Shown: positions 1 through 64,000 of the stretch, in pieces
Position numbering within the stretch: the first letter of the stretch is position 1
How the letters are laid out: each line of letters starts with the position of its first letter
Source of the DNA: Thermoplasmatales archaeon SW_10_69_26
Lineage (GTDB): Archaea; Thermoplasmatota; SW-10-69-26
NCBI GenBank assembly: GCA_003009755.1
Contig: PXUB01000032.1
Coordinates: 65,408-129,407 of the forward strand
Length of the DNA: 64,000 nt
Reading direction: 5' to 3'
Position numbers and translations under genes: made by a program
Notes under the pieces: generated by a model
Databases searched by the model: none
What the model saw: only the letters and a program-made list of their open reading frames with translations
Told to the model about the DNA's origin: nothing

Positions 1-161
1 CGGGCGTTGTTGCGGAGCTTGTCGACGTGATCGCGGGAGAGGCCGTCGATCGAACGACCACGCATGTCGATCTCGACCAGTTCCTCGACGGTCTCGATCC
101 CGGTGTCCCGGAGCTTCGTCGCGGCCGAGGCGCCGACCCCTTTGATATCTTCCAGTTCCAT
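1..161 (-). CDS. Helix-hairpin-helix (HhH) DNA-binding domain protein, N-terminal portion; gene runs off the window start
   Basis: Minus-strand frame from ATG (complement of 159-161) reads MELEDIKGVGASAATKLRDTGIETVEELVEIDMRGRSIDGLSRDHVDKLRNNA with the HhH signature IKGVGxxxAxKL; no stop before position 1. Confidence 0.45.
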   Translation of the reverse strand, partial: MELEDIKGVGASAATKLRDTGIETVEELVEIDMRGRSIDGLSRDHVDKLRNNA

Positions 162-266
162 CTGGCCACCACTAACAGCTCCTCGTTCATAGTTGTAAAC
201 CCGAAGAACCGTCCCGTTCCCGTCGGGTTCCAGGGGTCGGCGTTCACGCCGACCAGGTCTGAGCTG

Positions 267-437
267 TCACTCGATGAACGCGGTGTCGTCGGGTCTCCCC
301 TTCGCGAGGATGTCGTGGTCGTCGCAGTAGAAGGTGTCGCCCGCGCGCTTGTACGTCTCTCCGCGCGGCCGTTTGATGTAGGTGGGATCCATCGCCATCC
401 CGCATTCGGGGCACCGCGGTCGCGGTTTGTTCGGCAT
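267..437 (-). CDS. Small zinc-finger protein (CPxCG), 56 aa
   Basis: Minus-strand ORF MPNKPRPRCPECGMAMDPTYIKRPRGETYKRAGDTFYCDDHDILAKGRPDDTAFIE; CPECG and YCDDH metal-ligand-like motifs; below the 60-aa cut-off of the ORF track. Confidence 0.4.
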   Translation of the reverse strand: MPNKPRPRCPECGMAMDPTYIKRPRGETYKRAGDTFYCDDHDILAKGRPDDTAFIE

Positions 438-735
438 GCCGTCGGCTGAAGATATTCATCCTCGGTTATCTGTTTACCGGTTCGACGAGAGCGGAGAAAG
501 GCCGTCTTCGCGATCTCGATCGGACCGACCGTGCGGAGCATCGGGAGCCTGTTGCCGGGTCTCGGCGCCTCCGGCCCGGGATGAGCAGCCAGTCCCCGCA
601 GCCCGACATCGGGGCCCGGACAGCCCGAGAAGGCACCTTGGATCCCTATTGTCCACCGCGGTGAACGTCCGGCCGAGATGTTCGTACGTCCGAGCAGATA
701 CCTGGAGGCCGCCCCTTCCCCCGACTGGGTCCACA

Positions 736-1224
736 ATGCCGATGGACAACATGGAAGCGATGTTCACGCACGAGCTCGAAGACATGTACTCGGCCGAGCA
801 CGAGATCCTCGACGCCCTCGACGAGATGGCCGAGGAGACCGAGGACGAGTCGATCGCGGAGGTGTTCCGCGAACACCGCAACGAGACGGAGGGCCAGATC
901 GACCGTCTCGAGCAGGTCTTCGACGAGCTCGGCCGATCCCCCAACCAGGAGGAGTGCGAAGCCATCGAGGGCCTGATCGCGGAGCACGAGGAGATCAAAC
1001 AGATGGACCCCAACCCCAAGGTCCTGAACGTCGCGAACACGGTGTCGGCCGAGAAGACCGAGCACTACGAGATCGCAGCCTACGGCAACCTCACCAAGCT
1101 CGCCCAGCAGATGGGCATGGACGAGGCCAGCGACCTCCTCGGCCAGAACCTCGAGGAGGAGAAACGCATGCTCGGCCGGCTCGAGGACCTCTCCGAGGAG
1201 TACGACTACGAGTCCATCGCCTGA
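736..1224 (+). CDS. DUF892/YciE-type ferritin-like stress protein
   Basis: MPMDNMEAMFTHELEDMYSAEHEILDALDEMAE... is highly acidic with an all-helical ferritin-like pattern typical of the YciE/DUF892 family; start taken at ATG 736 inside the longer track ORF 382..1224. Confidence 0.75.
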   Translation: MPMDNMEAMFTHELEDMYSAEHEILDALDEMAEETEDESIAEVFREHRNETEGQIDRLEQVFDELGRSPNQEECEAIEGLIAEHEEIKQMDPNPKVLNVANTVSAEKTEHYEIAAYGNLTKLAQQMGMDEASDLLGQNLEEEKRMLGRLEDLSEEYDYESIA

Positions 1225-1343
1225 CCCCGGCGTCCCCGTCGATCCGGTCCCCGGAGATCGCCGGGGGCCGGTCTCCTCTCCTTCTCCGGATCTCGCGGCT
1301 CCGACACCGTTTTGAATGGGGAACGGCTACCGCCGCTGCTACC

Positions 1344-1689
1344 GGGCGGGTAGCCGGGCTTGGATGTTCCTGCGCCCTTCGGGCGTACTCGCTGGGGACC
1401 GGGACGGTCCCTCGCAGGCGACGGCTTTCGGTGCCGAACCGAAGGTTCCATGGCGCCCGTCTCGTTCACACGCCACGCACTCTGGGCGGGTAGCCTAGCT
1501 TGGATATTCGTACGCCCTTCGGGCGTACTCGACCGAGACCGCCTCCGGCGCGCTCGGTCAGGCGACGGCCTTCGGAGCCGACCGAAGGCCGTATCAAGGA
1601 CCACACGATACGCACCTTCACCCTGGGCGACGGCCTTCGGAGCCGACCGAAGGCCGTATCAAGGACCACACGATACGCACCTTCACCCT
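1344..1689 (+). repeat. Tandem array of three units (about 140, 141 and 65 bp) upstream of tRNA-Arg; units carry copies of the tRNA 5' part and anticodon arm interleaved with UUCG-type hairpins
   Basis: Units start at 1344, 1484 and 1625 with GGGCGGGTAGCC(T/G)GGCTTGGAT, which matches tRNA-Arg nt 1-22. Each continues with AGGCGACGGCCTTCGGAGCC (anticodon arm) extended to an 11-bp palindrome ACGGCCTTCGG/CCGAAGGCCGT. Inserted hairpins differ between units but keep their pairing, e.g. gtacgccc-ttcg-ggcgtac. Confidence 0.8.
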
Positions 1690-1764
1690 GGGCGGGTAGC
1701 CTAGCTTGGATAAGGCGACGGCCTTCGGAGCCGTAGATCAGGGGTTCGAATCCCTTCCCGCCCG
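1690..1764 (+). tRNA. tRNA-Arg (anticodon TCG)
   Basis: Cloverleaf folded by hand: acceptor GGGCGGG/CCCGCCC, D-arm GCCT..AGGC, anticodon stem ACGGC/GCCGT with loop CTTCGGA (anticodon TCG), T-arm AGGGG-TTCGAAT-CCCTT, discriminator G; no encoded CCA. Confidence 0.85.
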
Positions 1765-2123
1765 TACCGCGAAGAGGAAGGGATGAGAACCCCCTGGGGT
1801 TCGTGCTGAGATCCGGTGGAGATCGCTCGGATCTCAGCAGAGTACGAGGCGAGCAGAGCGAGCCTCGTACGGAAATCCCTTCCCGCCCGTACCGCGAAGA
1901 GGAAGGGATGAGAACCCTTGGGTTCGTCCCGAGAGACGATTCAACCGTGCGTCTCTCGGGAGAGGACGGATCTCTGATCCGTCCGGAAATCCCTTCCCGC
2001 CCGTACCGCGAAGAGGAAGGGATGAGAACCCTTGGGTTCGTGCTGAGGCGCGGTGGAGATGGTCGCGTCTCAGGAGACCCCGGATCTCTGATGCGGGCGG
2101 AGGTCCCCTTCCCGCCCGCTTCC
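1748..2123 (+). repeat. About 3.3 tandem units of ~118 bp downstream of tRNA-Arg; each starts with the tRNA 3' end (T-loop and acceptor 3' strand), then 38 bp of conserved flank and two variable hairpins
   Basis: Unit starts at 1748, 1872 and 1987, with a partial at 2105. Constant part: AATCCCTTCCCGCCCG-TACCGCGAAGAGGAAGGGATGAGAACCCTTGGGTTCGT, containing CCCTTCC/GGAAGGG and GAACCC/GGGTTC stems. Variable part: two hairpins per unit whose sequences differ but stay palindromic, e.g. gctgagatccg..cggatctcagc versus cccgagagacg..cgtctctcggg. Confidence 0.8.
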
Positions 2124-4040
2124 TCAGCTATCCTCGTCGTCTCGCACGATCGCGCTGACGAGCGTGAGGGCGGACAACGCGGCGAACACGCCGACGACCG
2201 CCCAGCTCGCCACGCCGAGCTGCAGACCCTCGATCGGCCCGTCGGTGTGGTCCTCACGGTCGTCGGCTTGGGGATCGACGAACCGCGAGGGCTGGGGGTC
2301 TTCCTCGACCGTGAGGACCGAGGACAGGCCGGCCAGCGTGTTGGCCGTCCGGTAGAAGCGGACCGCCGTCGACGGGTTCTCGCTGGTGCTGGCGAACTCG
2401 AACATCGCCACCGGCAGGATCGGCTCGACGTCCAGGCCGCGAGCCTCCTGGATGCTGAGGGCGGCTTGCTGGCGGCTGGCGTTCACCTTCGCGGGGGAGG
2501 GCTCGCCGTTGCGTTGCTCGAGCGTCAGCGAGGCCAGCACCTGGGCCTCGGCTGCCTCGATGATCGCGGCGGCATGGAACCCACGCTCGCGGTCCTTGTT
2601 GGCCTCCTGCAGGGCGTCCTTCGCCGGCTGCGGGTCGCCAGTGTCGCCGCGGACCGAGCTGCTGTAGGCGATCAGTTCGCGCGCCAGGTTCGCGAACTCG
2701 TTGGCCAGGCGCTCGGGATCCTCGGGCAGCGGCGGCTCGTCGCTGAACGGCTGGGACAGATCCAGCCACCAGTGGACGGTGTTGGACCGCTCGAAGGCCC
2801 AGGCCGACTGCAACAGAACCTGATCCACGGAGCCGGTCCCTTGCAGCGCTTCGCGAGCCTGCTGGAGGCGGCGTTCGGCGTCGGAGACGCGCTCTTGGCC
2901 GGCGCCGACCGTGTAGAGGGTGTGCAGACCCTCGACCTCGGCCTCGCTCGCGGTCTCGCGCGCCTCGCGGACGCTCTCGGCGGCGTGCTCGACCGTGGCC
3001 TCGAGGAAGTCGTCGCTGGCGCCGCGCTCGTAGTAGGTCGCCAGCAGGCGAGCGTGGCGTTCCCGGATCGCCGACTGGAAGGCCTTGCTCGCTGCGCTGT
3101 AGAACCGCTCGTCGGACCACAGCGCCTCGGCCTCCTCGTGCGAGGCGACGGCCGCCTCGATCGCCGACCGGGCGCGCTCCTCGGCGCGGTCCGGCATCTC
3201 GGTGGTGTTCACCTTGTCCCAGGTCTCGTACACGCGCTCGCTGCGGTCGACGATGTCACGCGTTCGCGGGCCCAGGATGTCGGCGTACTGCGCCGTCGTC
3301 GGCGGTTCGCCGAGCTCGGGCTGGGGCAGCTCGCGGTCGGTGGCGACCTCGACCAGCTCCTCGATCGCGGCCACCGATCGGCACGTGATGTTCAGCTCCT
3401 CCTCGCAGAACGAGGGCACGTGGACGGGGGCCTCGCCGTACTCCTCCTGCTCGGGGGGCAGCCGGGGCGTGTAGTTGGCTTCCCCGTCGGGGACGAGGAA
3501 GATGCTGGCGCCCGCGTCCTCGGCAGCCTTGGCCTTCTCGAGGATGCCGCCCACCGGCCCGATCGAACCGTCGGGGTTGATCGTGCCCGTGGCCATCACG
3601 TCCTCGCGGATCTGCCAGGGATCCTCGCCCTCCGCCAGGTGGGCGTTCTGCATCGCGACCGTCGCCGCCAACGTCATCACGGCGCCCGCCGAGGGGCCCG
3701 AGATGATCGGCGAATCGCTACGCACCGTGTAGAACAGATCGTGGCTGGCCAAGCCCTGCCCGGCGAGCCCGGCGGCCACGCGCGAGGCGATGCGGGCCGA
3801 GCCCTGGAGGTCGGTCCCCGACAGGGGTCGGGTGTCCATGAACACGTGACCCGATCCGTCGGATGAGGCGCGGACCTCGATCGAGGCGTTGGCGCCGACG
3901 AGTTCGCCCGTCTCGTTCAACGACACCGCCAGCGCGGTGACGCGGGCTGGCTGGGTCAGGTTCATCGGCGTGGCGCCCACCGGGGCCGACAGCGCCGGTC
4001 CCAGGAGCACGACCACCGCGAGCAGGCGGGCGACGGACAC
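2124..4040 (-). CDS. Secreted, membrane-anchored S16 (Lon-like proteolytic domain) serine peptidase
   Basis: N-terminal signal peptide MSVARLLAVVVLLGPALSA. Lon proteolytic-domain motifs GPSAGAVMTLAATVAMQ...TGTINPDGSIGPVGGILEKAKAAEDAGASIFLVP follow. A long helical region and a C-terminal TM helix plus acidic tail (VVGVFAALSALTLVSAIVRDDEDS) complete the protein. Confidence 0.7.
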   Translation of the reverse strand: MSVARLLAVVVLLGPALSAPVGATPMNLTQPARVTALAVSLNETGELVGANASIEVRASSDGSGHVFMDTRPLSGTDLQGSARIASRVAAGLAGQGLASHDLFYTVRSDSPIISGPSAGAVMTLAATVAMQNAHLAEGEDPWQIREDVMATGTINPDGSIGPVGGILEKAKAAEDAGASIFLVPDGEANYTPRLPPEQEEYGEAPVHVPSFCEEELNITCRSVAAIEELVEVATDRELPQPELGEPPTTAQYADILGPRTRDIVDRSERVYETWDKVNTTEMPDRAEERARSAIEAAVASHEEAEALWSDERFYSAASKAFQSAIRERHARLLATYYERGASDDFLEATVEHAAESVREARETASEAEVEGLHTLYTVGAGQERVSDAERRLQQAREALQGTGSVDQVLLQSAWAFERSNTVHWWLDLSQPFSDEPPLPEDPERLANEFANLARELIAYSSSVRGDTGDPQPAKDALQEANKDRERGFHAAAIIEAAEAQVLASLTLEQRNGEPSPAKVNASRQQAALSIQEARGLDVEPILPVAMFEFASTSENPSTAVRFYRTANTLAGLSSVLTVEEDPQPSRFVDPQADDREDHTDGPIEGLQLGVASWAVVGVFAALSALTLVSAIVRDDEDS

Positions 4041-4195
4041 GCGAGGCGAACCCCCGAGGTGGGAAAGAAGCTTGCGGCTGGCCGGGATCCGCCGGCCGGC
4101 ACGTCAGGTCGTGCCGCGAACCCTCCCCGCTTATATACGACCTCTGTTATCGCGTAGCGATTCTGTCGGCAGCCGTACAGCTTTGGTGACCTCAC

Positions 4196-6409
<2,214 letters not shown>

Positions 6410-6415
6410 TCGCGC

Positions 6416-7129
6416 ATGTATTGGCTTGCTGAGATCGAGGACACGGTCCGCATCCCGCCCGACGAGCTCTCCGAGGACCCGGACGACGTCGTCCAAGAGC
6501 TCGTGTGGCGGACCTTCGAGGGACGCCTCTCGAAGGAACGCGGCTTCCTCGTCATGGCGACCGACGTCGAGCGTCTGGGCCCCGGACGAGTGATCCACGG
6601 CGACGGAGGCGTCTACCAGCGCGTCCGCTTCAAGGCGCTCACGTTCAAACCGGAGGTCAGCGAACTCGTCGAAGGCAAGGTCTGCGAGGTCGCCGAGTTC
6701 GGCGCCTTCCTGCGCTTCGGCCCGCTCGACGGCCTGCTGCACATGTCCCAGATTCTGAACGACTACCTCAACGTCGACATGGGCAACCAGCGGCTGGTCG
6801 GCAAGGAGTCCGACCGCACGCTCGGCGTCGGCGACAAGGTCCGCGCCCGCCTGGTGACCGTCAGCCTCAACGAGTCCAGCCCGCGCGAGAGCCGGATCGG
6901 GCTCACGATGCGCCAAGACGGCCTGGGTAAGTTCGAGTGGCTCGAGGAGGAGATCGGGGCCCCCATCGATCGCCCGGTCGGCAAGACCGAGATCGAGGAC
7001 GAGCTGGACTACGCCGAGCCCGAGGACGACGAGTCCGACGAGGCGGACGCCGAGGAGGAGGCCGACGAAGAGACCGAGGCCGAGGACGAGGAGGAAGCCG
7101 AGGCCGCAGCCGGGGAGGCCCAAGCGTGA
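6416..7129 (+). CDS. rpoE: DNA-directed RNA polymerase subunit E' (Rpo7), with acidic C-terminal tail
   Basis: MYWLAEIEDTVRIPPDEL...GKVCEVAEFGAFLRFGPLDGLLHMSQI... shows the S1/OB fold of archaeal Rpo7. Followed by spt4 with 4-bp overlap. The D/E-rich tail is typical of halophiles. Confidence 0.9.
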   Translation: MYWLAEIEDTVRIPPDELSEDPDDVVQELVWRTFEGRLSKERGFLVMATDVERLGPGRVIHGDGGVYQRVRFKALTFKPEVSELVEGKVCEVAEFGAFLRFGPLDGLLHMSQILNDYLNVDMGNQRLVGKESDRTLGVGDKVRARLVTVSLNESSPRESRIGLTMRQDGLGKFEWLEEEIGAPIDRPVGKTEIEDELDYAEPEDDESDEADAEEEADEETEAEDEEEAEAAAGEAQA

Positions 7130-7320
7130 GCCGCAAGAAGGAGAAGGCCTGCCGCGAGTGCCACTCGATCACGACCGAGGACGAGTGCCAGGTCTGCCAC
7201 AGCAACGACGTCTCCACCGACTACCTCGGCTACGTCATCGTGATGGACCCGGAGACGTCGATCATCGCCCGCAAGATGCAGATCGACCGCGCGGGCAAGT
7301 ACGCGCTCAAGGTGCGCTGA
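7126..7320 (+). CDS. spt4: Transcription elongation factor Spt4 (RpoE'')
   Basis: (V)SRKKEKACRECHSITTEDECQVCHSNDVSTDYLGYVIVMDPETSIIARKMQ... is a C4 zinc ribbon of the Spt4 type. GTG start overlaps the rpoE stop, the conserved gene order. Confidence 0.8.
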   Translation: MSRKKEKACRECHSITTEDECQVCHSNDVSTDYLGYVIVMDPETSIIARKMQIDRAGKYALKVR

Positions 7321-7808
7321 TGTACGTCTTGCCTGAGTCCCTCCGCGAGGAGCTCAAGGACCCGTTCGGTCCCGTCGTATCCGATGCTCTGAGCGGACAC
7401 TTGGGCGATGGTCCGATCGCTACCGTCGGCGACGTCGTGACGTCGGAGGCCCTCGACGAGGGCATCCTGCCGCAACTGATGGTCGTCGACGGCCATACCA
7501 AGCGCACCGAGGATCCCGGGGTCCCGGACTTCCCCGACGAGGTCAACGAGATCCCCGTCGAGAACGACGCCGGGGAGATCACCGACGAGCTCTGGCAGGC
7601 GGTCGCCACCGCCTACGCCGGCTCGAGCTGTACGCTCATCCGCATCGACGGCGAGGAGGATCTGGCTGCTCTCCCCGCCATCGTTCACGCTCCGAAAGGC
7701 GCCAACGTCGTCTACGGTCAACCCGACGATGGCGCCGTCATCGTTACCGTCGATCAGACCACCCGAGAGCGAGCCCTGGATATCCTCGCTCGGATGGAGG
7801 TCGTCTGA
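7320..7808 (+). CDS. DUF359-family GTP-dependent dephospho-CoA kinase
   Basis: [20 protein letters not shown]...[26 protein letters not shown]... is the DUF359 protein conserved between spt4 and rps24e in archaea. ATG overlaps the spt4 stop. Confidence 0.8.
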
Positions 7809-7810
7809 TT

Positions 7811-8110
7811 ATGGATATGGAAACCGTCGCGAAACGAGAGAACCCGCTCATGCGTCGGGTGGAACTGGAGTTCGAGATCCACCACCCCGGCGAAGAGACG
7901 CCCGAGCGGGACAGCGTCCGTGCCCTCGCTGCCGACCAGATCGGCGGCGAGAAGGCCAGCACCGTGATCGACCACCTCGACACCGATTTCGGGCGCGCCT
8001 CGACGAAGGGCTACGCCAAGATCTACGACTCCCAGGCGGCCGCGCGCCAGGCCGAGCCCGAGCACCTGCTCGAGCGGAACGACCTCGCCGTCGCCGAGGA
8101 GGGATCGTGA
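7811..8110 (+). CDS. rps24e: 30S ribosomal protein S24e
   Basis: [45 protein letters not shown]... matches the S24e family at the conserved position. Confidence 0.9.
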
Positions 8111-8262
8111 TGACGACGAAGCGCGATCTCTACGAGGTCGATGGCGACGAGCTCGTCCGCAAGCGCAAGCCTTGCCCGAAGTGCGGCGACGGCGTGTTCC
8201 TCGCCGAACACGACGACCGCCTGGCTTGCGGCAACTGCGGCTACACCGAGTTCAACGAGTAG
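8110..8262 (+). CDS. rps27ae: 30S ribosomal protein S27ae
   Basis: [50 protein letters not shown], a C4 zinc ribbon; ATG overlaps the S24e stop. Confidence 0.9.
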
Positions 8263-8340
8263 AACATTTTCTTTCTCAGAGGGGCCTCGACCCCTCCCGA
8301 CCCCCGGAAAAAGAAAATCTTCGGCAAGAAGATGCGAGGG
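8263..8340 (+). terminator. Nested stem-loop with T/A-rich arms immediately after the ribosomal-protein operon; likely transcription terminator
   Basis: TTTTCTTTCTC-agaggggcctcgacccctc-...-GAAAAAGAAAA with an inner GAGGGG/CCCCTC stem, followed by ATCTTC-ggca-AGAAGAT; starts right after the rps27ae stop. Confidence 0.45.
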
Positions 8341-8951
8341 TTCGCCTGGCGGCAGGAACCCTCGCAATCCGGCCGAAGCGGAGCTTCGGCCTCTCCGGAG
8401 ACCGAACGGTGTCGCCGGTCTCCGGAAGAAAACGGGGGTCGGGAGCGTCCGAAGGCGCCGGTGCCGACCGTCTGGCGCCTCCGGAGAGGACGGATCTTCC
8501 ATCCGTCCGAAACGCAGGCCCCCTCGGCGCTGATCTTGGGCGCGGTTGGATCTTCGCGTTGGGCTATCTTTGCTTGACGGGCAGCGACGCGTTCGTGGTG
8601 TGGCTGCAGGTCCGGTCGGCACCGCCGGCGGGGCCGGTGGGCAACGCGGCGTCTCCGCAGACCACGCCGGAGGTCACGCAAGCGCCTGTTGCTCTCCTTG
8701 GAACCCGTGCAGGCAGCGTGCAGAGTCCGTCCTCGTCCTCCTCGTCTCTGACCGTCCTTGGGTCTCCTGACATCGCTTCTCTCCCCTCTGTGCCCCCGTG
8801 CCTCTGTGGCTCTGTGTGATCACCGCCAACCGCGCTCGCGGCCCCGCCGATGCGACAGCATCGCACATTTCGACGCTTGTTGAAAGCTTCGAGAGCTCTG
8901 AGAAATCCTTCAAGTCCCTCGCGGCGAACGGTGGCGGTGGTGAGACAGACG

Positions 8952-10007
8952 ATGCGACCCGCGATCGCCGTGCTGATGACCTGTGCCCTGATGCTCGCTC
9001 CCGCGAGCGCCATCGCCCAAAGCGAAGCCGACGACCGTTCCTACGATCTCACGGTCTCGGACGACCGGGCCGAGATCCAGATGCCGCACAAGGTCGACGA
9101 CCGAGCCGCGGAGACCGGGGTCGTCTTCGACACGAGGGAAGGCCAACTGAGCGGCTCCTTCGCGTTCGCCGAGGCGGACGCGAGCGAGGAGCGCCTCGAC
9201 GTCCTCCTGCACCAGCTCGTCGAGTTCGAGGACACCAACGACGACGACGCGCTGGACGACGAGGACGAGGTCCGCTCCGCCTGGCGGCTGTCCAACGCGT
9301 CCCGCAACGTCACGATGGAAGCCAACGACACCGTCGAGTGGCGCTCCATGGAGACGGTGAACGTCACCTCCGACGACGGCGTCGACGGCACGACGGTGCA
9401 GGCCGTCGCCGAGTTCCCCGAGCAGGACCCCGTCGCAGGCGTGCTCGGCGAGCTCGGTCAGGGCGAGAACCGCACGGTCACGTTCAACGTGACCGTGTTC
9501 GACGAGTCGGCCGAGATCGACGGGACCCAGGTCCCCGCCTCCCACGCCCACGTCGACTGGACGGTCGACAACTTCCCGTACACGGCCGAGGACACCCAGC
9601 TGGCGCTCGTCGCCGGCGCCCTCGGCACCGGCGAGCTCCAGGTCGCCGACGGTGACAACACCACCGAGATCGCCAACCGTGCCGCCGTGGACGGCTACGG
9701 CATCGGCGTGGCCGCCCAAATCGCCGACCAGGCGACCGTCGACGACGAGGCCTCCGACGTGAACGCCTCCGCGGTCGAGACCGACGAGGCCGCCGAGGAC
9801 GCCGAGGAGGGCGAGCAGGTGCTCGCGCTGAGCTACGAGCGCGGTGACACCGTCGAGCACGAGCTCGTGCTCGGCGCCAGCGCCGCGTCGACCGACGACG
9901 GGCTCGTCGACGCGGCCGACGACGAGGTCTCCGCCGTCCCGTCCGTCGGCGCCGTCGCCGCCCTCGGCCTGCTGGCGACCGCCGCCCTCATGACCAAGCG
10001 GCGCTGA
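8952..10007 (+). CDS. Secreted acidic cell-surface protein with PGF-CTERM-like C-terminal anchor
   Basis: Signal peptide MRPAIAVLMTCALMLAPASAIAQS; highly acidic body; C-terminus AVPSVGAVAALGLLATAALMTKRR (hydrophobic helix plus basic tail). Confidence 0.6.
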   Translation: MRPAIAVLMTCALMLAPASAIAQSEADDRSYDLTVSDDRAEIQMPHKVDDRAAETGVVFDTREGQLSGSFAFAEADASEERLDVLLHQLVEFEDTNDDDALDDEDEVRSAWRLSNASRNVTMEANDTVEWRSMETVNVTSDDGVDGTTVQAVAEFPEQDPVAGVLGELGQGENRTVTFNVTVFDESAEIDGTQVPASHAHVDWTVDNFPYTAEDTQLALVAGALGTGELQVADGDNTTEIANRAAVDGYGIGVAAQIADQATVDDEASDVNASAVETDEAAEDAEEGEQVLALSYERGDTVEHELVLGASAASTDDGLVDAADDEVSAVPSVGAVAALGLLATAALMTKRR

Positions 10008-10092
10008 TCGCCGCCCACGTCGACACCGTGCCCCGCCGGATCCGCCGGCGGGGCCTTCCTCTTCTCCCTTGTCTGCTCGCGTCGGGTCCGCG

Positions 10093-11151
10093 TCAGATGA
10101 CGCGGAACCGCCGCAGCGTCTTCTCGTCGTCGCCGAGCAGCGCGTCGACCACGCGAGCCGTGTACTCGTAGCGGGCGTTCGTCGTCCGCTCGTCGTAGGC
10201 GGCCAGGTGCGGGGTCAGCATGACGCGGTCGTGCCCTGAGAACAGCTCGAGATCGGGCGGGTCGGGTTCGCCGGGCAGCACGTCGGCGGCGTAGCCGGCG
10301 AGCTGCTCCTCCCCGAGCGCATCCGCCACCGCTTGCTGGTCGACGATGCCGCCCCGAGCCGTGTTCACGAGCACGGCTCCCTCGGGCAGCTTGTTCAGCT
10401 CCCGCTCGCCGATCAACTCCTCCGTCGTCTCGTCCAGCGGGACGTGCACCGTGAGGACGTCGCTGTCCCGCAGCAGGTCCTCGAGGCCGTCGGCGTACGC
10501 GAACCCCGGGCGCTGCTCGAGCGAGGAGTCGGGATCGATGTCGTGGCCCCGGACCCGTGCCCCGAACGTGGACAGGATCTCGACCACGCGAGAGCCGATC
10601 TTGCCGGTCCCGAGCACGCCGATCGTGGCGTCCTGGAGGTGACGGTTCATCAACGTCGACCGGTCCCACCCGGCGTCCTCGTCGAGGGTCATCGCCATCC
10701 CCTCCGGCACGCGCCGGAGCGAGGCGAGGATGAACGTCATCGCGTGGTGGGCCACGCTCTCGGTGGCGTAGTCGTCCAGGTGGAAGCCCTGCACGTCGTT
10801 GGATCGCATCCACTCGCTGGGCAGGTGGTCGTAGCCGTCCGAGCGCGTCACGATCGCGTCCAGGTCCTCGAAGATCTCCAACGTCTCGACGGTGACCGGG
10901 TCGTGGATCATCGGGCTGAGGATGGACACCTCGGCGTGCTCGCGGGCGAGCTCGGGCGACAGCTCGCGGCGCTCGATCCGTGCACCGTCCAGGTGGTCGC
11001 GGGCGAAGGACCGCTCCTGTTCGGGCACGCTCGTCAACAGGGCATCGTCCCGGGGATCGGACACACAGGCCGAACACGAGGCCCCAGCAAAGGCCTTCTG
11101 GCTTCGAGAGCCCCGATCCAACGCCGGCTCGTCGTCGGAGAGGTTGGCCAC
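10093..11151 (-). CDS. D-isomer-specific 2-hydroxyacid dehydrogenase (phosphoglycerate/glyoxylate reductase family)
   Basis: NAD-binding motif VLGTGKIGSRVVEILSTFGARV plus catalytic-domain pattern ...VNTARGGIVDQQAL... and ...LTPHLAAY. The N-terminus is about 35 aa longer than typical, so the true start may be internal. Confidence 0.8.
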   Translation of the reverse strand: MANLSDDEPALDRGSRSQKAFAGASCSACVSDPRDDALLTSVPEQERSFARDHLDGARIERRELSPELAREHAEVSILSPMIHDPVTVETLEIFEDLDAIVTRSDGYDHLPSEWMRSNDVQGFHLDDYATESVAHHAMTFILASLRRVPEGMAMTLDEDAGWDRSTLMNRHLQDATIGVLGTGKIGSRVVEILSTFGARVRGHDIDPDSSLEQRPGFAYADGLEDLLRDSDVLTVHVPLDETTEELIGERELNKLPEGAVLVNTARGGIVDQQAVADALGEEQLAGYAADVLPGEPDPPDLELFSGHDRVMLTPHLAAYDERTTNARYEYTARVVDALLGDDEKTLRRFRVI

Positions 11152-11200
11152 CGCGGTCTCGATCGCTTCCTCGTCGCCCGGCGATCCCTTTTCCCTTGGC

Positions 11201-11902
11201 CTACCGCTCGTCAGCGCGGATCAGCGATCCCTCGTCCAGCTCGGGCACGACGGCGTACCGATCGTAGGCCAGACACACATCCACGTCGTCCCCCTTTCCG
11301 GCCTCGCGCAGCTTGCGGGCCGAGGTCGATCGCTCCAGCTCCTCGGCCGTCGACGCCGGATCCGGGTTGCCGCCGGTGCAAAGCTCCGCCAGGAACGTGC
11401 AGCAGACGTCGTCGTCCTCCGCGCGGGCCCCCTGCCAGCCTGCCGCGACCAACGCCACGTCCTCCCCAGCCACGGCTCGGCGGAGCGCCTCGGCGTTGGC
11501 CATGCAGCCGACCAGCACGCGGCCGGCACCTTGCGAGGCGAGCAGGGCGCGGGTCCCGTTCGTCGTCGTGAGGACGACCGGGCGCCCGTCCACGTCCTCG
11601 CGGGCGACCTGAGCCGGCGAGTTGTCGACGAACCCGTCCAGCGACCCCCGGGCACGCTCGCCGACGAGGACCGGGTCCTCGAACCGCTGAGCCACCTCGC
11701 GCGCTTGGTCGGGGGTCTCGACCGGCACGACCTCGCGGGCGCCGCCGGCGACCGCGACCGTGATCGTCGTCGAGGCGCGCAACACGTCCACCACGATCGC
11801 CGTCTCGTCCTCCGCCAACTGCTCGGCCTCGCTGGCCTGCAGCGTCCTCAGGTTCGCGACCGTCGCATCGTCGGCTGTCCCACCGCTCACATCCCAGCCC
11901 AA
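11201..11902 (-). CDS. comB: 2-phosphosulfolactate phosphatase (ComB family)
   Basis: 233-aa protein with ComB-family pattern ...VVDVLRASTTITVAVAGGAREVVPV...VLTTTNGTRAL... Confidence 0.75.
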   Translation of the reverse strand: MGWDVSGGTADDATVANLRTLQASEAEQLAEDETAIVVDVLRASTTITVAVAGGAREVVPVETPDQAREVAQRFEDPVLVGERARGSLDGFVDNSPAQVAREDVDGRPVVLTTTNGTRALLASQGAGRVLVGCMANAEALRRAVAGEDVALVAAGWQGARAEDDDVCCTFLAELCTGGNPDPASTAEELERSTSARKLREAGKGDDVDVCLAYDRYAVVPELDEGSLIRADER

Positions 11903-11971
11903 CCGGTCGCCGCCGGGAAAACCTGACCCTCGGGACCTCCCCGAGGGTACCCCGCAAACCCCTTATGCAGC

Positions 11972-14680
11972 ATGCCGCGTAGCTCCGTGTTCGTGACCGG
12001 GGACACCGGCGAGGGCCGTATCCGTGAAGCGACGGCGGCCAGCGAAGAGGAGATCCGAGAGATCCTCGAACCCGAGGTCGCCGACTGGTTCACCGACCGG
12101 TTCGACAGCTTCACCCCACCCCAGCGGTACGCGCTCCAACACCTTCACGACCGGCACAACGTGCTCGTCTCCAGCCCCACCGGCACCGGCAAGACGCTGT
12201 CCGCGTTCCTGGCCGGGATCAACGAGCTCGTGCACGAAGCCAAGGACGGCGGGCTGGAGGACCGCGTCTACATCCTGTACGTCTCCCCGCTGAAGGCGCT
12301 GAACAACGACATCGAGCGCAACCTCGAGGCCCCGCTCGATGGCGTGGCCGACAAGCTGGCCGAGGCCGGCCACCCCGACCCCGGCATCCGCGTGGGCGTC
12401 CGCACCGGGGACACGCCCAAAAGCGAGCGGCAGAAGATGACCCGCACGCCGCCACACATCCTGATCACGACGCCCGAGAGCCTCGGCATCCTGCTCAACT
12501 CGCCGACGTTCAGCGACCACCTGACCGAGACCGGCTGGGTCATCGTCGACGAGGTCCACTCCCTGGCCGAGGGCAAACGCGGCACGCACCTCATGCTCTC
12601 CCTCGAACGGCTCGAGGCGATGATCGAACGCGAGGCCGACGAGCAGGCCGGCCAGCGACCCGAGCCCCCACCCCAGCGACCGCCGGCCGAGCGCGGGCCC
12701 GTGCGCATCGGTCTCTCGGCCACGATCCACCCGCTGGACGAGATCGCCGGCTTCCTCGTCGGCCGCGACGCGGAGGGGCGCTCGCGGCCCTGCCAGGTCG
12801 TCGACGTGACCTACGCCAAGGACGTCGAGGTCGACGTCTTCTGCCCGACCGACGACATCCTGGCCACCGGCCGGGCCGAGGTCACCGACGAGCTGTACGA
12901 GACCCTCGACGAGCAGATCCGCCAACACGACACCACCCTTGTCTTCACGAACACCCGCGCCGGGACCGAGCGCGTCGTGCACCGCTTGATCGAACGCGAC
13001 CCCGGCCGCTTTGAGGGCACGATCGGCGCCCACCACGGCTCCCTCTCCAAGCAGCGCCGCCACGAGGTCGAGGACGCGCTCCGCGAGGGCGAGATGGACG
13101 CCGTCGTCACGAGCACGAGCCTCGAGCTCGGCATCGACATCGGCTCGATCGACCTCGTCGTGCTGTTGTCCTCGCCGCGTGGCGTCTCCCGGGCTCTGCA
13201 ACGCATCGGCCGCTCCGGGCACAAGCTGGGCGCCAAGAGCCAGGGCCTGCTCGTCGCGCTCGACCACGACGACCTCGTCGAGTGCACCGTGATCGCCGAG
13301 AACGCCCGCGAGGGCAAGCTCGACCCCCTCTCGATCCCCGATAAGCCCCTGGACGTCCTCTGCCAGCACGTCGTCGGCATGGCCCTCACCCGCGTGTGGG
13401 ACACCGACGAAGCCCTGCAACGCATCCGCCAGGCCTACCCCTACCGCGATCTCTCGCGCGAGGACTACGAGGCCTGCCTGGCGTACCTGGAGGGCCCCGA
13501 CGAGCTCGAGGACCAACGCGTCTACGGCAAGATCTGGTGGGACGAGGAGGACCAGACCTTCGGACGGCGCGGCAAGAAGACCCGCCCGATCTACTACACG
13601 AACATCGGCACGATCCCCGACAGCACCCAGCTGTCCGTGCGCTTCGACGACGAGACCGTCGGCACGGTCGACGAGGAGTTCGTCGAGACCCTGTCCAAGG
13701 GCGACGTGTTCGTGCTCGGCGGCAACGCCTGGGAGTACCGCGGTGCCAGCCCCGTCAAGGCCCGCGTCTCGCCCGCCCGAACCCAGCGTCCGACCGTGCC
13801 TCGGTGGGTGTCCGAGACGCTGCCCTTGTCCTTCGAGATGGCCCAACGCGTGGCCCGGTTCCGCAAGGACCTGGCGACCACGATCCGTCAGGACGGCGTC
13901 CAGGCGGCCCGCCGCGTGCTCGAGACCGAGCACGAGCTGGCCCCCGAGGCCGCCGAGAGCCTCGCCACGTTCCTGCGCGACCAGGCGCTGTACGCCGGCG
14001 TCCCCGGGCCCGACGAGGCCCTCGTCGAGGAGCACTCCACCCAGGAGGGCCGCACCCGCATGGTGTTCCACACGCCGATCGGGCGGCGAGGCTGCGAGGG
14101 ACTGGCCCGGGCCTTCGCCCACCGCGTCGAGGCCACGAAGGACTGCTCGGTGTCGTGGATGAACAACGACTACGGGTTCGTGCTCACGCTGCCCGAGCAC
14201 CGCAAGGTCACCCGGCAAGAGCTGCGGTCGCTTTTCCTCATCGACCTCGACGACGTGCTCTACGAGGCGATCGACGACGCCGAGCTGCTGCGCCGGCGCT
14301 TCCGCTACGTCGCCGGGCGCGCGCTGATGATCTTGCGCAACTACCTCGGCACCGACATCAGCGTCGGCCGCCAGAACGCGAAGGCCCGCCGCCTGCTGCG
14401 CCACCTGCAACGCGAGCGCCCGAACTCGCCCGTGCTCGCGGAGACCTACCGCGAGATCCTGACCGACGCGCTGGACTACCCGAACGCCGAGGACTACCTG
14501 TTCCGGTTCGTGTCCCGGCAGGCCTCGGTCCGCTTCGAACGCGACCTCCCGGGGCCGAGCCCGCTGGCGTTCAACCTCGTCGCCGCCACGAGCGCCGCCG
14601 GCGTCCTCAACGAGGACGCCAGCTCGCGGCTCGAGCGCTTCCACGAGGACGTGCAGGACGCGATCGCGGCCTCGCCGTGA
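11972..14680 (+). CDS. lhr: Lhr-type ATP-dependent DEAD/DEAH-box helicase
   Basis: 902 aa. Walker A SSPTGTGKTLSAFLAG, DEVH box VIVDEVHSLAE, helicase C motifs and an Lhr-core-like C-terminal extension. Confidence 0.85.
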   Translation: MPRSSVFVTGDTGEGRIREATAASEEEIREILEPEVADWFTDRFDSFTPPQRYALQHLHDRHNVLVSSPTGTGKTLSAFLAGINELVHEAKDGGLEDRVYILYVSPLKALNNDIERNLEAPLDGVADKLAEAGHPDPGIRVGVRTGDTPKSERQKMTRTPPHILITTPESLGILLNSPTFSDHLTETGWVIVDEVHSLAEGKRGTHLMLSLERLEAMIEREADEQAGQRPEPPPQRPPAERGPVRIGLSATIHPLDEIAGFLVGRDAEGRSRPCQVVDVTYAKDVEVDVFCPTDDILATGRAEVTDELYETLDEQIRQHDTTLVFTNTRAGTERVVHRLIERDPGRFEGTIGAHHGSLSKQRRHEVEDALREGEMDAVVTSTSLELGIDIGSIDLVVLLSSPRGVSRALQRIGRSGHKLGAKSQGLLVALDHDDLVECTVIAENAREGKLDPLSIPDKPLDVLCQHVVGMALTRVWDTDEALQRIRQAYPYRDLSREDYEACLAYLEGPDELEDQRVYGKIWWDEEDQTFGRRGKKTRPIYYTNIGTIPDSTQLSVRFDDETVGTVDEEFVETLSKGDVFVLGGNAWEYRGASPVKARVSPARTQRPTVPRWVSETLPLSFEMAQRVARFRKDLATTIRQDGVQAARRVLETEHELAPEAAESLATFLRDQALYAGVPGPDEALVEEHSTQEGRTRMVFHTPIGRRGCEGLARAFAHRVEATKDCSVSWMNNDYGFVLTLPEHRKVTRQELRSLFLIDLDDVLYEAIDDAELLRRRFRYVAGRALMILRNYLGTDISVGRQNAKARRLLRHLQRERPNSPVLAETYREILTDALDYPNAEDYLFRFVSRQASVRFERDLPGPSPLAFNLVAATSAAGVLNEDASSRLERFHEDVQDAIAASP

Positions 14681-14683
14681 GGC

Positions 14684-15217
14684 TCACGTCTCGACCTGCC
14701 AGACGACGAGATCGAGCCGGTACTCGATCTGGGGGTGATCGCATCCGGGCGCCAGCGCGAAGGGCAGGCAGATCGTGGAGCCCTGCTCGGCCTCGACCGT
14801 GACCGTGTAGTTGCCGGTCGGGACGTCGGGAGCGAGCAAGGTCACGTGCCCGTCGTCGCATCCGTCGTAGACCCGCTCGAAGCCGGGCCCGTCGATCCGC
14901 AGATCGAGGTCGTTGGCCTTCGGGCACGGCCCGGTCGATGCGACCGGTCCCGTGTTGTAGCGCAGATCGATCTCCAACCGGTTGGACGCCGGCTCCACGG
15001 GGACCTCGTACGCCTTGAACGTCCCCGCGTCGACGTCCTGCCCCAGTAGGGTCTGGTCCACGCGAGCGTCGACGACGCCGCTGGGGTCGCCGACGAACAG
15101 CGCGTCCTCGTCTTGGACGTTCACCGTCGTCCGGTCGGCGACGGCAGGGATCGAGGCGGCCACGAGAACCATCGCGGCAGCGATGGGAAGCCACGTCGAA
15201 CGGCTACCCCAGAGCAT
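14684..15217 (-). CDS. Secreted protein with pre-peptidase-C-terminal-like beta domain
   Basis: Start chosen at internal MLWGSRSTWLPIAAAMVLVAASIPAVA (signal peptide) rather than track start 15649; paired Cys and the PDVPTGNYTVTVEAE beta pattern. Confidence 0.5.
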   Translation of the reverse strand: MLWGSRSTWLPIAAAMVLVAASIPAVADRTTVNVQDEDALFVGDPSGVVDARVDQTLLGQDVDAGTFKAYEVPVEPASNRLEIDLRYNTGPVASTGPCPKANDLDLRIDGPGFERVYDGCDDGHVTLLAPDVPTGNYTVTVEAEQGSTICLPFALAPGCDHPQIEYRLDLVVWQVET

Positions 15218-15303
15218 GCTACCGTCAGTAGCACGCTGGGCCTTCAAACGTGTGTAGCCACCGAGGGAGACAACAGCCCGTCGGCCGAGCTCGAAGCAGG
15301 CCG

Positions 15304-15510
15304 TCAGTCGAGCTCGAAGGCGACCTTGACCTTGACCTGGTACTCCCTGACGTTGCCGTCGGAGACCGAGCCGCGCTCCTCCTCGACCTCGAACCACGAG
15401 AGGTCGTTGAGGGTCTGGTCGGCGCGAGCGATCGCGTTGTCCACGGCGTCGGAGAAGGACTCCTCCGAGATCCCGACGAGCTCGATGATCTTGTACGTAC
15501 GGTCGGCCAT
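15304..15510 (-). CDS. Dodecin (flavin-binding, 68 aa)
   Basis: MADRTYKIIELVGISEESFSDAVDNAIARADQTLNDLSWFEVEEERGSVSDGNVREYQVKVKVAFELD has dodecin length and its conserved beta-alpha-beta-beta pattern. Confidence 0.85.
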   Translation of the reverse strand: MADRTYKIIELVGISEESFSDAVDNAIARADQTLNDLSWFEVEEERGSVSDGNVREYQVKVKVAFELD

Positions 15511-15658
15511 ACACGTTCAGACGCCCGACGGCCTCAAAGGGCTTACGTTGAAGGGCCGGTCGGAGCTGCCGCTCGCGGCGACCTCGGGCCAGCAGCGGCC
15601 GAGGAAGCAGACGCGCCTGTGGGGCGCGATCCCGGCTCCGAGCGTCCACCGCGCTGGG

Positions 15659-16638
15659 CTACCCCACCGGCCGCCACTTCAACCCGTAGCGGGTCTGGCC
15701 CTCCATCGAGAACAGGCGGCGCAGCACCGGCCGCACGCGGTCGCCGATCGACAGCTCGCCCTCGAGGGCCGCCTGCCCGATCTCGCGGCCGCCCTCGTCG
15801 AGGCTCACGATGACGACGTCGTAGGGGCCATCGGCGTCGTGCTGGCGGGCGAACTCGCCCGGCGGCCCGGCCTCGATCGTCGTCGTCGCGGCGACCTCGC
15901 CCCCGCCGCGGGCTCGGGCCCCGTAGCGGCGCTCGGGGTCGGCATCGTAGACCTCGCGGGACACGTAGGCTCCCTGCGAGGCCTCGCTCCACGGCTCGGC
16001 CTCGGCCTGCTCGCGGCGCCGGTAGATGTCCACGGTCAGCTCCTCGGCCGGGGTGGCCAGGCCGTCGACGGCGATCGCGGGGCCCTCGAGGCGGACGACG
16101 TGGGCCTGCCCGTCGCCGACGTCCCCGACCAGGACCGGGCCCTCGGCCTCGGTCGACCGCTCGAGGATCTCCAGGCCCGCGCCCGCCGGCCCGGCGCGGC
16201 CCACGGACCACCCAACGGCGCCCTCGCTGGCCGTCGAAGCGGTTGCCGGCGGGGCCAGCCGGGGCACGGTCTCGTCGGGGTCGAGCTCGGCGAAGGCCCG
16301 CTGGAGGGCCGCCTCGTCCCCGCCGCCGAGCGGGGCCGCCTCGACGCTGGCCGCGCCCGTGAGGCAGGCGCCCTCGTCGGGGCTCACGCGAACGGCGACC
16401 CCGGCGCCGCCAAGCCGACCTGCTCGCTGGGGTCCTCGAGGAAGACGCGGATCCGGTCCAGGCCTTCGAGGGCCTCGTCGGGGAGATGGAGGCCGGCCTC
16501 GACCGCCATCGTGAGCCCGTCCTCGTCCCATCCCGGGACGCGCAGCGCCTCGAACCCGCGGGCGAGACCGGCTTGCCGGGCGCGCTTGCCCTCGATCCGG
16601 TGCACGGGCAGGTGGACACCGCCAGCGGTGATCGCCAC
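15659..16638 (-). CDS. Thiolase-associated HMG-CoA-synthase-like / DUF35 OB-fold protein, interrupted by an apparent +/-1 frameshift near 16380-16400
   Basis: Frame 1 from ATG 16638 reads MAITAGGVHLPVHRIEGK...GLTMAVEAGL... (HMGCS N-terminal pattern) and stops at 16384. The next frame continues ...VSPDEGACLTGAASVEAA... (Cys-loop-like) and ends with the OB-fold-like YDVVIVSLDEGGREIGQAALEGELSIGDRVRPVL. The start abuts the thiolase stop. Confidence 0.45.
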
Positions 16639-16639
16639 C

Positions 16640-17803
16640 TCAGGTCCCCCCTCGCTCGAGCACGTGCACCGCGCACGTCGCCCCCGAGCCGCCGACGTTG
16701 TGCGTCAGCCCGGTCTCGGCGTCCGCGATCTGGCGGTCGCCGGCGCGAGAGAGCAACTGGTCGTGGATCTCGGCCACCTGGGCGACGCCGGTCGCGCCCA
16801 GCGGGTGGCCTTTGCCCTTGAGGCCGCCGCTGGGGTTGACCACGCAGGCCCCGCCGCGATCGGTGCGGCCCTCCGCCGTCGCGGGTCCGCCCTCGCCCTT
16901 GCCGGCCAGGCCCAGATCCTCGATCGCCAGGATCTCGGCGATCGTGAAGCAATCGTGCACCTCGGCCAGGTCGACCTCCTCGATCGAGCGCCCCGCCTCC
17001 CTCAGGGCCTCCTCGCCGGCGGTCCGCGTGGCGGAGAGCTCGGTCAGGCTCGGCCGTTCGTGCAGCGCCAGGTGGTCGCTGGCGGCGCCCGCTCCGGTGA
17101 TCGTGGTGGCTTCGGCATCGATCTGGTCGGCCCTCGCGGCCGAGGTGAGCACGAGCGCGGCGGCTCCATCCGTGGTGCCGCAGCAGTCGAACAGGCGCAG
17201 GGGGTCGGCCACGGTCGGCGAATCCATCACCCGCTCGAGGCCGACCTCCTTGCTGAACTGGGCGTTGGGGTTGTCGGCGGCGAAGCGGTGGTTCTTCACC
17301 GCGACCTGGGCCAGCTGCTCGCGCGTGGTGCCGTGTTCGTGGGCGTGGCGGGAGGCCATCAGGCCGTAGACGCCGGGGAACGTGGTGCCGGCCATGCGCT
17401 CCCAGGGCGTCTCGCCGGAGACGCCCAGCCAGTACCCGCTGCGGTGGCTGGGCTGGTCGTTCATGCGCTCGAACCCGACGACGAGCGCCACCTCGCATCG
17501 ACCCGCCTCGATCGCTTGCAGCGCCGAGCGGACCGCATAGCCGCCGCTTGCGCAGGCGTTCTCGACCCGGTGGGCGGCTACGCCCTGCAGGCCCTCGATC
17601 CCGTTGACCAGAGCGGCCGGGTTGCCCAACTGGCCGCCGCCGAACGCCAGCGAGGCCCACCAGGCCTCGTCGACGTCCTCGGCCGCCAACCCTGCATCTC
17701 GCAACGCATCGTCGACGACGGACTCGACGCGAGGGAACGCATCGCCGCTGTACGCACCGAAGTTCGACATCCCGCAGCCGACCACGGCCACCTCGGGGCT
17801 CAT
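16640..17803 (-). CDS. Acetyl-CoA C-acyltransferase (archaeal thiolase)
   Basis: MSPEVAVVGCGMSNFG... with thiolase active-site Cys regions and C-terminal ...NPSGGLKGKGHPLGATGVAQVAEI...NVGGSGATCAVHVLE. Confidence 0.9.
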   Translation of the reverse strand: MSPEVAVVGCGMSNFGAYSGDAFPRVESVVDDALRDAGLAAEDVDEAWWASLAFGGGQLGNPAALVNGIEGLQGVAAHRVENACASGGYAVRSALQAIEAGRCEVALVVGFERMNDQPSHRSGYWLGVSGETPWERMAGTTFPGVYGLMASRHAHEHGTTREQLAQVAVKNHRFAADNPNAQFSKEVGLERVMDSPTVADPLRLFDCCGTTDGAAALVLTSAARADQIDAEATTITGAGAASDHLALHERPSLTELSATRTAGEEALREAGRSIEEVDLAEVHDCFTIAEILAIEDLGLAGKGEGGPATAEGRTDRGGACVVNPSGGLKGKGHPLGATGVAQVAEIHDQLLSRAGDRQIADAETGLTHNVGGSGATCAVHVLERGGT

Positions 17804-17833
17804 CTCGGCCGACCATGCGGGACGGGGCCCTTA

Positions 17834-18258
17834 GACTGCCGGTCTTGTTTTGCTTACGCTCTCGCGCCGGCCTCCCGAGAGGACGAGCCCGGAAGCTCGT
17901 GCGAGGGAGCGTGGCAAAATCGCGGAGCCTGAGGAACGCAACCCTCGGGCGTGATCTCCGGGCACGACAACGAGGGGGCCCGCCTTAGACCGGCGCACCA
18001 GAACATTTCCGGTCCCACGGTCTCCCCCTACAAGCGGTTGGCCAGGAGAAGTTCACCGGATCGAGGGGGAGCGGTCTCCGTGACCCCCCTCACGGCGAGG
18101 CCGCCCTCAGGCCGGTGACGACGCGAGGTCCCCACGTCCGCGGGTTGCAAGCGTTGTCGCCGTCGACCTCGAAAGGCCTGTGGGCCTTCCGTCGTCTCGG
18201 CTCCGCGCTTTCACCGCCTGAGGGCGGCGAGAGCCTAACCCAAGCATCGCCGGCAGTC
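17834..18258. mobile_element. MITE (425 bp) derived from the IS630-family element at 24140-25267, flanked by TA
   Basis: Termini GACTGCCGG...CCGGCAGTC match the IS terminal inverted repeats, flanked by TA at 17832-17833 and 18259-18260. No ORF. Internal sequence is homologous in inverted orientation to the second copy at 41192-41562. Confidence 0.7.
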
Positions 18259-18286
18259 TAGCTTGACGGCCCGGCGGAAGACGCGA

Positions 18287-18975
18287 TCAGCGTCGGCGCA
18301 AGGCGACGGCGCCGGCCACGAGGGCAAGCGGAGCGACCCAGGGACCGAACGGGATGCCGTTGCCGTCCCCGCCGCCGTCCTCGCCACCGTCGGTGGTGCC
18401 GTTGCCGCCGCTGCTGCCCCCGGTCGTCTCGTCGCCATCCGTGGCACCGCCGTCGGTGGTGCCGGCGTCGCTGGAGGCGACCGTGACGGGCAGGCTCGTC
18501 GTTCCCTCGGCGGAGGGGAACTCGCCGTTGCAGCTTCCCTCGGGCGGGCCGTAGTTGCCGCCGGGGAAGGTGCCCGTGACCGTGACCTCGCGGTCGCCGC
18601 CGGAAGCGGTGTTGGCGGCCTGCACGGTGACGGTGGTCTCCTGGGAGTTGTTGTAGCCGCCGGCCGCCGTCCCCGAGTTGTGGATCCCTTGCGTGTCCGA
18701 GAACACGAGCTCGGAGGGATCGGCCAGACCGGTGACGCCGTTCGGGTTGGAGACGCTCACGTTGACCGGGAGCTCCTCGTTCTCGGCGCAACTGAAGTTG
18801 TCACCCGTCAACCGGACCAGCACCGTGACGTCCTTGGACTCGCCCGGCGACAGCTCGCCGGCTTCGTCTTGCGGTTCGAGCTCCACCGAGAAAGAGGGCT
18901 GCTGAGCAGCCGCCAGGCCAGCGATGGCAAGCAGCGCGGCGACCGTCAAAGCCCCGATCGTTCGTGAACCCACGG
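18287..18975 (-). CDS. Secreted Thr/Gly-rich surface protein with PGF-CTERM-like anchor
   Basis: Signal-like (V)GSRTIGALTVAALLAIAGLAAAQQ; C-terminus GIPFGPWVAPLALVAGAVALRRR. Track ORF extends to 19045; a GTG start near 18975 is preferred but uncertain. Confidence 0.55.
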
Positions 18976-19214
18976 AGTCACACCCACGCTGGTGGACGAG
19001 GTTCCGGCCCTTGACGATTGTGGATTCGGCCTCGAACACTCTCACCCACGGGTGTGGTCTGGGCCCCGGCCGACGTCCGGCCCCTCATCCCCCGCAAGGT
19101 CGCCAACCACGACCGTGACGTTGCTCTCTGCGATCGCTCGCGGCCTCGTCCGCCAGCGCCGGGTCAGGCAGCTGCTCGAGGCCCAGGACGATCCCGGCGA
19201 CCTCGAACGCGGCT

Positions 19215-19583
19215 TCACGCCGGCTGGGACCGCTCGAGCTGGATCTGAGCAGCCCCCATCGTCCCGCTGATCGGTGGGTTGGGCTTGCGGACGCGGACGA
19301 CGCACCGCCGCCAGTGCAGGCCCTCGAGCGCGTCGAGGATCTCCTCGGCCAGTCCCTCCAACAGCGGGTGCTCGTCCTCCGAGATGACGCGGTCGATGCG
19401 ATCGTGGACCTCGCGGTAGTCGATCGTGCGATCCAACGAGTGAACCGAGCCCTCACCCATGGGGATCTCCAAGTCCACGTCCACCTCGACGTGCGTGCCG
19501 ACGGTGCGTTCCTCCTCGGTGTGGCCGATGCGGCCGAAGAAGCGCATCTCGTCGAGGCTCATCAGCGCGACGTCGTCGCTCAT
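19215..19583 (-). CDS. folB: Dihydroneopterin aldolase (FolB family)
   Basis: MSDDVALMSLDEMRFFGRIGHTEEERTVGTHVEVDVDLEIP... and ...VVRVRKPNPPI match the FolB fold pattern (FGYHG-like and KPxAP-like motifs); overlaps the folP stop. Confidence 0.7.
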   Translation of the reverse strand: MSDDVALMSLDEMRFFGRIGHTEEERTVGTHVEVDVDLEIPMGEGSVHSLDRTIDYREVHDRIDRVISEDEHPLLEGLAEEILDALEGLHWRRCVVRVRKPNPPISGTMGAAQIQLERSQPA

Positions 19584-20407
19584 CGTGGATCCAACGCCTC
19601 CGCCGTCCGCACCGCGTCCAGGGTCTCGGGTACATCGTGCACCCGAACGATGGCGGCCCCGTCGCGGGCCGCCAACGTCGCCACGGCCAGCGAGCCGGGC
19701 AACCGCTCGTCCACCTCGCGGTCCAGCAGGTCGGCGAACATCGACTTGCGGGACACGCCGACGAGGAGGGGGTAACCGAGACCGGCCAGCGAGGAGGTGG
19801 CGCGCAACAGCTCGAGGTTGTGCGCGAGCCGCTTGCCGAACCCGATCCCTGGATCGAGCGTGATCGCATCCCGCTCGATGCCGGCCGCTCGCGCGGCCTC
19901 GGCTCGCTCCAGCAGGAACGCGGCGACCTCGGCGCGCACGTTCTCGTAGGAGGGATCGGCCTGCATGACGTCGGGCGTGCCCTGCCGATGCATGAGCACG
20001 ATGTCGGCCCCGTGGTCGGCGACCACGTCGAACATGCGCTCGTCGTCGCGCCCGGCGCTGACGTCGTTCACGATCGCCGCCCCGGCCTCCAGGGCGCGAT
20101 CGGCCACCGCGGCCCGGCGGGTGTCGACGCTGATCGGCACGTCGACCACGTCGTCGATCGCCTCGACGGCGGGCACGACGCGCTCGAGCTCGTCCCTCTC
20201 GGGAACCGGATCGGCGCCCGGTCGGGTGCTTTCGCCGCCGACGTCGAGCACGTCGGCGCCCTGCTCGGCCATCCGGCGGGCCCGCCGGACGGCGTCCTCG
20301 GCCTCGGGGGCGCGGCTGTCGGCGTAGAAGCTGTCGGGGGTGACGTTCACGACGCCCATGACGAGCGGGCGCCCGGCCTGCGCGAACCGGTCGCGGATCG
20401 GGCCCAT
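19580..20407 (-). CDS. folP: Dihydropteroate synthase
   Basis: GVVNVTPDSFYADSRAP...GADVLDVGGESTRPGA...ISVDTRR...IVNDVSAG... are classic DHPS pterin-binding motifs. Confidence 0.9.
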   Translation of the reverse strand: MGPIRDRFAQAGRPLVMGVVNVTPDSFYADSRAPEAEDAVRRARRMAEQGADVLDVGGESTRPGADPVPERDELERVVPAVEAIDDVVDVPISVDTRRAAVADRALEAGAAIVNDVSAGRDDERMFDVVADHGADIVLMHRQGTPDVMQADPSYENVRAEVAAFLLERAEAARAAGIERDAITLDPGIGFGKRLAHNLELLRATSSLAGLGYPLLVGVSRKSMFADLLDREVDERLPGSLAVATLAARDGAAIVRVHDVPETLDAVRTAEALDPR

Positions 20408-20408
20408 C

Positions 20409-21698
20409 TCAGCCGACCAGGTCCGGCGCGATGTCGAGCACGCGGCCGGCGAGATAGAAGGAACCGAACACGACCACGGCGTCCTCCGGGTTGGCGGTGC
20501 CGAGCATCGTCTTCAGCGCCGTGTGGATGTTGTGGACGGTGCGAACCCGCGAGCAGTGGCGCTCGGCCTCGCCGGCCAGCGCCTTCGCGTTCAGGCCGCG
20601 GTCGCCGCTTCCGGGCGGCTTGGTGACGAACACCTCGCGGCTCTCCGGCGCCATGATCTCCATCATGGAGCCGTAGTCCTTGTCGCGAAGCGCGCCGAAC
20701 ATGATGAAGTAGCGCTCGAACTCCCTCTCCTGCAGGAAGGACCGCAGCGTCTTCACCGCGTCCGGGTTGTGGGCACCGTCGATGATGAACGCCGGCTCCT
20801 TCTGCGCGACGTCCATGCGGCCCGGCAGATCGGTGGCTTCGATCCCGGCGGGCACGCCGGCGTCCTCGGCCTCGAGATCCGTCTCCTCCCGCAGCAGCTG
20901 GAAGGTGTGCGCGGCGAGGGCGGCGTTCTCGGCCATGTGCTCGCCCGGCATCGAGGAATGCAGTTCCCCCCAGGGCGAGTCGGGGATGGTGAACCGGACG
21001 CCGTCGAGGTCGTTGGCCTGGATCTGCGGGGAGCCCAGCGAGCGAAGCACCTTCAGCGGCGCGCGTCGCTTCGCGGCCTCGCTCCACACGGACTTGAGTG
21101 CGAGCCCGTCGGCGCCGGTGACGACCGGCACACCTTTGCGCAGGATGCCGGCCTTCTCGCGGGCGATCTGCTCGTCGCTGGAGCCCAGGTGCTCGGCGTG
21201 CTCGATCCCGACGTTCGTGATGACGGTCGCCTCGGGGTCCCGGAGAACGTTCGTGGCGTCCTTCCTGCCGCCGAGCCCGACCTCGATCACGGCGTAGTCC
21301 ACGTCGGCCTCGGCGAAGTGCACCAGCGCCATGGCCGTCAGGGTCTCGAAGAACGTCGGCTCGAGGCCGGCGTCCTCGGCCTGATCCATGACGCGCTGGG
21401 CGACGTCGGCGAACGTGTCCTCGTCGACGTTCTCCTCGTCGACGCGGATCCGTTCGGTGACGGTGTGGACGTGCGGGCTGGCGTACGTGCCGACGCGCTG
21501 CCCGGCCGAGACGAGCATGTTCGAGAGGAACGCGCACACCGACCCCTTGCCGTTGGTGCCGGCCACGTGCACCGACTCGAACTGGTCCTGGGGGTTGCCC
21601 AGCGCGTCCAGCAGGTTCTCGATCGTGTCGAGCTCGAGGTTGATCTCTCGCTCGCGCAGGGCCTCCAGCCGTTCCATCGTGGACTCTGCCTCAGCCAT
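20409..21698 (-). CDS. folC: Folylpolyglutamate synthase / dihydrofolate synthase
   Basis: Mur-ligase P-loop HVAGTNGKGSVCAF at the expected position; start chosen at MAEAESTMERLEALRE... (21698) rather than the 511-aa track ORF; start/stop overlaps with purN and folP. Confidence 0.85.
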   Translation of the reverse strand: MAEAESTMERLEALREREINLELDTIENLLDALGNPQDQFESVHVAGTNGKGSVCAFLSNMLVSAGQRVGTYASPHVHTVTERIRVDEENVDEDTFADVAQRVMDQAEDAGLEPTFFETLTAMALVHFAEADVDYAVIEVGLGGRKDATNVLRDPEATVITNVGIEHAEHLGSSDEQIAREKAGILRKGVPVVTGADGLALKSVWSEAAKRRAPLKVLRSLGSPQIQANDLDGVRFTIPDSPWGELHSSMPGEHMAENAALAAHTFQLLREETDLEAEDAGVPAGIEATDLPGRMDVAQKEPAFIIDGAHNPDAVKTLRSFLQEREFERYFIMFGALRDKDYGSMMEIMAPESREVFVTKPPGSGDRGLNAKALAGEAERHCSRVRTVHNIHTALKTMLGTANPEDAVVVFGSFYLAGRVLDIAPDLVG

Positions 21699-22344
21699 CG
21701 TCAGCCACCTCCGGTACGATCCTCCCCTCGATGTCGACGTCTCCCTTGATGTGCACCCGTCCGTCCTCGATCGACAGCCGCCCCTCGGCGAACAGGCGGA
21801 CGCTGGCGGGCAGGATCTCGTGCTCGGTCGCGAGGATCCGCTGGCTGAGCTGCTCCCGATCGTCGTCGGGGCGTACCGGGACCGCCGACTGGAGGATGAT
21901 CGGGCCCGCGTCCACCTCTTCGGTGACGAAATGCGTCGTCGCACCAGCGACGCGGACGCCGGCGTCGAGGGCCTGGTGTTGGGCGTCCGTGCCGCGGAAG
22001 GAAGGCAAAAGCGCCGGGTGGATGTTGATCACGCGTTGCGGGAACGCAGAGAGGAACGTGGACGTGAGAATCCGCATGAAGCCGGCCAAGACCACGAGGT
22101 CGACATCGCGGTCCTCGAGCGCGTCGGCCAGCTCGGCGTCGTAGGCCTCGCGGTCCCTGCCGTCGGGGTCGAGGACCATCGTTTCCACGTCGAAGTGTCG
22201 CGCTCGCTCGAGCGCTCGAGCGTCGTCCTGATCGGAGACGACCACCTCGATGGACGCCGGCCCCAACCGGTCCCCCTGCTCGGCTTCGAGCAGGGCTCGG
22301 AGGTTGGTTCCGCGTCCGGAGGCGAGCACGGCGACGGAGAGCAT
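21691..22344 (-). CDS. purN: Phosphoribosylglycinamide formyltransferase
   Basis: MLSVAVLASGRGTNLRALLEAE...INIHPALLPSFRGTDAQHQALDAGVRVAGATTHFVTEEVDAGPII... are PurN motifs. Confidence 0.85.
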   Translation of the reverse strand: MLSVAVLASGRGTNLRALLEAEQGDRLGPASIEVVVSDQDDARALERARHFDVETMVLDPDGRDREAYDAELADALEDRDVDLVVLAGFMRILTSTFLSAFPQRVINIHPALLPSFRGTDAQHQALDAGVRVAGATTHFVTEEVDAGPIILQSAVPVRPDDDREQLSQRILATEHEILPASVRLFAEGRLSIEDGRVHIKGDVDIEGRIVPEVADDG

Positions 22345-22652
22345 CGTGGATAGACCTTCCTCAGTACGTGCCTTAGGCTTGGCGGGTGGTTATACATTTC
22401 CCTCCGAGGGCGCGCAGGCGACCGCTATCCGTGGTAGGACGTGCCTAGGGACGTTCTCGGCGACCGGGAGCCTGGCATGGGTCTCCGGGGCGAGCGCGTT
22501 CGCGGTTCCTGGTGCAAGGGTTATACGGAACCGTCGGGCTCCCAGGCCGCGTGGGTCACGACCAGGTCGACCTCGACACGTTCCTGGAGGAGGGCATCCC
22601 CGAGCCCGCGGACCCGGGCGCGACCGGTGAGCCTTCCTACGTCAGCCACCCG

Positions 22653-24140
22653 ATGGTGGAGCCCGAGACGCTCGAGGAGCGCCCCTACCAGACCGAGCTG
22701 GCCGAGCAGGCCCACGGCCGTCGAACGCTGGTCGTGCTCCCGACCGGGCTCGGCAAGACGATGGTGGCGGCGTTGCTGGCCGCCGAGGTCCTGCAGAACC
22801 GCGAGGGCAAGGTCGTGTTCCTCGCCCCGACCCGGCCGCTGGTCCAACAGCACGAGGAGACCTTCGAGGAGCTGTTGCGCGCCCGGGACCAGGTCGCGCT
22901 CAGCGGCTCGGTCCCCGCCCAGCGTCGGGCCGAGCTCTTCGCGGAGAACCGGGTCATCTTCTCCACGCCCCAGGGCCTGCGCAACGATCTCGAGGCTGGG
23001 CTCGTCGACATCGACGACGTCGGCCTGCTGGTCTTCGACGAGGCCCACCGCGCCGTCGGCGACTACGCCTACGTCGACATCGGGCAACGCTACCGCTACG
23101 CCTGTCCCGAGGGCACCGTCCTCGGTCTCACCGCCTCCCCCGGCGGCGACGAGGAGCGCATCCAGGAGGTCGTCGACAACCTCGGCATCCACGAGATCCT
23201 CAGTCGCGACGCCGAGGACCCCAGCGTCAAGCCCTACGTCAAGGAGACGAAGGTCCGCTGGGTCAAGCTGCAGCTCACGCCTGTGATGGAGGCCGTGCAA
23301 GCCCGGCTGCAGAACGTCGTCGACGAGCGTGCCAAGCCCCTGAAAGAGGCCCGCTACCTCGAGCCCAAGCCCTACGTCTCCCGGACCGACGCGATCGAGG
23401 CCGGCAAGAAGATCCGGGCCGAGCTCGACGACGCCGAGAACAAGGGGCCGCTGTTCGGCATGTTGTTAAACCAGGGCGTCGTCATGCAGGCCCTGCACTG
23501 CCTCGAGCTCGTCGAGACGCAGGGTGTCGAGCCGTTGCAGACGTACCTCGCCCGCCTCATGCAGGACGAGGATCCCTCCCGCAGCGCGGAGGCCTTCGCC
23601 AAGGACCCCCAGGTCACGGACGTCTGGGCCCGCATCCAGGACTGGCCCCACCCCAGCCATCCCAAGATCGAGGCCTTGATCGAGACGTTGACCCGCGAGC
23701 TGGCCGACAACCCCGATGGCCTCGTCATCGTGTTCGCCCAGTACCGGGACACGATCAACTCGATCCTCGAAGCCCTCGAGGACGAGGGCATCGACGCCGA
23801 GAAGTTCGTCGGCCAGTCCGACCGCGACGGCGACGAGGGCATGAGTCAGGACGAGCAAAAGGAGGTGCTCGACCGCATGCGCGCCGGCGAGTTCCGCGTG
23901 CTCGTCGCCTCCAGCGTCGCCGAGGAGGGGCTGGACATCCCCAGCGTGGACCTCGTCGTGTTCTACGAGCCCGTGCCCAGCGAGATCCGGCTCATCCAGC
24001 GCCGCGGCCGCACCGGCCGCCAAAGCGTGGGCCGCATGGTCGTCCTCATCACCGAGGACACCCGCGACGAAGCCTTCATGCACGCCGCCATGAGCCGGGA
24101 GAAGAAGATGCGCCGCCTGGTCAAGGATCTGGGCGACTAG
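22653..24140 (+). CDS. Hef/FANCM-family DEAH-box helicase (helicase domains only)
   Basis: RPYQTELAEQA...LVVLPTGLGKTMVAALLAAE..., DEAH box FDEAHRAVGDYAY and helicase C (QRRGRTGRQ). Start at ATG 22653 by alignment to Hef N-termini; track ORF begins 22512. Confidence 0.75.
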   Translation: MVEPETLEERPYQTELAEQAHGRRTLVVLPTGLGKTMVAALLAAEVLQNREGKVVFLAPTRPLVQQHEETFEELLRARDQVALSGSVPAQRRAELFAENRVIFSTPQGLRNDLEAGLVDIDDVGLLVFDEAHRAVGDYAYVDIGQRYRYACPEGTVLGLTASPGGDEERIQEVVDNLGIHEILSRDAEDPSVKPYVKETKVRWVKLQLTPVMEAVQARLQNVVDERAKPLKEARYLEPKPYVSRTDAIEAGKKIRAELDDAENKGPLFGMLLNQGVVMQALHCLELVETQGVEPLQTYLARLMQDEDPSRSAEAFAKDPQVTDVWARIQDWPHPSHPKIEALIETLTRELADNPDGLVIVFAQYRDTINSILEALEDEGIDAEKFVGQSDRDGDEGMSQDEQKEVLDRMRAGEFRVLVASSVAEEGLDIPSVDLVVFYEPVPSEIRLIQRRGRTGRQSVGRMVVLITEDTRDEAFMHAAMSREKKMRRLVKDLGD

Positions 24141-24155
24141 ACTGCCGGACAGAAT

Positions 24156-24683
24156 GTGCGTAACTTATCGTGGCGTCCGATACTAACTCAAATAGGGGTG
24201 GGATGCCCTGTCAGCCTTGACGCTGACCCCGACCAAAAGGAACAACGACGCCTCGCCGCAGGCCAAGATCTACTGGACGGCAAACGCCAAGCCGACATCG
24301 CCGAAGGCTACGGCGCCACCCGCACCACCGCCCACCGCTGGGCGCACACCGTCGGAACCGAAGGCCTCGACGGCCTGAAAAGCACACGCACCAACGCCGG
24401 ACGACCCCCGAAACTCGACGCCGAGAACAAACAACGCCTCGCCGAACTTCTCCAACGAGGCGCCCAAGCCCACGGCTGGGACACCGATCTGTGGACCCGC
24501 AAACGTGTGGCCCAGCTGATCGACCGGGCGTTCGACGTCGACTACTCTCCCCGACACTGCTCGCGGATTCTGCACGAGATCGGGTTCCGCCCGGTCAAAC
24601 CCAAGCGCGTGGCCAACGAAAAGGACGAGGCCGAAAAACAGCGCTGGCTGGCCGAGGAGGCTGGAGAGCTGAAAAAAACCTAG
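24156..24683 (+). CDS. IS630-family transposase, N-terminal HTH part (orfA)
   Basis: Helix-turn-helix DNA-binding region ...GKRQADIAEGYGATRTTAHRWAH...; ends at TAG just after GCTGAAAAAAACC. Confidence 0.8.
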   Translation: MRNLSWRPILTQIGVGCPVSLDADPDQKEQRRLAAGQDLLDGKRQADIAEGYGATRTTAHRWAHTVGTEGLDGLKSTRTNAGRPPKLDAENKQRLAELLQRGAQAHGWDTDLWTRKRVAQLIDRAFDVDYSPRHCSRILHEIGFRPVKPKRVANEKDEAEKQRWLAEEAGELKKT

Positions 24684-25255
24684 CCGACGGTGCAACCGTC
24701 CTGTTCCCGGACGAGAGCACCTACCGCTTCACCCCCGTCCGCCAGCGCGGCTGGGCGCCCTACGGACAGCGACCGACCGTCGAGCACACCTACGGGGACT
24801 GGTGGACGGTGAGCGCGATCAGCGCCTTGGCGATCTGGATCGAGCCCGATGGCTCGTTAGGCACGAAGGTCTTCTTCCGGTTGTACCCGAAGGAGAGCGT
24901 GAACAGTCGACACCTCCGGGATTTCCTGCACCAGGTTCGCTACCAGCGCGAGGGCGAGATCAGCGTGGTGTGGGATCGCGCCAGCCATCACCGCGCCCGG
25001 CGGGTGCAGCGGTTCTTCGCTTCCTACGAGCGGTTCAGCTCGGTGTTGTTGCCGGCATATTGTCCAGAGTTGAACTCGGACGAGGGGGTGTGGAATTGGT
25101 CGAAGACCAAGGATCTGGCCAACGCCTGTCCGAAGGATGTGGATGCCCTGGTGTCGGGGGTTCGAGGGCCCTTGCGTCGGCTCCAGCATCGACCGAGTGC
25201 GCAGTGGTGGTGTGTGCACGACTCCGAGTTCCCGATCGAAGAGTTACTCACATAA
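24683..25255 (+). CDS. IS630-family transposase, DDE catalytic part (orfB, expressed by -1 frameshift at the A7 run 24672-24678)
   Basis: Frame continuing from the A7 run reads ...DESTYRFTPVRQRGWAPYGQRP...VVWDRASHHRARRVQRF...LLPAYCPELNSDEGVWNW... (DDE motif block of IS630/Tc1). Confidence 0.75.
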   Translation, partial: ADGATVLFPDESTYRFTPVRQRGWAPYGQRPTVEHTYGDWWTVSAISALAIWIEPDGSLGTKVFFRLYPKESVNSRHLRDFLHQVRYQREGEISVVWDRASHHRARRVQRFFASYERFSSVLLPAYCPELNSDEGVWNWSKTKDLANACPKDVDALVSGVRGPLRRLQHRPSAQWWCVHDSEFPIEELLT

Positions 25256-25266
25256 TGACCGGCAGT

Positions 25267-27048
25267 CTAACCGCTTTCGGTGGCGACCGAGAGGTCGCGG
25301 TCGAGCATCGCCCCCCACACCCCCCGCGGTGTCCGGCTGCAATCCGTGCACGCGAGATCGGGATCCTCGTACCGGTCACCGGTCCCGTCCCCGTCGACCA
25401 GCAACCCGTTCTCGCCGTTCCAGTCACCGTGCATGCAGGGGTCATCGCAGGCGAGGTCCTCCCCCACGGCGGCCCGGTAGGCGTCCACGCCCCCGAGGTC
25501 CACCAGCGAGGACCCCCAGCCGGCGGTCGCTCCACCGTTGGTCCCCCAAACGCCCGGGTAGGTCTCGCAGCGGGCTTGGCACAGCGCGTGGACGTCGACG
25601 CCGGCCTCGTAGACGTCATCGCCGCCGGCGTCCACCAGGCGTCCGACACCGAGGTGCCCTCCCCCGTTGGCCCCATGCCCTCCGGCGATGCTCAGGCATC
25701 GGCTGAGATGGGAGGCGTCGCCCAGACACTCGGTCGTGGCGTTCGTCCCGGCCTGGTACACGTCGTCGCCGTCCGAGGAGACGAGACTGCCCGAGCCGGA
25801 ATAGCCGCCGCCGTTCACGCCTAGGCCTCCGGCCACCGCCGAGCACTTGGACCCCTCGCAGGTGACCGATGCGTTGACGCCGGCGAGGAACGCGTCCTCG
25901 CCCCCGCCGTCGATCAGCGAACCAACGCCGACGTGGGCGCCGCCGTTGACGCCTGCGCTGCCGGCGCGGGCCACACAGAACTCCGCCTCGCACCGCTCCT
26001 CCGCCTCGTGCCCGGCGAGGTAGCGGTCGGTTCCCTCGCCTGCGTCGACGAGTAAGCCGATCCCGTTGTCCGCTCCGCCGTTGACGCCGCGTGCGTTCGC
26101 GTGGTAGGTGTCGTTGCCGGTGGCGTCCACGAGCACGCCCGTGCCCTCGAACCCGCCGCCGTTGACGCCACAGCACCGCGGATCGCTTGGCTGGCCGTAC
26201 GTGTCGTCGCCGCCGAGGTCCACGACCGCCGCGGCGGGGAACGTTGCGCCGGTGCCGCCGGCGTTGTTCTCGTACTCGTCGTCGCCTCCGAAGCTCACGA
26301 TGAGCGCGCAGTCGTTCGCAAACGTGCGGCTCTCGTCACTGGTGTCGAGGGCGACGGCAGGGCATGCGTCGACGGCCGGACGAGCCGCGGAGGTCGAAGA
26401 TTCCGCTACCATGGCCAAGTTCTCCACCGCATTCAGGAAAGCGGACCGAGCGGCGAAGACGTCGGCGAGTTCGCCGCCCTCGACGTGGGGGAAGGGATCG
26501 AGGCCCCCGTCGAAACCAGGAACCGCCCCCGTCCCGGCAGCTGGTGAAAGGCGAGCAGGGGAGGCTTGGTCGTCGGTGAGCTTTTTGGCCACGCTGGTAT
26601 CCGACACGGCCTCGAGCCGGAGGAACGTCGTGACGAGGTCGGCAAGCGCGTCCGCGAGACCCGGGGACCGTTGCTCGACGATCTGGGCGGCGAGGCGATC
26701 CCCGAGGTCGAGGATCGTCGCGTGGCGGTGGGTCAGGGATTCGAGGGCCGCGAACAAGGACGACGCCGAGCCCGTTGTCGGAGGTTCGTCCGACGGGATG
26801 CCGAGATCCCCGCTCTGCTGACGAGCCACGGCCTCGGCCACGTCCAGCGATGCAACAGCTGGAATCTCATCTTCGGTATCCGACGCGCCCTCGTCCGCGA
26901 TCCCGGCTCCGTGGGCGTCGCTCACCCTTTCCGGAACGAGGGTACCGGCCGCACTCGCCGCGGGAGCGAGGATCATCACAACAGCGAGGGCGACCGAAAC
27001 GCCCCTCAGCCGCCGAGCACGTTGGCCGAAAGAGAGGATATCCGTCAC
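25267..27048 (-). CDS. Secreted beta-solenoid repeat protein with about eight ~30-aa GVNGG repeats
   Basis: Signal peptide ...VSVALAVVMILAPAASAAG; repeats of form GVNGGxxxGxGxLVDxxGxDxYxAG; many Cys pairs; stop codon overlaps the TA target of the IS630 element. Confidence 0.65.
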   Translation of the reverse strand: MTDILSFGQRARRLRGVSVALAVVMILAPAASAAGTLVPERVSDAHGAGIADEGASDTEDEIPAVASLDVAEAVARQQSGDLGIPSDEPPTTGSASSLFAALESLTHRHATILDLGDRLAAQIVEQRSPGLADALADLVTTFLRLEAVSDTSVAKKLTDDQASPARLSPAAGTGAVPGFDGGLDPFPHVEGGELADVFAARSAFLNAVENLAMVAESSTSAARPAVDACPAVALDTSDESRTFANDCALIVSFGGDDEYENNAGGTGATFPAAAVVDLGGDDTYGQPSDPRCCGVNGGGFEGTGVLVDATGNDTYHANARGVNGGADNGIGLLVDAGEGTDRYLAGHEAEERCEAEFCVARAGSAGVNGGAHVGVGSLIDGGGEDAFLAGVNASVTCEGSKCSAVAGGLGVNGGGYSGSGSLVSSDGDDVYQAGTNATTECLGDASHLSRCLSIAGGHGANGGGHLGVGRLVDAGGDDVYEAGVDVHALCQARCETYPGVWGTNGGATAGWGSSLVDLGGVDAYRAAVGEDLACDDPCMHGDWNGENGLLVDGDGTGDRYEDPDLACTDCSRTPRGVWGAMLDRDLSVATESG

Positions 27049-27319
27049 GTCACCCAGCCTCGTTGCGGTGGTTGGGATGCAGCCCTTTCAAGGCTTCGTT
27101 GTCACAGCCCGAGGGGGAATCGCGTGCCGTCATCGAATGCGCTGGCGCACCCGCCATCCGGGCAGGGACGGTTCCGGGACGGCGTGTCCGCCGCCGACCA
27201 AGGCCGGGACAGCGGGGGCGATCATCAACAGGCCAACCAGGACGGCGCGGACCCTGACGAACATCGAGCAAGAAGGCTTAGCCGGACCCTATCAGGGTTC
27301 TCCGAGTGCGCCTAAACCG

Positions 27320-28705
27320 TCACTCTTCTCGTCCCTCGCCGCCGGGCACGTCCTCGGGCCCGATACCCAACAACCGCGGCAATGGATCGAACAGCGCCCG
27401 CTCAACCGTCGCCTGATCCACGGCCGCCTCCGAGGAACTACGCGTCCCGTTGTCCCGATGATCGTTGACCCCGTAGACACGGTACTCGTCATCCCCCGTG
27501 AGCTCGAAGCTCGTCCGCCAGGACGTCACACTCGGGTCCAGGTGCGCCACGGGTTGCCACGGGCTCGGGGCCTCGAACGTCGCGTTGGACCGGCGTTCGA
27601 CCACGTACCCCGTCAACACCGAATACGAGGTGGGTTTGGGCGGATCCCACGTGACCTCCGTGCTGAACGCATCGCCCTCGCGAACCGGTTCGACATCCAA
27701 ATCTCGGGGCGCGTTCGGCTCCAACGAGTAATGCACGATCTCCGCCAAATCCCCCCGCTCGAACGCCTGGGACCCGCCAAGCAGGATCGCTTGCCGGCCG
27801 GTCCACACGGCGGTCGCCTGGTCACGACCCGTGGGCAACCGGCTATCCATGAACCGGATCTCCTCCTCCCCCGGATCGACCCGCAGGATCGAGGCCTTGC
27901 TCACCCCGTCGTTGATCCCCCCAAGCACGAACGCGTGATGCCCATCCCACACGGCGCTCGGGGCCCGCAACGAAACGTTGAGCTTCACGTCCTGCAACTG
28001 AAGGGTGTCTGTATCGGGGTCGAAGCGCCAGATATCATCGCACTCGCCCGGGCAGCCAGTCCCCCCGAACAGGTAGGCCTCCTCGCCCGTCCACACCGAC
28101 GCCATCCTTTCACGCGGACCGGGGAAGCTCTCCTCCAGCTTCGTTACCGTATCGTTCACCGGATCATAGCGCAAAATCTGGTCCAGGGGAGTGAACGCGT
28201 CCCGGCCACCGAAGATGTAGGCGCGATCGCCGGTCCAGACCGTCGTCGCATCTATCGGATCGTTCGGTAGCGTGGCGTTCATTTCCTCGACCGTGTCCGT
28301 GGACGGGTCATACCGGGTCACGGTGTCCGTCCAGAACACGTACGCACAACCCTCGGGACAGCCTGCCTCCGGCCGCGAGCGATCATCCCACACCGCGGTC
28401 GCACTCGATCCCGTCCAGGGCAACCGGGCATCCATCACCGTCGCGTTGCCCGTATCCGGTTCGTAGCGAACGATCTCGTCACTGAAATCGCTGGACCCAC
28501 CAGTCCGGTTCAAACCCCCGAACACGTACACCGCCTCTCCCGTCCACACGGACGACGGGTTCTTCAACCCCTGCGGCAACTCGGCTTCGACGCTGGCCGT
28601 GTCCGCGCTCGCCGACGGCGCGATGAGGGCGACCACGGCCACGGCAGCCAACAAACCGACGCCGCCAGCGATCCAGGCACCTCCCATCGGTTCTCCCTCG
28701 AACAT
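27320..28705 (-). CDS. Secreted Kelch-repeat beta-propeller protein with C-terminal fibronectin-III-like domain
   Basis: Start chosen at MFEGEPMGGAWIAGGVGLLAAVAVVALIAPSASA; six Kelch-like repeats (VWTGxxAYVFGG pattern); C-terminal FN3-like ...PRDLDVEPVREGDAFSTEVTWDPP...YRVYGVND... Confidence 0.7.
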   Translation of the reverse strand: MFEGEPMGGAWIAGGVGLLAAVAVVALIAPSASADTASVEAELPQGLKNPSSVWTGEAVYVFGGLNRTGGSSDFSDEIVRYEPDTGNATVMDARLPWTGSSATAVWDDRSRPEAGCPEGCAYVFWTDTVTRYDPSTDTVEEMNATLPNDPIDATTVWTGDRAYIFGGRDAFTPLDQILRYDPVNDTVTKLEESFPGPRERMASVWTGEEAYLFGGTGCPGECDDIWRFDPDTDTLQLQDVKLNVSLRAPSAVWDGHHAFVLGGINDGVSKASILRVDPGEEEIRFMDSRLPTGRDQATAVWTGRQAILLGGSQAFERGDLAEIVHYSLEPNAPRDLDVEPVREGDAFSTEVTWDPPKPTSYSVLTGYVVERRSNATFEAPSPWQPVAHLDPSVTSWRTSFELTGDDEYRVYGVNDHRDNGTRSSSEAAVDQATVERALFDPLPRLLGIGPEDVPGGEGREE

Positions 28706-28855
28706 CGGCCAGGAGCCGCATAGACCCCCGCCTGTCACGTCCAATCGTAACACCGCCCTTGGCCAAAGGCATTCTCCAAGCGCGTGTGAACCGTCATCGA
28801 AGCCAAACCAAGCCCGAAGACAACTTATCACCAACTCAATTGGTCAATCGGGCTT

Positions 28856-29960
28856 GCACATAAACTCAGTTCTGACCTGACCGAGCGTCCCATCAATCCA
28901 ACAACCGAACGTTGTGCACGATCTCCCGCGCCAACACCGTGTTCCGCCGACTGGTCCGCAGCCGGCAGCGGAGACGATCGCCGAACAGCAGCTTGACCGT
29001 GGCAAACCGGGACTCCGCGGTCACCCGGCGACGGTACACGTCCTGAAACCGATTGGGGAAGTTGAGCGCGTATCGGGTCTTCTTCTCGAACGGATCGGAA
29101 GGGAACCGCCACCAGCGAGCGTTGCTCTTCGGCTTGAAGTAGGGCTGCAACCCGGCGTCTTTGACGAGCTGGCAGTTGTCCCGGGTCCAATACGCCTTGT
29201 CGCCCAACACGGCGTGGACGGCTGCTTCGTCAGGCACCTCGTCGATCAGCTCGGGCAGCTCTTGGCTGTCGTGCCGGTGCCCGGGCGTCAACGAGACAGC
29301 CAACGTGGCCCGGGTCTTGACGCCGTTGAGCACGTGCGTTTTGGCGTACTGGCGAGGCTCAGCGTCGTGTTCTCGCGCATGCCAGGCACCTTGTCCGGTG
29401 AGCACGAGACCCGAGGCATCCACGCTGGCGTTCTCTTCGAGGCTCCAGAAGGGCTGAGCGGTCTCCGCCAGCACTCGCTGAAGCGTGTTCGTGATCCCCG
29501 TTCTTGGTTGTACTGGCACAGCGTGTTGAAATGGGGCACGTGCTCGATGTCCAGATGGGGCTTGAGCAGGTAAAGCAGGCCTTCGGTGCGGCGGAAGCTG
29601 AGATCGAAGTACGCCCGGACCAGCAAGCCCAAGATGACGGTGCGGCGCGGGATCCGGGGCCGGCCGGTGTTGTAGGACCAGTTGTGGATGCAGCTGGCAT
29701 CCACGAGGTCTCGGAGACGGTGCACCACGCGCACCATCTCGCGGGCTTGCCACGTGTTGTATGTGCTCCAGTCGAAGCCGTTGTCGGTGGGTTCAAGCGT
29801 GTGCTGTTCTTCTGTTGTCACTCGGGCATCCATCCCAGCTCGATGGCTCTCGAGCGGGCTTCTCAGGGATGCCCCGTTTTGTCAACGGCAGTGGTTTGTA
29901 TCGCGTCAGCTGGGCTCGTAGCCCACTTTATGTGCGAGCCCCGGCCGAAGGCTGAGTTTC
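28856..29960 (-). mobile_element. IS4/IS5-superfamily insertion sequence, ends approximate
   Basis: DDE_Tnp_1-type transposase between short matching termini (left GCACATAAACTCAG at 28856-28869; right carries TTTATGTGC at 29926-29934 and CTGAGTTT at 29952-29959). The exact ends could not be resolved by eye. Confidence 0.55.
28893..29833 (-). pseudogene. IS4/IS5-superfamily DDE transposase split over two frames (frameshift near 29530-29600)
   Basis: N-terminal frame MDARVTTEEQHTLEPTDNGFDWSTYNTWQAREMVRVVHRL... ends about 29530. The C-terminal frame carries ...GDKAYWTRDNCQLVKDAGLQPYF...VYRRRVTAESRFATVKLLFG... (DDE and YRRR/ExxF signature). Confidence 0.7.
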
Positions 29961-30588
29961 AGGGATCGAACCCGACGGTGTAGCCCTTCTGTTCCAAGAT
30001 CTCCATCGCTTCGCTGGCGAGTTCTCGAGCCTCTTGCTCGTTTGGGACACCGTCGGCAAGCTGGGCATCCCATTCTTCTTGGACGCGCTCCCAGGAGATC
30101 AGGCCTTGGTCGAGAAGCGTCTGGAGATCCTCGATGTCGCGGTCGGGGGTATCCCGCCAGCGGCCGGTCACGCTCTTGAGCAAGAACACGGCGTTGGCTG
30201 GGGCTAGCTCGACGGTCAGGTTGCCCTCGGTGAACCACTCGTCTGTTGCCTCCGCCATGCGCTGGGAGAACTGCAGGCAACCGAAGATCCGTCCGGGCGG
30301 GAACAGATCCATGCTCATCACGTTCTCGCGCTCGCAGTAGATCCACATGTCGAAGGAATCGGTTAGCGGGATCTCCTCGGCCGGCTGGTAACCCACCCGA
30401 CCTAGCTCTTCGATGAGGGTGTGGATGGCCCGGTCGTGGTCGACGACGGCGTCCACGTCCTTGGTGGTGTCCTTGATGCCGCGGGCACTCATGCAGCAGC
30501 CGCCGAAGAGGATGAACCGCGTCGGTGCCTGGATGACCTCGCCGATCCGTTCGAGCTCGGTGCGGATCGTGGCGCGGTCAACGGGCAA
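29959..30588 (-). CDS. Polymerase-beta-superfamily nucleotidyltransferase (AbiEii-like motif), 209 aa
   Basis: NTase signature FILFGGCCMSARGIKDTTKDVDAVVD (hGG...G...T.DhDhhh) followed by a ~100-aa helical C-terminal extension; start overlaps the upstream wHTH gene by 11 bp; stop sits in the IS right end. Confidence 0.65.
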   Translation of the reverse strand: MPVDRATIRTELERIGEVIQAPTRFILFGGCCMSARGIKDTTKDVDAVVDHDRAIHTLIEELGRVGYQPAEEIPLTDSFDMWIYCERENVMSMDLFPPGRIFGCLQFSQRMAEATDEWFTEGNLTVELAPANAVFLLKSVTGRWRDTPDRDIEDLQTLLDQGLISWERVQEEWDAQLADGVPNEQEARELASEAMEILEQKGYTVGFDP

Positions 30589-31597
30589 GGCTGCCCTCCT
30601 CGACGCCGAAGTCCTCTCGGAACCGCTGGATCTCCTCCTCGAGGGGGTGCTCTCCGGTTTCGACGAACACCTTGGCTTCGTCCAAGAGCCCGCCGAGCTG
30701 GTAGAAGAACGCGCGATCGAAGAAGCTCTCGTGTCGGAGCAAGCGGTGGTCCACTGCAGCCAGGAAGAACGCCTTGGCTCTCAGGGCAACATCGTCGGCG
30801 CTGGAACCGGATGGATCCCGGCGGGGGGTTGCCTGGGCACGACAGTAGAGGAACATGTGATCCCAGGGGTCGAGCTCTCGGGGGCCCAGGTAGCCGTAGG
30901 TTGCCTCGCTCGCAATCGGGGAGAAGAGATCCAGATCCGAGGATGGACCCACGAGTTGGATCGGTGGTTCGAGATCGGCGTTGTTGAAGCGCCAGGCCAC
31001 CTCGAGGCCGCGCTGGTGGATGGGATGGTGAGCGAAGACTGCAGCTCGAACCGGGCCTTCCTGTTCTTCCAGCCCTCCCGGGTGGACCGCCTCGCTGGGC
31101 GGTCGGCGGTAGAGGTCGGCGTACTCCTCGATGAGCCATTGCAAACCGCTCAGGCGCGGGTTCGGTTCGAGGCCGCCCTCCGAGGAGAGCAGGAGGTTGC
31201 GGGAGCGCAGGTGGTCGATGGCGTCCTGCCAGGTCGACTTGTGGACGCCGACCAACTCGCGGGCGTCGGGATCACGGTGAGGATAGGGGAAGACGGTGAG
31301 CGCGGCCAAGTGGGTGGGTGCGGAGAGCTCATCCTCGAGGTTGGGTCGCTCGCTGAGGGCGTCCGCACATGCACTCGCCAGGTCGGCGTGGCGGGCGGTG
31401 AAGGTACGGTTGCGTTTGGCTCTCGATGCTTCCAGCAGGTTCAGCTCCTCGAGCTTGCGTACCCGCCGGTCGAGCGTCGACCGGGGGAGGAACTCGAGGT
31501 CCCGCAGCTGGAACCCGTCCGGGTCCGCTGCGGCGAGGATCCGGAGATCGCGGCCGTCGAGTGAGAAACGAACGGGGTTTCGCTTATCACTTGTCAC
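30578..31597 (-). CDS. Winged-helix DNA-binding protein with extended C-terminal domain (AbiEi-like partner of the nucleotidyltransferase)
   Basis: N-terminal wHTH ...LRILAAADPDGFQLRDLEFLPRSTLDRRVRKLEELNLLEA..., then a second predicted wH (...VHKSTWQDAIDHLRSRNLLL...) and a ~150-aa C-terminal domain; 3' end overlaps the NTase start. Confidence 0.6.
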   Translation of the reverse strand: MTSDKRNPVRFSLDGRDLRILAAADPDGFQLRDLEFLPRSTLDRRVRKLEELNLLEASRAKRNRTFTARHADLASACADALSERPNLEDELSAPTHLAALTVFPYPHRDPDARELVGVHKSTWQDAIDHLRSRNLLLSSEGGLEPNPRLSGLQWLIEEYADLYRRPPSEAVHPGGLEEQEGPVRAAVFAHHPIHQRGLEVAWRFNNADLEPPIQLVGPSSDLDLFSPIASEATYGYLGPRELDPWDHMFLYCRAQATPRRDPSGSSADDVALRAKAFFLAAVDHRLLRHESFFDRAFFYQLGGLLDEAKVFVETGEHPLEEEIQRFREDFGVEEGSLAR

Positions 31598-31856
31598 CGG
31601 TTGTTTCCAATCTCGATCAAAGACACTTAAGAGTTCCTCTGATTGGGTGCTTCACAAACGGGTTCACAGACGGTACCGGGAGAGGCGAGGTTCGCCTTTG
31701 GCGACACGCATCGGCGTAGTTCTCTGGATCTGCTTGCAGACGAAGCGGAGACAAGGTGAGTCCCACCTGCATCGTCGAGTAGCTCACGGCACGTAGCCGC
31801 ACCCGGCCTGGCTGGGGAAGAACGACATCTGCGATCCTGGGGGGAATCTTGGAGTC

Positions 31857-34800
31857 TCACGGTTCTGCGGCGTCCGCGGGCTCGGTCAACCACGGCAGGA
31901 TGTGGGCGCGACCGATGACGTCGTCGCAACCCGGGCTCGATGGACCCTGGGCACAACCCCACCAGTTCCGCCTCGCTTCGCCGCCCCCGACGAACCCGGC
32001 CTTCTCATTGCCAGCGATGTTGGAGTTCACTGCCTCCAGGTCGGAACCTCTTGCGTCGACGCCGACCGTGTTGTTGGAGATCTGCATGTGCTGCAGCTCG
32101 GGCTCCAGGATGCTCTGGTCGTTCTCGACCCCGGTAGCGAAACCTTCCACCTTGGTCTCGGTTACGGTGGTCAGCGTGGTTCCGGGGAGCGCGATCCCCG
32201 TTCGCCCGGTCCCGGAGACGACGGTCCCGTGGATCGAGGAGGAGTCCTGGAAGATGATCCCTGTGACGCCTTCGTAGACGATCCCCTGGCGAGCGTCGTC
32301 GATGTGGCTGTTCGAGACATCGATGTTGACCGTAGCCGCCGCTCGGAGGCCGACCTCTCCCTCTTTCACGGTGACGTTAGAGATCGACACGTGTTGGCCG
32401 CCGAGGACCTGGACGCCGACCCCGGTTTCCTCCAGCTCGATGTCCTCGACGATCGTGCGGTTGGTGTTCGCCAGGATGACCTGCCCTGGTGGGACTGGTT
32501 CGCCCTTGGACGTCGTCGGTGGCGGCACGAGGTTCCCGTCGCTGTCGCACCACACCTGTGGGATCACGGCATCTTGGGCGTCTTGACAGAAGAGGACGGG
32601 ACGGTCGTTGACGGTGTTGGCCCGCGTGATCGCCACGTCCGGGACATTCCAGCTGTCCGGCTCGAAGAAGATTCCCCCCTTCGTCATCGCGTTCGCGTCG
32701 ATCCTCGCTTGCTCGACGTCCTGGATCGCGATCGCCTTGGGGAACCCGTCGATGCCGTTCACCGCGATGGTGACGTTGTGGCTCCGTTCTGCTTGGAGTC
32801 CTCCGTCCTCGACCACGGGATACAGGGGGCTGTCAGATTCGTCCGCTGTTCGGTGGATCTCGTTTCCGCGGACGAGGACGTCCTCGGTTCGCTCCAGGGA
32901 CAGCCCTGTCCGTTGAGCCCGGAGGACGTTGTCCTCGACGTGGGCAGCGTCGACGTTCTCGAGGGCTACGGCGGTGCGGCCCTCGAGGTTGGTTCCCTCG
33001 AGGCGGACGTCCTGGCTGTCGACGATCTGGATGGGTACAGCTCCATCCTCGATCTGGAGCCCCCTCACGGTGACGTTCTCGGTACCTTCGAGCACGACCT
33101 GACCGTAACCGGGACGGACGGTTCGGTTGTCCTCGCCGGCCAGGTAGGCGACGGGGCGTCCGCGGACCGTGTTGGAGCGGTCGATATCGTGACCGTTCTC
33201 CGCATGCCCCCAGAGACCGTCCTCGATGCGGAACCCGGCGTCGGTAAGGCGGTTCCGTTGAAGTTGGAGCTGGTCCCCGTCGAGCATGATCCCGGTCTCG
33301 TTCGCCTCGACCGTGTTCTCTCGGACGGCGTACTGCTCGCCGCCGAGAAGCATCCCGACGTGGGAACCATCGACCAAGTTGTCGACGGCGCGACTCCGTT
33401 CGCCCGCGAGGAGCACGATCCCGTGAGTGCCTCCCTGGACGGAGGTGTTCGCGACCGTGACGTTGCGGCCAACGGCTAGGACGCCGCCCAGGGGATCCCC
33501 TTCCCCGGGCATGCGAACATCAGCACTGCGGATAGAGCCCCGCTGGTCCGGGGCGTCGCCAGCGACGCCTACGGCTGGTTGAAGGACACCGCCGATACCG
33601 TGCAGGAGGCGGATCCCGAGATCCGAGACGTTGATCTCGACATTCACGAACTCCACGCCATCACCGCCGATGGCGCTCAGGCCTCGCCAACCGCCGGTGA
33701 CGCTGACGTTGCGGACGGTCACGTTGTCGGTTTTGAAGGTCTGCACGCCGACCGTGGTGGGGCCGAGCTCGCGGTTCTCGATGACGGTGTCCGAGACGTT
33801 GACGAGGATGATCTGGCCGGCTGGCCCCTCCGGGCTCGCCGAGCTTGTGTCGGTGACGTAGCGGATGGGATCGCCGTTGACGGTGTTCGAGGGAGGGATC
33901 TCGTGGGACCCCGCCGAGCGGTACCCCTCGAGATGGACACCGGTTTCCTGGAACTCGTTCCGGTAGAGCGAGGCGTTGTCCGCCGAGGAGAGCCGAAGCC
34001 CGACGTCGGCGCCGCGGAGCCGGTTGTCCTTCAAGACGATCCCGTCGGACGAGGTGTGAATCCCGACCTCGGTCGCCTCGATCGTGTTGTTGTGGATTTT
34101 GGGGGTGTCCGTCCCCCGCAGCTGGATCCCGTGACGGGCCTCGAGGATTTTGTTCCGACTCAAGGACGTACCGGGAGAGGGCCAGACGAGGTCCACCCCC
34201 TGGTCGACGTTCTCGATGGTGTTCCCCTCGGCCTTCATTGTGGCGTCCCTCGCTCTCAACCCGACCGACCAGTTGACCAGCTGGTTCGCCTCGAACACCG
34301 CGGTTGCACCAACGGCGACACTGAGGGCTGTCCCCGAGGGGAACCCACGGTCGGGGGGAGAACGGCCCAAGAGCGTGTTGTTCTTGGCCACGAGCGTGGC
34401 GGAGCCTCCAGCAGCGAGGCCGTCTTCCTTCCACCCCGGGCGGATCTCGGTGCCGGTCACGATCGCTTCGCTGGCTCCGATGGAGATGGGGCCGTCGACC
34501 CGGCTTCGAGTGACGTTGAGCGAGGAGTCCGTGGTGACGATAGCTCCTTCCGCCTTCACGGCTGTCAGGTTCACCGAGGCCTGTGTTGCGGTGATGCCCG
34601 CAGAGAACGAGCCGGCCACGCTGTCGAGGGAGGCGTTGGTGACGGAGACCGAGGTCCGCGTCCGCTCGTCGGTCCATCCGTCGAGGACGATGCTGCCGCC
34701 GCCGTGAACGCGCAGGCCCTCGTGGGCGTCGCCCACCTTGTTGTCGGTGAGCTCGGCGGAGGCGTCCGTTTCGAGAGCGGTACGGGCGGAGCGGATCTGG

Positions 34801-35810
34801 TTCTGAGTGAACGCTCGGATCTCCGAGTCGAGGATGCGGAATCCGTCGGGGCCGGGGCGGTGGGGAAGCGGCGTTCCGACAAGGTTGGCCTGGACGTCCA
34901 GTCCGTTGATGCGTTGGAGGTCCATGGCCACGGCTGGGTCCTCGCCGTAGCAACACAGGGTGGTCGGGTAGGACACCGTGTTCGCTTCGATTATCACGTT
35001 CGAAGCGTTCGTGACCGAGAGGGCCTGGAAGCTCCGCTCGAACCTGTTGTCGGCGACGTGGAGGTGATCGCTTCCTTCTGCCTCCAGGCTAGGCGGTGGT
35101 GGCGTATCACGAGCGGCGAAGTCGTCGACGGACCCTGGCAGGGGGGAAAACGCCATCTCGTCCTGGGGGAGGATACGGTTATCCTGGATCGTGATGTTCG
35201 TGGCGTTGGCGAGGAACACCGTCGTCGGTCGGGCCTTGCGGCCGGCATCCTCGGGTGAAGGTTCGCCGCCGATGCGATTGTCTTGGAGGACGACGTGGGC
35301 GTCCGTGTCCTCGACCCTGATGCTCGTCACGTTCCAGCCCGCGATCAGATAGGGATCCTCGGAGGTGCCCTCGCCGTCGACCACGCCCGAGCCAGGCCGG
35401 TAGGTGGATTCCCCGGTGAGCGGTTCGCGGAGCTCGAATCCCTGTCGAGGCTGGTCGCCATCGATTGTGATGGGTGGATGATGGGGTCGCTGGGCGTGAT
35501 CAACGGGCTTAGTTCCTGCTTCGTCCGCGCCGAGGCTGGAGGGACAGCGTGCGGGAGGCTCGCATCGGTTGAAGGTGTGGGCCGAGGCGGGCTCCTCTCT
35601 GGGGAGAGCCTCGAAGTTGGGGGATGGTTGGGTGTCGATGCGGTCCTCCGTGTGGAGGATGCCACGTTCTGCTTGATCGAGGGTGGGAAAGCCCGCTGCC
35701 GCGTTCTGTAGGAAGAGACCGAAGGCGAGGAGGGCCCCCATGCAGGCGAGCGAAGCGGGGATCGGTCGTGTACGCCTGGGGAAACACATGGCCACGGGCG
35801 GCTGGCTCAC
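31857..35810 (-). CDS. Giant secreted right-handed parallel beta-helix (PbH1/NosD-like) repeat protein, 1317 aa
   Basis: Signal peptide ...MGALLAFGLFLQNAAAG; dozens of ~22-aa repeats of the pattern NxIxxNxxxGIxL / VxNNTIxxxxxG across the whole length; acidic C-terminus. Confidence 0.75.
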   Translation of the reverse strand: MSQPPVAMCFPRRTRPIPASLACMGALLAFGLFLQNAAAGFPTLDQAERGILHTEDRIDTQPSPNFEALPREEPASAHTFNRCEPPARCPSSLGADEAGTKPVDHAQRPHHPPITIDGDQPRQGFELREPLTGESTYRPGSGVVDGEGTSEDPYLIAGWNVTSIRVEDTDAHVVLQDNRIGGEPSPEDAGRKARPTTVFLANATNITIQDNRILPQDEMAFSPLPGSVDDFAARDTPPPPSLEAEGSDHLHVADNRFERSFQALSVTNASNVIIEANTVSYPTTLCCYGEDPAVAMDLQRINGLDVQANLVGTPLPHRPGPDGFRILDSEIRAFTQNQIRSARTALETDASAELTDNKVGDAHEGLRVHGGGSIVLDGWTDERTRTSVSVTNASLDSVAGSFSAGITATQASVNLTAVKAEGAIVTTDSSLNVTRSRVDGPISIGASEAIVTGTEIRPGWKEDGLAAGGSATLVAKNNTLLGRSPPDRGFPSGTALSVAVGATAVFEANQLVNWSVGLRARDATMKAEGNTIENVDQGVDLVWPSPGTSLSRNKILEARHGIQLRGTDTPKIHNNTIEATEVGIHTSSDGIVLKDNRLRGADVGLRLSSADNASLYRNEFQETGVHLEGYRSAGSHEIPPSNTVNGDPIRYVTDTSSASPEGPAGQIILVNVSDTVIENRELGPTTVGVQTFKTDNVTVRNVSVTGGWRGLSAIGGDGVEFVNVEINVSDLGIRLLHGIGGVLQPAVGVAGDAPDQRGSIRSADVRMPGEGDPLGGVLAVGRNVTVANTSVQGGTHGIVLLAGERSRAVDNLVDGSHVGMLLGGEQYAVRENTVEANETGIMLDGDQLQLQRNRLTDAGFRIEDGLWGHAENGHDIDRSNTVRGRPVAYLAGEDNRTVRPGYGQVVLEGTENVTVRGLQIEDGAVPIQIVDSQDVRLEGTNLEGRTAVALENVDAAHVEDNVLRAQRTGLSLERTEDVLVRGNEIHRTADESDSPLYPVVEDGGLQAERSHNVTIAVNGIDGFPKAIAIQDVEQARIDANAMTKGGIFFEPDSWNVPDVAITRANTVNDRPVLFCQDAQDAVIPQVWCDSDGNLVPPPTTSKGEPVPPGQVILANTNRTIVEDIELEETGVGVQVLGGQHVSISNVTVKEGEVGLRAAATVNIDVSNSHIDDARQGIVYEGVTGIIFQDSSSIHGTVVSGTGRTGIALPGTTLTTVTETKVEGFATGVENDQSILEPELQHMQISNNTVGVDARGSDLEAVNSNIAGNEKAGFVGGGEARRNWWGCAQGPSSPGCDDVIGRAHILPWLTEPADAAEP

Positions 35811-36049
35811 GGTTCCGCCTCCGAGTCGGGCTCGGCCAACCCTGATTCGACCAAGACGTTCCCCTCGATACCGTCTCCGCTGGTCGAGAGACCGTTCACG
35901 GAGGCCAGCCCTGTGCTGGGAACCGGAATCAGGGTGATGGCAACGGTGAGCGTCAGGCTGCGCAGCTCCTCCTGCCTCGGACGTCCAATCGTGACAGCCG
36001 ACTCAAAAGCGTGTGGATAGAACCGAAGGGGTAGAACCGGCTCGGACAC
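35807..36049 (-). CDS. Hypothetical small protein (80 aa) overlapping the start of the giant beta-helix gene by 4 bp
   Basis: ORF MSEPVLPLRFYPHAFESAVTIGRPRQEEL...AEPDSEAEP; ATGA overlap suggests coupling but there is no recognisable domain. Confidence 0.25.
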   Translation of the reverse strand: MSEPVLPLRFYPHAFESAVTIGRPRQEELRSLTLTVAITLIPVPSTGLASVNGLSTSGDGIEGNVLVESGLAEPDSEAEP

Positions 36050-36119
36050 CGTACGACGGTCGCCGACGGTATGCGAGAGGTCGGCTGCCCTCGCCCTCCT
36101 CCAGCGGGTGTTACACCAG

Positions 36120-37345
36120 CCTAGTGCTTCTCAGCTTGTGTCAGTAGTACCGGGCCACTCCGAACTGAACTCACATCCCGGGGTTCTGTAGCTGTCTCAG
36201 CCAGACGGAGCCCATTTGGTCTTCAAGGCCTCTAGCGGCTATCTCCGGCCCCTTCATCGCTTCAGCCGTCACGATCGCTTCGAGCGACAAAAGTCCGTGG
36301 TGGAGGGCCTTGTTGTCGCTAGTTCCTCTCCCAACTGAGAGACGTTTAGAACCTCGCCCACACCCCTCCACCGCCCGTCTCCCTGGGCATGACCGATGAG
36401 TTGCCCAGCCTGACCGAATTCGTCAACACCCACCCCACCGAAGACGACTGCCGGCAATACTCCGCGAGAAACGCTGGGGCGAGGACGGCTTTGAATGCCT
36501 ACACTGCGGAGAAGACGAACACTGGGGCTTCATCGAAACGCGCCACCTGTTCCAGTGCCACGAGTGCGGCAAGCAAACCAGTGTGACCGCGGGCACGATC
36601 CTGCAGGACACCAAGCTCGACCTGCAGACCTGGTTTTTGGCGATCTACCACGTCATCAAAACCAAGAAGGGCATCACGGAGCCCGAGCTCGCCCGCACGC
36701 TCGGCGTGCACGCGGAGACCGCGCACAACATCCGCCAGAAGATCTACCGCATCCTGAGACGCGCGCAACACCGGCCGTTAACCGGCGTGGTCGAGGCCGA
36801 TGAAACCTACGTCGGCGGCAAGCGCCCCGACGATCCCAGCGGCCGGGGCACCACGAAACAGTGCGTGGTCGCCCTCGTCGAGAACAAAGACGAGGAAGCC
36901 GGCAACCTGCACCTGCAATGCGTGCCCGGCGCCGGCGGCGAGAACCTGGCCCCCACCGTGCGAGCCCGCGTGCAGGAAGGCTCGATGTTGTGGACGGACA
37001 ACGGGGACGGCTACAACGGGCTTGCGGCCTACGAGCGCGAGGTTCGCCAACCCGACGACGATCAGGAGATGCACGACGTGCTGCCGTGGAGTCACCGGTG
37101 TTCAGCAACCTCAAACGCGTGCTGTACGGGGTGCACGCCTACGTGGAGAACTGGAACGTGCAGCCGTACTTGGACGCGTTCACGTTCCGCTTCAACCACC
37201 GCCCGTTCCTCGGCAAGGCCCTCGAGAAGGCCTTGCAAGGCATCGTTGAGACTCTTCCTCGACCGAACGATCGGCTCAAACGATCCGGGCAGCTGGGGGC
37301 AGCGGCGTAGAGGGGGTTACTGAGACACCCCGAGAAGCACTTAGC
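36120..37345 (+). mobile_element. IS1595-family insertion sequence (about 1.2 kb)
   Basis: Terminal IRs CTAGTGCTTCTCAGCTTGTGTCAGTAGTACC (36120-) and the reverse complement of ...GGTTACTGAGACACCCCGAGAAGCACTTAG (-37345); encloses an IS1595-type transposase. Confidence 0.6.
36389..37310 (+). pseudogene. IS1595-family transposase with two frameshifts (near 36465 and 37085)
   Basis: Zn-ribbon region RWGEDGFECLHCGEDEHWGFIETRHLFQCHECGKQTSVTAGTILQDTKL... and the C-terminal signature ...FSNLKRVLYGVHAYVENWNVQPYLDAFTFRFNHR... are found in three different frames. Confidence 0.7.
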
Positions 37346-37471
37346 CCGGAAGGCCGCTAGCGCCTCCCGGGGGCCGATCGCTGGGCGCGACACCGCGTCG
37401 CACCGGCCGGGCAACGCTTTTATCCTGGACCAGGGTTGGAGACGTTGCCGCGATTCTGCGGCGCTCACCGT

Positions 37472-37544
37472 GGCCCGCGTAGGGTAGTGGTCATCCTCAC
37501 GGCTTGTGGAGCCGTGGAGGCGGGTTCGACTCTCGCCGCGGGCC
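37472..37544 (+). tRNA. tRNA-His (anticodon GTG) with encoded G-1
   Basis: Hand-folded: G-1 then acceptor GCCCGCG/CGCGGGC, anticodon stem CACGGC/GCCGTG with loop TTGTGGA (GTG), T-arm GCGGG-TTCGACT-CTCGC, discriminator C pairing with G-1. Confidence 0.8.
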
Positions 37545-37774
37545 CTCACTTCGACCCTCCGCAGGTTCTCCCATCGATCGAGCTCCGAACAGAGGGCCTC
37601 AGGGTCGTGCTCTGAGGGGAGGCGACCGGAACCTGAGCGCGTCTCGGCGAGCCGACCGGCTCGGCCGGCGGGCGCGTTGCTCGGCGTAGGGGTCCGCGTG
37701 GGCACGAAGGAACGGGTTGCCCAGCGATCGCTGGCGGTGGGCGCTCGACGCGTTCATCGTCGCTCCCCAGCTCC

Positions 37775-37978
37775 TCACGTCCGCGCGAACACGACCGTCG
37801 TCTCCCCGTCCCGGTGGAGCGGGACGGGCGCGTAGTCGCTCGGGTCGAAGGCGTAGCCACCGCCCCTGCCGGCGTCGACGTGGTCGCAGATGCGCAGCCG
37901 CAACCAGGCCTTGCGGACGTGGTCGACGGCGGCCTCCGCGTCGACGGTGGGCTCGCGGTCGTCGCGGGTATCGATCAT
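37775..37978 (-). CDS. Hypothetical small acidic protein (67 aa); a tandem paralogue lies upstream but is disrupted
   Basis: MIDTRDDREPTVDAEAAVDHVRKAWLRLRICDHVDAGRGGGYAFDPSDYAPVPLHRDGETTVVFART. An upstream copy (about 38037-38171) with the same DHVRxxWLRxR...RGGG...P.P...DGET pattern needs a frameshift in a C5 run and ends at an in-frame TAG. Confidence 0.3.
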   Translation of the reverse strand: MIDTRDDREPTVDAEAAVDHVRKAWLRLRICDHVDAGRGGGYAFDPSDYAPVPLHRDGETTVVFART

Positions 37979-38324
37979 CGTCGGCTCACCATCCCCCTCG
38001 TGAACCTCGGAGACCTTGAAGCACCTCTAGCGATCCTCGAAGACGCTGGCCTTCCTCCCGCTGATCTTCGCGAAGGCGAACCCGGTCTCGCCGTCCTCCT
38101 CGACGGGGATCGGCTGGTACTCGCAGATCCCAGCCACAACCCCCGCCGCGCTCCGTCTCGAGCATCGACATCACCCGGTCACGCAGCCACGTGCGCCGGA
38201 CGTGATCGCCCCCGTCGGGGCTGGGAGGCTCGGAGAGGGGGCCGCGGGGCTCGTCACCGGACGCCGGCGGGTCGGGCGCGCGCTCATCGTGACCACACGA
38301 GGGTCTCCTCGCCCAGGCACTTGA

Positions 38325-40493
<2,169 letters not shown>

Positions 40494-40499
40494 GTTGCT

Positions 40500-40640
40500 C
40501 GGCTGATCCGGAAGTCCGCTCGCTCCACCGCTTCGGGGGTCGCTTGCGTCCTTCCGGATGCCGGACGAACGCTCGACGTTGCGGGTCTCGCGTTCGTCCT
40601 CTCCGCAGACCGGCCTCTCCAGCGGCATGCCGGTCTGCGG
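40500..40640 (+). other. Three consecutive perfect stem-loops between the gyrB stop and the gyrB 3' remnant
   Basis: TCCGGAAG...CTTCCGGA, GGACGAACGC...GCGTTCGTCC and CCGCAGACCGG...CCGGTCTGCGG, each 8-11 bp stems. Confidence 0.55.
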
Positions 40641-40641
40641 A

Positions 40642-40744
40642 CCAAGCCGAGCAGCTGTTCGACGTGCTCATGGGTGACGAGGTGGAGCCTCGCCGCGAGT
40701 TCATCATGGAGCACGCGGATGAGGTCCAGGTGCTGGACGTTTGA
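40642..40744 (+). pseudogene. Diverged duplicate of the last 34 codons of gyrB (3' gene remnant)
   Basis: Encodes [33 protein letters not shown] versus gyrB ...[33 protein letters not shown]. The first 33 nt are identical; after that mostly synonymous substitutions (about 88% nt identity). Confidence 0.8.
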
Positions 40745-40820
40745 CGACTGAACCTCATCCGATGCATCCGCGCAGGCTGGAGCCCGAAGCCTCAAGCCGG
40801 TCGGAGGGCCTCGCGAGTCC

Positions 40821-41192
40821 ATGGATCGTCGCCGGGGCCTCGTGGCCCTCGGCGTCGGCCTCGTCGTGTCGTTGGCCGTCGTCTGGGCCTTCTTCGCCAC
40901 GCTGCTCCCGTTTGCGGGGCCCAGCACTGGTCATCCGTGGCGAGGCGGCGTCCCGTTCGTCGCCGTCGTCTTCGCCGGCTTCGGTCTCGCCCGGCGGATC
41001 GAGGGATCCGGGCGGCGGATCGGCGTCCTCGTGGGGCTCCCGGGCGCTGCGATCGGCGGCGTGCTGGGCGTGCTCGCCGCCCTGCGCAGGGCCCACCTGC
41101 TCGCTGTTGCAGGCCTCGTCGTCGTCTACCTGGCGTCGGCGAGCCTCGGGGGCTGGCTCGGGGGTCGGCGCGGGATGGTGGCCGGCCGCTAG
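40821..41192 (+). CDS. Hypothetical small membrane protein (123 aa, about 4 TM)
   Basis: MDRRRGLVALGVGLVVSLAVVWAFFATLLPFAG...; the TAG stop is formed by the TA target plus the first G of the MITE. Confidence 0.4.
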   Translation: MDRRRGLVALGVGLVVSLAVVWAFFATLLPFAGPSTGHPWRGGVPFVAVVFAGFGLARRIEGSGRRIGVLVGLPGAAIGGVLGVLAALRRAHLLAVAGLVVVYLASASLGGWLGGRRGMVAGR

Positions 41193-41562
41193 ACTGCCGG
41201 CTGTGCTTGGGTTAAGCTCTCGCTCGGCCTCAGGCGGTGAAAGCGCGGAGCCGAGACGAAGGAGTAGCCGGAGGCTACTTCGATGTCGGAGACCGTGGGA
41301 CCGGAAATGTTCTGGTGCGCCGGTCTGAGGCGGGCAATCTCGTTGTCGCCCCCTGAGATCTCGCCCGTCCGAGCGATCTCAGGCACGCCCGGATCTCTGA
41401 TCCGGGCAGTGTCCGTCGAAAACCCACAGGGGGTTTCCTTCCTCGGGCTCCGCGACCTTGCCTCGCTCCCTCGCACGAGCCCTCCGGGCTCGTACTCTCG
41501 GCAGACCGTGCCCGGTCTCCCGAGACCGGCGCGAGAGCTTAAGCAAAACACGTCCGGCAGTT
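41192..41562. mobile_element. MITE (371 bp) of the same IS630-derived family as 17834-18258, in inverted orientation, flanked by TA
   Basis: Left end TA-GACTGCCGGCTGTGCTTGGGTTAAGCTCTCGC... is the reverse complement of the right end of the first MITE; the right end ...CGTCCGGCAGTT-TA is degenerate; no ORF. Confidence 0.7.
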
Positions 41563-42137
41563 TAGTCCTTCTTGTACGGCGGCTCGGTCATCGCTTCCTC
41601 GGTCCCGTTGGCAGCATCCGAGCTGGTGATCTCCTTCAGCCTGCGGATGCCGTCGACCTCGCCGACGATGCGAGCCACGGGATCAGGTACCAGATCCTTC
41701 CAAGTCTGCCTGTCCTGATGCATGAGCTGGCGGATTTGGGTCGCCTCGTAGCGCTCGCGGTCGACGAGATCGAACTCCCGGACCTCGTAGCCGGCCTCGT
41801 GGAACAACCGCTTCGGCAGCGGGTTGTTCATGTAGCAGACGTCGAAGGGCGGGCAGAACGTCTCGACGTGGCTCACCCACAGCGAGTTGCGGTGGATGTC
41901 CGGCACCGGGATGATCGTCGCGTGGATGTCTCGCTCGACGAGGCTCTCGTCCAGCATCCACACCCGCTCGCCGGCCGTGAACGGATTCTCCTTCGTGTGC
42001 GAGTACTGGCTGGAGCCGACCACGATCACCAGGCGGTCCACGTCGGCCACGATCTCCTCGATCACGGAGAGGTGGCCAAGGTGGGGCGGCTGGAACCGAC
42101 CCAGGAACATGCCACGCGTGGGCATCAAGCCGGTCAA
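41562..42137 (-). CDS. nadM: Nicotinamide-nucleotide adenylyltransferase (archaeal NadM)
   Basis: MTGLMPTRGMFLGRFQPPHLGHLSVIEEI... carries the (H/T)xGH nucleotidyltransferase motif and the NadM family pattern; stop codon overlaps the MITE TA flank. Confidence 0.85.
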   Translation of the reverse strand: MTGLMPTRGMFLGRFQPPHLGHLSVIEEIVADVDRLVIVVGSSQYSHTKENPFTAGERVWMLDESLVERDIHATIIPVPDIHRNSLWVSHVETFCPPFDVCYMNNPLPKRLFHEAGYEVREFDLVDRERYEATQIRQLMHQDRQTWKDLVPDPVARIVGEVDGIRRLKEITSSDAANGTEEAMTEPPYKKD

Positions 42138-42255
42138 CGCCCGGGGTCTTTAAGATGATGCGGTCGAGGGTGCCAGCGCCGGCCAACCGCCAGCCAGCGC
42201 TGGGGGAGAACGGATGCCGGCCCCCCTCGCGGAGGCCGGAGACCTCGGGACGGGA

Positions 42256-44298
42256 TCAGGCGCCGGCTGGGGTGCCTTGGCCGAGGCTCTCGCCGCTTTC
42301 GCCGGTGGACTTGGTGATCGCCTTCGCCAGCCGGGCGAGCAGCGAATCCTTCTCGTCGCCGACGAGGGCGTGCTCGAGCACCTCGTCGAGCGTCTCGACG
42401 GGCACGACCTCGATCTCGTCGGCGTACTTGTCCTCGAGCAGGACGTCGTCCTCGTTGGCCTTCGGGATGATCGCCTTGCGGATGCCCGCCTCGGCAGCGG
42501 ACTCGATCTTGGGCGTGACACCGCCGACGGGCAGCACCTCGCCGCGCACCGACAGGGACCCGGTCATGGCGACCGACTGGTCGATCCCCAGCTCCTCGAG
42601 CGCGCTGATCACGGCGGCTGCGACGCTGATCGACGCCGAGTCGCCCTCCACGCCCTCGTAGGTGCCGATGAACTGGATGTGCACGTCGAGCGTGCTCATG
42701 TCCACGCCGGTGTACTTCTTCACGAGCGCGGACACGTTCTGCACGGCCTCCTCGGCGATCTCGCCGAGCTTCCCGGTCGCGATGACGCGACCCTCGGACT
42801 TGCTCTGCGCCGGCGTGACCTCGGCCACGATCGGCAACATCAGTCCGCTGGGTTCGCCGACGTCGTCGCCGCCCATGACGGCGAGGCCGTTCACGCGACC
42901 GATGGCCTCACCCTGCCGCTCGAAGGAGCGGTACTCCTGGCGGCGGTTGATCACGTTGTCGGCGATCTGCTGCTCGAGCGAGCGAGCCACGCGCTTGGCG
43001 CGGACCACGTGCTCGGCGGTGACGATCGGGGCCTTCTCCTCGATCGCGACGTCGCCGGCGACGCGGACGAGGCCACCGAGCTCGCGCAGGCGCAGCGTCA
43101 GGCGTCCCCGACGGCCGGAGCGGCGTTGGCCCTCGCGGAGGACCTCGGCGATCGCCGACCGGTCGAAGTGCGGGATCTTGCCGTCCTTGGCGACCTCCTG
43201 CGCGATGAAGCGGACGATCTTGCGCCGGTTCTCGTCCGTGTCCGGCATGTCCTCGTTCATGTACACCTCGTACCCGTACCCGCGGATGCGGGAGCGGAGG
43301 GCCGGGTGCATGCCTTGGTCGAGCGGGTTGCCCTGTTGGCCCTTGATGGCGTCGAGGTTCCCGCTGGCCACGAGCACGAAGTCGCAGGGCACGGGCTCGG
43401 TCTTCACCATCGCGCCGCTGGAGCGCTCGCTTTGCCCCATGATGGGGTACTCCTTCTCCTGGAGGGCCGTCAGCAGCTGCTGCTGGCTCTCCTGACGCAG
43501 CGTGTTGATCTCGTCGATGAACAACACGCCCTTGTGCGCCTTGTGGATCGCGCCGGCCTCGACCCGCTCGTGGGCGGGCGTCTCGAGACCACCGGACTGG
43601 AACGGGTCGTGGCGCACGTCGCCCAGCAGCGCGCCGGCGTGGGCACCGGTCGCGTCCTCGAACGGCGGCTGAGTGCGCTCGTCGTTGGCGACGAGCAGCT
43701 TGGGCACCAGAGCGGTCTCGCGGTTGCCCATCTGCCGCATCACCATGAACAAGATCGCGGCCGCGATCACGCCGACGAGCAGCACGGTCACGTCACGCGT
43801 CTGCAGGAAGTACAGGAACGCGAACGCGCCGATGGCCAGCATGATGAACAGCTGCAGCGTGGCCTTGCGCTCTTGGCGCTTCTCGGCCTCGGCCTTCTGG
43901 GCGTTGACGATCTCGCGCCCCTTGCCGGAGGGGACGACCCGGATGCGGGGAGTGTGCTCGTCGTCCTGGTTGGGGTAGACGATGATGTCCTCGAGTTCCT
44001 CCGGGGGGAGGAGGTTGGACATCGCTTGCGCGAGCATCGACTTCCCCGTGCCGGGCGGGCCGATCATCATCGCGTGGCGGCGCTGCTCGGCCGCCTTCTT
44101 GATGACCTCGACCGCCAGATCCTGGCCGATGACCTGGTCGACCAAGCGATCGGGGATATCCACGTCGTTCGTGGATTCGATCGGCTGACCCCGGACCCAG
44201 TCAGCGACGGGGATCTCGAGGATCGGTTCCTCCTCCTCGTCGTCCGCGTCGGGGGGAGGGGGCGATTCGTCGTCGATCGGTGAAGTCGTCGGGGACAT
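42256..44298 (-). CDS. lonB: Archaeal membrane-bound Lon protease (LonB)
   Basis: AAA+ Walker A MMIGPPGTGKSMLAQAM, Walker B VLFIDEINTL, two TM helices inserted in the ATPase domain (LFIMLAIGAFAFLYF.., LLVGVIAAAILFMVM), C-terminal S16 proteolytic domain (MTGSLSVRGEVLPVGGV). Start at ATG 44298. Confidence 0.9.
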   Translation of the reverse strand: MSPTTSPIDDESPPPPDADDEEEEPILEIPVADWVRGQPIESTNDVDIPDRLVDQVIGQDLAVEVIKKAAEQRRHAMMIGPPGTGKSMLAQAMSNLLPPEELEDIIVYPNQDDEHTPRIRVVPSGKGREIVNAQKAEAEKRQERKATLQLFIMLAIGAFAFLYFLQTRDVTVLLVGVIAAAILFMVMRQMGNRETALVPKLLVANDERTQPPFEDATGAHAGALLGDVRHDPFQSGGLETPAHERVEAGAIHKAHKGVLFIDEINTLRQESQQQLLTALQEKEYPIMGQSERSSGAMVKTEPVPCDFVLVASGNLDAIKGQQGNPLDQGMHPALRSRIRGYGYEVYMNEDMPDTDENRRKIVRFIAQEVAKDGKIPHFDRSAIAEVLREGQRRSGRRGRLTLRLRELGGLVRVAGDVAIEEKAPIVTAEHVVRAKRVARSLEQQIADNVINRRQEYRSFERQGEAIGRVNGLAVMGGDDVGEPSGLMLPIVAEVTPAQSKSEGRVIATGKLGEIAEEAVQNVSALVKKYTGVDMSTLDVHIQFIGTYEGVEGDSASISVAAAVISALEELGIDQSVAMTGSLSVRGEVLPVGGVTPKIESAAEAGIRKAIIPKANEDDVLLEDKYADEIEVVPVETLDEVLEHALVGDEKDSLLARLAKAITKSTGESGESLGQGTPAGA

Positions 44299-44482
44299 CG
44301 AGAGCCTCGATCGGGCAAGCACCCACCCGCCCGTTCGACCCAAGCTTGCGTTCCCTCGGGTATCAACGTTTGGGTGAGCGCGCACCAGCGCGTAGGGCGG
44401 AACCCCTTAAAAGCCTTCCACGAAGCCTCCCACGGGAGCCAGCTCCCGATAGCCCCTCCGGTGTGCGCGAGCGTCCCACCCC

Positions 44483-45385
44483 ATGGACGAGTTTAAGCCA
44501 CCGACGTCCCTGGACGGGTTGATGATCGTCGCGACGGCCCCGCAGCGCAGCGCGATGGGCGAGAGCCTCGCCCGCGAGCTGGGCGTCCGCTACGTCGAAC
44601 TCACCGCCGAGCGGTTCCCCGACGGCGAGTACCATGCTCGCGTGCCTGAACGGATCGACGGGACCGCGGTCCTCGTCGGCGATCTCCGTCCCGACGAACG
44701 CATCCTCGAGACCGTGGTCGGCGCCGACGCCCTGCGGGAGGCCGGAGCCGACGAGATCGTCCTGGCCGCTCCCTACCTCGCCTACGGCCGCCAGGACCGA
44801 GCCTTCGAGCCCGGGGAGGGCGTCAGCGCTCGCGCGCTCTTGCGGGCTCTGTCGGCCAACGCCGACGCTTTCGCGACGGTCGACCCCCACACCGACGGCG
44901 TGCTCGACCACTTCGACGGAGCCACGAGCGCGGCTACGGCCGCCCAAGAGATCGCCACGCACCTGGCCGACGAGGGCGTCGACCTCGTGCTCGCTCCCGA
45001 CGCCGGGGCCCGCGACCGGGCCGAGCAGGTCGCCGACCACCTCGGCTGCCCGTTCGATCACCTCGAGAAGCACCGCAAGTCCGCGCACGAGGTCGAGATC
45101 GAACCCCACGATGCCGACGTGACGGGGCAGACCGTGCTCGTCGTCGACGACATCGTGGCCACGGGCGGGACCATGTCCACCGCGACCCGGCAACTGCTGG
45201 ACGCCGGGGCCGGCCGCGTCCTGTTGGCGGCCACGCACGGCGTGTTCGCCGACGGCGCTCTCAAGCGGTTGGACGACGCCGGGGCCGAGACGATCCTCGC
45301 GACGGACGCGATCCCGTCGTCGGCGTCGGCGATCAGTCTAGCGCCCGCGCTCGCCCGAGCCGCGCGGCGAGCCCGATCAGGCTGA
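44483..45385 (+). CDS. prs: Ribose-phosphate pyrophosphokinase
   Basis: ...RFPDGEYHARV..., PRPP-binding loop LVVDDIVATGGTMS; alternative start at 44522. Confidence 0.85.
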   Translation: MDEFKPPTSLDGLMIVATAPQRSAMGESLARELGVRYVELTAERFPDGEYHARVPERIDGTAVLVGDLRPDERILETVVGADALREAGADEIVLAAPYLAYGRQDRAFEPGEGVSARALLRALSANADAFATVDPHTDGVLDHFDGATSAATAAQEIATHLADEGVDLVLAPDAGARDRAEQVADHLGCPFDHLEKHRKSAHEVEIEPHDADVTGQTVLVVDDIVATGGTMSTATRQLLDAGAGRVLLAATHGVFADGALKRLDDAGAETILATDAIPSSASAISLAPALARAARRARSG

Positions 45386-47273
45386 TCACGGCGGCCAGCC
45401 CCGGCAGCGGAGCCTCGCTGGGCACAGGCTCGCTCACGGTGAACGTCTCCTGCCCCAGCTCGCCCTGGGGGCCGAGGACGCGGACCTCGTGCGGGCCGGC
45501 GGTCAACGGGCCCGTCGTGGCGGACACCGTGCGCACCTGGCCGGCGGCGATGTCGACGTCGCGTTCGACGATCGCTTGCCCGTCCAGCTCCACGGTCACC
45601 GGGGCACGGTAGGGGGCCTGGCCGGCGTTCGCGATGCGGGCACCCACGGTCACGTTGTCCTCGGTCACCGGGTCGGGCGGCCACAGCGTCACGTTCACGC
45701 TCGGATCCGCGGGCGAGAGGACCTCGATCGTGCGCGAGGCGCCCTGGATCGCCAGCTCGTAGCTGCCGCGGTCCAGCGCCTCCACCTGCGCCGACGCTCG
45801 GGCCGAGGCGCCGGCGTCCAGCGTCGCCGTCAGCCGGCCGCGCCGGGTGCCGTCGACCTCGACGGGCACCTCGATGCTCGTCTGCTGGGTGTCGAGGTTC
45901 GTGACCTGCACCTCGAGCTCGAAGGGCTCCCCGGCCACCGGCGGCGAGGGGTCCAACCCGAGGATCCGGATCGCCACCTCGCCCGGGAACACCGATCCCA
46001 GCTGGGGCACGTCGGAGTCGTAGACGTAGTTGTGGAAGAACGGGGCGGCGTCGTGGCCGGTGACCTCGGCGATGACGTCGACGACCTGGTTCGTCTGGAT
46101 GCGGAACCCGTCGTCGGCCGCGCCGCGCCGGTTCAGCTCCCTGAGGATGTCGGACAACGTGTACTGGTTGCCCGTATCCTGCCGGATCCGGTCGTCGAGC
46201 GCCGTGGTCACGACGGCGCCCTTCGTGTAGGCGGCCTGCTCGTTGCCGCTCCCGTACACGGCCGAGGTCAACGCAACCGCGTGCTCCTCCTCGGCGCGCT
46301 CCTGGCGCTGCTGGAGGAAGTCCCGCGCCTCCTGACGCGTCTTCACGTCGGCGGCGACCTCGAGCAAGACGCCGTGGGCGACCGCCGTGCCCTCGGCCAC
46401 CCAGATCGTGGCCTCGCCGGGGTCGCGCGAGAACCGGAAGCCCTGGTAGGCGTGCACCATCTCGTGGGCGACGACGTTGGCGTCGGCGTCGTCGTGCAAG
46501 AACACGCCGGCCGGGCTACCGAGCCCGCCGCGGAACATCGGCGAGGGTGCGACGACGATGAACCGCTCGTGCGCGGTCTCGCCGTAGATGCCGCCGAGGA
46601 ACGAGCGCGCCTCGAGCAGGATGCGCTCGGTCGTGTCGTCCTCCTGGGCCCCGGCGACGCGCACGATGCGGTAGCCGTCCTCGCCGCTGCCCAGCGTGCC
46701 CTCCTCGAGCCCGGGCCCGCCGGCCAGGAACCCGCGCGGCAGCGGCCGGTCGAGCTGGAAGCTGGTGCCTGAGGTCGGCCAGGGGCCCTTGAACGTCCAG
46801 CTGTCGGGGCCCTCGACCGTGAGCTCGCTGTCGAAGGTGGGCGCATCGCCGCGGTAGCTGTACCGGATGCCGGGCACCATGTCGCCGGCCTTGACGACGG
46901 TGAACTCCTCGTCGAGGTACGTCGTGTGGCCTTCCCCCTCGAGCGTTTGCGCGCGGATGCGGGCGTCGCTCGTCCACGTGGCACTGGCCTGCGGCGTCTC
47001 CTCGAGGTCGGCGACGTACACCCCATCCTCCTTGCGCCACTCGCCGTCGAGCTGCGGGCTGCCCTCCAGCGTGGACAGCTCGCCCAGCCGGAGCTGAACC
47101 GTCGTCAACGGGCCCGGATCTTGGACCTCGAAGACCACGTCCACCGTCCCGTCGGCTGGAGCCAGCTGGAAGGTGAGATCCAGTTCCACCGCCGAGGACG
47201 TCTGCGCGGCGCTCGGCGCGGCCAGACCCACGGCCACGGCGAGCAGGACCACGATCAGCGTACGGGTCCGCAC
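45333..47273 (-). CDS. Secreted HExxH zinc metallopeptidase with PGF-CTERM-like anchor
   Basis: Signal peptide MRTRTLIVVLLAVAVGLAAPSAAQ; HEMVHAYQ zinc motif; C-terminal Ig-like region and ...APLPGLAAVISLIGLAARLGRARALD. Confidence 0.7.
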   Translation of the reverse strand: MRTRTLIVVLLAVAVGLAAPSAAQTSSAVELDLTFQLAPADGTVDVVFEVQDPGPLTTVQLRLGELSTLEGSPQLDGEWRKEDGVYVADLEETPQASATWTSDARIRAQTLEGEGHTTYLDEEFTVVKAGDMVPGIRYSYRGDAPTFDSELTVEGPDSWTFKGPWPTSGTSFQLDRPLPRGFLAGGPGLEEGTLGSGEDGYRIVRVAGAQEDDTTERILLEARSFLGGIYGETAHERFIVVAPSPMFRGGLGSPAGVFLHDDADANVVAHEMVHAYQGFRFSRDPGEATIWVAEGTAVAHGVLLEVAADVKTRQEARDFLQQRQERAEEEHAVALTSAVYGSGNEQAAYTKGAVVTTALDDRIRQDTGNQYTLSDILRELNRRGAADDGFRIQTNQVVDVIAEVTGHDAAPFFHNYVYDSDVPQLGSVFPGEVAIRILGLDPSPPVAGEPFELEVQVTNLDTQQTSIEVPVEVDGTRRGRLTATLDAGASARASAQVEALDRGSYELAIQGASRTIEVLSPADPSVNVTLWPPDPVTEDNVTVGARIANAGQAPYRAPVTVELDGQAIVERDVDIAAGQVRTVSATTGPLTAGPHEVRVLGPQGELGQETFTVSEPVPSEAPLPGLAAVISLIGLAARLGRARALD

Positions 47274-47447
47274 AACTCCAAGCAGACGGCCAGCTGTGAA
47301 AAGGCTTGTGAAGGCGCCATCCGTCCGGCTTGGCCCTCACGGCGCGGGCATGGGGCGGCTCGGCAAGCCCACAATGGCCTAATAGGAGGAGTATCATCGC
47401 CGGCCGCCCCCGATTCTCAGGAAGGGGTGCTTAGGTGACACTGCGAA

Positions 47448-50400
47448 ATGGACACGGCGCGGAAACGGGTCCTCACGATCTCGCTCCTCGTCTTGACGGT
47501 GATGTCAGGGTTCGCCCTGCGCACGGTCATGAACGTGGATCAGGCTCAGACCGAGGACGGGGAGTTCCTCCTCTCAGGGAACGATCCGTACTATCACAAG
47601 CACGCCGTGGACCATATCGTGGAGAACGGGGAGACGCTGGAAAACGACGCGATGCTGAACTACCCCGCCGGGTCCGTCAACCCGAACCCGCCGTTATACG
47701 AGTGGAGCATCGCGGTCGGATCCGACCTGGCGGAACCGTTCACCGGGTCGACCGAAGAGGCCACCTGGTGGTCGGCGCTCGTCTCGCCCGCGATCTGGGG
47801 CACCCTCACCATCGTTCCCGTCTTCCTGATCGCCCGCATGTTCGCCGGGAACTGGGGCGGCCTGCTGGCGGCGTTCCTCATGGCGACCGCCCCCGAGCAC
47901 ATGAGCCGCTCGAGCTTGGGCTTCGCCGACCACGACGCGATCGTGTTGTTCTTCGTCGTCACAGGGTTCTACTTCCTGCTCAAAGCGATCGAAGCGACGG
48001 GGAAACCGACGGACAGAGCGCAATTATCCGAGCTCGGCGGCGCCTACAAGGACTGGTGGATGAACGAGCGGTACGCAGCCGGTAGCACGCTGGCTGCCGG
48101 AGCCTCGTTCGGCGCCATCGGTCTCTCGTGGAAGGGCTTCCCCTACGTCTTCGGCATCGTGCTCGCCTACGCCGGCCTCCAGTACCTGATCAACCATTAC
48201 CAGGACCGCGACATCGCGCGTCCGTTCTTCATCACCGGCACCGCGTTGCTCGTGGCGGCGCTGATGTCGATGCCGTACTACCTCTCCTTCGACCTGGTGC
48301 ACTTCTGGCAGCCATCGATCTTCCTGGTGGCTGCGCTCGTGGCGTTGAGCTTGTACTTCATCGCCGTGCAGCGCTATCCGAGCGTGCTCGTGTTGCCAGG
48401 GTTGCTCGTCATCCTCGGCATCTTCGCCGCCGTCATGTTCATCGTGTTCCCGAGCCTCAGCCGCGCCCTCCTGGGTCGGCTGATCTACTTCCGCGGGAAC
48501 GTGCTCTACGAGACGATCGCCGAGGCCCGCCCAGCGGGGCTGTCGAACCTCTCCTTCGCCGTCGGCCCGATCCCGTTCTTCATGTACGTGGGCGGGATCG
48601 TGGCGCTGATCTGGCAGACGTGGCAGGAGCAAAAGCCCGCGATCATGTTCTTCCTCACGTGGGCGGCCGTCGACCTCGTGTTGGGCATCTCCGCCATCCG
48701 CTTCCTGTCGCTGATCGTCCCCTCGATCGCGATCCTGGCCGCCGTGGCCACCATCTGGCTGCTCGACATGGTGGATCTGCCGAGCTTGACGCAAGCCTAC
48801 GACCGCACGGGCGGGCGCATCTTCCGGTCGTTCAACCCGCTGTACGGCGTCGTCGGCGCGGTCATCGCGATCATCTCCGTCGGGCTCGTCATCGCCGGCG
48901 GACTGGCCTTCTCCATCCTGGCCGGCGTGCTGGTGTACGGGTTCGTCCACTTCCTGATCAACGACTCGCTCGGCCTCGAGGCGGGGCAGAACGCGATCTA
49001 CATCGCGATCGTGCTCTTCCTCGGCCTCCTCGTGATCGGACCCAACGCCGCGCTCGGCATGGACGCGGCCGTCCCGGCCGGCCTGGAGAACGAGCGCGTG
49101 CAGAACGCTCGCGCCCAAGCGCTGGAGGACGTCACCCAGGAGGCGCGCGAGCTCGACGCCTCCGAGGAGAACGTGCAAGAGTTCCAGTCCATCGTCAACG
49201 AGAGCCAGAGCAAGGACGACTTCCGCTCCCGGCTGCAGGATGCCCAGATTCGGTTGGGCCTCAGCGACGAGACCGTGGACCGCATCTACGAAGCCGGCGC
49301 CGACGAGATGGGCACCGTGTCCTTCTACCGCATGCGCATGGGCGCCTTCGGTCAAAGCTTCATGCCCAGCGGTTGGCACGATGCCCTGACCTGGCTCTCC
49401 GAGCAAGACCGAGACAAGCCGCCGGCCGAGCGGCCGGCCCAGATCGCCTGGTGGGACTACGGCCACTGGACGATCTCCGAGGGCAAGCACCCGGCCGTGG
49501 CCGACAACTTCCAGAACGGGTACAAGGAGTCCGGTCGCTGGTTGGTCGCTCAAAACGAGACCCGTTCCATCCAGATGATGGGCGCCCGCCAGATCGGCTA
49601 CTTCGCCAACGAGCTCTCGATCGACCGATACGAGGAGACGCTCACGGACATGGGCATCTCCGAGGACCGGGCCCAGAGCCTGAGGGAGGGCTTCCAGACC
49701 AAGGACTACCCATTCATCGAGTTCTCCACCGATCCGCAGGAGAACAAGCAGATGAGCATCGAGTGGGTCGACAACCTGGAGGAGATCTCGGGCAAGCAGA
49801 TCCGCTACGGGGCCGTCGACAACCGGATGCTCCCGATCGACGATCCGAACACGCCGCGCATCGAGCGGCCGTCGATCTTCTACGCCCCGGTCACCCTCGC
49901 CGAGGAGGACCCCGACGACTTCGTGGAGACGCAGACCGTCGACATGGACTCGGGTGAGGAGCTGACCGAGGAGGAGATCCGCCAGCTCCGCCAACAGAGT
50001 CAGGACCAGCAGCCGAACATCGGTCGCCAGCTCAAGTACAAGGAGCCGTTCTTCGAGTCTATGTACTACCGGGCCTTCATGGGCCTGCCCGTCAAGGAGC
50101 CCCAGCAGTTCCGCGGGCAGTCGATCCCGCAGCCGTTCAGCCTGCAGGGCTTCGAGGAGTTCTACCGCAAGGGCGAGCCGATGCTGATGGGCAGCGGACC
50201 CCTCACGGGTACCGCGCTCCTGCGGCAACCCGCTGCGCCCGGCTTCGGGCTCGACCATCACCGCCTGGTGCAGGCCAACGAGGAGGTCCGCATCCTCCGC
50301 TACTTCCCCGGCGCTCAGGTCGACGGCACCGTGACCGTCGCCGGCGAACCCGCCGAGGGGCTGCGCGTCACCGCGTTCGACGACGCTGGCGACCTCGTGC

Positions 50401-51314
50401 TGAACGCCAGCCGCGGCGACCGAAGCGAGGCCAACGCCAGCGACTTCGACGTCCCGCACGACAGCGCCGCCACCGGCGCCGACGGGAGCTACGATATCGT
50501 CGCCCCGTTCAGCACCACCGATCGCGGCGTCGAGATCCGGGTGACCCAGAACGAGGGCACCGGCGCGCCGGCCGGCCTGTTCGGCGGTGGCCAGCAGTCC
50601 ACGTTCACGATCGCCAACGAGACGCTGGACATCTCCATCGAGGAGGCTGAAGAACGAGCCGAGTTCTCGGTCGACTTCGACATCCAGCCGGCGACCGTGT
50701 CGGGCATCGCCTACCACGACGCCAACGGCGACGGCGCTGTGAACGACACCGAGGAACGCATCAGCAACGCCACGATCACGATCTCGGGCGAGACGGCCGA
50801 GACCGATTCCGAGGGTCGCTACGAGGTCACGAACGTGACCCCCGGCACCCGCTCGGTCTCCGCCGAAGCCGAGGGCTACCAGGTCCGCGGCGCACCGCAG
50901 CTGGAGCTGCGCAGCGGCGACCAGGTCCCCCGCAACGTCAGCTTCCAGTACGAGCCCGTGCCGGTGAACGCGACCGTGCAGGACGAGCGCGGCTCCGGTG
51001 TCCCGAACGTGCGGACCCAGTTCACGGCCGTCGAGGACAGCCAGACCGCCGAGGACACCTCGGCGATCAGCCGGCGCAACGGCTCGCTGGCGGCTCAGGG
51101 TCCCCAGGGCCGACCGACGGACCTGACGCTGCAACCCGGCGAGTACGAGATCTCCGGCAACGGCACGGACCCGCGCACCGAGGAGACCTACGAGATCACC
51201 GGGTTCGCGGTGACCGGCGGCTCCGGTGTCGAGAAGACCGAGGACGACACCCTCGTGATCGACCGCCAGGCCAGCGACGTCGAGCTGACGATCCGCGTCC
51301 AGGCTCAGGGGTAA
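47448..51314 (+). CDS. aglB: Archaeal oligosaccharyltransferase AglB (STT3 homologue), long form
   Basis: 13-TM N-terminal domain, WWDYGHW catalytic motif at the expected position, long C-terminal beta-rich extension with carboxypeptidase-regulatory-like repeats. Confidence 0.9.
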   Translation: MDTARKRVLTISLLVLTVMSGFALRTVMNVDQAQTEDGEFLLSGNDPYYHKHAVDHIVENGETLENDAMLNYPAGSVNPNPPLYEWSIAVGSDLAEPFTGSTEEATWWSALVSPAIWGTLTIVPVFLIARMFAGNWGGLLAAFLMATAPEHMSRSSLGFADHDAIVLFFVVTGFYFLLKAIEATGKPTDRAQLSELGGAYKDWWMNERYAAGSTLAAGASFGAIGLSWKGFPYVFGIVLAYAGLQYLINHYQDRDIARPFFITGTALLVAALMSMPYYLSFDLVHFWQPSIFLVAALVALSLYFIAVQRYPSVLVLPGLLVILGIFAAVMFIVFPSLSRALLGRLIYFRGNVLYETIAEARPAGLSNLSFAVGPIPFFMYVGGIVALIWQTWQEQKPAIMFFLTWAAVDLVLGISAIRFLSLIVPSIAILAAVATIWLLDMVDLPSLTQAYDRTGGRIFRSFNPLYGVVGAVIAIISVGLVIAGGLAFSILAGVLVYGFVHFLINDSLGLEAGQNAIYIAIVLFLGLLVIGPNAALGMDAAVPAGLENERVQNARAQALEDVTQEARELDASEENVQEFQSIVNESQSKDDFRSRLQDAQIRLGLSDETVDRIYEAGADEMGTVSFYRMRMGAFGQSFMPSGWHDALTWLSEQDRDKPPAERPAQIAWWDYGHWTISEGKHPAVADNFQNGYKESGRWLVAQNETRSIQMMGARQIGYFANELSIDRYEETLTDMGISEDRAQSLREGFQTKDYPFIEFSTDPQENKQMSIEWVDNLEEISGKQIRYGAVDNRMLPIDDPNTPRIERPSIFYAPVTLAEEDPDDFVETQTVDMDSGEELTEEEIRQLRQQSQDQQPNIGRQLKYKEPFFESMYYRAFMGLPVKEPQQFRGQSIPQPFSLQGFEEFYRKGEPMLMGSGPLTGTALLRQPAAPGFGLDHHRLVQANEEVRILRYFPGAQVDGTVTVAGEPAEGLRVTAFDDAGDLVLNASRGDRSEANASDFDVPHDSAATGADGSYDIVAPFSTTDRGVEIRVTQNEGTGAPAGLFGGGQQSTFTIANETLDISIEEAEERAEFSVDFDIQPATVSGIAYHDANGDGAVNDTEERISNATITISGETAETDSEGRYEVTNVTPGTRSVSAEAEGYQVRGAPQLELRSGDQVPRNVSFQYEPVPVNATVQDERGSGVPNVRTQFTAVEDSQTAEDTSAISRRNGSLAAQGPQGRPTDLTLQPGEYEISGNGTDPRTEETYEITGFAVTGGSGVEKTEDDTLVIDRQASDVELTIRVQAQG

Positions 51315-51455
51315 CCCGACACTCCCGGGCCTGGCGGGCCCGACGGCGATCGCGCGTCGATGCGGTCCCTCGGGCCTGCGGCTTGCTTTCGCGAGCCCGG
51401 TCCTTGCCTGCTCGGCCAGCGACCGGTCGGCCCCTGCTTGCCCGTTCGGGGTCCG

Positions 51456-52520
51456 CTACCGGCGTCGGTCGGCCAGCTCGCGGATCGTCGCCAACGCTTC
51501 GTCCACGTCCGCGTCGTCCACGTCGCGGTGCGTGACGGCGCGGACCCGGTGCTCGGCCATCATGCCGTCCAGGCCCAGGTCTGCTTCTGCCGCGTGCGCG
51601 GCGAAGGTCTCGGCGTCCACGCCGAGGCCCTGCACATCGAAGAACACGATGTTCGTGTCGACCCGGCCGAGGTCGACCTCGATCCCGTCGGTGTCGGCCA
51701 GCCCCTCCGCCAGCTCCCGGGCTCGCCGGTGGTCCTCGGCCAAGCGCCTGGGACCCTCCTTCAGGGCGAGCAGGCCGGCCGCCGCGAGGTGGCCGGATTG
51801 GCGCATGCCGCCGCCGAGCAACGCCTTGGCGCGGCGGGCTCGCTGGACGAACGCCTCGGGGCCGGCCAGCACGCTGCCCACGGGTGCTCCCAGGCCCTTC
51901 GTCAAGGCGAGCATGATGCTGTCTCCGTGGTCGGCGACCTCGGCCGGTTCCACGTCGAGAGCCGTCGCCGCGTTCAGTGCGCGGGCCCCGTCGATGTGCA
52001 CTGGGACGTCGGCCGAGCGAGCGATCGCCGCGATCTCGGCCAGGTGGTCGAGCGGGACGGCGACCCCGCCGGCGTGGTTGTGCGTTTGCTCGAGGCACAC
52101 CAACGCCGTCCGCGGCTTGATCGTCGGACCCCCCTCGGGACGGAGCTGGGCTCGGACCGTCTGTGGATCCATGCGGCCCGCGTGGCCCTCGATCGGCCGA
52201 GCCTGGGCGTGGGCGACGCGAGCGATCGAGCTGGACTCGTACAGCAGGATGTGGGAGGTCGACTCGGCGATGACCTCCGCGCGTTCGACGTCCTGTGTCC
52301 AGGCGACGAGCGCCGCGAGGTTCGCCATCGTCCCGCTGGGCATGAAGACGGCGGCGTCCTTGCCGAAGGTCTGGGCGGCCTCGTCCTCGAGCTCGTCCAC
52401 CGTGGGGTCCTCGCCGAGCGCGCTGTTGCCGACGTCGGCCTCGGCCATCGCTTGGCGCATCGCGTCCGTCGGGCGGGTCACCGTGTCCGAGCGGAGATCG
52501 ATCGCCGGTTCTTGGGCCAT
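51456..52520 (-). CDS. ltaE: Low-specificity L-threonine aldolase
   Basis: MAQEPAIDLRSDTVTRPTDAMRQAMAEADVGN...GTMANLAAL...; PLP-fold pattern and conserved Lys region ...TKGLGAPVGSVLAG. Confidence 0.85.
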   Translation of the reverse strand: MAQEPAIDLRSDTVTRPTDAMRQAMAEADVGNSALGEDPTVDELEDEAAQTFGKDAAVFMPSGTMANLAALVAWTQDVERAEVIAESTSHILLYESSSIARVAHAQARPIEGHAGRMDPQTVRAQLRPEGGPTIKPRTALVCLEQTHNHAGGVAVPLDHLAEIAAIARSADVPVHIDGARALNAATALDVEPAEVADHGDSIMLALTKGLGAPVGSVLAGPEAFVQRARRAKALLGGGMRQSGHLAAAGLLALKEGPRRLAEDHRRARELAEGLADTDGIEVDLGRVDTNIVFFDVQGLGVDAETFAAHAAEADLGLDGMMAEHRVRAVTHRDVDDADVDEALATIRELADRRR

Positions 52521-52561
52521 CGTGGCGAGCCAGGGGCCGGCTCGTCAAGAAGGTTCCCGCC

Positions 52562-53416
52562 TCAGCCCTCGGCCTGGATGGCGCGGGCGTCGGCGACGTC
52601 CTGCTCGCCGAACCGCCAGGGGACCTCGCCGCCCTCGCCGATCTCCCGGATGTCGGCGGCGCTGTCGAGCTGCCACCACATGACCGAGGATTCGTTCGAC
52701 GAGTGCGAGCGGTTCTCCTGGGCCGGCGTGTCCGGCTCGGGGTCCTCGCTCATCTCGTGGTCTTGCACCATCGGCAGCGGGCTGTTCACGAGCCCGAGGA
52801 GGTGGCCGGCCTCGTGGATGCCGACGGCTCGGGTCACCTTCCACTCGCGTGTGGCCGGCGTCGCTTTCCGCTCGCAGACGACCTCGTCGTCCGGGCAGGG
52901 CAGCTGGCACACGGGGGCGTCGTTCTCGCACGTCGAGTCCCGGATCTCCCCCTTGAACAACGCGAAGGCTCGCGTGTCGAAGGAGAGGCCGAGGGTGCCC
53001 TCTTGCGCGAACCGCCCGTCGAGGAAGAGGACGTGCATGACCTCGGTGTCGTTGGCGACCTCGGTGTCCTGCCGCTCGGCGTGCAGGTCCCGCAGCTCGC
53101 CGAGAGCGTAGGCGTAGTCCTCGCCTTGCTCGGGCAGTTCCTCGTCCACGCGGATCTCGATCTCGGCGGCGGTGACGCGCTCGAGCTCGTCGACGAACTG
53201 CTCCTCGGCCGGCGTGTCCTCGTCCCAAAGGGCGCCGGGCGCGTGGTCGATCTCGACGACGACCGTCTCGGCCTCGGCCAGGTAGCTGTCGTAGGCCGCG
53301 CCGGGGCCCCGTGCCTGCACGTTGGGGCCCAAGGCGTCGAGGAAGGTGCACCCGGAGCTGGCCACGAGGACGAGAAGGGTTATGCCTAGAGCCTTGCGCG
53401 CCATCTGGGACCCCAT
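52562..53416 (-). CDS. Lipoprotein zinc metalloprotease (HExxHxxG)
   Basis: Lipobox LLVLVASSGC; metzincin-like HEAGHLLGL motif; acidic. Confidence 0.6.
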   Translation of the reverse strand: MGSQMARKALGITLLVLVASSGCTFLDALGPNVQARGPGAAYDSYLAEAETVVVEIDHAPGALWDEDTPAEEQFVDELERVTAAEIEIRVDEELPEQGEDYAYALGELRDLHAERQDTEVANDTEVMHVLFLDGRFAQEGTLGLSFDTRAFALFKGEIRDSTCENDAPVCQLPCPDDEVVCERKATPATREWKVTRAVGIHEAGHLLGLVNSPLPMVQDHEMSEDPEPDTPAQENRSHSSNESSVMWWQLDSAADIREIGEGGEVPWRFGEQDVADARAIQAEG

Positions 53417-53456
53417 GGCCGCTTGGGGCCTTCTAAGGTTTCCGTTCGTGGACCGG

Positions 53457-54737
53457 TCAGGCCCGTTCGAGCGCGAGCTGGGCGACGTGTTCCCCGAACG
53501 GCAGCGAGCAGGTCAACCCCGGCGAGACGGCGTTCAGCACGTGCACCGTGTTGCCCTGCTCGCGAACGACCAGGTCCATCACGAGCTCGCCCTCGCGGGA
53601 GACCATCTGGGCCCGGTTGCCGGCGTAGCTGTCCACGAGGTCGACGGCCTCGATCTCTGGGACGAGGCGTCGGGCCTCGGCGGCCATCGCTTTCAGCGAC
53701 AAGCTCTTGTGCACCTCGTCGCCGATCAGGGAGCGGATCTTGGCGTCGCCCAGCAGACGGTAGAAGCCCGGCCACGACAGCGTGTCCAACAGATCGCGGC
53801 CGTCGGCCCCCCAGAACGAGTAGGCCTCGCGTCCGAAGGCCAGCATCGCGCCCGGTCCGACGATCAACCGGCCGTCGGCGCGCTTGGATAAGTGCACCCC
53901 GAGGAACGGCAGCTCCGGGTCCGGGGCCGGGTAGACGTGGCCCTCGACCATGTCCCGCTTGTCCGCGACGACCTCGGCGTAGTAGCCGCGGAAGGGCACG
54001 ATCCGCATGTCCGGGCACACGTCCTGGCCCAACCGGTCGGCCTGCAGCCCGGCCGCGTTGACGGCCCCGCCCGCCTCGAGGGTGCCCTTGCTGGTGTGCA
54101 CGCGCACGCCGCGGCCCGTGTCCTCGATCGCCTCGACCGTCGTGTCGTAGAGGAACTCGGCCCCGGCCGTCATCGCCTCGCCGGTCAGCGAGTGCACGTA
54201 GGCCCGGGCGTCGAAGCTGGCGTAGGCGGGCACGCGGAGCCCGGCCCGGCCGCGGGCCGCCGGCTCGACCTGCTGGATCTCCTCGGGCTCGAGCATCCGG
54301 GCTTCGATGCCGTTGGTCTGCGAGCGTCGGTGGGCTTCCTCGAGGTAACCGATCTCGGTCTCGTTTTGCGCGACGACGAGCAGCCCGTTCTGGCGCAGCG
54401 GGATGTCCCGCTCCCGGCAGTAGGCGATCAGCCGGCGGGCGCCCTCTCTCGCGAACCTCGCCTTCGTCGAGCCCGGCTCGTACTGGTAGCCGGCGTGCAC
54501 GACACCGCTGTTGCGGCCGCTTTGATGCAGCGCGGGCCCGGTCTCCTTGTCGAGCACGACGACCTCGTGCCCGTCCTTGGCCAGCCACCGCGCCACCGAG
54601 GAACCGATCGCGCCTGCGCCGACGACGGCGACGTCCGCGTCCACGGGGGCCGAACGCGGGAGGGGGCTTTCAGCGTTGGCGAAGACGGTGGCACGAGCGC
54701 TGGAGGGAAACGCAGAGGAGCGGAGGAGAGCGGACAC
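53457..54737 (-). CDS. FAD-dependent oxidoreductase of the L-2-hydroxyglutarate oxidase/dehydrogenase family
   Basis: Rossmann VAVVGAGAIGSSVARWLAKDGHEVVVLDK; family pattern ...SGRNSGVVHAGYQY...; C-terminal ...GNTVHVLNAVSPGLTCSL. Confidence 0.75.
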   Translation of the reverse strand: MSALLRSSAFPSSARATVFANAESPLPRSAPVDADVAVVGAGAIGSSVARWLAKDGHEVVVLDKETGPALHQSGRNSGVVHAGYQYEPGSTKARFAREGARRLIAYCRERDIPLRQNGLLVVAQNETEIGYLEEAHRRSQTNGIEARMLEPEEIQQVEPAARGRAGLRVPAYASFDARAYVHSLTGEAMTAGAEFLYDTTVEAIEDTGRGVRVHTSKGTLEAGGAVNAAGLQADRLGQDVCPDMRIVPFRGYYAEVVADKRDMVEGHVYPAPDPELPFLGVHLSKRADGRLIVGPGAMLAFGREAYSFWGADGRDLLDTLSWPGFYRLLGDAKIRSLIGDEVHKSLSLKAMAAEARRLVPEIEAVDLVDSYAGNRAQMVSREGELVMDLVVREQGNTVHVLNAVSPGLTCSLPFGEHVAQLALERA

Positions 54738-54914
54738 GGGAAGCAGGACGCGGCTTGCGGCGGCGGGAAAGCCCCAGACACGAAGCCCCGAAGCCAGGGA
54801 CCAGCCGTGTCCGGCGGCCGGCGGGACCGCGGCGGGCGGAGGGATCGCTGGCGAGCGGTGTTGCGGCTGTACTTCCGCTGACCGGCCCCAGCGGGCCTGC
54901 CGCCGCGCTGGCCC

Positions 54915-55415
54915 TCACCAGCCCGACGACGAGCGCGATGGAGACGATGGGTGCACCCATCGTCGATGCAGGGCGAGGTAGCCTGGAGAGATCACCCTGT
55001 CGGGCCGCTCGATCGGCGACCCGAGGGACGAGGAACGCGAGGCCTTGGCCTTCTCTTTCATCTTCTTCGAGCGTTCCTTGGCCGTGTAGCCGGTGGCGCC
55101 CTGGAGGAAGTCGTTCCACGCCTCGCGGGTCTCCTCGACGGTGTCCATCTCCTCCTCGAAGTCGATGTCCTTGGGGTCCTTCTGGTCGTTGATGACCCAC
55201 AGGGTGCTCTTCTTGTAGTAGCGGGCCTCGACGTTGTTGATGTGGCCGAAGGAGGCCTGGTACCACTCGTCGGGGTCGTGCTTGGCTTCGCGGTCGGGGA
55301 TCTCGTTGGCCTCCTCGAAGGCCTCTTCCATGACCTCGCCGAGATCCGTCTCGGCCTTGTGACCGCGCTTCACGGGGTAGGCTTGGGCTTCCTCGGGCGG
55401 CTCCTCGACGACCAT
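54915..55415 (-). CDS. Hypothetical acidic protein with lysine-rich tail
   Basis: Start chosen at MVVEEPPEEAQAYPVKRGHKAETDLGEVMEEAFEEANEIPDREAKHDPDEWYQASFGHINN...; the track ORF begins 55538 with an R/P-rich stretch that looks non-coding. Confidence 0.45.
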   Translation of the reverse strand: MVVEEPPEEAQAYPVKRGHKAETDLGEVMEEAFEEANEIPDREAKHDPDEWYQASFGHINNVEARYYKKSTLWVINDQKDPKDIDFEEEMDTVEETREAWNDFLQGATGYTAKERSKKMKEKAKASRSSSLGSPIERPDRVISPGYLALHRRWVHPSSPSRSSSGW

Positions 55416-55447
55416 CGCTGTTCGTCGACCACAACGCGTGGCCCCTC

Positions 55448-55942
55448 TTGGCTCTGTCGAAGCCGCCGGGCGTGAGGGTGGCCGCCGAGAGGCATCGCGA
55501 GAACCGAGGCGGCGGGCGAGACGTCGGGCTGCTCGCAATCGCCGCCCTCGGCCTGCTCGTGTCCACGTACTTCACGGCCGTGACCTACCAGTGGGTGCGG
55601 CCGGACGCCTCGTGGATCCCGCAGGTCTGCCGGATGGACGAGAAGACGTGCGCCCGCATCGTGGACACGGGCTACGGGCAGGCCTTCGGTGCGCCGAACT
55701 CCGTGTTCGGCATCGCCTGGTACCTCGCCGTCGCCGGCGTCACGCTGTACCGCTGGACCGGCGACCCGTTGCTGCCCTGCTCGGTGTTGATTCTGCTCGC
55801 GGCGGGCGTCGTCGCTTTCAGCGTGTACCTCGCCTGGGCGCTCGTCCAGCGCTTGGGCGTGCACTGCCCGCTTTGCTACCTCTCCCACACCCTCAACGTC
55901 GGCGTGCTCGTCGGCTTCGTCGGCCTGTGCGCGATCGGTTGA
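55448..55942 (+). CDS. Vitamin K epoxide reductase (VKOR)-family membrane protein
   Basis: 4-5 TM helices; CxxC redox motif in the last TM region (LGVHCPLCYLSH) and a Cys pair in the first loop (QVCRMDEKTCARI). Confidence 0.6.
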   Translation: MALSKPPGVRVAAERHRENRGGGRDVGLLAIAALGLLVSTYFTAVTYQWVRPDASWIPQVCRMDEKTCARIVDTGYGQAFGAPNSVFGIAWYLAVAGVTLYRWTGDPLLPCSVLILLAAGVVAFSVYLAWALVQRLGVHCPLCYLSHTLNVGVLVGFVGLCAIG

Positions 55943-55973
55943 CTGGACGAACATCCTTTTCGGCACGCCATCC

Positions 55974-57716
55974 ATGGTGACCCGTCCCATGCCCTCGTCC
56001 AGCGTGATCGATCCTCGACCCGGGGACGACGAGAACTGGTACCGCGAGGACCCGCCCTTGCAGCAGCTGCTGGCTCTACACGTTGACGAGGCCACGCTGG
56101 GAGCCGCCGAGCACCGGCTCGACGACCTCGGCGAGCTGGCGCCGGCCGACCTGGACCGGTGGGCGCGCGAGGCCGACCGCCACGAACCGACGCTCGAGCG
56201 CCGATCCCCGACGGGCGAACGCGTGGACCGCGTCGACTTCCATCCCGCCTACGAGAACCTGCGGCTGGCCGCGCGCATCAACGGCGTGTTCACCGCCAGC
56301 TGGCACGAGATGGGCGAGGCCGAGCGCGCCCCGCGAGCGCTCACGTTCGCGCTGGGCTACCTCTACGCGCAGGCCGAAGCCGGCTACTACTGCCCGGCCT
56401 GCATGACCGACGGGGCCGCCTTCGTGCTCGACCGCCACGCCCCCGAGCCGCTGGCCGAGCGCTTCGTCCCCCGCCTGGTCAGCCGGGACCCCGACGAGGG
56501 GATCGAGGGCGCCATGTACCTGACGGAGAAGGAGGGGGGTTCCGACGTGGGCGCCAGCACGCGCACCCGAGCCCGGCAGGCCGAGGACGGCACCTGGCGC
56601 CTGACCGGCGAGAAGTGGTTCGCCTCCAACTGCACCGCCGAGGTCGCCATGGCCCTGGCGCGCATGCCCGACGGCGAGGAGGGCACCGAAGGGCTGGGCC
56701 TGTTCCTCGTTCCGCGGCACCTGTCCAACGGCTCCCCCAACCCCGGCCTCCACCTCGAGCGGCTCAAGGACAAGCTCGGCGTCCAGAGCATGCCCACCGG
56801 CGAGATCGTGCTCGACGAGGCCCACGCCCACCTCGTCCAGGGCGCCGGCTCCGGGTTCAAGGCGATGGCCGAGATGGTGAACCTCTCCCGCCTGTACAAC
56901 GCCGTCGCCAGCGTCGCGGTGGCCCGCCGGGCCCTGCGCGAGGGCCAACGCGCCGGCCGCCAACGCGAGACCTTCGGCCAGCCCCTGCACGAGCACGCGC
57001 TGTTCCTGCGCGACCTCGTCGAGCTCACCGTCGACGTCGAGGGCGGCCTCGCCTTCACGCTCGACCAGGCCGAGGTCTTCGACCGCTGGGCCGAGGGCGA
57101 GGAAGACGCCCGCGCCCCGCTGCGGATCCTGACCCCGTGCGCGAAGGCGATGACCGCCAAGCTCGGCGTCGCGGCCGCCAGCGAGGGCTGCGAGCTGCTG
57201 GGCGGGCAAGGCTACATCGAGGAGTACGTGACCCCGCGCCTTTTGCGCGACGCCCAGGTCTTGCCGATCTGGGAGGGCACGACGAACATCCAGGCGCTGG
57301 ATCTGCTGCGCGCCGTCGCCCGGGACCGGGCGCTGCCCGGCTTCCTCGCCCACAGCTCGGCCCGGTTGGCCGAGGCCGAGGCCGAGGGCCACGAGGGGCT
57401 CGAACCCGCGATCGCTCGCGTCCGCGAGGGGTACGAGCGGATCGAGCAGGCCGGCGAGCGGCTGGCCTCCGTCGACCGCGATACAGCGGAGGCGATGGCC
57501 ATCGATCTCACGCGGGACGCCTACCACGTCCACGCCGCCGCGCTGCTGGCCCGCCGAGCCGCCCACCACCCGGACGACGATCGAGCGCGCGAGGTGGCCC
57601 ACCTGTATGCGGCCCGCCACGTCGCCGAGGACCGCAGCCTCGGCCGACGCGCGGTCCGGCAGGCGCTGGCCGACCACGGGACCGAGATCGCATACCCAGC
57701 CACGTCACACAGCTAG
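55974..57716 (+). CDS. AidB-like acyl-CoA dehydrogenase
   Basis: 580 aa; ACAD fold patterns ...YYCPACMTDGAAFVL..., ...GAMYLTEKEGGSDVGA..., ...GGQGYIEEYVTPRLLRDAQVLPIWEGTTNIQALD. Confidence 0.85.
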   Translation: MVTRPMPSSSVIDPRPGDDENWYREDPPLQQLLALHVDEATLGAAEHRLDDLGELAPADLDRWAREADRHEPTLERRSPTGERVDRVDFHPAYENLRLAARINGVFTASWHEMGEAERAPRALTFALGYLYAQAEAGYYCPACMTDGAAFVLDRHAPEPLAERFVPRLVSRDPDEGIEGAMYLTEKEGGSDVGASTRTRARQAEDGTWRLTGEKWFASNCTAEVAMALARMPDGEEGTEGLGLFLVPRHLSNGSPNPGLHLERLKDKLGVQSMPTGEIVLDEAHAHLVQGAGSGFKAMAEMVNLSRLYNAVASVAVARRALREGQRAGRQRETFGQPLHEHALFLRDLVELTVDVEGGLAFTLDQAEVFDRWAEGEEDARAPLRILTPCAKAMTAKLGVAAASEGCELLGGQGYIEEYVTPRLLRDAQVLPIWEGTTNIQALDLLRAVARDRALPGFLAHSSARLAEAEAEGHEGLEPAIARVREGYERIEQAGERLASVDRDTAEAMAIDLTRDAYHVHAAALLARRAAHHPDDDRAREVAHLYAARHVAEDRSLGRRAVRQALADHGTEIAYPATSHS

Positions 57717-57835
57717 GCGGACAGGGAGCCTCAGCCCGGCCACGAGGGCCAACCCAGCGACCGGGGCGCGCAGAGGCAGCGCTGCCTCGCATCGGTCCCC
57801 TGCGTCCTCGTGAGGGCCTGACCGTTGCCGTTCGG

Positions 57836-58531
57836 TCAGGTGACGACCGGGTCGGCGTCGCCGGGGGCGGTCTCGCCCGCGGTGCGTGTGGCCCGCTCGT
57901 AGTAGGCCGCCCAGGAGGTGGCGATCCACGCGATCGCCGGGATCGCGCCCACGATCAGCAAGATCAAGCCGCCGACGAGGATCAACAAGGACACCATCAG
58001 CAGGCCGAACAGCGACCACGCGTACCCGCCGGTGGCCGCCCAGCTGGCCCGCAACGCGTCGAGAGGATCCAGCTCGCGGTCGACGATGATGTAGGGCGTG
58101 AACGACAGGCGCACCATCGCGACCAGGCCGGGCACGACGAAGAGGACGAGACCGACCGTGACCGCCAACCCGTAGAGGAGCATCCCGCCCGCGGCCGCGA
58201 CGTAGCGGCGGAAGCCGGCCAGCAGGTCGTCCAGCTCGGGCTCGAAGCCGCGCACCGCGCGCAGCGACAGGTAGGCGAGGCCGACGACGAGCGGTCCGGT
58301 GACCAGGATCGACCCCAGGGGGCTGATCACGGACACCACCTGCTGGGGGCCGCCGGGGCCGGGAGGGACGGAGAAGACGTTCGAGAGGGACTCGACGGCC
58401 ACGTAGATCAAGACGGCCACGATCAGCGTCCAGACGTGGGCCGTCAGCGTGTGCCAACCCTCCTCCAGCGCGGATCGCACGCTGGGCCGTGCGCGTTCGA
58501 CCCTGTCGTCGGAGGGCGGCATCGCCGGCAT
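57836..58531 (-). CDS. Hypothetical integral membrane protein (6 TM)
   Basis: Hydrophobic helices throughout; no assignable motif. Confidence 0.5.
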   Translation of the reverse strand: MPAMPPSDDRVERARPSVRSALEEGWHTLTAHVWTLIVAVLIYVAVESLSNVFSVPPGPGGPQQVVSVISPLGSILVTGPLVVGLAYLSLRAVRGFEPELDDLLAGFRRYVAAAGGMLLYGLAVTVGLVLFVVPGLVAMVRLSFTPYIIVDRELDPLDALRASWAATGGYAWSLFGLLMVSLLILVGGLILLIVGAIPAIAWIATSWAAYYERATRTAGETAPGDADPVVT

Positions 58532-58552
58532 GGCGCGGCCTCTTGGACGAGC

Positions 58553-58849
58553 CTAAACGAGATCGCGCTTGCGCAGGACGTCGGTGATGGAGCTGGCCAG
58601 CTCCTCGTCGCGATCGCTGAGGCCGCCGATGTCGTGGCTCCAGGAGGTGATGCGGACCTGGTTGTACTCCTCGATGTGGAAGTCCGGGTGGTGCATCTGG
58701 TCCTCGGCGATCTCGGCCAGCTCGTTGAACAGATCGACGGCCTCGATGAAGTCCTCCGTCTCGATCTCGATCTCGATCATCTTGCCGTCGTCGGTGACCG
58801 TCCAACCCTCGGGGACCTCGATGTCGACGTCGTGTTCGTGGTGGGCCAT
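58553..58849 (-). CDS. Pterin-4a-carbinolamine dehydratase (PCD/DCoH)
   Basis: MAHHEHDVDIEVPEGWTVTDDGKMIEIEIETEDFIEAVDLFNELAEIAEDQMHHPDFHIEEYNQVRITSWSHDIGGLS has the [EDKH]-x(3)-H-[HN]-P-x(5,6)-[YW]-x(12)-H-[DE] signature. Confidence 0.85.
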   Translation of the reverse strand: MAHHEHDVDIEVPEGWTVTDDGKMIEIEIETEDFIEAVDLFNELAEIAEDQMHHPDFHIEEYNQVRITSWSHDIGGLSDRDEELASSITDVLRKRDLV

Positions 58850-58955
58850 CGTTCACCAGCTCGACGACCGAAGGGAGCCTGGCGGGATGAAAGTGACGCA
58901 GGCCACGATGCGGCCCCGAGGGTCCCCAAGCGGTCTCGAGGACGAACAGCTTGCC

Positions 58956-59176
58956 GCGTCGACGCGCCCGAGAAGGCCAAGGCCGACAGCCGAACGTTCG
59001 CCGCGCGGCTGACGCGCGAGGTGGGCGTCACCGGTGTCGCCGGTGGCAGCTTCCACCACGAGGAGGGCACGGGCGAGGACCTGAGCCGGTTCCCCTTCGC
59101 CGCCAGCGACGACCGCGTGGACGAGGCCGAGGCCAACCTGCGCGAGGGTTTGACCGCCGACAGGGGACAAGGTTGA
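58956..59176 (+). pseudogene. 3'-terminal remnant of a class I/II aminotransferase gene
   Basis: Frame reads ...APEKAKADSRTFAARLTREVGVTGVAGGSFHHEEGTGEDLSRFPFAASDDRVDEAEANLREGL*, the typical aminotransferase C-terminus, with no upstream catalytic domain. Confidence 0.45.
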
Positions 59177-59221
59177 AACGACAGATGGGCCTGCGCCCCT
59201 GACTCCACGCAGGTGAGATAA

Positions 59222-61033
59222 GTGGCAGGATCGGCGCTCTTCCAGGTTGCCGTCATCAGCGTCCTCGGCATCGGGGCCTCGTGGATCGCCTCGCGCCTAG
59301 GGCTACCCTCGATCCTGCTCCTGCTCTTCGCCGGGTTCCTCGCCGGTCCGATCACCGGCTGGGTGAAACCCGGTGTCCTCTTCGGCGACCTCCTGTCACC
59401 GTTCGTGGGGCTGAGCGTCGCCATCATCCTCTTCGAGGGCGGGTTGTCCTTGCGCGCCGTCGAGCTCGACGACATCGGGACCCCCGTGCGGAACCTGGTC
59501 ACGCTCGGCGTCCTGGTGACGTGGGCGATCCTCGCCGCCGCGGCCTACCTCTTCGTCCAGCTTCCGCTCAACGTCGCGCTCCTGCTGGGCGCGATCCTCA
59601 CGGTGACCGGACCGACGGTCATCATCCCCCTGTTGCGCCAGATCCGCCCCAAGCAACCCGTCGGCAACCTCCTCAAGTGGGAGGGGATCTTGATCGACCC
59701 GATCGGGGTCATCCTGGCCGTCCTCGTGTTCGAGGCGATCCTCGCTGGCGGGTTCCAGGAGGCTACGCAGGTCGTCGCGATCACGATCGGCCAATCGCTG
59801 ATCGCCGGCTTCGTGATCGGCGGGATCGGCGCTTTCGCCACCTACCTCCTCCTGAAACGTCACTGGGTCGACGACCACCTCGAGAGCCCCGTCACGCTCG
59901 GCATGGTGGTCGCCGTGTTCACGGCCTGCGAGCTCATCCAGGTCGAAAGCGGGCTCGTCGGCGCCACCGTCATGGGCGCCGTGCTCGCGAACCAGGGCGA
60001 CGTCGCCAAGCGCCACATCGTCGAGTTCAAGGAGAACCTCCGCGTCCTCCTGATCTCGTTCCTCTTCATCGTGCTCGCGGCTCGACTGGAGCCGAGCGCG
60101 CTCGAGATCGTCGGGCCCGGAAGCCTGGCGTTCCTCGTCGTGCTGTTCGTCGTCGCTCGCCCGGTCGCGGTCCTGTTGTCGACGATCGGCACCGATCTCG
60201 ACTGGTCGCAGCGGGCGTTCCTCTCCTCGATGGCCCCCCGCGGCATCGTGGCGGCCTCGATCGCCAGCGTGTTCGCCCTCGAGCTCGAGGAGGCTGGCGT
60301 CCCCGGCGGCGACGAGCTCGTGTCGCTGGCCTTCCTCGCCATCGTCGCCACCGTCGGCGTCTACGGTCTCGCCGCCGGCCCGCTGTCCCGCTGGCTGGAC
60401 ATCGGCGACCCCGACCCGCAAGGGATCTTGATCGTCGGCGCCCACGAATGGAGCCGGGACCTCGCCCTCGAGCTCCGCAAGACCGGCATCCCGGTGCTCC
60501 TGATGGACTCCAACGAACGGCGACTGCGGGTCGCCCGCGAGATGGGGCTCGACACCGTGTACGGCCAAAGCGTCACCGAGCACGTCCTCGAGGAGACCGA
60601 CTTCTCCGGCATCGGGCACTTCCTCGCGATGACACCCAACGACGAGACCAACCAGCTCACCGTGCTGAACTTCCGGGAGGTCTTCGACCGCTCGCGCACC
60701 TTCCAGCTGGCCCCCGAGACCGACCCGGGCGACCTCGCGACCGATCTGACGGGTCGCATCCTGTTCGCGGACGACCTCACCTACACGGAGTTCGAGCGCC
60801 TCCTCGACGAGGGTTGGGAGATCCAGACGACCCAGGTCCCCCCTGACGCCGGTCAGGGGATGCTGGAGGCGATCCGCGACAACGGTCATCGCCCACTGAT
60901 CGTGGTCGACAACGAGGGGCGAACGCATCCGCTCACCCCCGAGGAGCCCTTCAGCCCGGAACCCGGTGATTGGATCGTGCACATCGCTCCCGGTGGGGCG
61001 GAGATCGTGAACCCCTCTGCGGGCCAAACCTGA
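59222..61033 (+). CDS. CPA-type cation:proton antiporter with C-terminal RCK/TrkA-N domain
   Basis: 11-12 TM Na+/H+-exchanger core (…ILFEGGLSLRAVEL…); cytoplasmic Rossmann-like ILIVGAHEWSRDLALELRKTGIPVLLMDSNERRLRVARE; GTG start. Confidence 0.85.
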   Translation: MAGSALFQVAVISVLGIGASWIASRLGLPSILLLLFAGFLAGPITGWVKPGVLFGDLLSPFVGLSVAIILFEGGLSLRAVELDDIGTPVRNLVTLGVLVTWAILAAAAYLFVQLPLNVALLLGAILTVTGPTVIIPLLRQIRPKQPVGNLLKWEGILIDPIGVILAVLVFEAILAGGFQEATQVVAITIGQSLIAGFVIGGIGAFATYLLLKRHWVDDHLESPVTLGMVVAVFTACELIQVESGLVGATVMGAVLANQGDVAKRHIVEFKENLRVLLISFLFIVLAARLEPSALEIVGPGSLAFLVVLFVVARPVAVLLSTIGTDLDWSQRAFLSSMAPRGIVAASIASVFALELEEAGVPGGDELVSLAFLAIVATVGVYGLAAGPLSRWLDIGDPDPQGILIVGAHEWSRDLALELRKTGIPVLLMDSNERRLRVAREMGLDTVYGQSVTEHVLEETDFSGIGHFLAMTPNDETNQLTVLNFREVFDRSRTFQLAPETDPGDLATDLTGRILFADDLTYTEFERLLDEGWEIQTTQVPPDAGQGMLEAIRDNGHRPLIVVDNEGRTHPLTPEEPFSPEPGDWIVHIAPGGAEIVNPSAGQT

Positions 61034-61072
61034 AACGACGAGGCTGCCTGACGCCGCTGGTCGGCACCACCG

Positions 61073-62854
61073 ATGGCCGGCGATCTGCTCGTCTCCCTGG
61101 TTTTGATCCTCGTCGCCGGCGTCGGAGCCTCGTGGCTGGCCTGGCGGCTCGAGCTCCCCTCGATCCTGCTGCTCCTCGTCACGGGGTTCCTGATCGGCCC
61201 CGTCGCGGGCTGGCTGCACCCCGACCAACTGTTCGGGGATCTGTTGTTGCCGGTCGTCTCGTTCTCGGTCGCCGTCATCCTCTTCGAAGGCGGGCTCACC
61301 CTCCAGACGATCGAGCTCGAGGAGGTCGGCAGCGTCGTCCGCAACCTCGTCACCGTCGGCGTCCTCGTCACCTGGGCCGTGACCACGGCGGGCGCCTACC
61401 TGTTGCTCGACCTCGGGTTGAACCTCTCCCTGCTCCTGGGAGCGATCCTCGTCGTGACGGGACCCACCGTCATCATCCCGCTTTTGCGCCATCTGCGCCC
61501 GAAGGCCAACGTCTCGACCACGCTCAAGTGGGAGGGGATCTTGATCGACCCGATCGGGGTCATCCTGAGCGTCGGGGTGTTCCGGGCGATCCTCGCCGGC
61601 GGCCTCACGGCGTCCGGCTTCGCCCTCGTCTACACGATCGCGAAAGCGCTCGCCATCGGGGTGGTTTTCGGCATCGGGGGAGCCATCCTGACCTACGTGG
61701 CCCTCAAGCGGAACTGGGTTCCCGACGTCCTGCACAGCCCGATGACGCTGGCCGTCGTCGGCGTGGTGTTCGTGAGCGCCGAGACCCTCCAACCCGAGGC
61801 GGGCCTGGTGGCCGCGACCGTCATGGGGGCCGTGCTCGCCAATCGCGAGGACTTCGCCAAGCGTCACATCATGGAGTTCAAGGAGACGCTGCGCACCCTG
61901 CTCATCGGGTTCCTGTTCATCGTGCTCGCGGCCCGACTGGACCTGTCCGACCTCAGCGTCGTCGGGCCCTCATCGCTTGTGTTCCTCGCCGTCCTGTTCT
62001 TCCTCGCCCGGCCGCTGGCCGTCTGGGTGTCCACGATCGGATCCGATCTCGACTGGCGCGAGCGGACGTTCCTGACCACGATGGCGCCCCGCGGCATCGT
62101 GGCCGCCGCCATCGCGTCGGTGTTCGCTCTCCAGCTCGTGGAACGGGGCTATCCTGGGGCCGACCGGTTGGTCGCGATCACGTTCCTCGTCATCGTGGCG
62201 ACCGTCGGCGTTTACGGGTTCGTCGCCGGCCCGATCGGACGCCGGCTGGGCGTGGCGGAGCCGAACCCGCAGGGCGTGTTGATCGTCGGTGCCCAGCGGT
62301 GGGCCCGCGAGATGGCCACCACGCTGCAGGGCCTCGGGTTGCGCATCCTCTTGGTGGACACGAACCGGCACAACTTGCGGGCCGCCCGCAGCAAAGGGCT
62401 GGACACGCACGCCGGCAACAGCCTCGACCGCGGCATGCTGGACGACGTCGACTTCGCGGGCCTCGGGCACTTGCTCGCGGTCACGCCCAACGACGAGGTG
62501 AACTCCTTGACGGTCCTCCACTTCCAGGAGATCTTCGAGCGGTCGAACACCTACCAGCTGACCGCCAGCGAGGCCGAGGAACGCGATGCCCACGTTCCGC
62601 TGAAGCTCCGTGGCCGTGTCCTCTTCGACGAGACGGTCACCGGCGAGGGTCTGCGCGACCTCGTGCGCGAGGGCTGGACGTTCCACGCCCGGGAGGTCGA
62701 GGAGAGCGAGGAGCTGGAGGGCTTCGGGACCGGACCCTATCCGCTGTTCGTCTACACCGCCGACGGGCGCCTTCGCCCGATCACGTCCGACAACACCCCC
62801 ACGCCCGAAGCCGGCGACCGCGTGATCGAGCTCCGGTCCCCCGACGATCAGTAG
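61073..62854 (+). CDS. Second CPA antiporter with RCK domain; tandem paralogue of 59222-61033
   Basis: Same architecture and roughly half identical residues (…ILFEGGLTLQTIEL…, VLIVGAQRWAREMATTLQGLGLRILLVDTNRHNLRAARS). Confidence 0.85.
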   Translation: MAGDLLVSLVLILVAGVGASWLAWRLELPSILLLLVTGFLIGPVAGWLHPDQLFGDLLLPVVSFSVAVILFEGGLTLQTIELEEVGSVVRNLVTVGVLVTWAVTTAGAYLLLDLGLNLSLLLGAILVVTGPTVIIPLLRHLRPKANVSTTLKWEGILIDPIGVILSVGVFRAILAGGLTASGFALVYTIAKALAIGVVFGIGGAILTYVALKRNWVPDVLHSPMTLAVVGVVFVSAETLQPEAGLVAATVMGAVLANREDFAKRHIMEFKETLRTLLIGFLFIVLAARLDLSDLSVVGPSSLVFLAVLFFLARPLAVWVSTIGSDLDWRERTFLTTMAPRGIVAAAIASVFALQLVERGYPGADRLVAITFLVIVATVGVYGFVAGPIGRRLGVAEPNPQGVLIVGAQRWAREMATTLQGLGLRILLVDTNRHNLRAARSKGLDTHAGNSLDRGMLDDVDFAGLGHLLAVTPNDEVNSLTVLHFQEIFERSNTYQLTASEAEERDAHVPLKLRGRVLFDETVTGEGLRDLVREGWTFHAREVEESEELEGFGTGPYPLFVYTADGRLRPITSDNTPTPEAGDRVIELRSPDDQ

Positions 62855-64000
62855 GCCAACCGCTCGAAGATCCGCCGGACGAACCCGGCCTCGCGGTCGC
62901 CCGAGTCGACGATCAACAGCGGCGCATCGATCTGGCGGATCTGATCGCTCGAGAGGTTCTCGATCCCGGCGCTGAACCCCGACGTGCGGCGTGAGCCGAT
63001 GACGAGCGAGGCCTCCTTGATCGCGTCCGGGAGCTCGGTCCAGTCCTCGTCCACGCGCACGATCCGCGTGTCGGTCGAGACCTCGCAGAGGTCGGCCAGC
63101 TCGTCACCGTAGGCGTACAGCGAGGCCTCGCGCTGCTCGGCGAGCTCGTCCTCGGCGACGAGCAGGAACCGGATCGAGGCGCCGGTGGACTTCGCGATCG
63201 CGTTCGCCATCTGCACCTTCGTCGGATCGAGCGGTCCTCGGCCGGTGACCACCTCGACCAGCTCGAGGTCCGGCCAGCTGTCGCCGGGCCCGTGGCGGAG
63301 GAGGATCGTGTTCACCGAGCGAGCCTCGCCGTCGTACGTCCAGCTCACGATCGGGTTCCGGCCGCGGTCGTCGGCCTCGGCCACCACGAGCCCGATGTTG
63401 TGACTCTCGACGTAGTTCCGTAGCGCCCGACGCCGGTCGTGGCTGACGACCTCGCCGATGGTGACGTCGATCTCCCTCCCCTCGGCGATGCGCCCCACCC
63501 GCTCCTCGAAGGCGATGTCCTCCGGCGTCTGGTCGCGCGCGGCCAGATCCAGCGACAGCTGATCGGGCACCTCTTCGAACGCGAGGATCCGGATGTCCGT
63601 CTCGGCACCGTCTCGCACGTCGTGGGCCAGCTGGAGGAGATCTTTTAACCGCTGGTCGGGGATCGTCTCCTCCACCGCGATCAGGACCTCGGCCGGCCGC
63701 TGGGCCGATATCTCCGTCTCGGCCTCCTCCAGGTGGATCGAGCGTGCCCCCCGGCGGATGGCGTCCCGACCCACGCCCTCGCGCTTGGTGCGATCGCGAG
63801 CGTAGAACTGGTAGTAGGCGGTCCCGGCGAGGATCAGGCCGACGGCGCCGACGAACGGGACGACGCCCATCTGGGTCAGCAGGACGATCCCGCCGACGAT
63901 CCCGACGAGCTGGACCCACGGGTACAACGGGGAGCGGAAGCTGGGTTCGTACCACTCGGCCTCGCCTTCCCGCATCGCGATCAGCGCGACGTTGATGAAC
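62848..64000 (-). CDS. C-terminal part of a transporter (last TM helices) fused to two universal-stress-protein (UspA) domains; gene continues beyond window end
   Basis: ...FINVALIAMREGEAEWYEPSFRSPLYPWVQLVGIVGGIVLLTQMGVVPFVGAVGLILAGTAYYQF... then two Usp-like alpha/beta units (...LLIVDSGDREAGFVRRIF...); open at 64000. Confidence 0.65.
   Translation of the reverse strand, partial: FINVALIAMREGEAEWYEPSFRSPLYPWVQLVGIVGGIVLLTQMGVVPFVGAVGLILAGTAYYQFYARDRTKREGVGRDAIRRGARSIHLEEAETEISAQRPAEVLIAVEETIPDQRLKDLLQLAHDVRDGAETDIRILAFEEVPDQLSLDLAARDQTPEDIAFEERVGRIAEGREIDVTIGEVVSHDRRRALRNYVESHNIGLVVAEADDRGRNPIVSWTYDGEARSVNTILLRHGPGDSWPDLELVEVVTGRGPLDPTKVQMANAIAKSTGASIRFLLVAEDELAEQREASLYAYGDELADLCEVSTDTRIVRVDEDWTELPDAIKEASLVIGSRRTSGFSAGIENLSSDQIRQIDAPLLIVDSGDREAGFVRRIFERLAY

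Follow-up and report, generated by a model that had tools for sequence, protein, structure and literature searches.

A mobile winged-helix/nucleotidyltransferase gene pair in a Thermoplasmatales archaeon: a divergent clade of an archaeal DUF6036 module and candidate toxin-antitoxin cassette

The DNA analyzed here (the window) is a stretch of 64,000 nucleotides. The record it comes from bears the name 'Thermoplasmatales archaeon SW_10_69_26', not that of a haloarchaeon as supposed in an earlier, sequence-only reading. On the reverse strand lie two overlapping genes, one coding for a winged-helix protein (the partner) and one for a nucleotidyltransferase (NTase), with a putative promoter upstream and an insertion sequence downstream (Table 1).

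Table 1. Features of the gene pair and its immediate surroundings (positions in the window)
Feature	Position	Strand	Description
Partner gene	30578..31597	-	339 aa, GTG start; two predicted N-terminal winged helices and a divergent HVO_2833_C-like C-terminal domain
Nucleotidyltransferase (NTase) gene	29959..30588	-	209 aa, TTG start; DUF6036-related, DUF1814 (MenT/AbiEii) superfamily
Translational-coupling junction	30578..30605	-	Shine-Dalgarno within the 3' end of the partner gene, then the NTase TTG start
Putative promoter/operator	31598..31700	-	TATA-like element and tandem direct repeat
IS5-family insertion sequence	28850..29941	-	1092 bp; transposase in two overlapping frames; context, outside the module

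The two open reading frames, of the lengths given in Table 1, and their overlap of exactly 11 nt (TTGCCCGTTGA) were confirmed in the sequence, and the peptide FILFGGCCMSARGIKDTTKDVDAVVD quoted earlier corresponds to residues 26-51 of the NTase. The gene order and the combination of a winged-helix protein with an NTase of the polymerase-beta fold were likewise supported. dN/dS is 0.13-0.27 for the partner and 0.11-0.23 for the NTase (0.10-0.27 taken together), while dS exceeds 1. Since homologues exist, the same pairing recurs at L001-L006 and dN/dS stays in this range at dS > 1, both are genuine genes under purifying selection. High-GC DNA does yield many long open reading frames, such as the 383-aa frame running antisense over the partner (30413-31561, forward strand), which is a shadow ORF. 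However, a spurious pair of this kind, or a housekeeping or resistance NTase beside an unrelated regulator, is very improbable: both proteins have homologues under the constraint just described, and their adjacency is kept over great evolutionary distances, fusions included. In Pfam, NCBIfam and PADLOC the NTase matched no MNT, tRNA-NTase or antibiotic-NTase model, nor did any other housekeeping family of Pfam or NCBIfam match. The pairing, the partner homology found by hhalign (see below), the fusions and the dN/dS values effectively refute this explanation.

At the junction, a GGAGG Shine-Dalgarno sequence (GTCGAGGAGGG) sits inside the VEEG codons of the partner, and the TTG start of the NTase overlaps the partner stop codon. 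The same 11-nt overlap is found at L001-L005, TTG is the NTase start codon in all five loci compared, and five loci show no nucleotide change in the block GTCGAGGAGGG...CTTG although dS is above 1. Together with a weak TTG start, this conserved Shine-Dalgarno sequence couples translation of the NTase to that of the partner. The partner itself ends in an invariant tail, HPL..EI.RF..F/LGVEEG.L, whose acidic VEEG residues were considered as an element inserting into an active site, like D85/E86 of AbiEi. Because the synonymous sites are invariant too, the constraint on VEEG is at least partly that of a Shine-Dalgarno sequence, and a role at the protein level is not claimed. Upstream of the pair, the GTG start of the partner is preceded at about 30 nt by a TATA-like element (CTCTTAAGTG), and AT-rich boxes occupy the same promoter position in L003 and L004. 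The direct repeat TTCACA(A/G)ACGG, in tandem at 31651-31673, is a short two-copy match which may be due to chance; a search of the promoter for operator repeats gave just short two-copy repeats, none conserved between loci.

The motifs of the DUF1814 proteins were defined by Dy et al. 2014 as hG[GS] (I), DhD (II), a Lys in hydrophobic context followed by an Arg (III) and +DxxD (IV) (PMC3985639). All four were found in the window NTase, as F28-G29-G30, D44-V45-D46, L137-K138...R143 and R150-D151-I-E-D154, respectively, with D94 as the third carboxylate. Across 35 sequences (25 genomic and 10 plasmid homologues), no variation was seen in motifs I and II or at K138, D151 and D154; R143 is fully conserved among the 10 plasmid copies and nearly invariant (at least 90 %) in alignment A5. 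The key residues of MenT1 are T39, the phosphoacceptor, D41, K137 and D152 (PMC11375011), and by alignment these correspond to T42, D44, K138 and D154, all four without variation in the same 35 sequences. A Thr two residues ahead of the first catalytic Asp is common to the window NTase (T42), AbiEii (T65) and MenT1 (T39), and T42 is the predicted phosphoacceptor from its alignment with MenT1 T39. By alignment, then, the NTase keeps every catalytic residue of the DUF1814 toxins, and it is predicted to be a toxin.

In a profile search of the PDB with the NTase, the only credible match was MenT1 of M. tuberculosis (8an4, E 4.6e-4, 23 bits), with positions 11-160 of the profile aligned to 3-159 of the chain and all motifs included. 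The AlphaFold2 model of the NTase, built on a shallow alignment, is of low confidence (pLDDT 58); MenT1 structures ranked first when it was submitted to Foldseek, which is weak corroboration. MenT1 (Rv0078A, COG4849 branch of DUF1814; PDB 8an4, 8an5, 8rr5) is the only solved relative. Like the window NTase, it is a small protein of single-domain size (196 aa vs 209 aa) and has the hGG, T-x-D-h-D, K...R and +DxxD motifs, the Thr being followed in both by a basic residue (R40 and K43). The argument previously drawn from the shortness of the NTase in comparison with AbiEii is moot, since MenT1 is shorter still. The two systems nevertheless differ: the similarity of MenT1 to the window family profile amounts to just 23 bits, MenT1 matches Pfam AbiEii whereas the window NTase does not, MenA1 is a small antitoxin lacking a winged helix whereas the partner here is a 339-aa double winged-helix protein, and the M. 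tuberculosis toxin is bacterial whereas the DUF6036 module family appears to be essentially archaeal.

Against DUF6036 (PF19502), the window NTase scored 18.5 bits (E 0.0019), below the gathering cut-off of 23.6, and no match was obtained in the close-clade representatives P0009, P0010, P0012 and P0014. When relatives were reached with the window-clade profile, however, 20 of 25 matched DUF6036 (best E 1.4e-15). On the strength of these two results, the window NTase represents a sub-threshold outlier clade of DUF6036. Many NTases of the family carry a C-terminal winged helix of their own, which the window clade lacks. RefSeq already calls the relatives 'DUF6036 family nucleotidyltransferase', so that the family is not truly undescribed, as had been suggested; in the literature on DUF6036 and HVO_2833_C, we found no study of any member.

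The sequence-only reading had compared the pair with AbiE, and the operon logic is the same, with NTases related at the superfamily level. AbiE of Streptococcus agalactiae and Lactococcus (COG5340-COG2253) is bicistronic, with a regulator made of a winged helix and a C-terminal domain (CTD) first and a DUF1814-type NTase second; its genes overlap and are linked to mobile elements, all four NTase motifs are shared, and the toxin, which is neutralized via the antitoxin CTD, has the Thr two residues ahead of the catalytic Asp. That the pair is a canonical AbiE (AbiEi/AbiEii) abortive-infection system is nonetheless barely credible. The NTase did not match AbiEii (PF08843) in Pfam at E up to 1 or the PADLOC AbiEii models, the partner did not match the AbiEi models (Pfam AbiEi_1-4, PADLOC) at E up to 1, and neither protein matched an AbiE model of NCBIfam at this limit. 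These negative results are meaningful, since the same tools easily recognized true AbiE pairs among the neighbour genes of the family (E 7.8e-68 for AbiEii and 3.1e-50), and the MenT1 fragment also matched PF08843 (E 6.9e-9). The 25 relative NTases moreover matched eight Pfam families (E up to 0.01), none of them AbiEii; these relatives lead instead to DUF6036 and, on the partner side, to HVO_2833_C. Further differences concern the architecture: the partner has two winged-helix domains and an unrelated HVO_2833_C C-terminal domain, the NTase falls about 80 aa short of AbiEii, motifs I and II are 13 residues apart vs 15 in AbiEii, and fusions and NTase-borne winged helices occur in the family of the window pair. 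The labels 'type IV' and 'GTP-specific' given to AbiE are out of date as well, as a 2026 preprint reclassified it as a type VII toxin-antitoxin (TA) system and reported a preference for UTP. The suggestion that the pair is a separate variant among NTase-based TA systems was supported.

For the partner, homologues P0006-P0008 were found. Comparison of the partner alignment A2 with the alignment of distant partners A6 by hhalign gave a probability of 97.7 % and an E value of 1.8e-12 over 292 columns, i.e. the full length; partners are thus homologous across the family. The distant partners bear winged-helix domains of the TrmB/MarR/ArsR types together with PF24271 (HVO_2833_C), the latter being present in 8 of 22 partners located upstream or fused. 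Over its full length, the window partner is by this alignment homologous to such wHTH-wHTH-PF24271 proteins. Its winged helices are predicted from profile alignment to the TrmB/MarR/ArsR-bearing relatives, with a weak Lrp/AsnC match (E 0.26), and PDB profile searches returned generic winged-helix regulators only. Its C-terminal domain aligns with the HVO_2833_C-bearing proteins; it gave no direct Pfam match to PF24271, and no resemblance to the C-terminal domain of AbiEi was detected. The AlphaFold2 model of the partner, again on a shallow alignment, was too poor for a fold search (pLDDT 45). The partner is predicted to be both a DNA-binding autoregulator and an antitoxin, and the pair constitutes a divergent clade of an archaeal module in which a DUF6036 NTase follows a partner bearing two winged helices plus HVO_2833_C.

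The polarity of such a pair could also be the reverse, as in HEPN-MNT (HepT-MntA, type VII), where the NTase would be an antitoxin that covalently nucleotidylates and inactivates a toxic partner. NTase-containing type VII systems of this logic are abundant in archaea (PMC3632139; PMC7641770), and HEPN-MNT likewise forms a two-gene module with components that are often fused (PMC3632139). This possibility is improbable for the window pair. In HEPN-MNT a minimal NTase serves as antitoxin to a HEPN RNase toxin, whereas the partner here consists of winged helices and HVO_2833_C, with no HEPN match in Pfam and no conserved Rx4-6H in alignments A2 and A6. The NTase has the DUF1814-specific C-terminal motifs III and IV, which are absent from minimal NTases, and the order of regulator first and NTase second is that of AbiE/MenAT.

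The window clade comprises about 10 clusters at 50 % identity, and the whole family 533 clusters among 1.84 billion. Conserved pairing across genomes, which was checked, extends beyond L001-L006: an upstream partner on the same strand, or a fusion, is present at 20 of 25 distant archaeal loci, and among 11 plasmid loci sampled all 10 unfused ones have the upstream partner, L038 being a fusion. Single chains joining partner and NTase account for 22 of the best 150 family representatives. The distribution is patchy (Thermoplasmatota, Halobacteria, Thermococci, Methanothrix, DPANN), 24 of the 25 genomic loci are archaeal and the plasmid hosts are haloarchaeal; no relative was found on viral contigs. 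The module is carried by 59-91 haloarchaeal plasmid records, including pHV4 of Haloferax volcanii, whose HVO_RS03780/HVO_RS03775 is a DUF6036 and HVO_2833_C pair belonging to the same family at the superfamily level. The RefSeq plasmid copies score 100-110 bits with the NTase profile A1 and have identical key residues. The window clade differs from them in lying under the Pfam thresholds, in lacking the C-terminal winged-helix extension, in having WRDTP inserted between motifs III and IV, and in its TTG start and 11-nt overlap vs an ATG start and 4-nt overlap.

The setting of the window pair was also examined. The neighbouring IS5 element, present as a single copy in the window, is delimited by 15-nt terminal inverted repeats (28850-28864 and 29927-29941) and matches DDE_Tnp_1 and IS5 models of NCBIfam. 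Its end lies 17 nt beyond the stop codon of the NTase, contrary to the overlap stated previously. On the other side, the pair is preceded by a gene for a 1317-aa beta-helix/NosD protein. The flanks showed no synteny to those of the nearest loci (L001, L003 and L004), and the GC3 of the pair is 0.79-0.83 vs 0.92-0.94 in core genes. From the absence of synteny, the IS5 neighbour, the lower GC3 and the occurrence on plasmids, it is concluded that the pair is a self-contained, horizontally mobile two-gene cassette, and the mobile setting proposed earlier is upheld. The idea of a defence-island cargo was not: PADLOC revealed no enrichment in defence genes at 12-51 kb of the window. Its attributed matches there come from an Lhr-type helicase hitting generic helicase models, most of these model families being matched by 2 of 24 genes, the second presumably a DEAD-box helicase; one mREase_IV match (E 5.8e-14) carries no gene attribution. 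The other genes of this region are housekeeping genes and three transposases. The window is no defence island and has no clear defence genes. TA or defence genes are found at some distant loci of the family.

Taken together, these data give an even chance that the pair is a MenAT/AbiE-like TA cassette which stabilizes mobile DNA. The conserved pairing, the homology of the partners across the family, the MenT1 match, the four DUF1814 motifs, the mobility and the patchy distribution argue for it, as do the TA genes among 146 neighbours in the family (6 MNT, 3 PIN, 2 AbiEii and 1 AbiEi, as raw counts lacking a background control). In such a cassette, the NTase would inhibit growth by nucleotide addition to RNA; the 3' ends of tRNA, on which MenT1, MenT3 and AbiEii act, would be the most likely target. 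The partner would bind its own promoter via its winged helices and neutralize the NTase by direct binding of its C-terminal domain, possibly by triggering auto-phosphorylation of the invariant T42. Stabilization of a plasmid or genomic island would be the role, and possibly abortive infection. Several observations weaken this reading: DUF1814 toxins are only remote homologues (23 bits) and AbiEii models do not match, the partner CTD is unlike that of AbiEi, the structure models are of low confidence, clear defence genes are missing from the window and the TA-neighbour counts are uncontrolled. Fusion, seen in 22 of the 150 best representatives, is atypical of TA pairs, although known for HEPN-MNT (PMC3632139), and the C-terminal winged helix of many family NTases is absent from known NTase toxins.

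These last two features would suit a non-toxic regulatory enzyme paired with a transcription factor, acting on DNA-bound targets, a small molecule or a protein, and controlling transcription, or else how a plasmid or island replicates and its copy number. We regard this as less likely than a toxin, but as a serious rival. With the extra winged helix, up to three DNA-binding domains would be present per unit; orc1/cdc6 or ParA adjoins the module on some haloarchaeal plasmids, with a block PolB - orc1/cdc6 - 107-aa ORF - module on several of them, where the divergent 107-aa ORF upstream of the module is a possible third component. In genomic loci, ordinary metabolic genes make up most of the neighbours. 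However, the closest characterized relatives of the NTase are all toxins, and replication and partition genes are typical neighbours of addiction modules too. The patchy distribution, the IS association and the absence of synteny fit a selfish cassette better, and the window clade itself has no extra winged helix.

Judged from sequence comparisons, a TA module thus appears the most likely reading of this conserved, mobile two-gene cassette. More speculatively, and with a low probability, the DUF6036/HVO_2833-type modules might form a large, archaea-specific and plasmid-associated branch of NTase TA systems unrecognized by present defence- and TA-finders, with type VII control through partner-induced auto-phosphorylation of an invariant Thr and with natural single-chain fusions; or, more radically, consist of non-toxic, DNA-tethered NTases setting replication or copy number beside orc1/cdc6. 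Archaeal TA and defence inventories lean on bacterial models, and PADLOC does not see the DUF6036/HVO_2833 family, although this is found on dozens of haloarchaeal plasmids and from DPANN to Thermoplasmatota and has kept exactly those residues on which the activity of MenT and AbiEii toxins and its shutdown depend. If toxic, the family would be an archaeal addition to the NTase toxins, extend control by auto-phosphorylation beyond bacteria and offer natural fused variants for mechanistic study; if not, archaeal plasmids would carry in it a DNA-bound NTase regulator of a new type. The pHV4 copy in Haloferax volcanii makes the family directly testable in a genetic model.

In agreement with the sequence-only reading, the 339-aa upstream partner ORF and the 209-aa nucleotidyltransferase (NTase) ORF overlap by 11 nt (TTGCCCGTTGA), in coordinates and in sequence; the peptide quoted in that reading corresponds to residues 26-51 of the NTase. 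Judged from their sequences, the two ORFs are genuine genes: identical proteins are recorded in the database (hypothetical BRD56_08735 and BRD56_08730, 'Thermoplasmatales archaeon SW_10_69_26') and dN/dS is low for each gene (0.10-0.27, dS > 1, when the window is compared with the related loci L003 and L004). That they are housekeeping or spurious ORFs is very improbable. On the strand opposite the partner gene, a 383-aa ORF was discarded as one of the shadow ORFs that high-GC DNA typically produces.

At the junction, the block GTCGAGGAGGG...CTTG was identical in nucleotides at five of five loci, synonymous positions included, and all five NTases started with TTG. This block consists of a GGAGG Shine-Dalgarno sequence and a conserved weak start codon, so that translation of the second gene is both coupled and attenuated; the conservation of the 'VEEG' tail of the partner is due, at least in part, to the Shine-Dalgarno sequence coded there. 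The window has a tandem direct repeat upstream of the partner (see table), and a different one occurs in L004 at a comparable position; these repeats could be operators or chance matches.

Coordinates of the features in the window, in its NTase and in the plasmid loci
Feature	Sequence	Position	Strand	Remarks
Partner gene	Window	30578..31597	(-)	339-aa ORF, GTG start
NTase gene	Window	29959..30588 (29962-30588 also given)	(-)	209-aa ORF, TTG start
Tandem direct repeat TTCACAAACGG / TTCACAGACGG	Window	31651-31673		Just upstream of the partner's TATA-like box
IS5-family element, complete, 1092 bp	Window	28850-29941		15-nt terminal inverted repeats at 28850-28864, 29927-29941
IS5 transposase, two overlapping ORFs	Window	29291-29833, 28896-29753	(-)	
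Lhr-type large helicase	Window	11972-14677	(+)	DEAD, WH_Lhr, DEAD_assoc
DEAD/ResIII helicase	Window	22512-24137	(+)	
Gly/Asp-rich protein, 593 aa	Window	25270-27048		Without Pfam match
Kelch-repeat protein	Window	27323-28834		Secreted
Beta-helix/NosD protein, 1317 aa	Window	31860-35810		Secreted
gyrB	Window	38433-40490		Adjoins the end of the atypical block
Motif I, hG[GS]	Window NTase	F28-G29-G30		
Motif II, DhD	Window NTase	D44-V-D46		
Motif III	Window NTase	K138...R143		Lys in hydrophobic context, then Arg
Motif IV, +DxxD	Window NTase	R150-D151-I-E-D154		
Intact module, Haloferax volcanii DS2 pHV4	L032	6947-8679		HVO_RS03780/HVO_RS03775; between ISH51 and IS4 transposases
107-aa (324-nt) ORF	L035	5589-5912		Divergent, just upstream of the module
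107-aa (324-nt) ORF	L036	466-789		As for L035
107-aa (324-nt) ORF	L037	5598-5921		As for L035
107-aa ORF	L038	6141-6464		
107-aa ORF	L042	4597-4920		

No AbiEi/AbiEii or other defence model of Pfam, NCBIfam or PADLOC matched either protein (E up to 1), so that the AbiE likeness put forward earlier does not hold as membership; PADLOC does not recognise the pair, and a canonical AbiE system is highly unlikely. The window clade lies below Pfam thresholds (for the NTase against DUF6036, 18.5 bits for a gathering score of 23.6), and among 5.8 billion protein clusters a word-indexed search returned just five NTase and three partner relatives. When 1.84 billion representative proteins were searched exhaustively with HMMER, 533 clusters were obtained at E <= 1e-3 and 209 at E <= 1e-10, with only 10, the window's own clade, at E <= 1e-30.

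By a pattern scan over one genome per prokaryotic species, 25 loci were collected, with NTases 23-33 % identical. All were archaeal apart from one weak match (24/25), and the lineages included Thermoplasmatota, Halobacteriales, Thermococci, Hydrothermarchaeales, Methanothrix, Hadarchaeota, Altiarchaeota, Woesearchaeota and Nanoarchaeota. Twenty of these 25 distant NTases match Pfam DUF6036 (best E 1.4e-15); TrmB/MarR/ArsR-type winged helices, one or two per protein, are present in the upstream partners, of which eight out of 22 carry PF24271 'HVO_2833_C'. When the alignment of window-type partners (A2) was compared with that of the distant partners (A6), the two profiles matched over essentially their full length (97.7 % probability, E 1.8e-12). 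Through this match, the window pair is placed as a divergent clade of a wider archaeal module made of a winged-helix/HVO_2833_C partner and a DUF6036 NTase. It differs from the rest of the family in lacking the C-terminal winged helix, in having WRDTP inserted between motifs III and IV, and in its TTG start and 11-nt overlap instead of ATG and 4 nt. Two consecutive Cys residues directly follow motif I in the window clade (residues 31-32, GGCCMS), C31 being invariant; in most other family NTases the second of these positions is occupied by Ala (GG.AM).

The 25-sequence NTase profile had one credible PDB match, the M. tuberculosis NTase toxin MenT1 (8an4/8an5/8rr5, E 4.6e-4), with profile positions 11-160 aligned to chain residues 3-159; Pfam places MenT1 itself in AbiEii. 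When a modest AlphaFold model of the NTase (pTM 0.56) was submitted to Foldseek, MenT1 structures and a fungal DUF1814-like protein ranked first, and Pol beta, mu and lambda came below MenT1, a ranking that weakly corroborates the link. The DUF1814/AbiEii superfamily is defined by four motifs (Dy et al. 2014, PMC3985639), all of which were found in the window NTase. Furthermore, its residues T42, D44, K138 and D154 align with T39, D41, K137 and D152 of MenT1, which are highly conserved in the NTase fold (PMC11375011), and are invariant across the 25 genomic NTases and in 10 plasmid-borne homologues, which had gone into no profile. T39 is the antitoxin-induced auto-phosphorylation site of MenT1 (PMC11375011), as T65 is in AbiEii, and in each of them the first catalytic Asp follows two residues later.

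Conserved pairing in other genomes had been named beforehand as a test, and the partner was found directly upstream of the NTase on every contig with a close homologue (L001-L006). The 11-nt overlap is common to L001-L005 and longer in L006; the L001 partner was shortened by the gene caller, its full GTG-initiated ORF being intact. At 17 of the 25 scan loci, a same-strand ORF of 208-343 aa directly precedes the NTase gene, with an overlap of 4-26 nt in 12 cases and a distance of at most 137 nt in the others. Three loci have a single partner-NTase ORF of 513-556 aa (L009 Halonotius, L010 Thermococci, L025 Hadarchaeota), and most of the remaining ones are contig-end cuts or very weak matches. 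A HEPN-MNT logic with reversed polarity is unlikely. Fusions of 512-708 aa also account for 22 of the best 150 HMMER matches (of 533 clusters); in those sampled, a DUF6036-type NTase is joined to wHTH domains, in some with HVO_2833_C or a C-terminal wHTH as well. The frequency of fusions and the extra winged helix on many family NTases argue for the main rival explanation, doubtful but possible, that the NTase and its regulator form a non-toxic DNA-bound unit. A longer class of fusions (677-708 aa; P0100, P0106, P0111, P0130 and P0133) has the NTase at ~313-480, then roughly 200 C-terminal residues, over which no Pfam family was found in P0100, P0106 and P0130.

In addition, with the window NTase as query, tblastn against PLSDB returned 59 plasmid records, at 30-37 % identity and with 94 % or more of the query length covered; the fused form gave 91. 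Among the matches listed, all hosts were haloarchaea, and RefSeq labels the copies 'HTH/ArsR/MarR regulator | DUF6036 family nucleotidyltransferase'. An intact module is present on pHV4 of the genetic model organism H. volcanii, near a DEAD-box helicase and DUF790 pair; the same search returned a second matching place on this plasmid. IS elements also flank the module on a Halobaculum marinum plasmid, and elsewhere a conjugal transfer gene lies near it, or ParA at ~2 kb. The order PolB - orc1/cdc6 - 107-aa divergent ORF - module was observed on two plasmids (L037 and L038, the latter with the fused form) and, without PolB, in L035; the 107-aa ORF stands beside the module on two more (L036, L042). 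Given the orc1/cdc6 block, the module sits within the replication region in a plasmid family of ~100-170 kb, and this proximity on some plasmids again speaks for a non-toxic DNA-bound unit. The conserved hypothetical 107-aa ORF (324 nt), which runs divergently just upstream of the module at all five of these loci and is absent from the window, could be a third component. No relatives were detected on the viral contigs searched. Of 146 ORFs lying no more than 5 kb from the module at 21 genomic loci, six are MNT-type NTases, three PIN proteins, two AbiEii and one AbiEi, counts without a background control that are suggestive of a TA context.

In the window, the IS5 element, present in a single copy (terminal inverted repeats GGGCT(T/C)GCACATAAA, no obvious target-site duplication), ends 17 nt beyond the stop codon of the NTase gene, without the overlap that had been described; the split of its transposase suggests a frameshift. 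The host, previously taken for a haloarchaeon, is named Thermoplasmatales in the source record. The pair lies within a ~25000-38400 block of atypical codon composition (GC3 0.79-0.83, also given as 0.70-0.83, versus 0.92-0.94 for the flanking core genes gyrB, a helicase and a Mur ligase), which also holds IS5 and IS1595-type transposases; the block was probably acquired horizontally, as an island of surface proteins. No flanking synteny was found between the window and the close relatives, only the two genes being in common. The region scanned with PADLOC (12-51 kb, 24 genes) is not a defence island, contrary to the defence-cargo setting proposed by the sequence-only reading. Attributable matches were those of the Lhr-type helicase to generic helicase models (DpdJ, BrxH, HamB, Cas3). 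Each of these four models, like most of the model families matched, had two matching genes among the 24, and the DEAD-box helicase is presumably the second one; such matches look generic and not like evidence of defence systems. One of the scanned genes matches mREase_IV (E 5.8e-14), and the same 12-51 kb also contain a DDE_3 transposase.

A MenAT/AbiE-like toxin-antitoxin cassette is the best-supported reading of this module, whose anatomy, conservation, mobility and catalytic-site identity are observed, and we hold it with about even confidence. In the mechanism that we infer for such a cassette, an NTase toxic through its target would be made at low level from the coupled TTG start, while the upstream double winged-helix protein would regulate the operon; the C-terminal domain of the partner would interact with the NTase and neutralise it, perhaps by causing T42 to be phosphorylated. 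The role of the cassette would be to keep plasmids or islands stable, with abortive infection as a possible second function.

The domain families DUF6036 and PF24271 are already catalogued and named in RefSeq, and a literature search found no paper naming DUF6036 or HVO_2833. We rate the pair as a variant form of the DUF1814-superfamily modules in which an NTase gene is combined with a wHTH gene. The finding broadens a familiar theme along expected lines and overturns nothing; it exposes a plasmid-rich archaeal candidate family with a tractable representative in H. volcanii.
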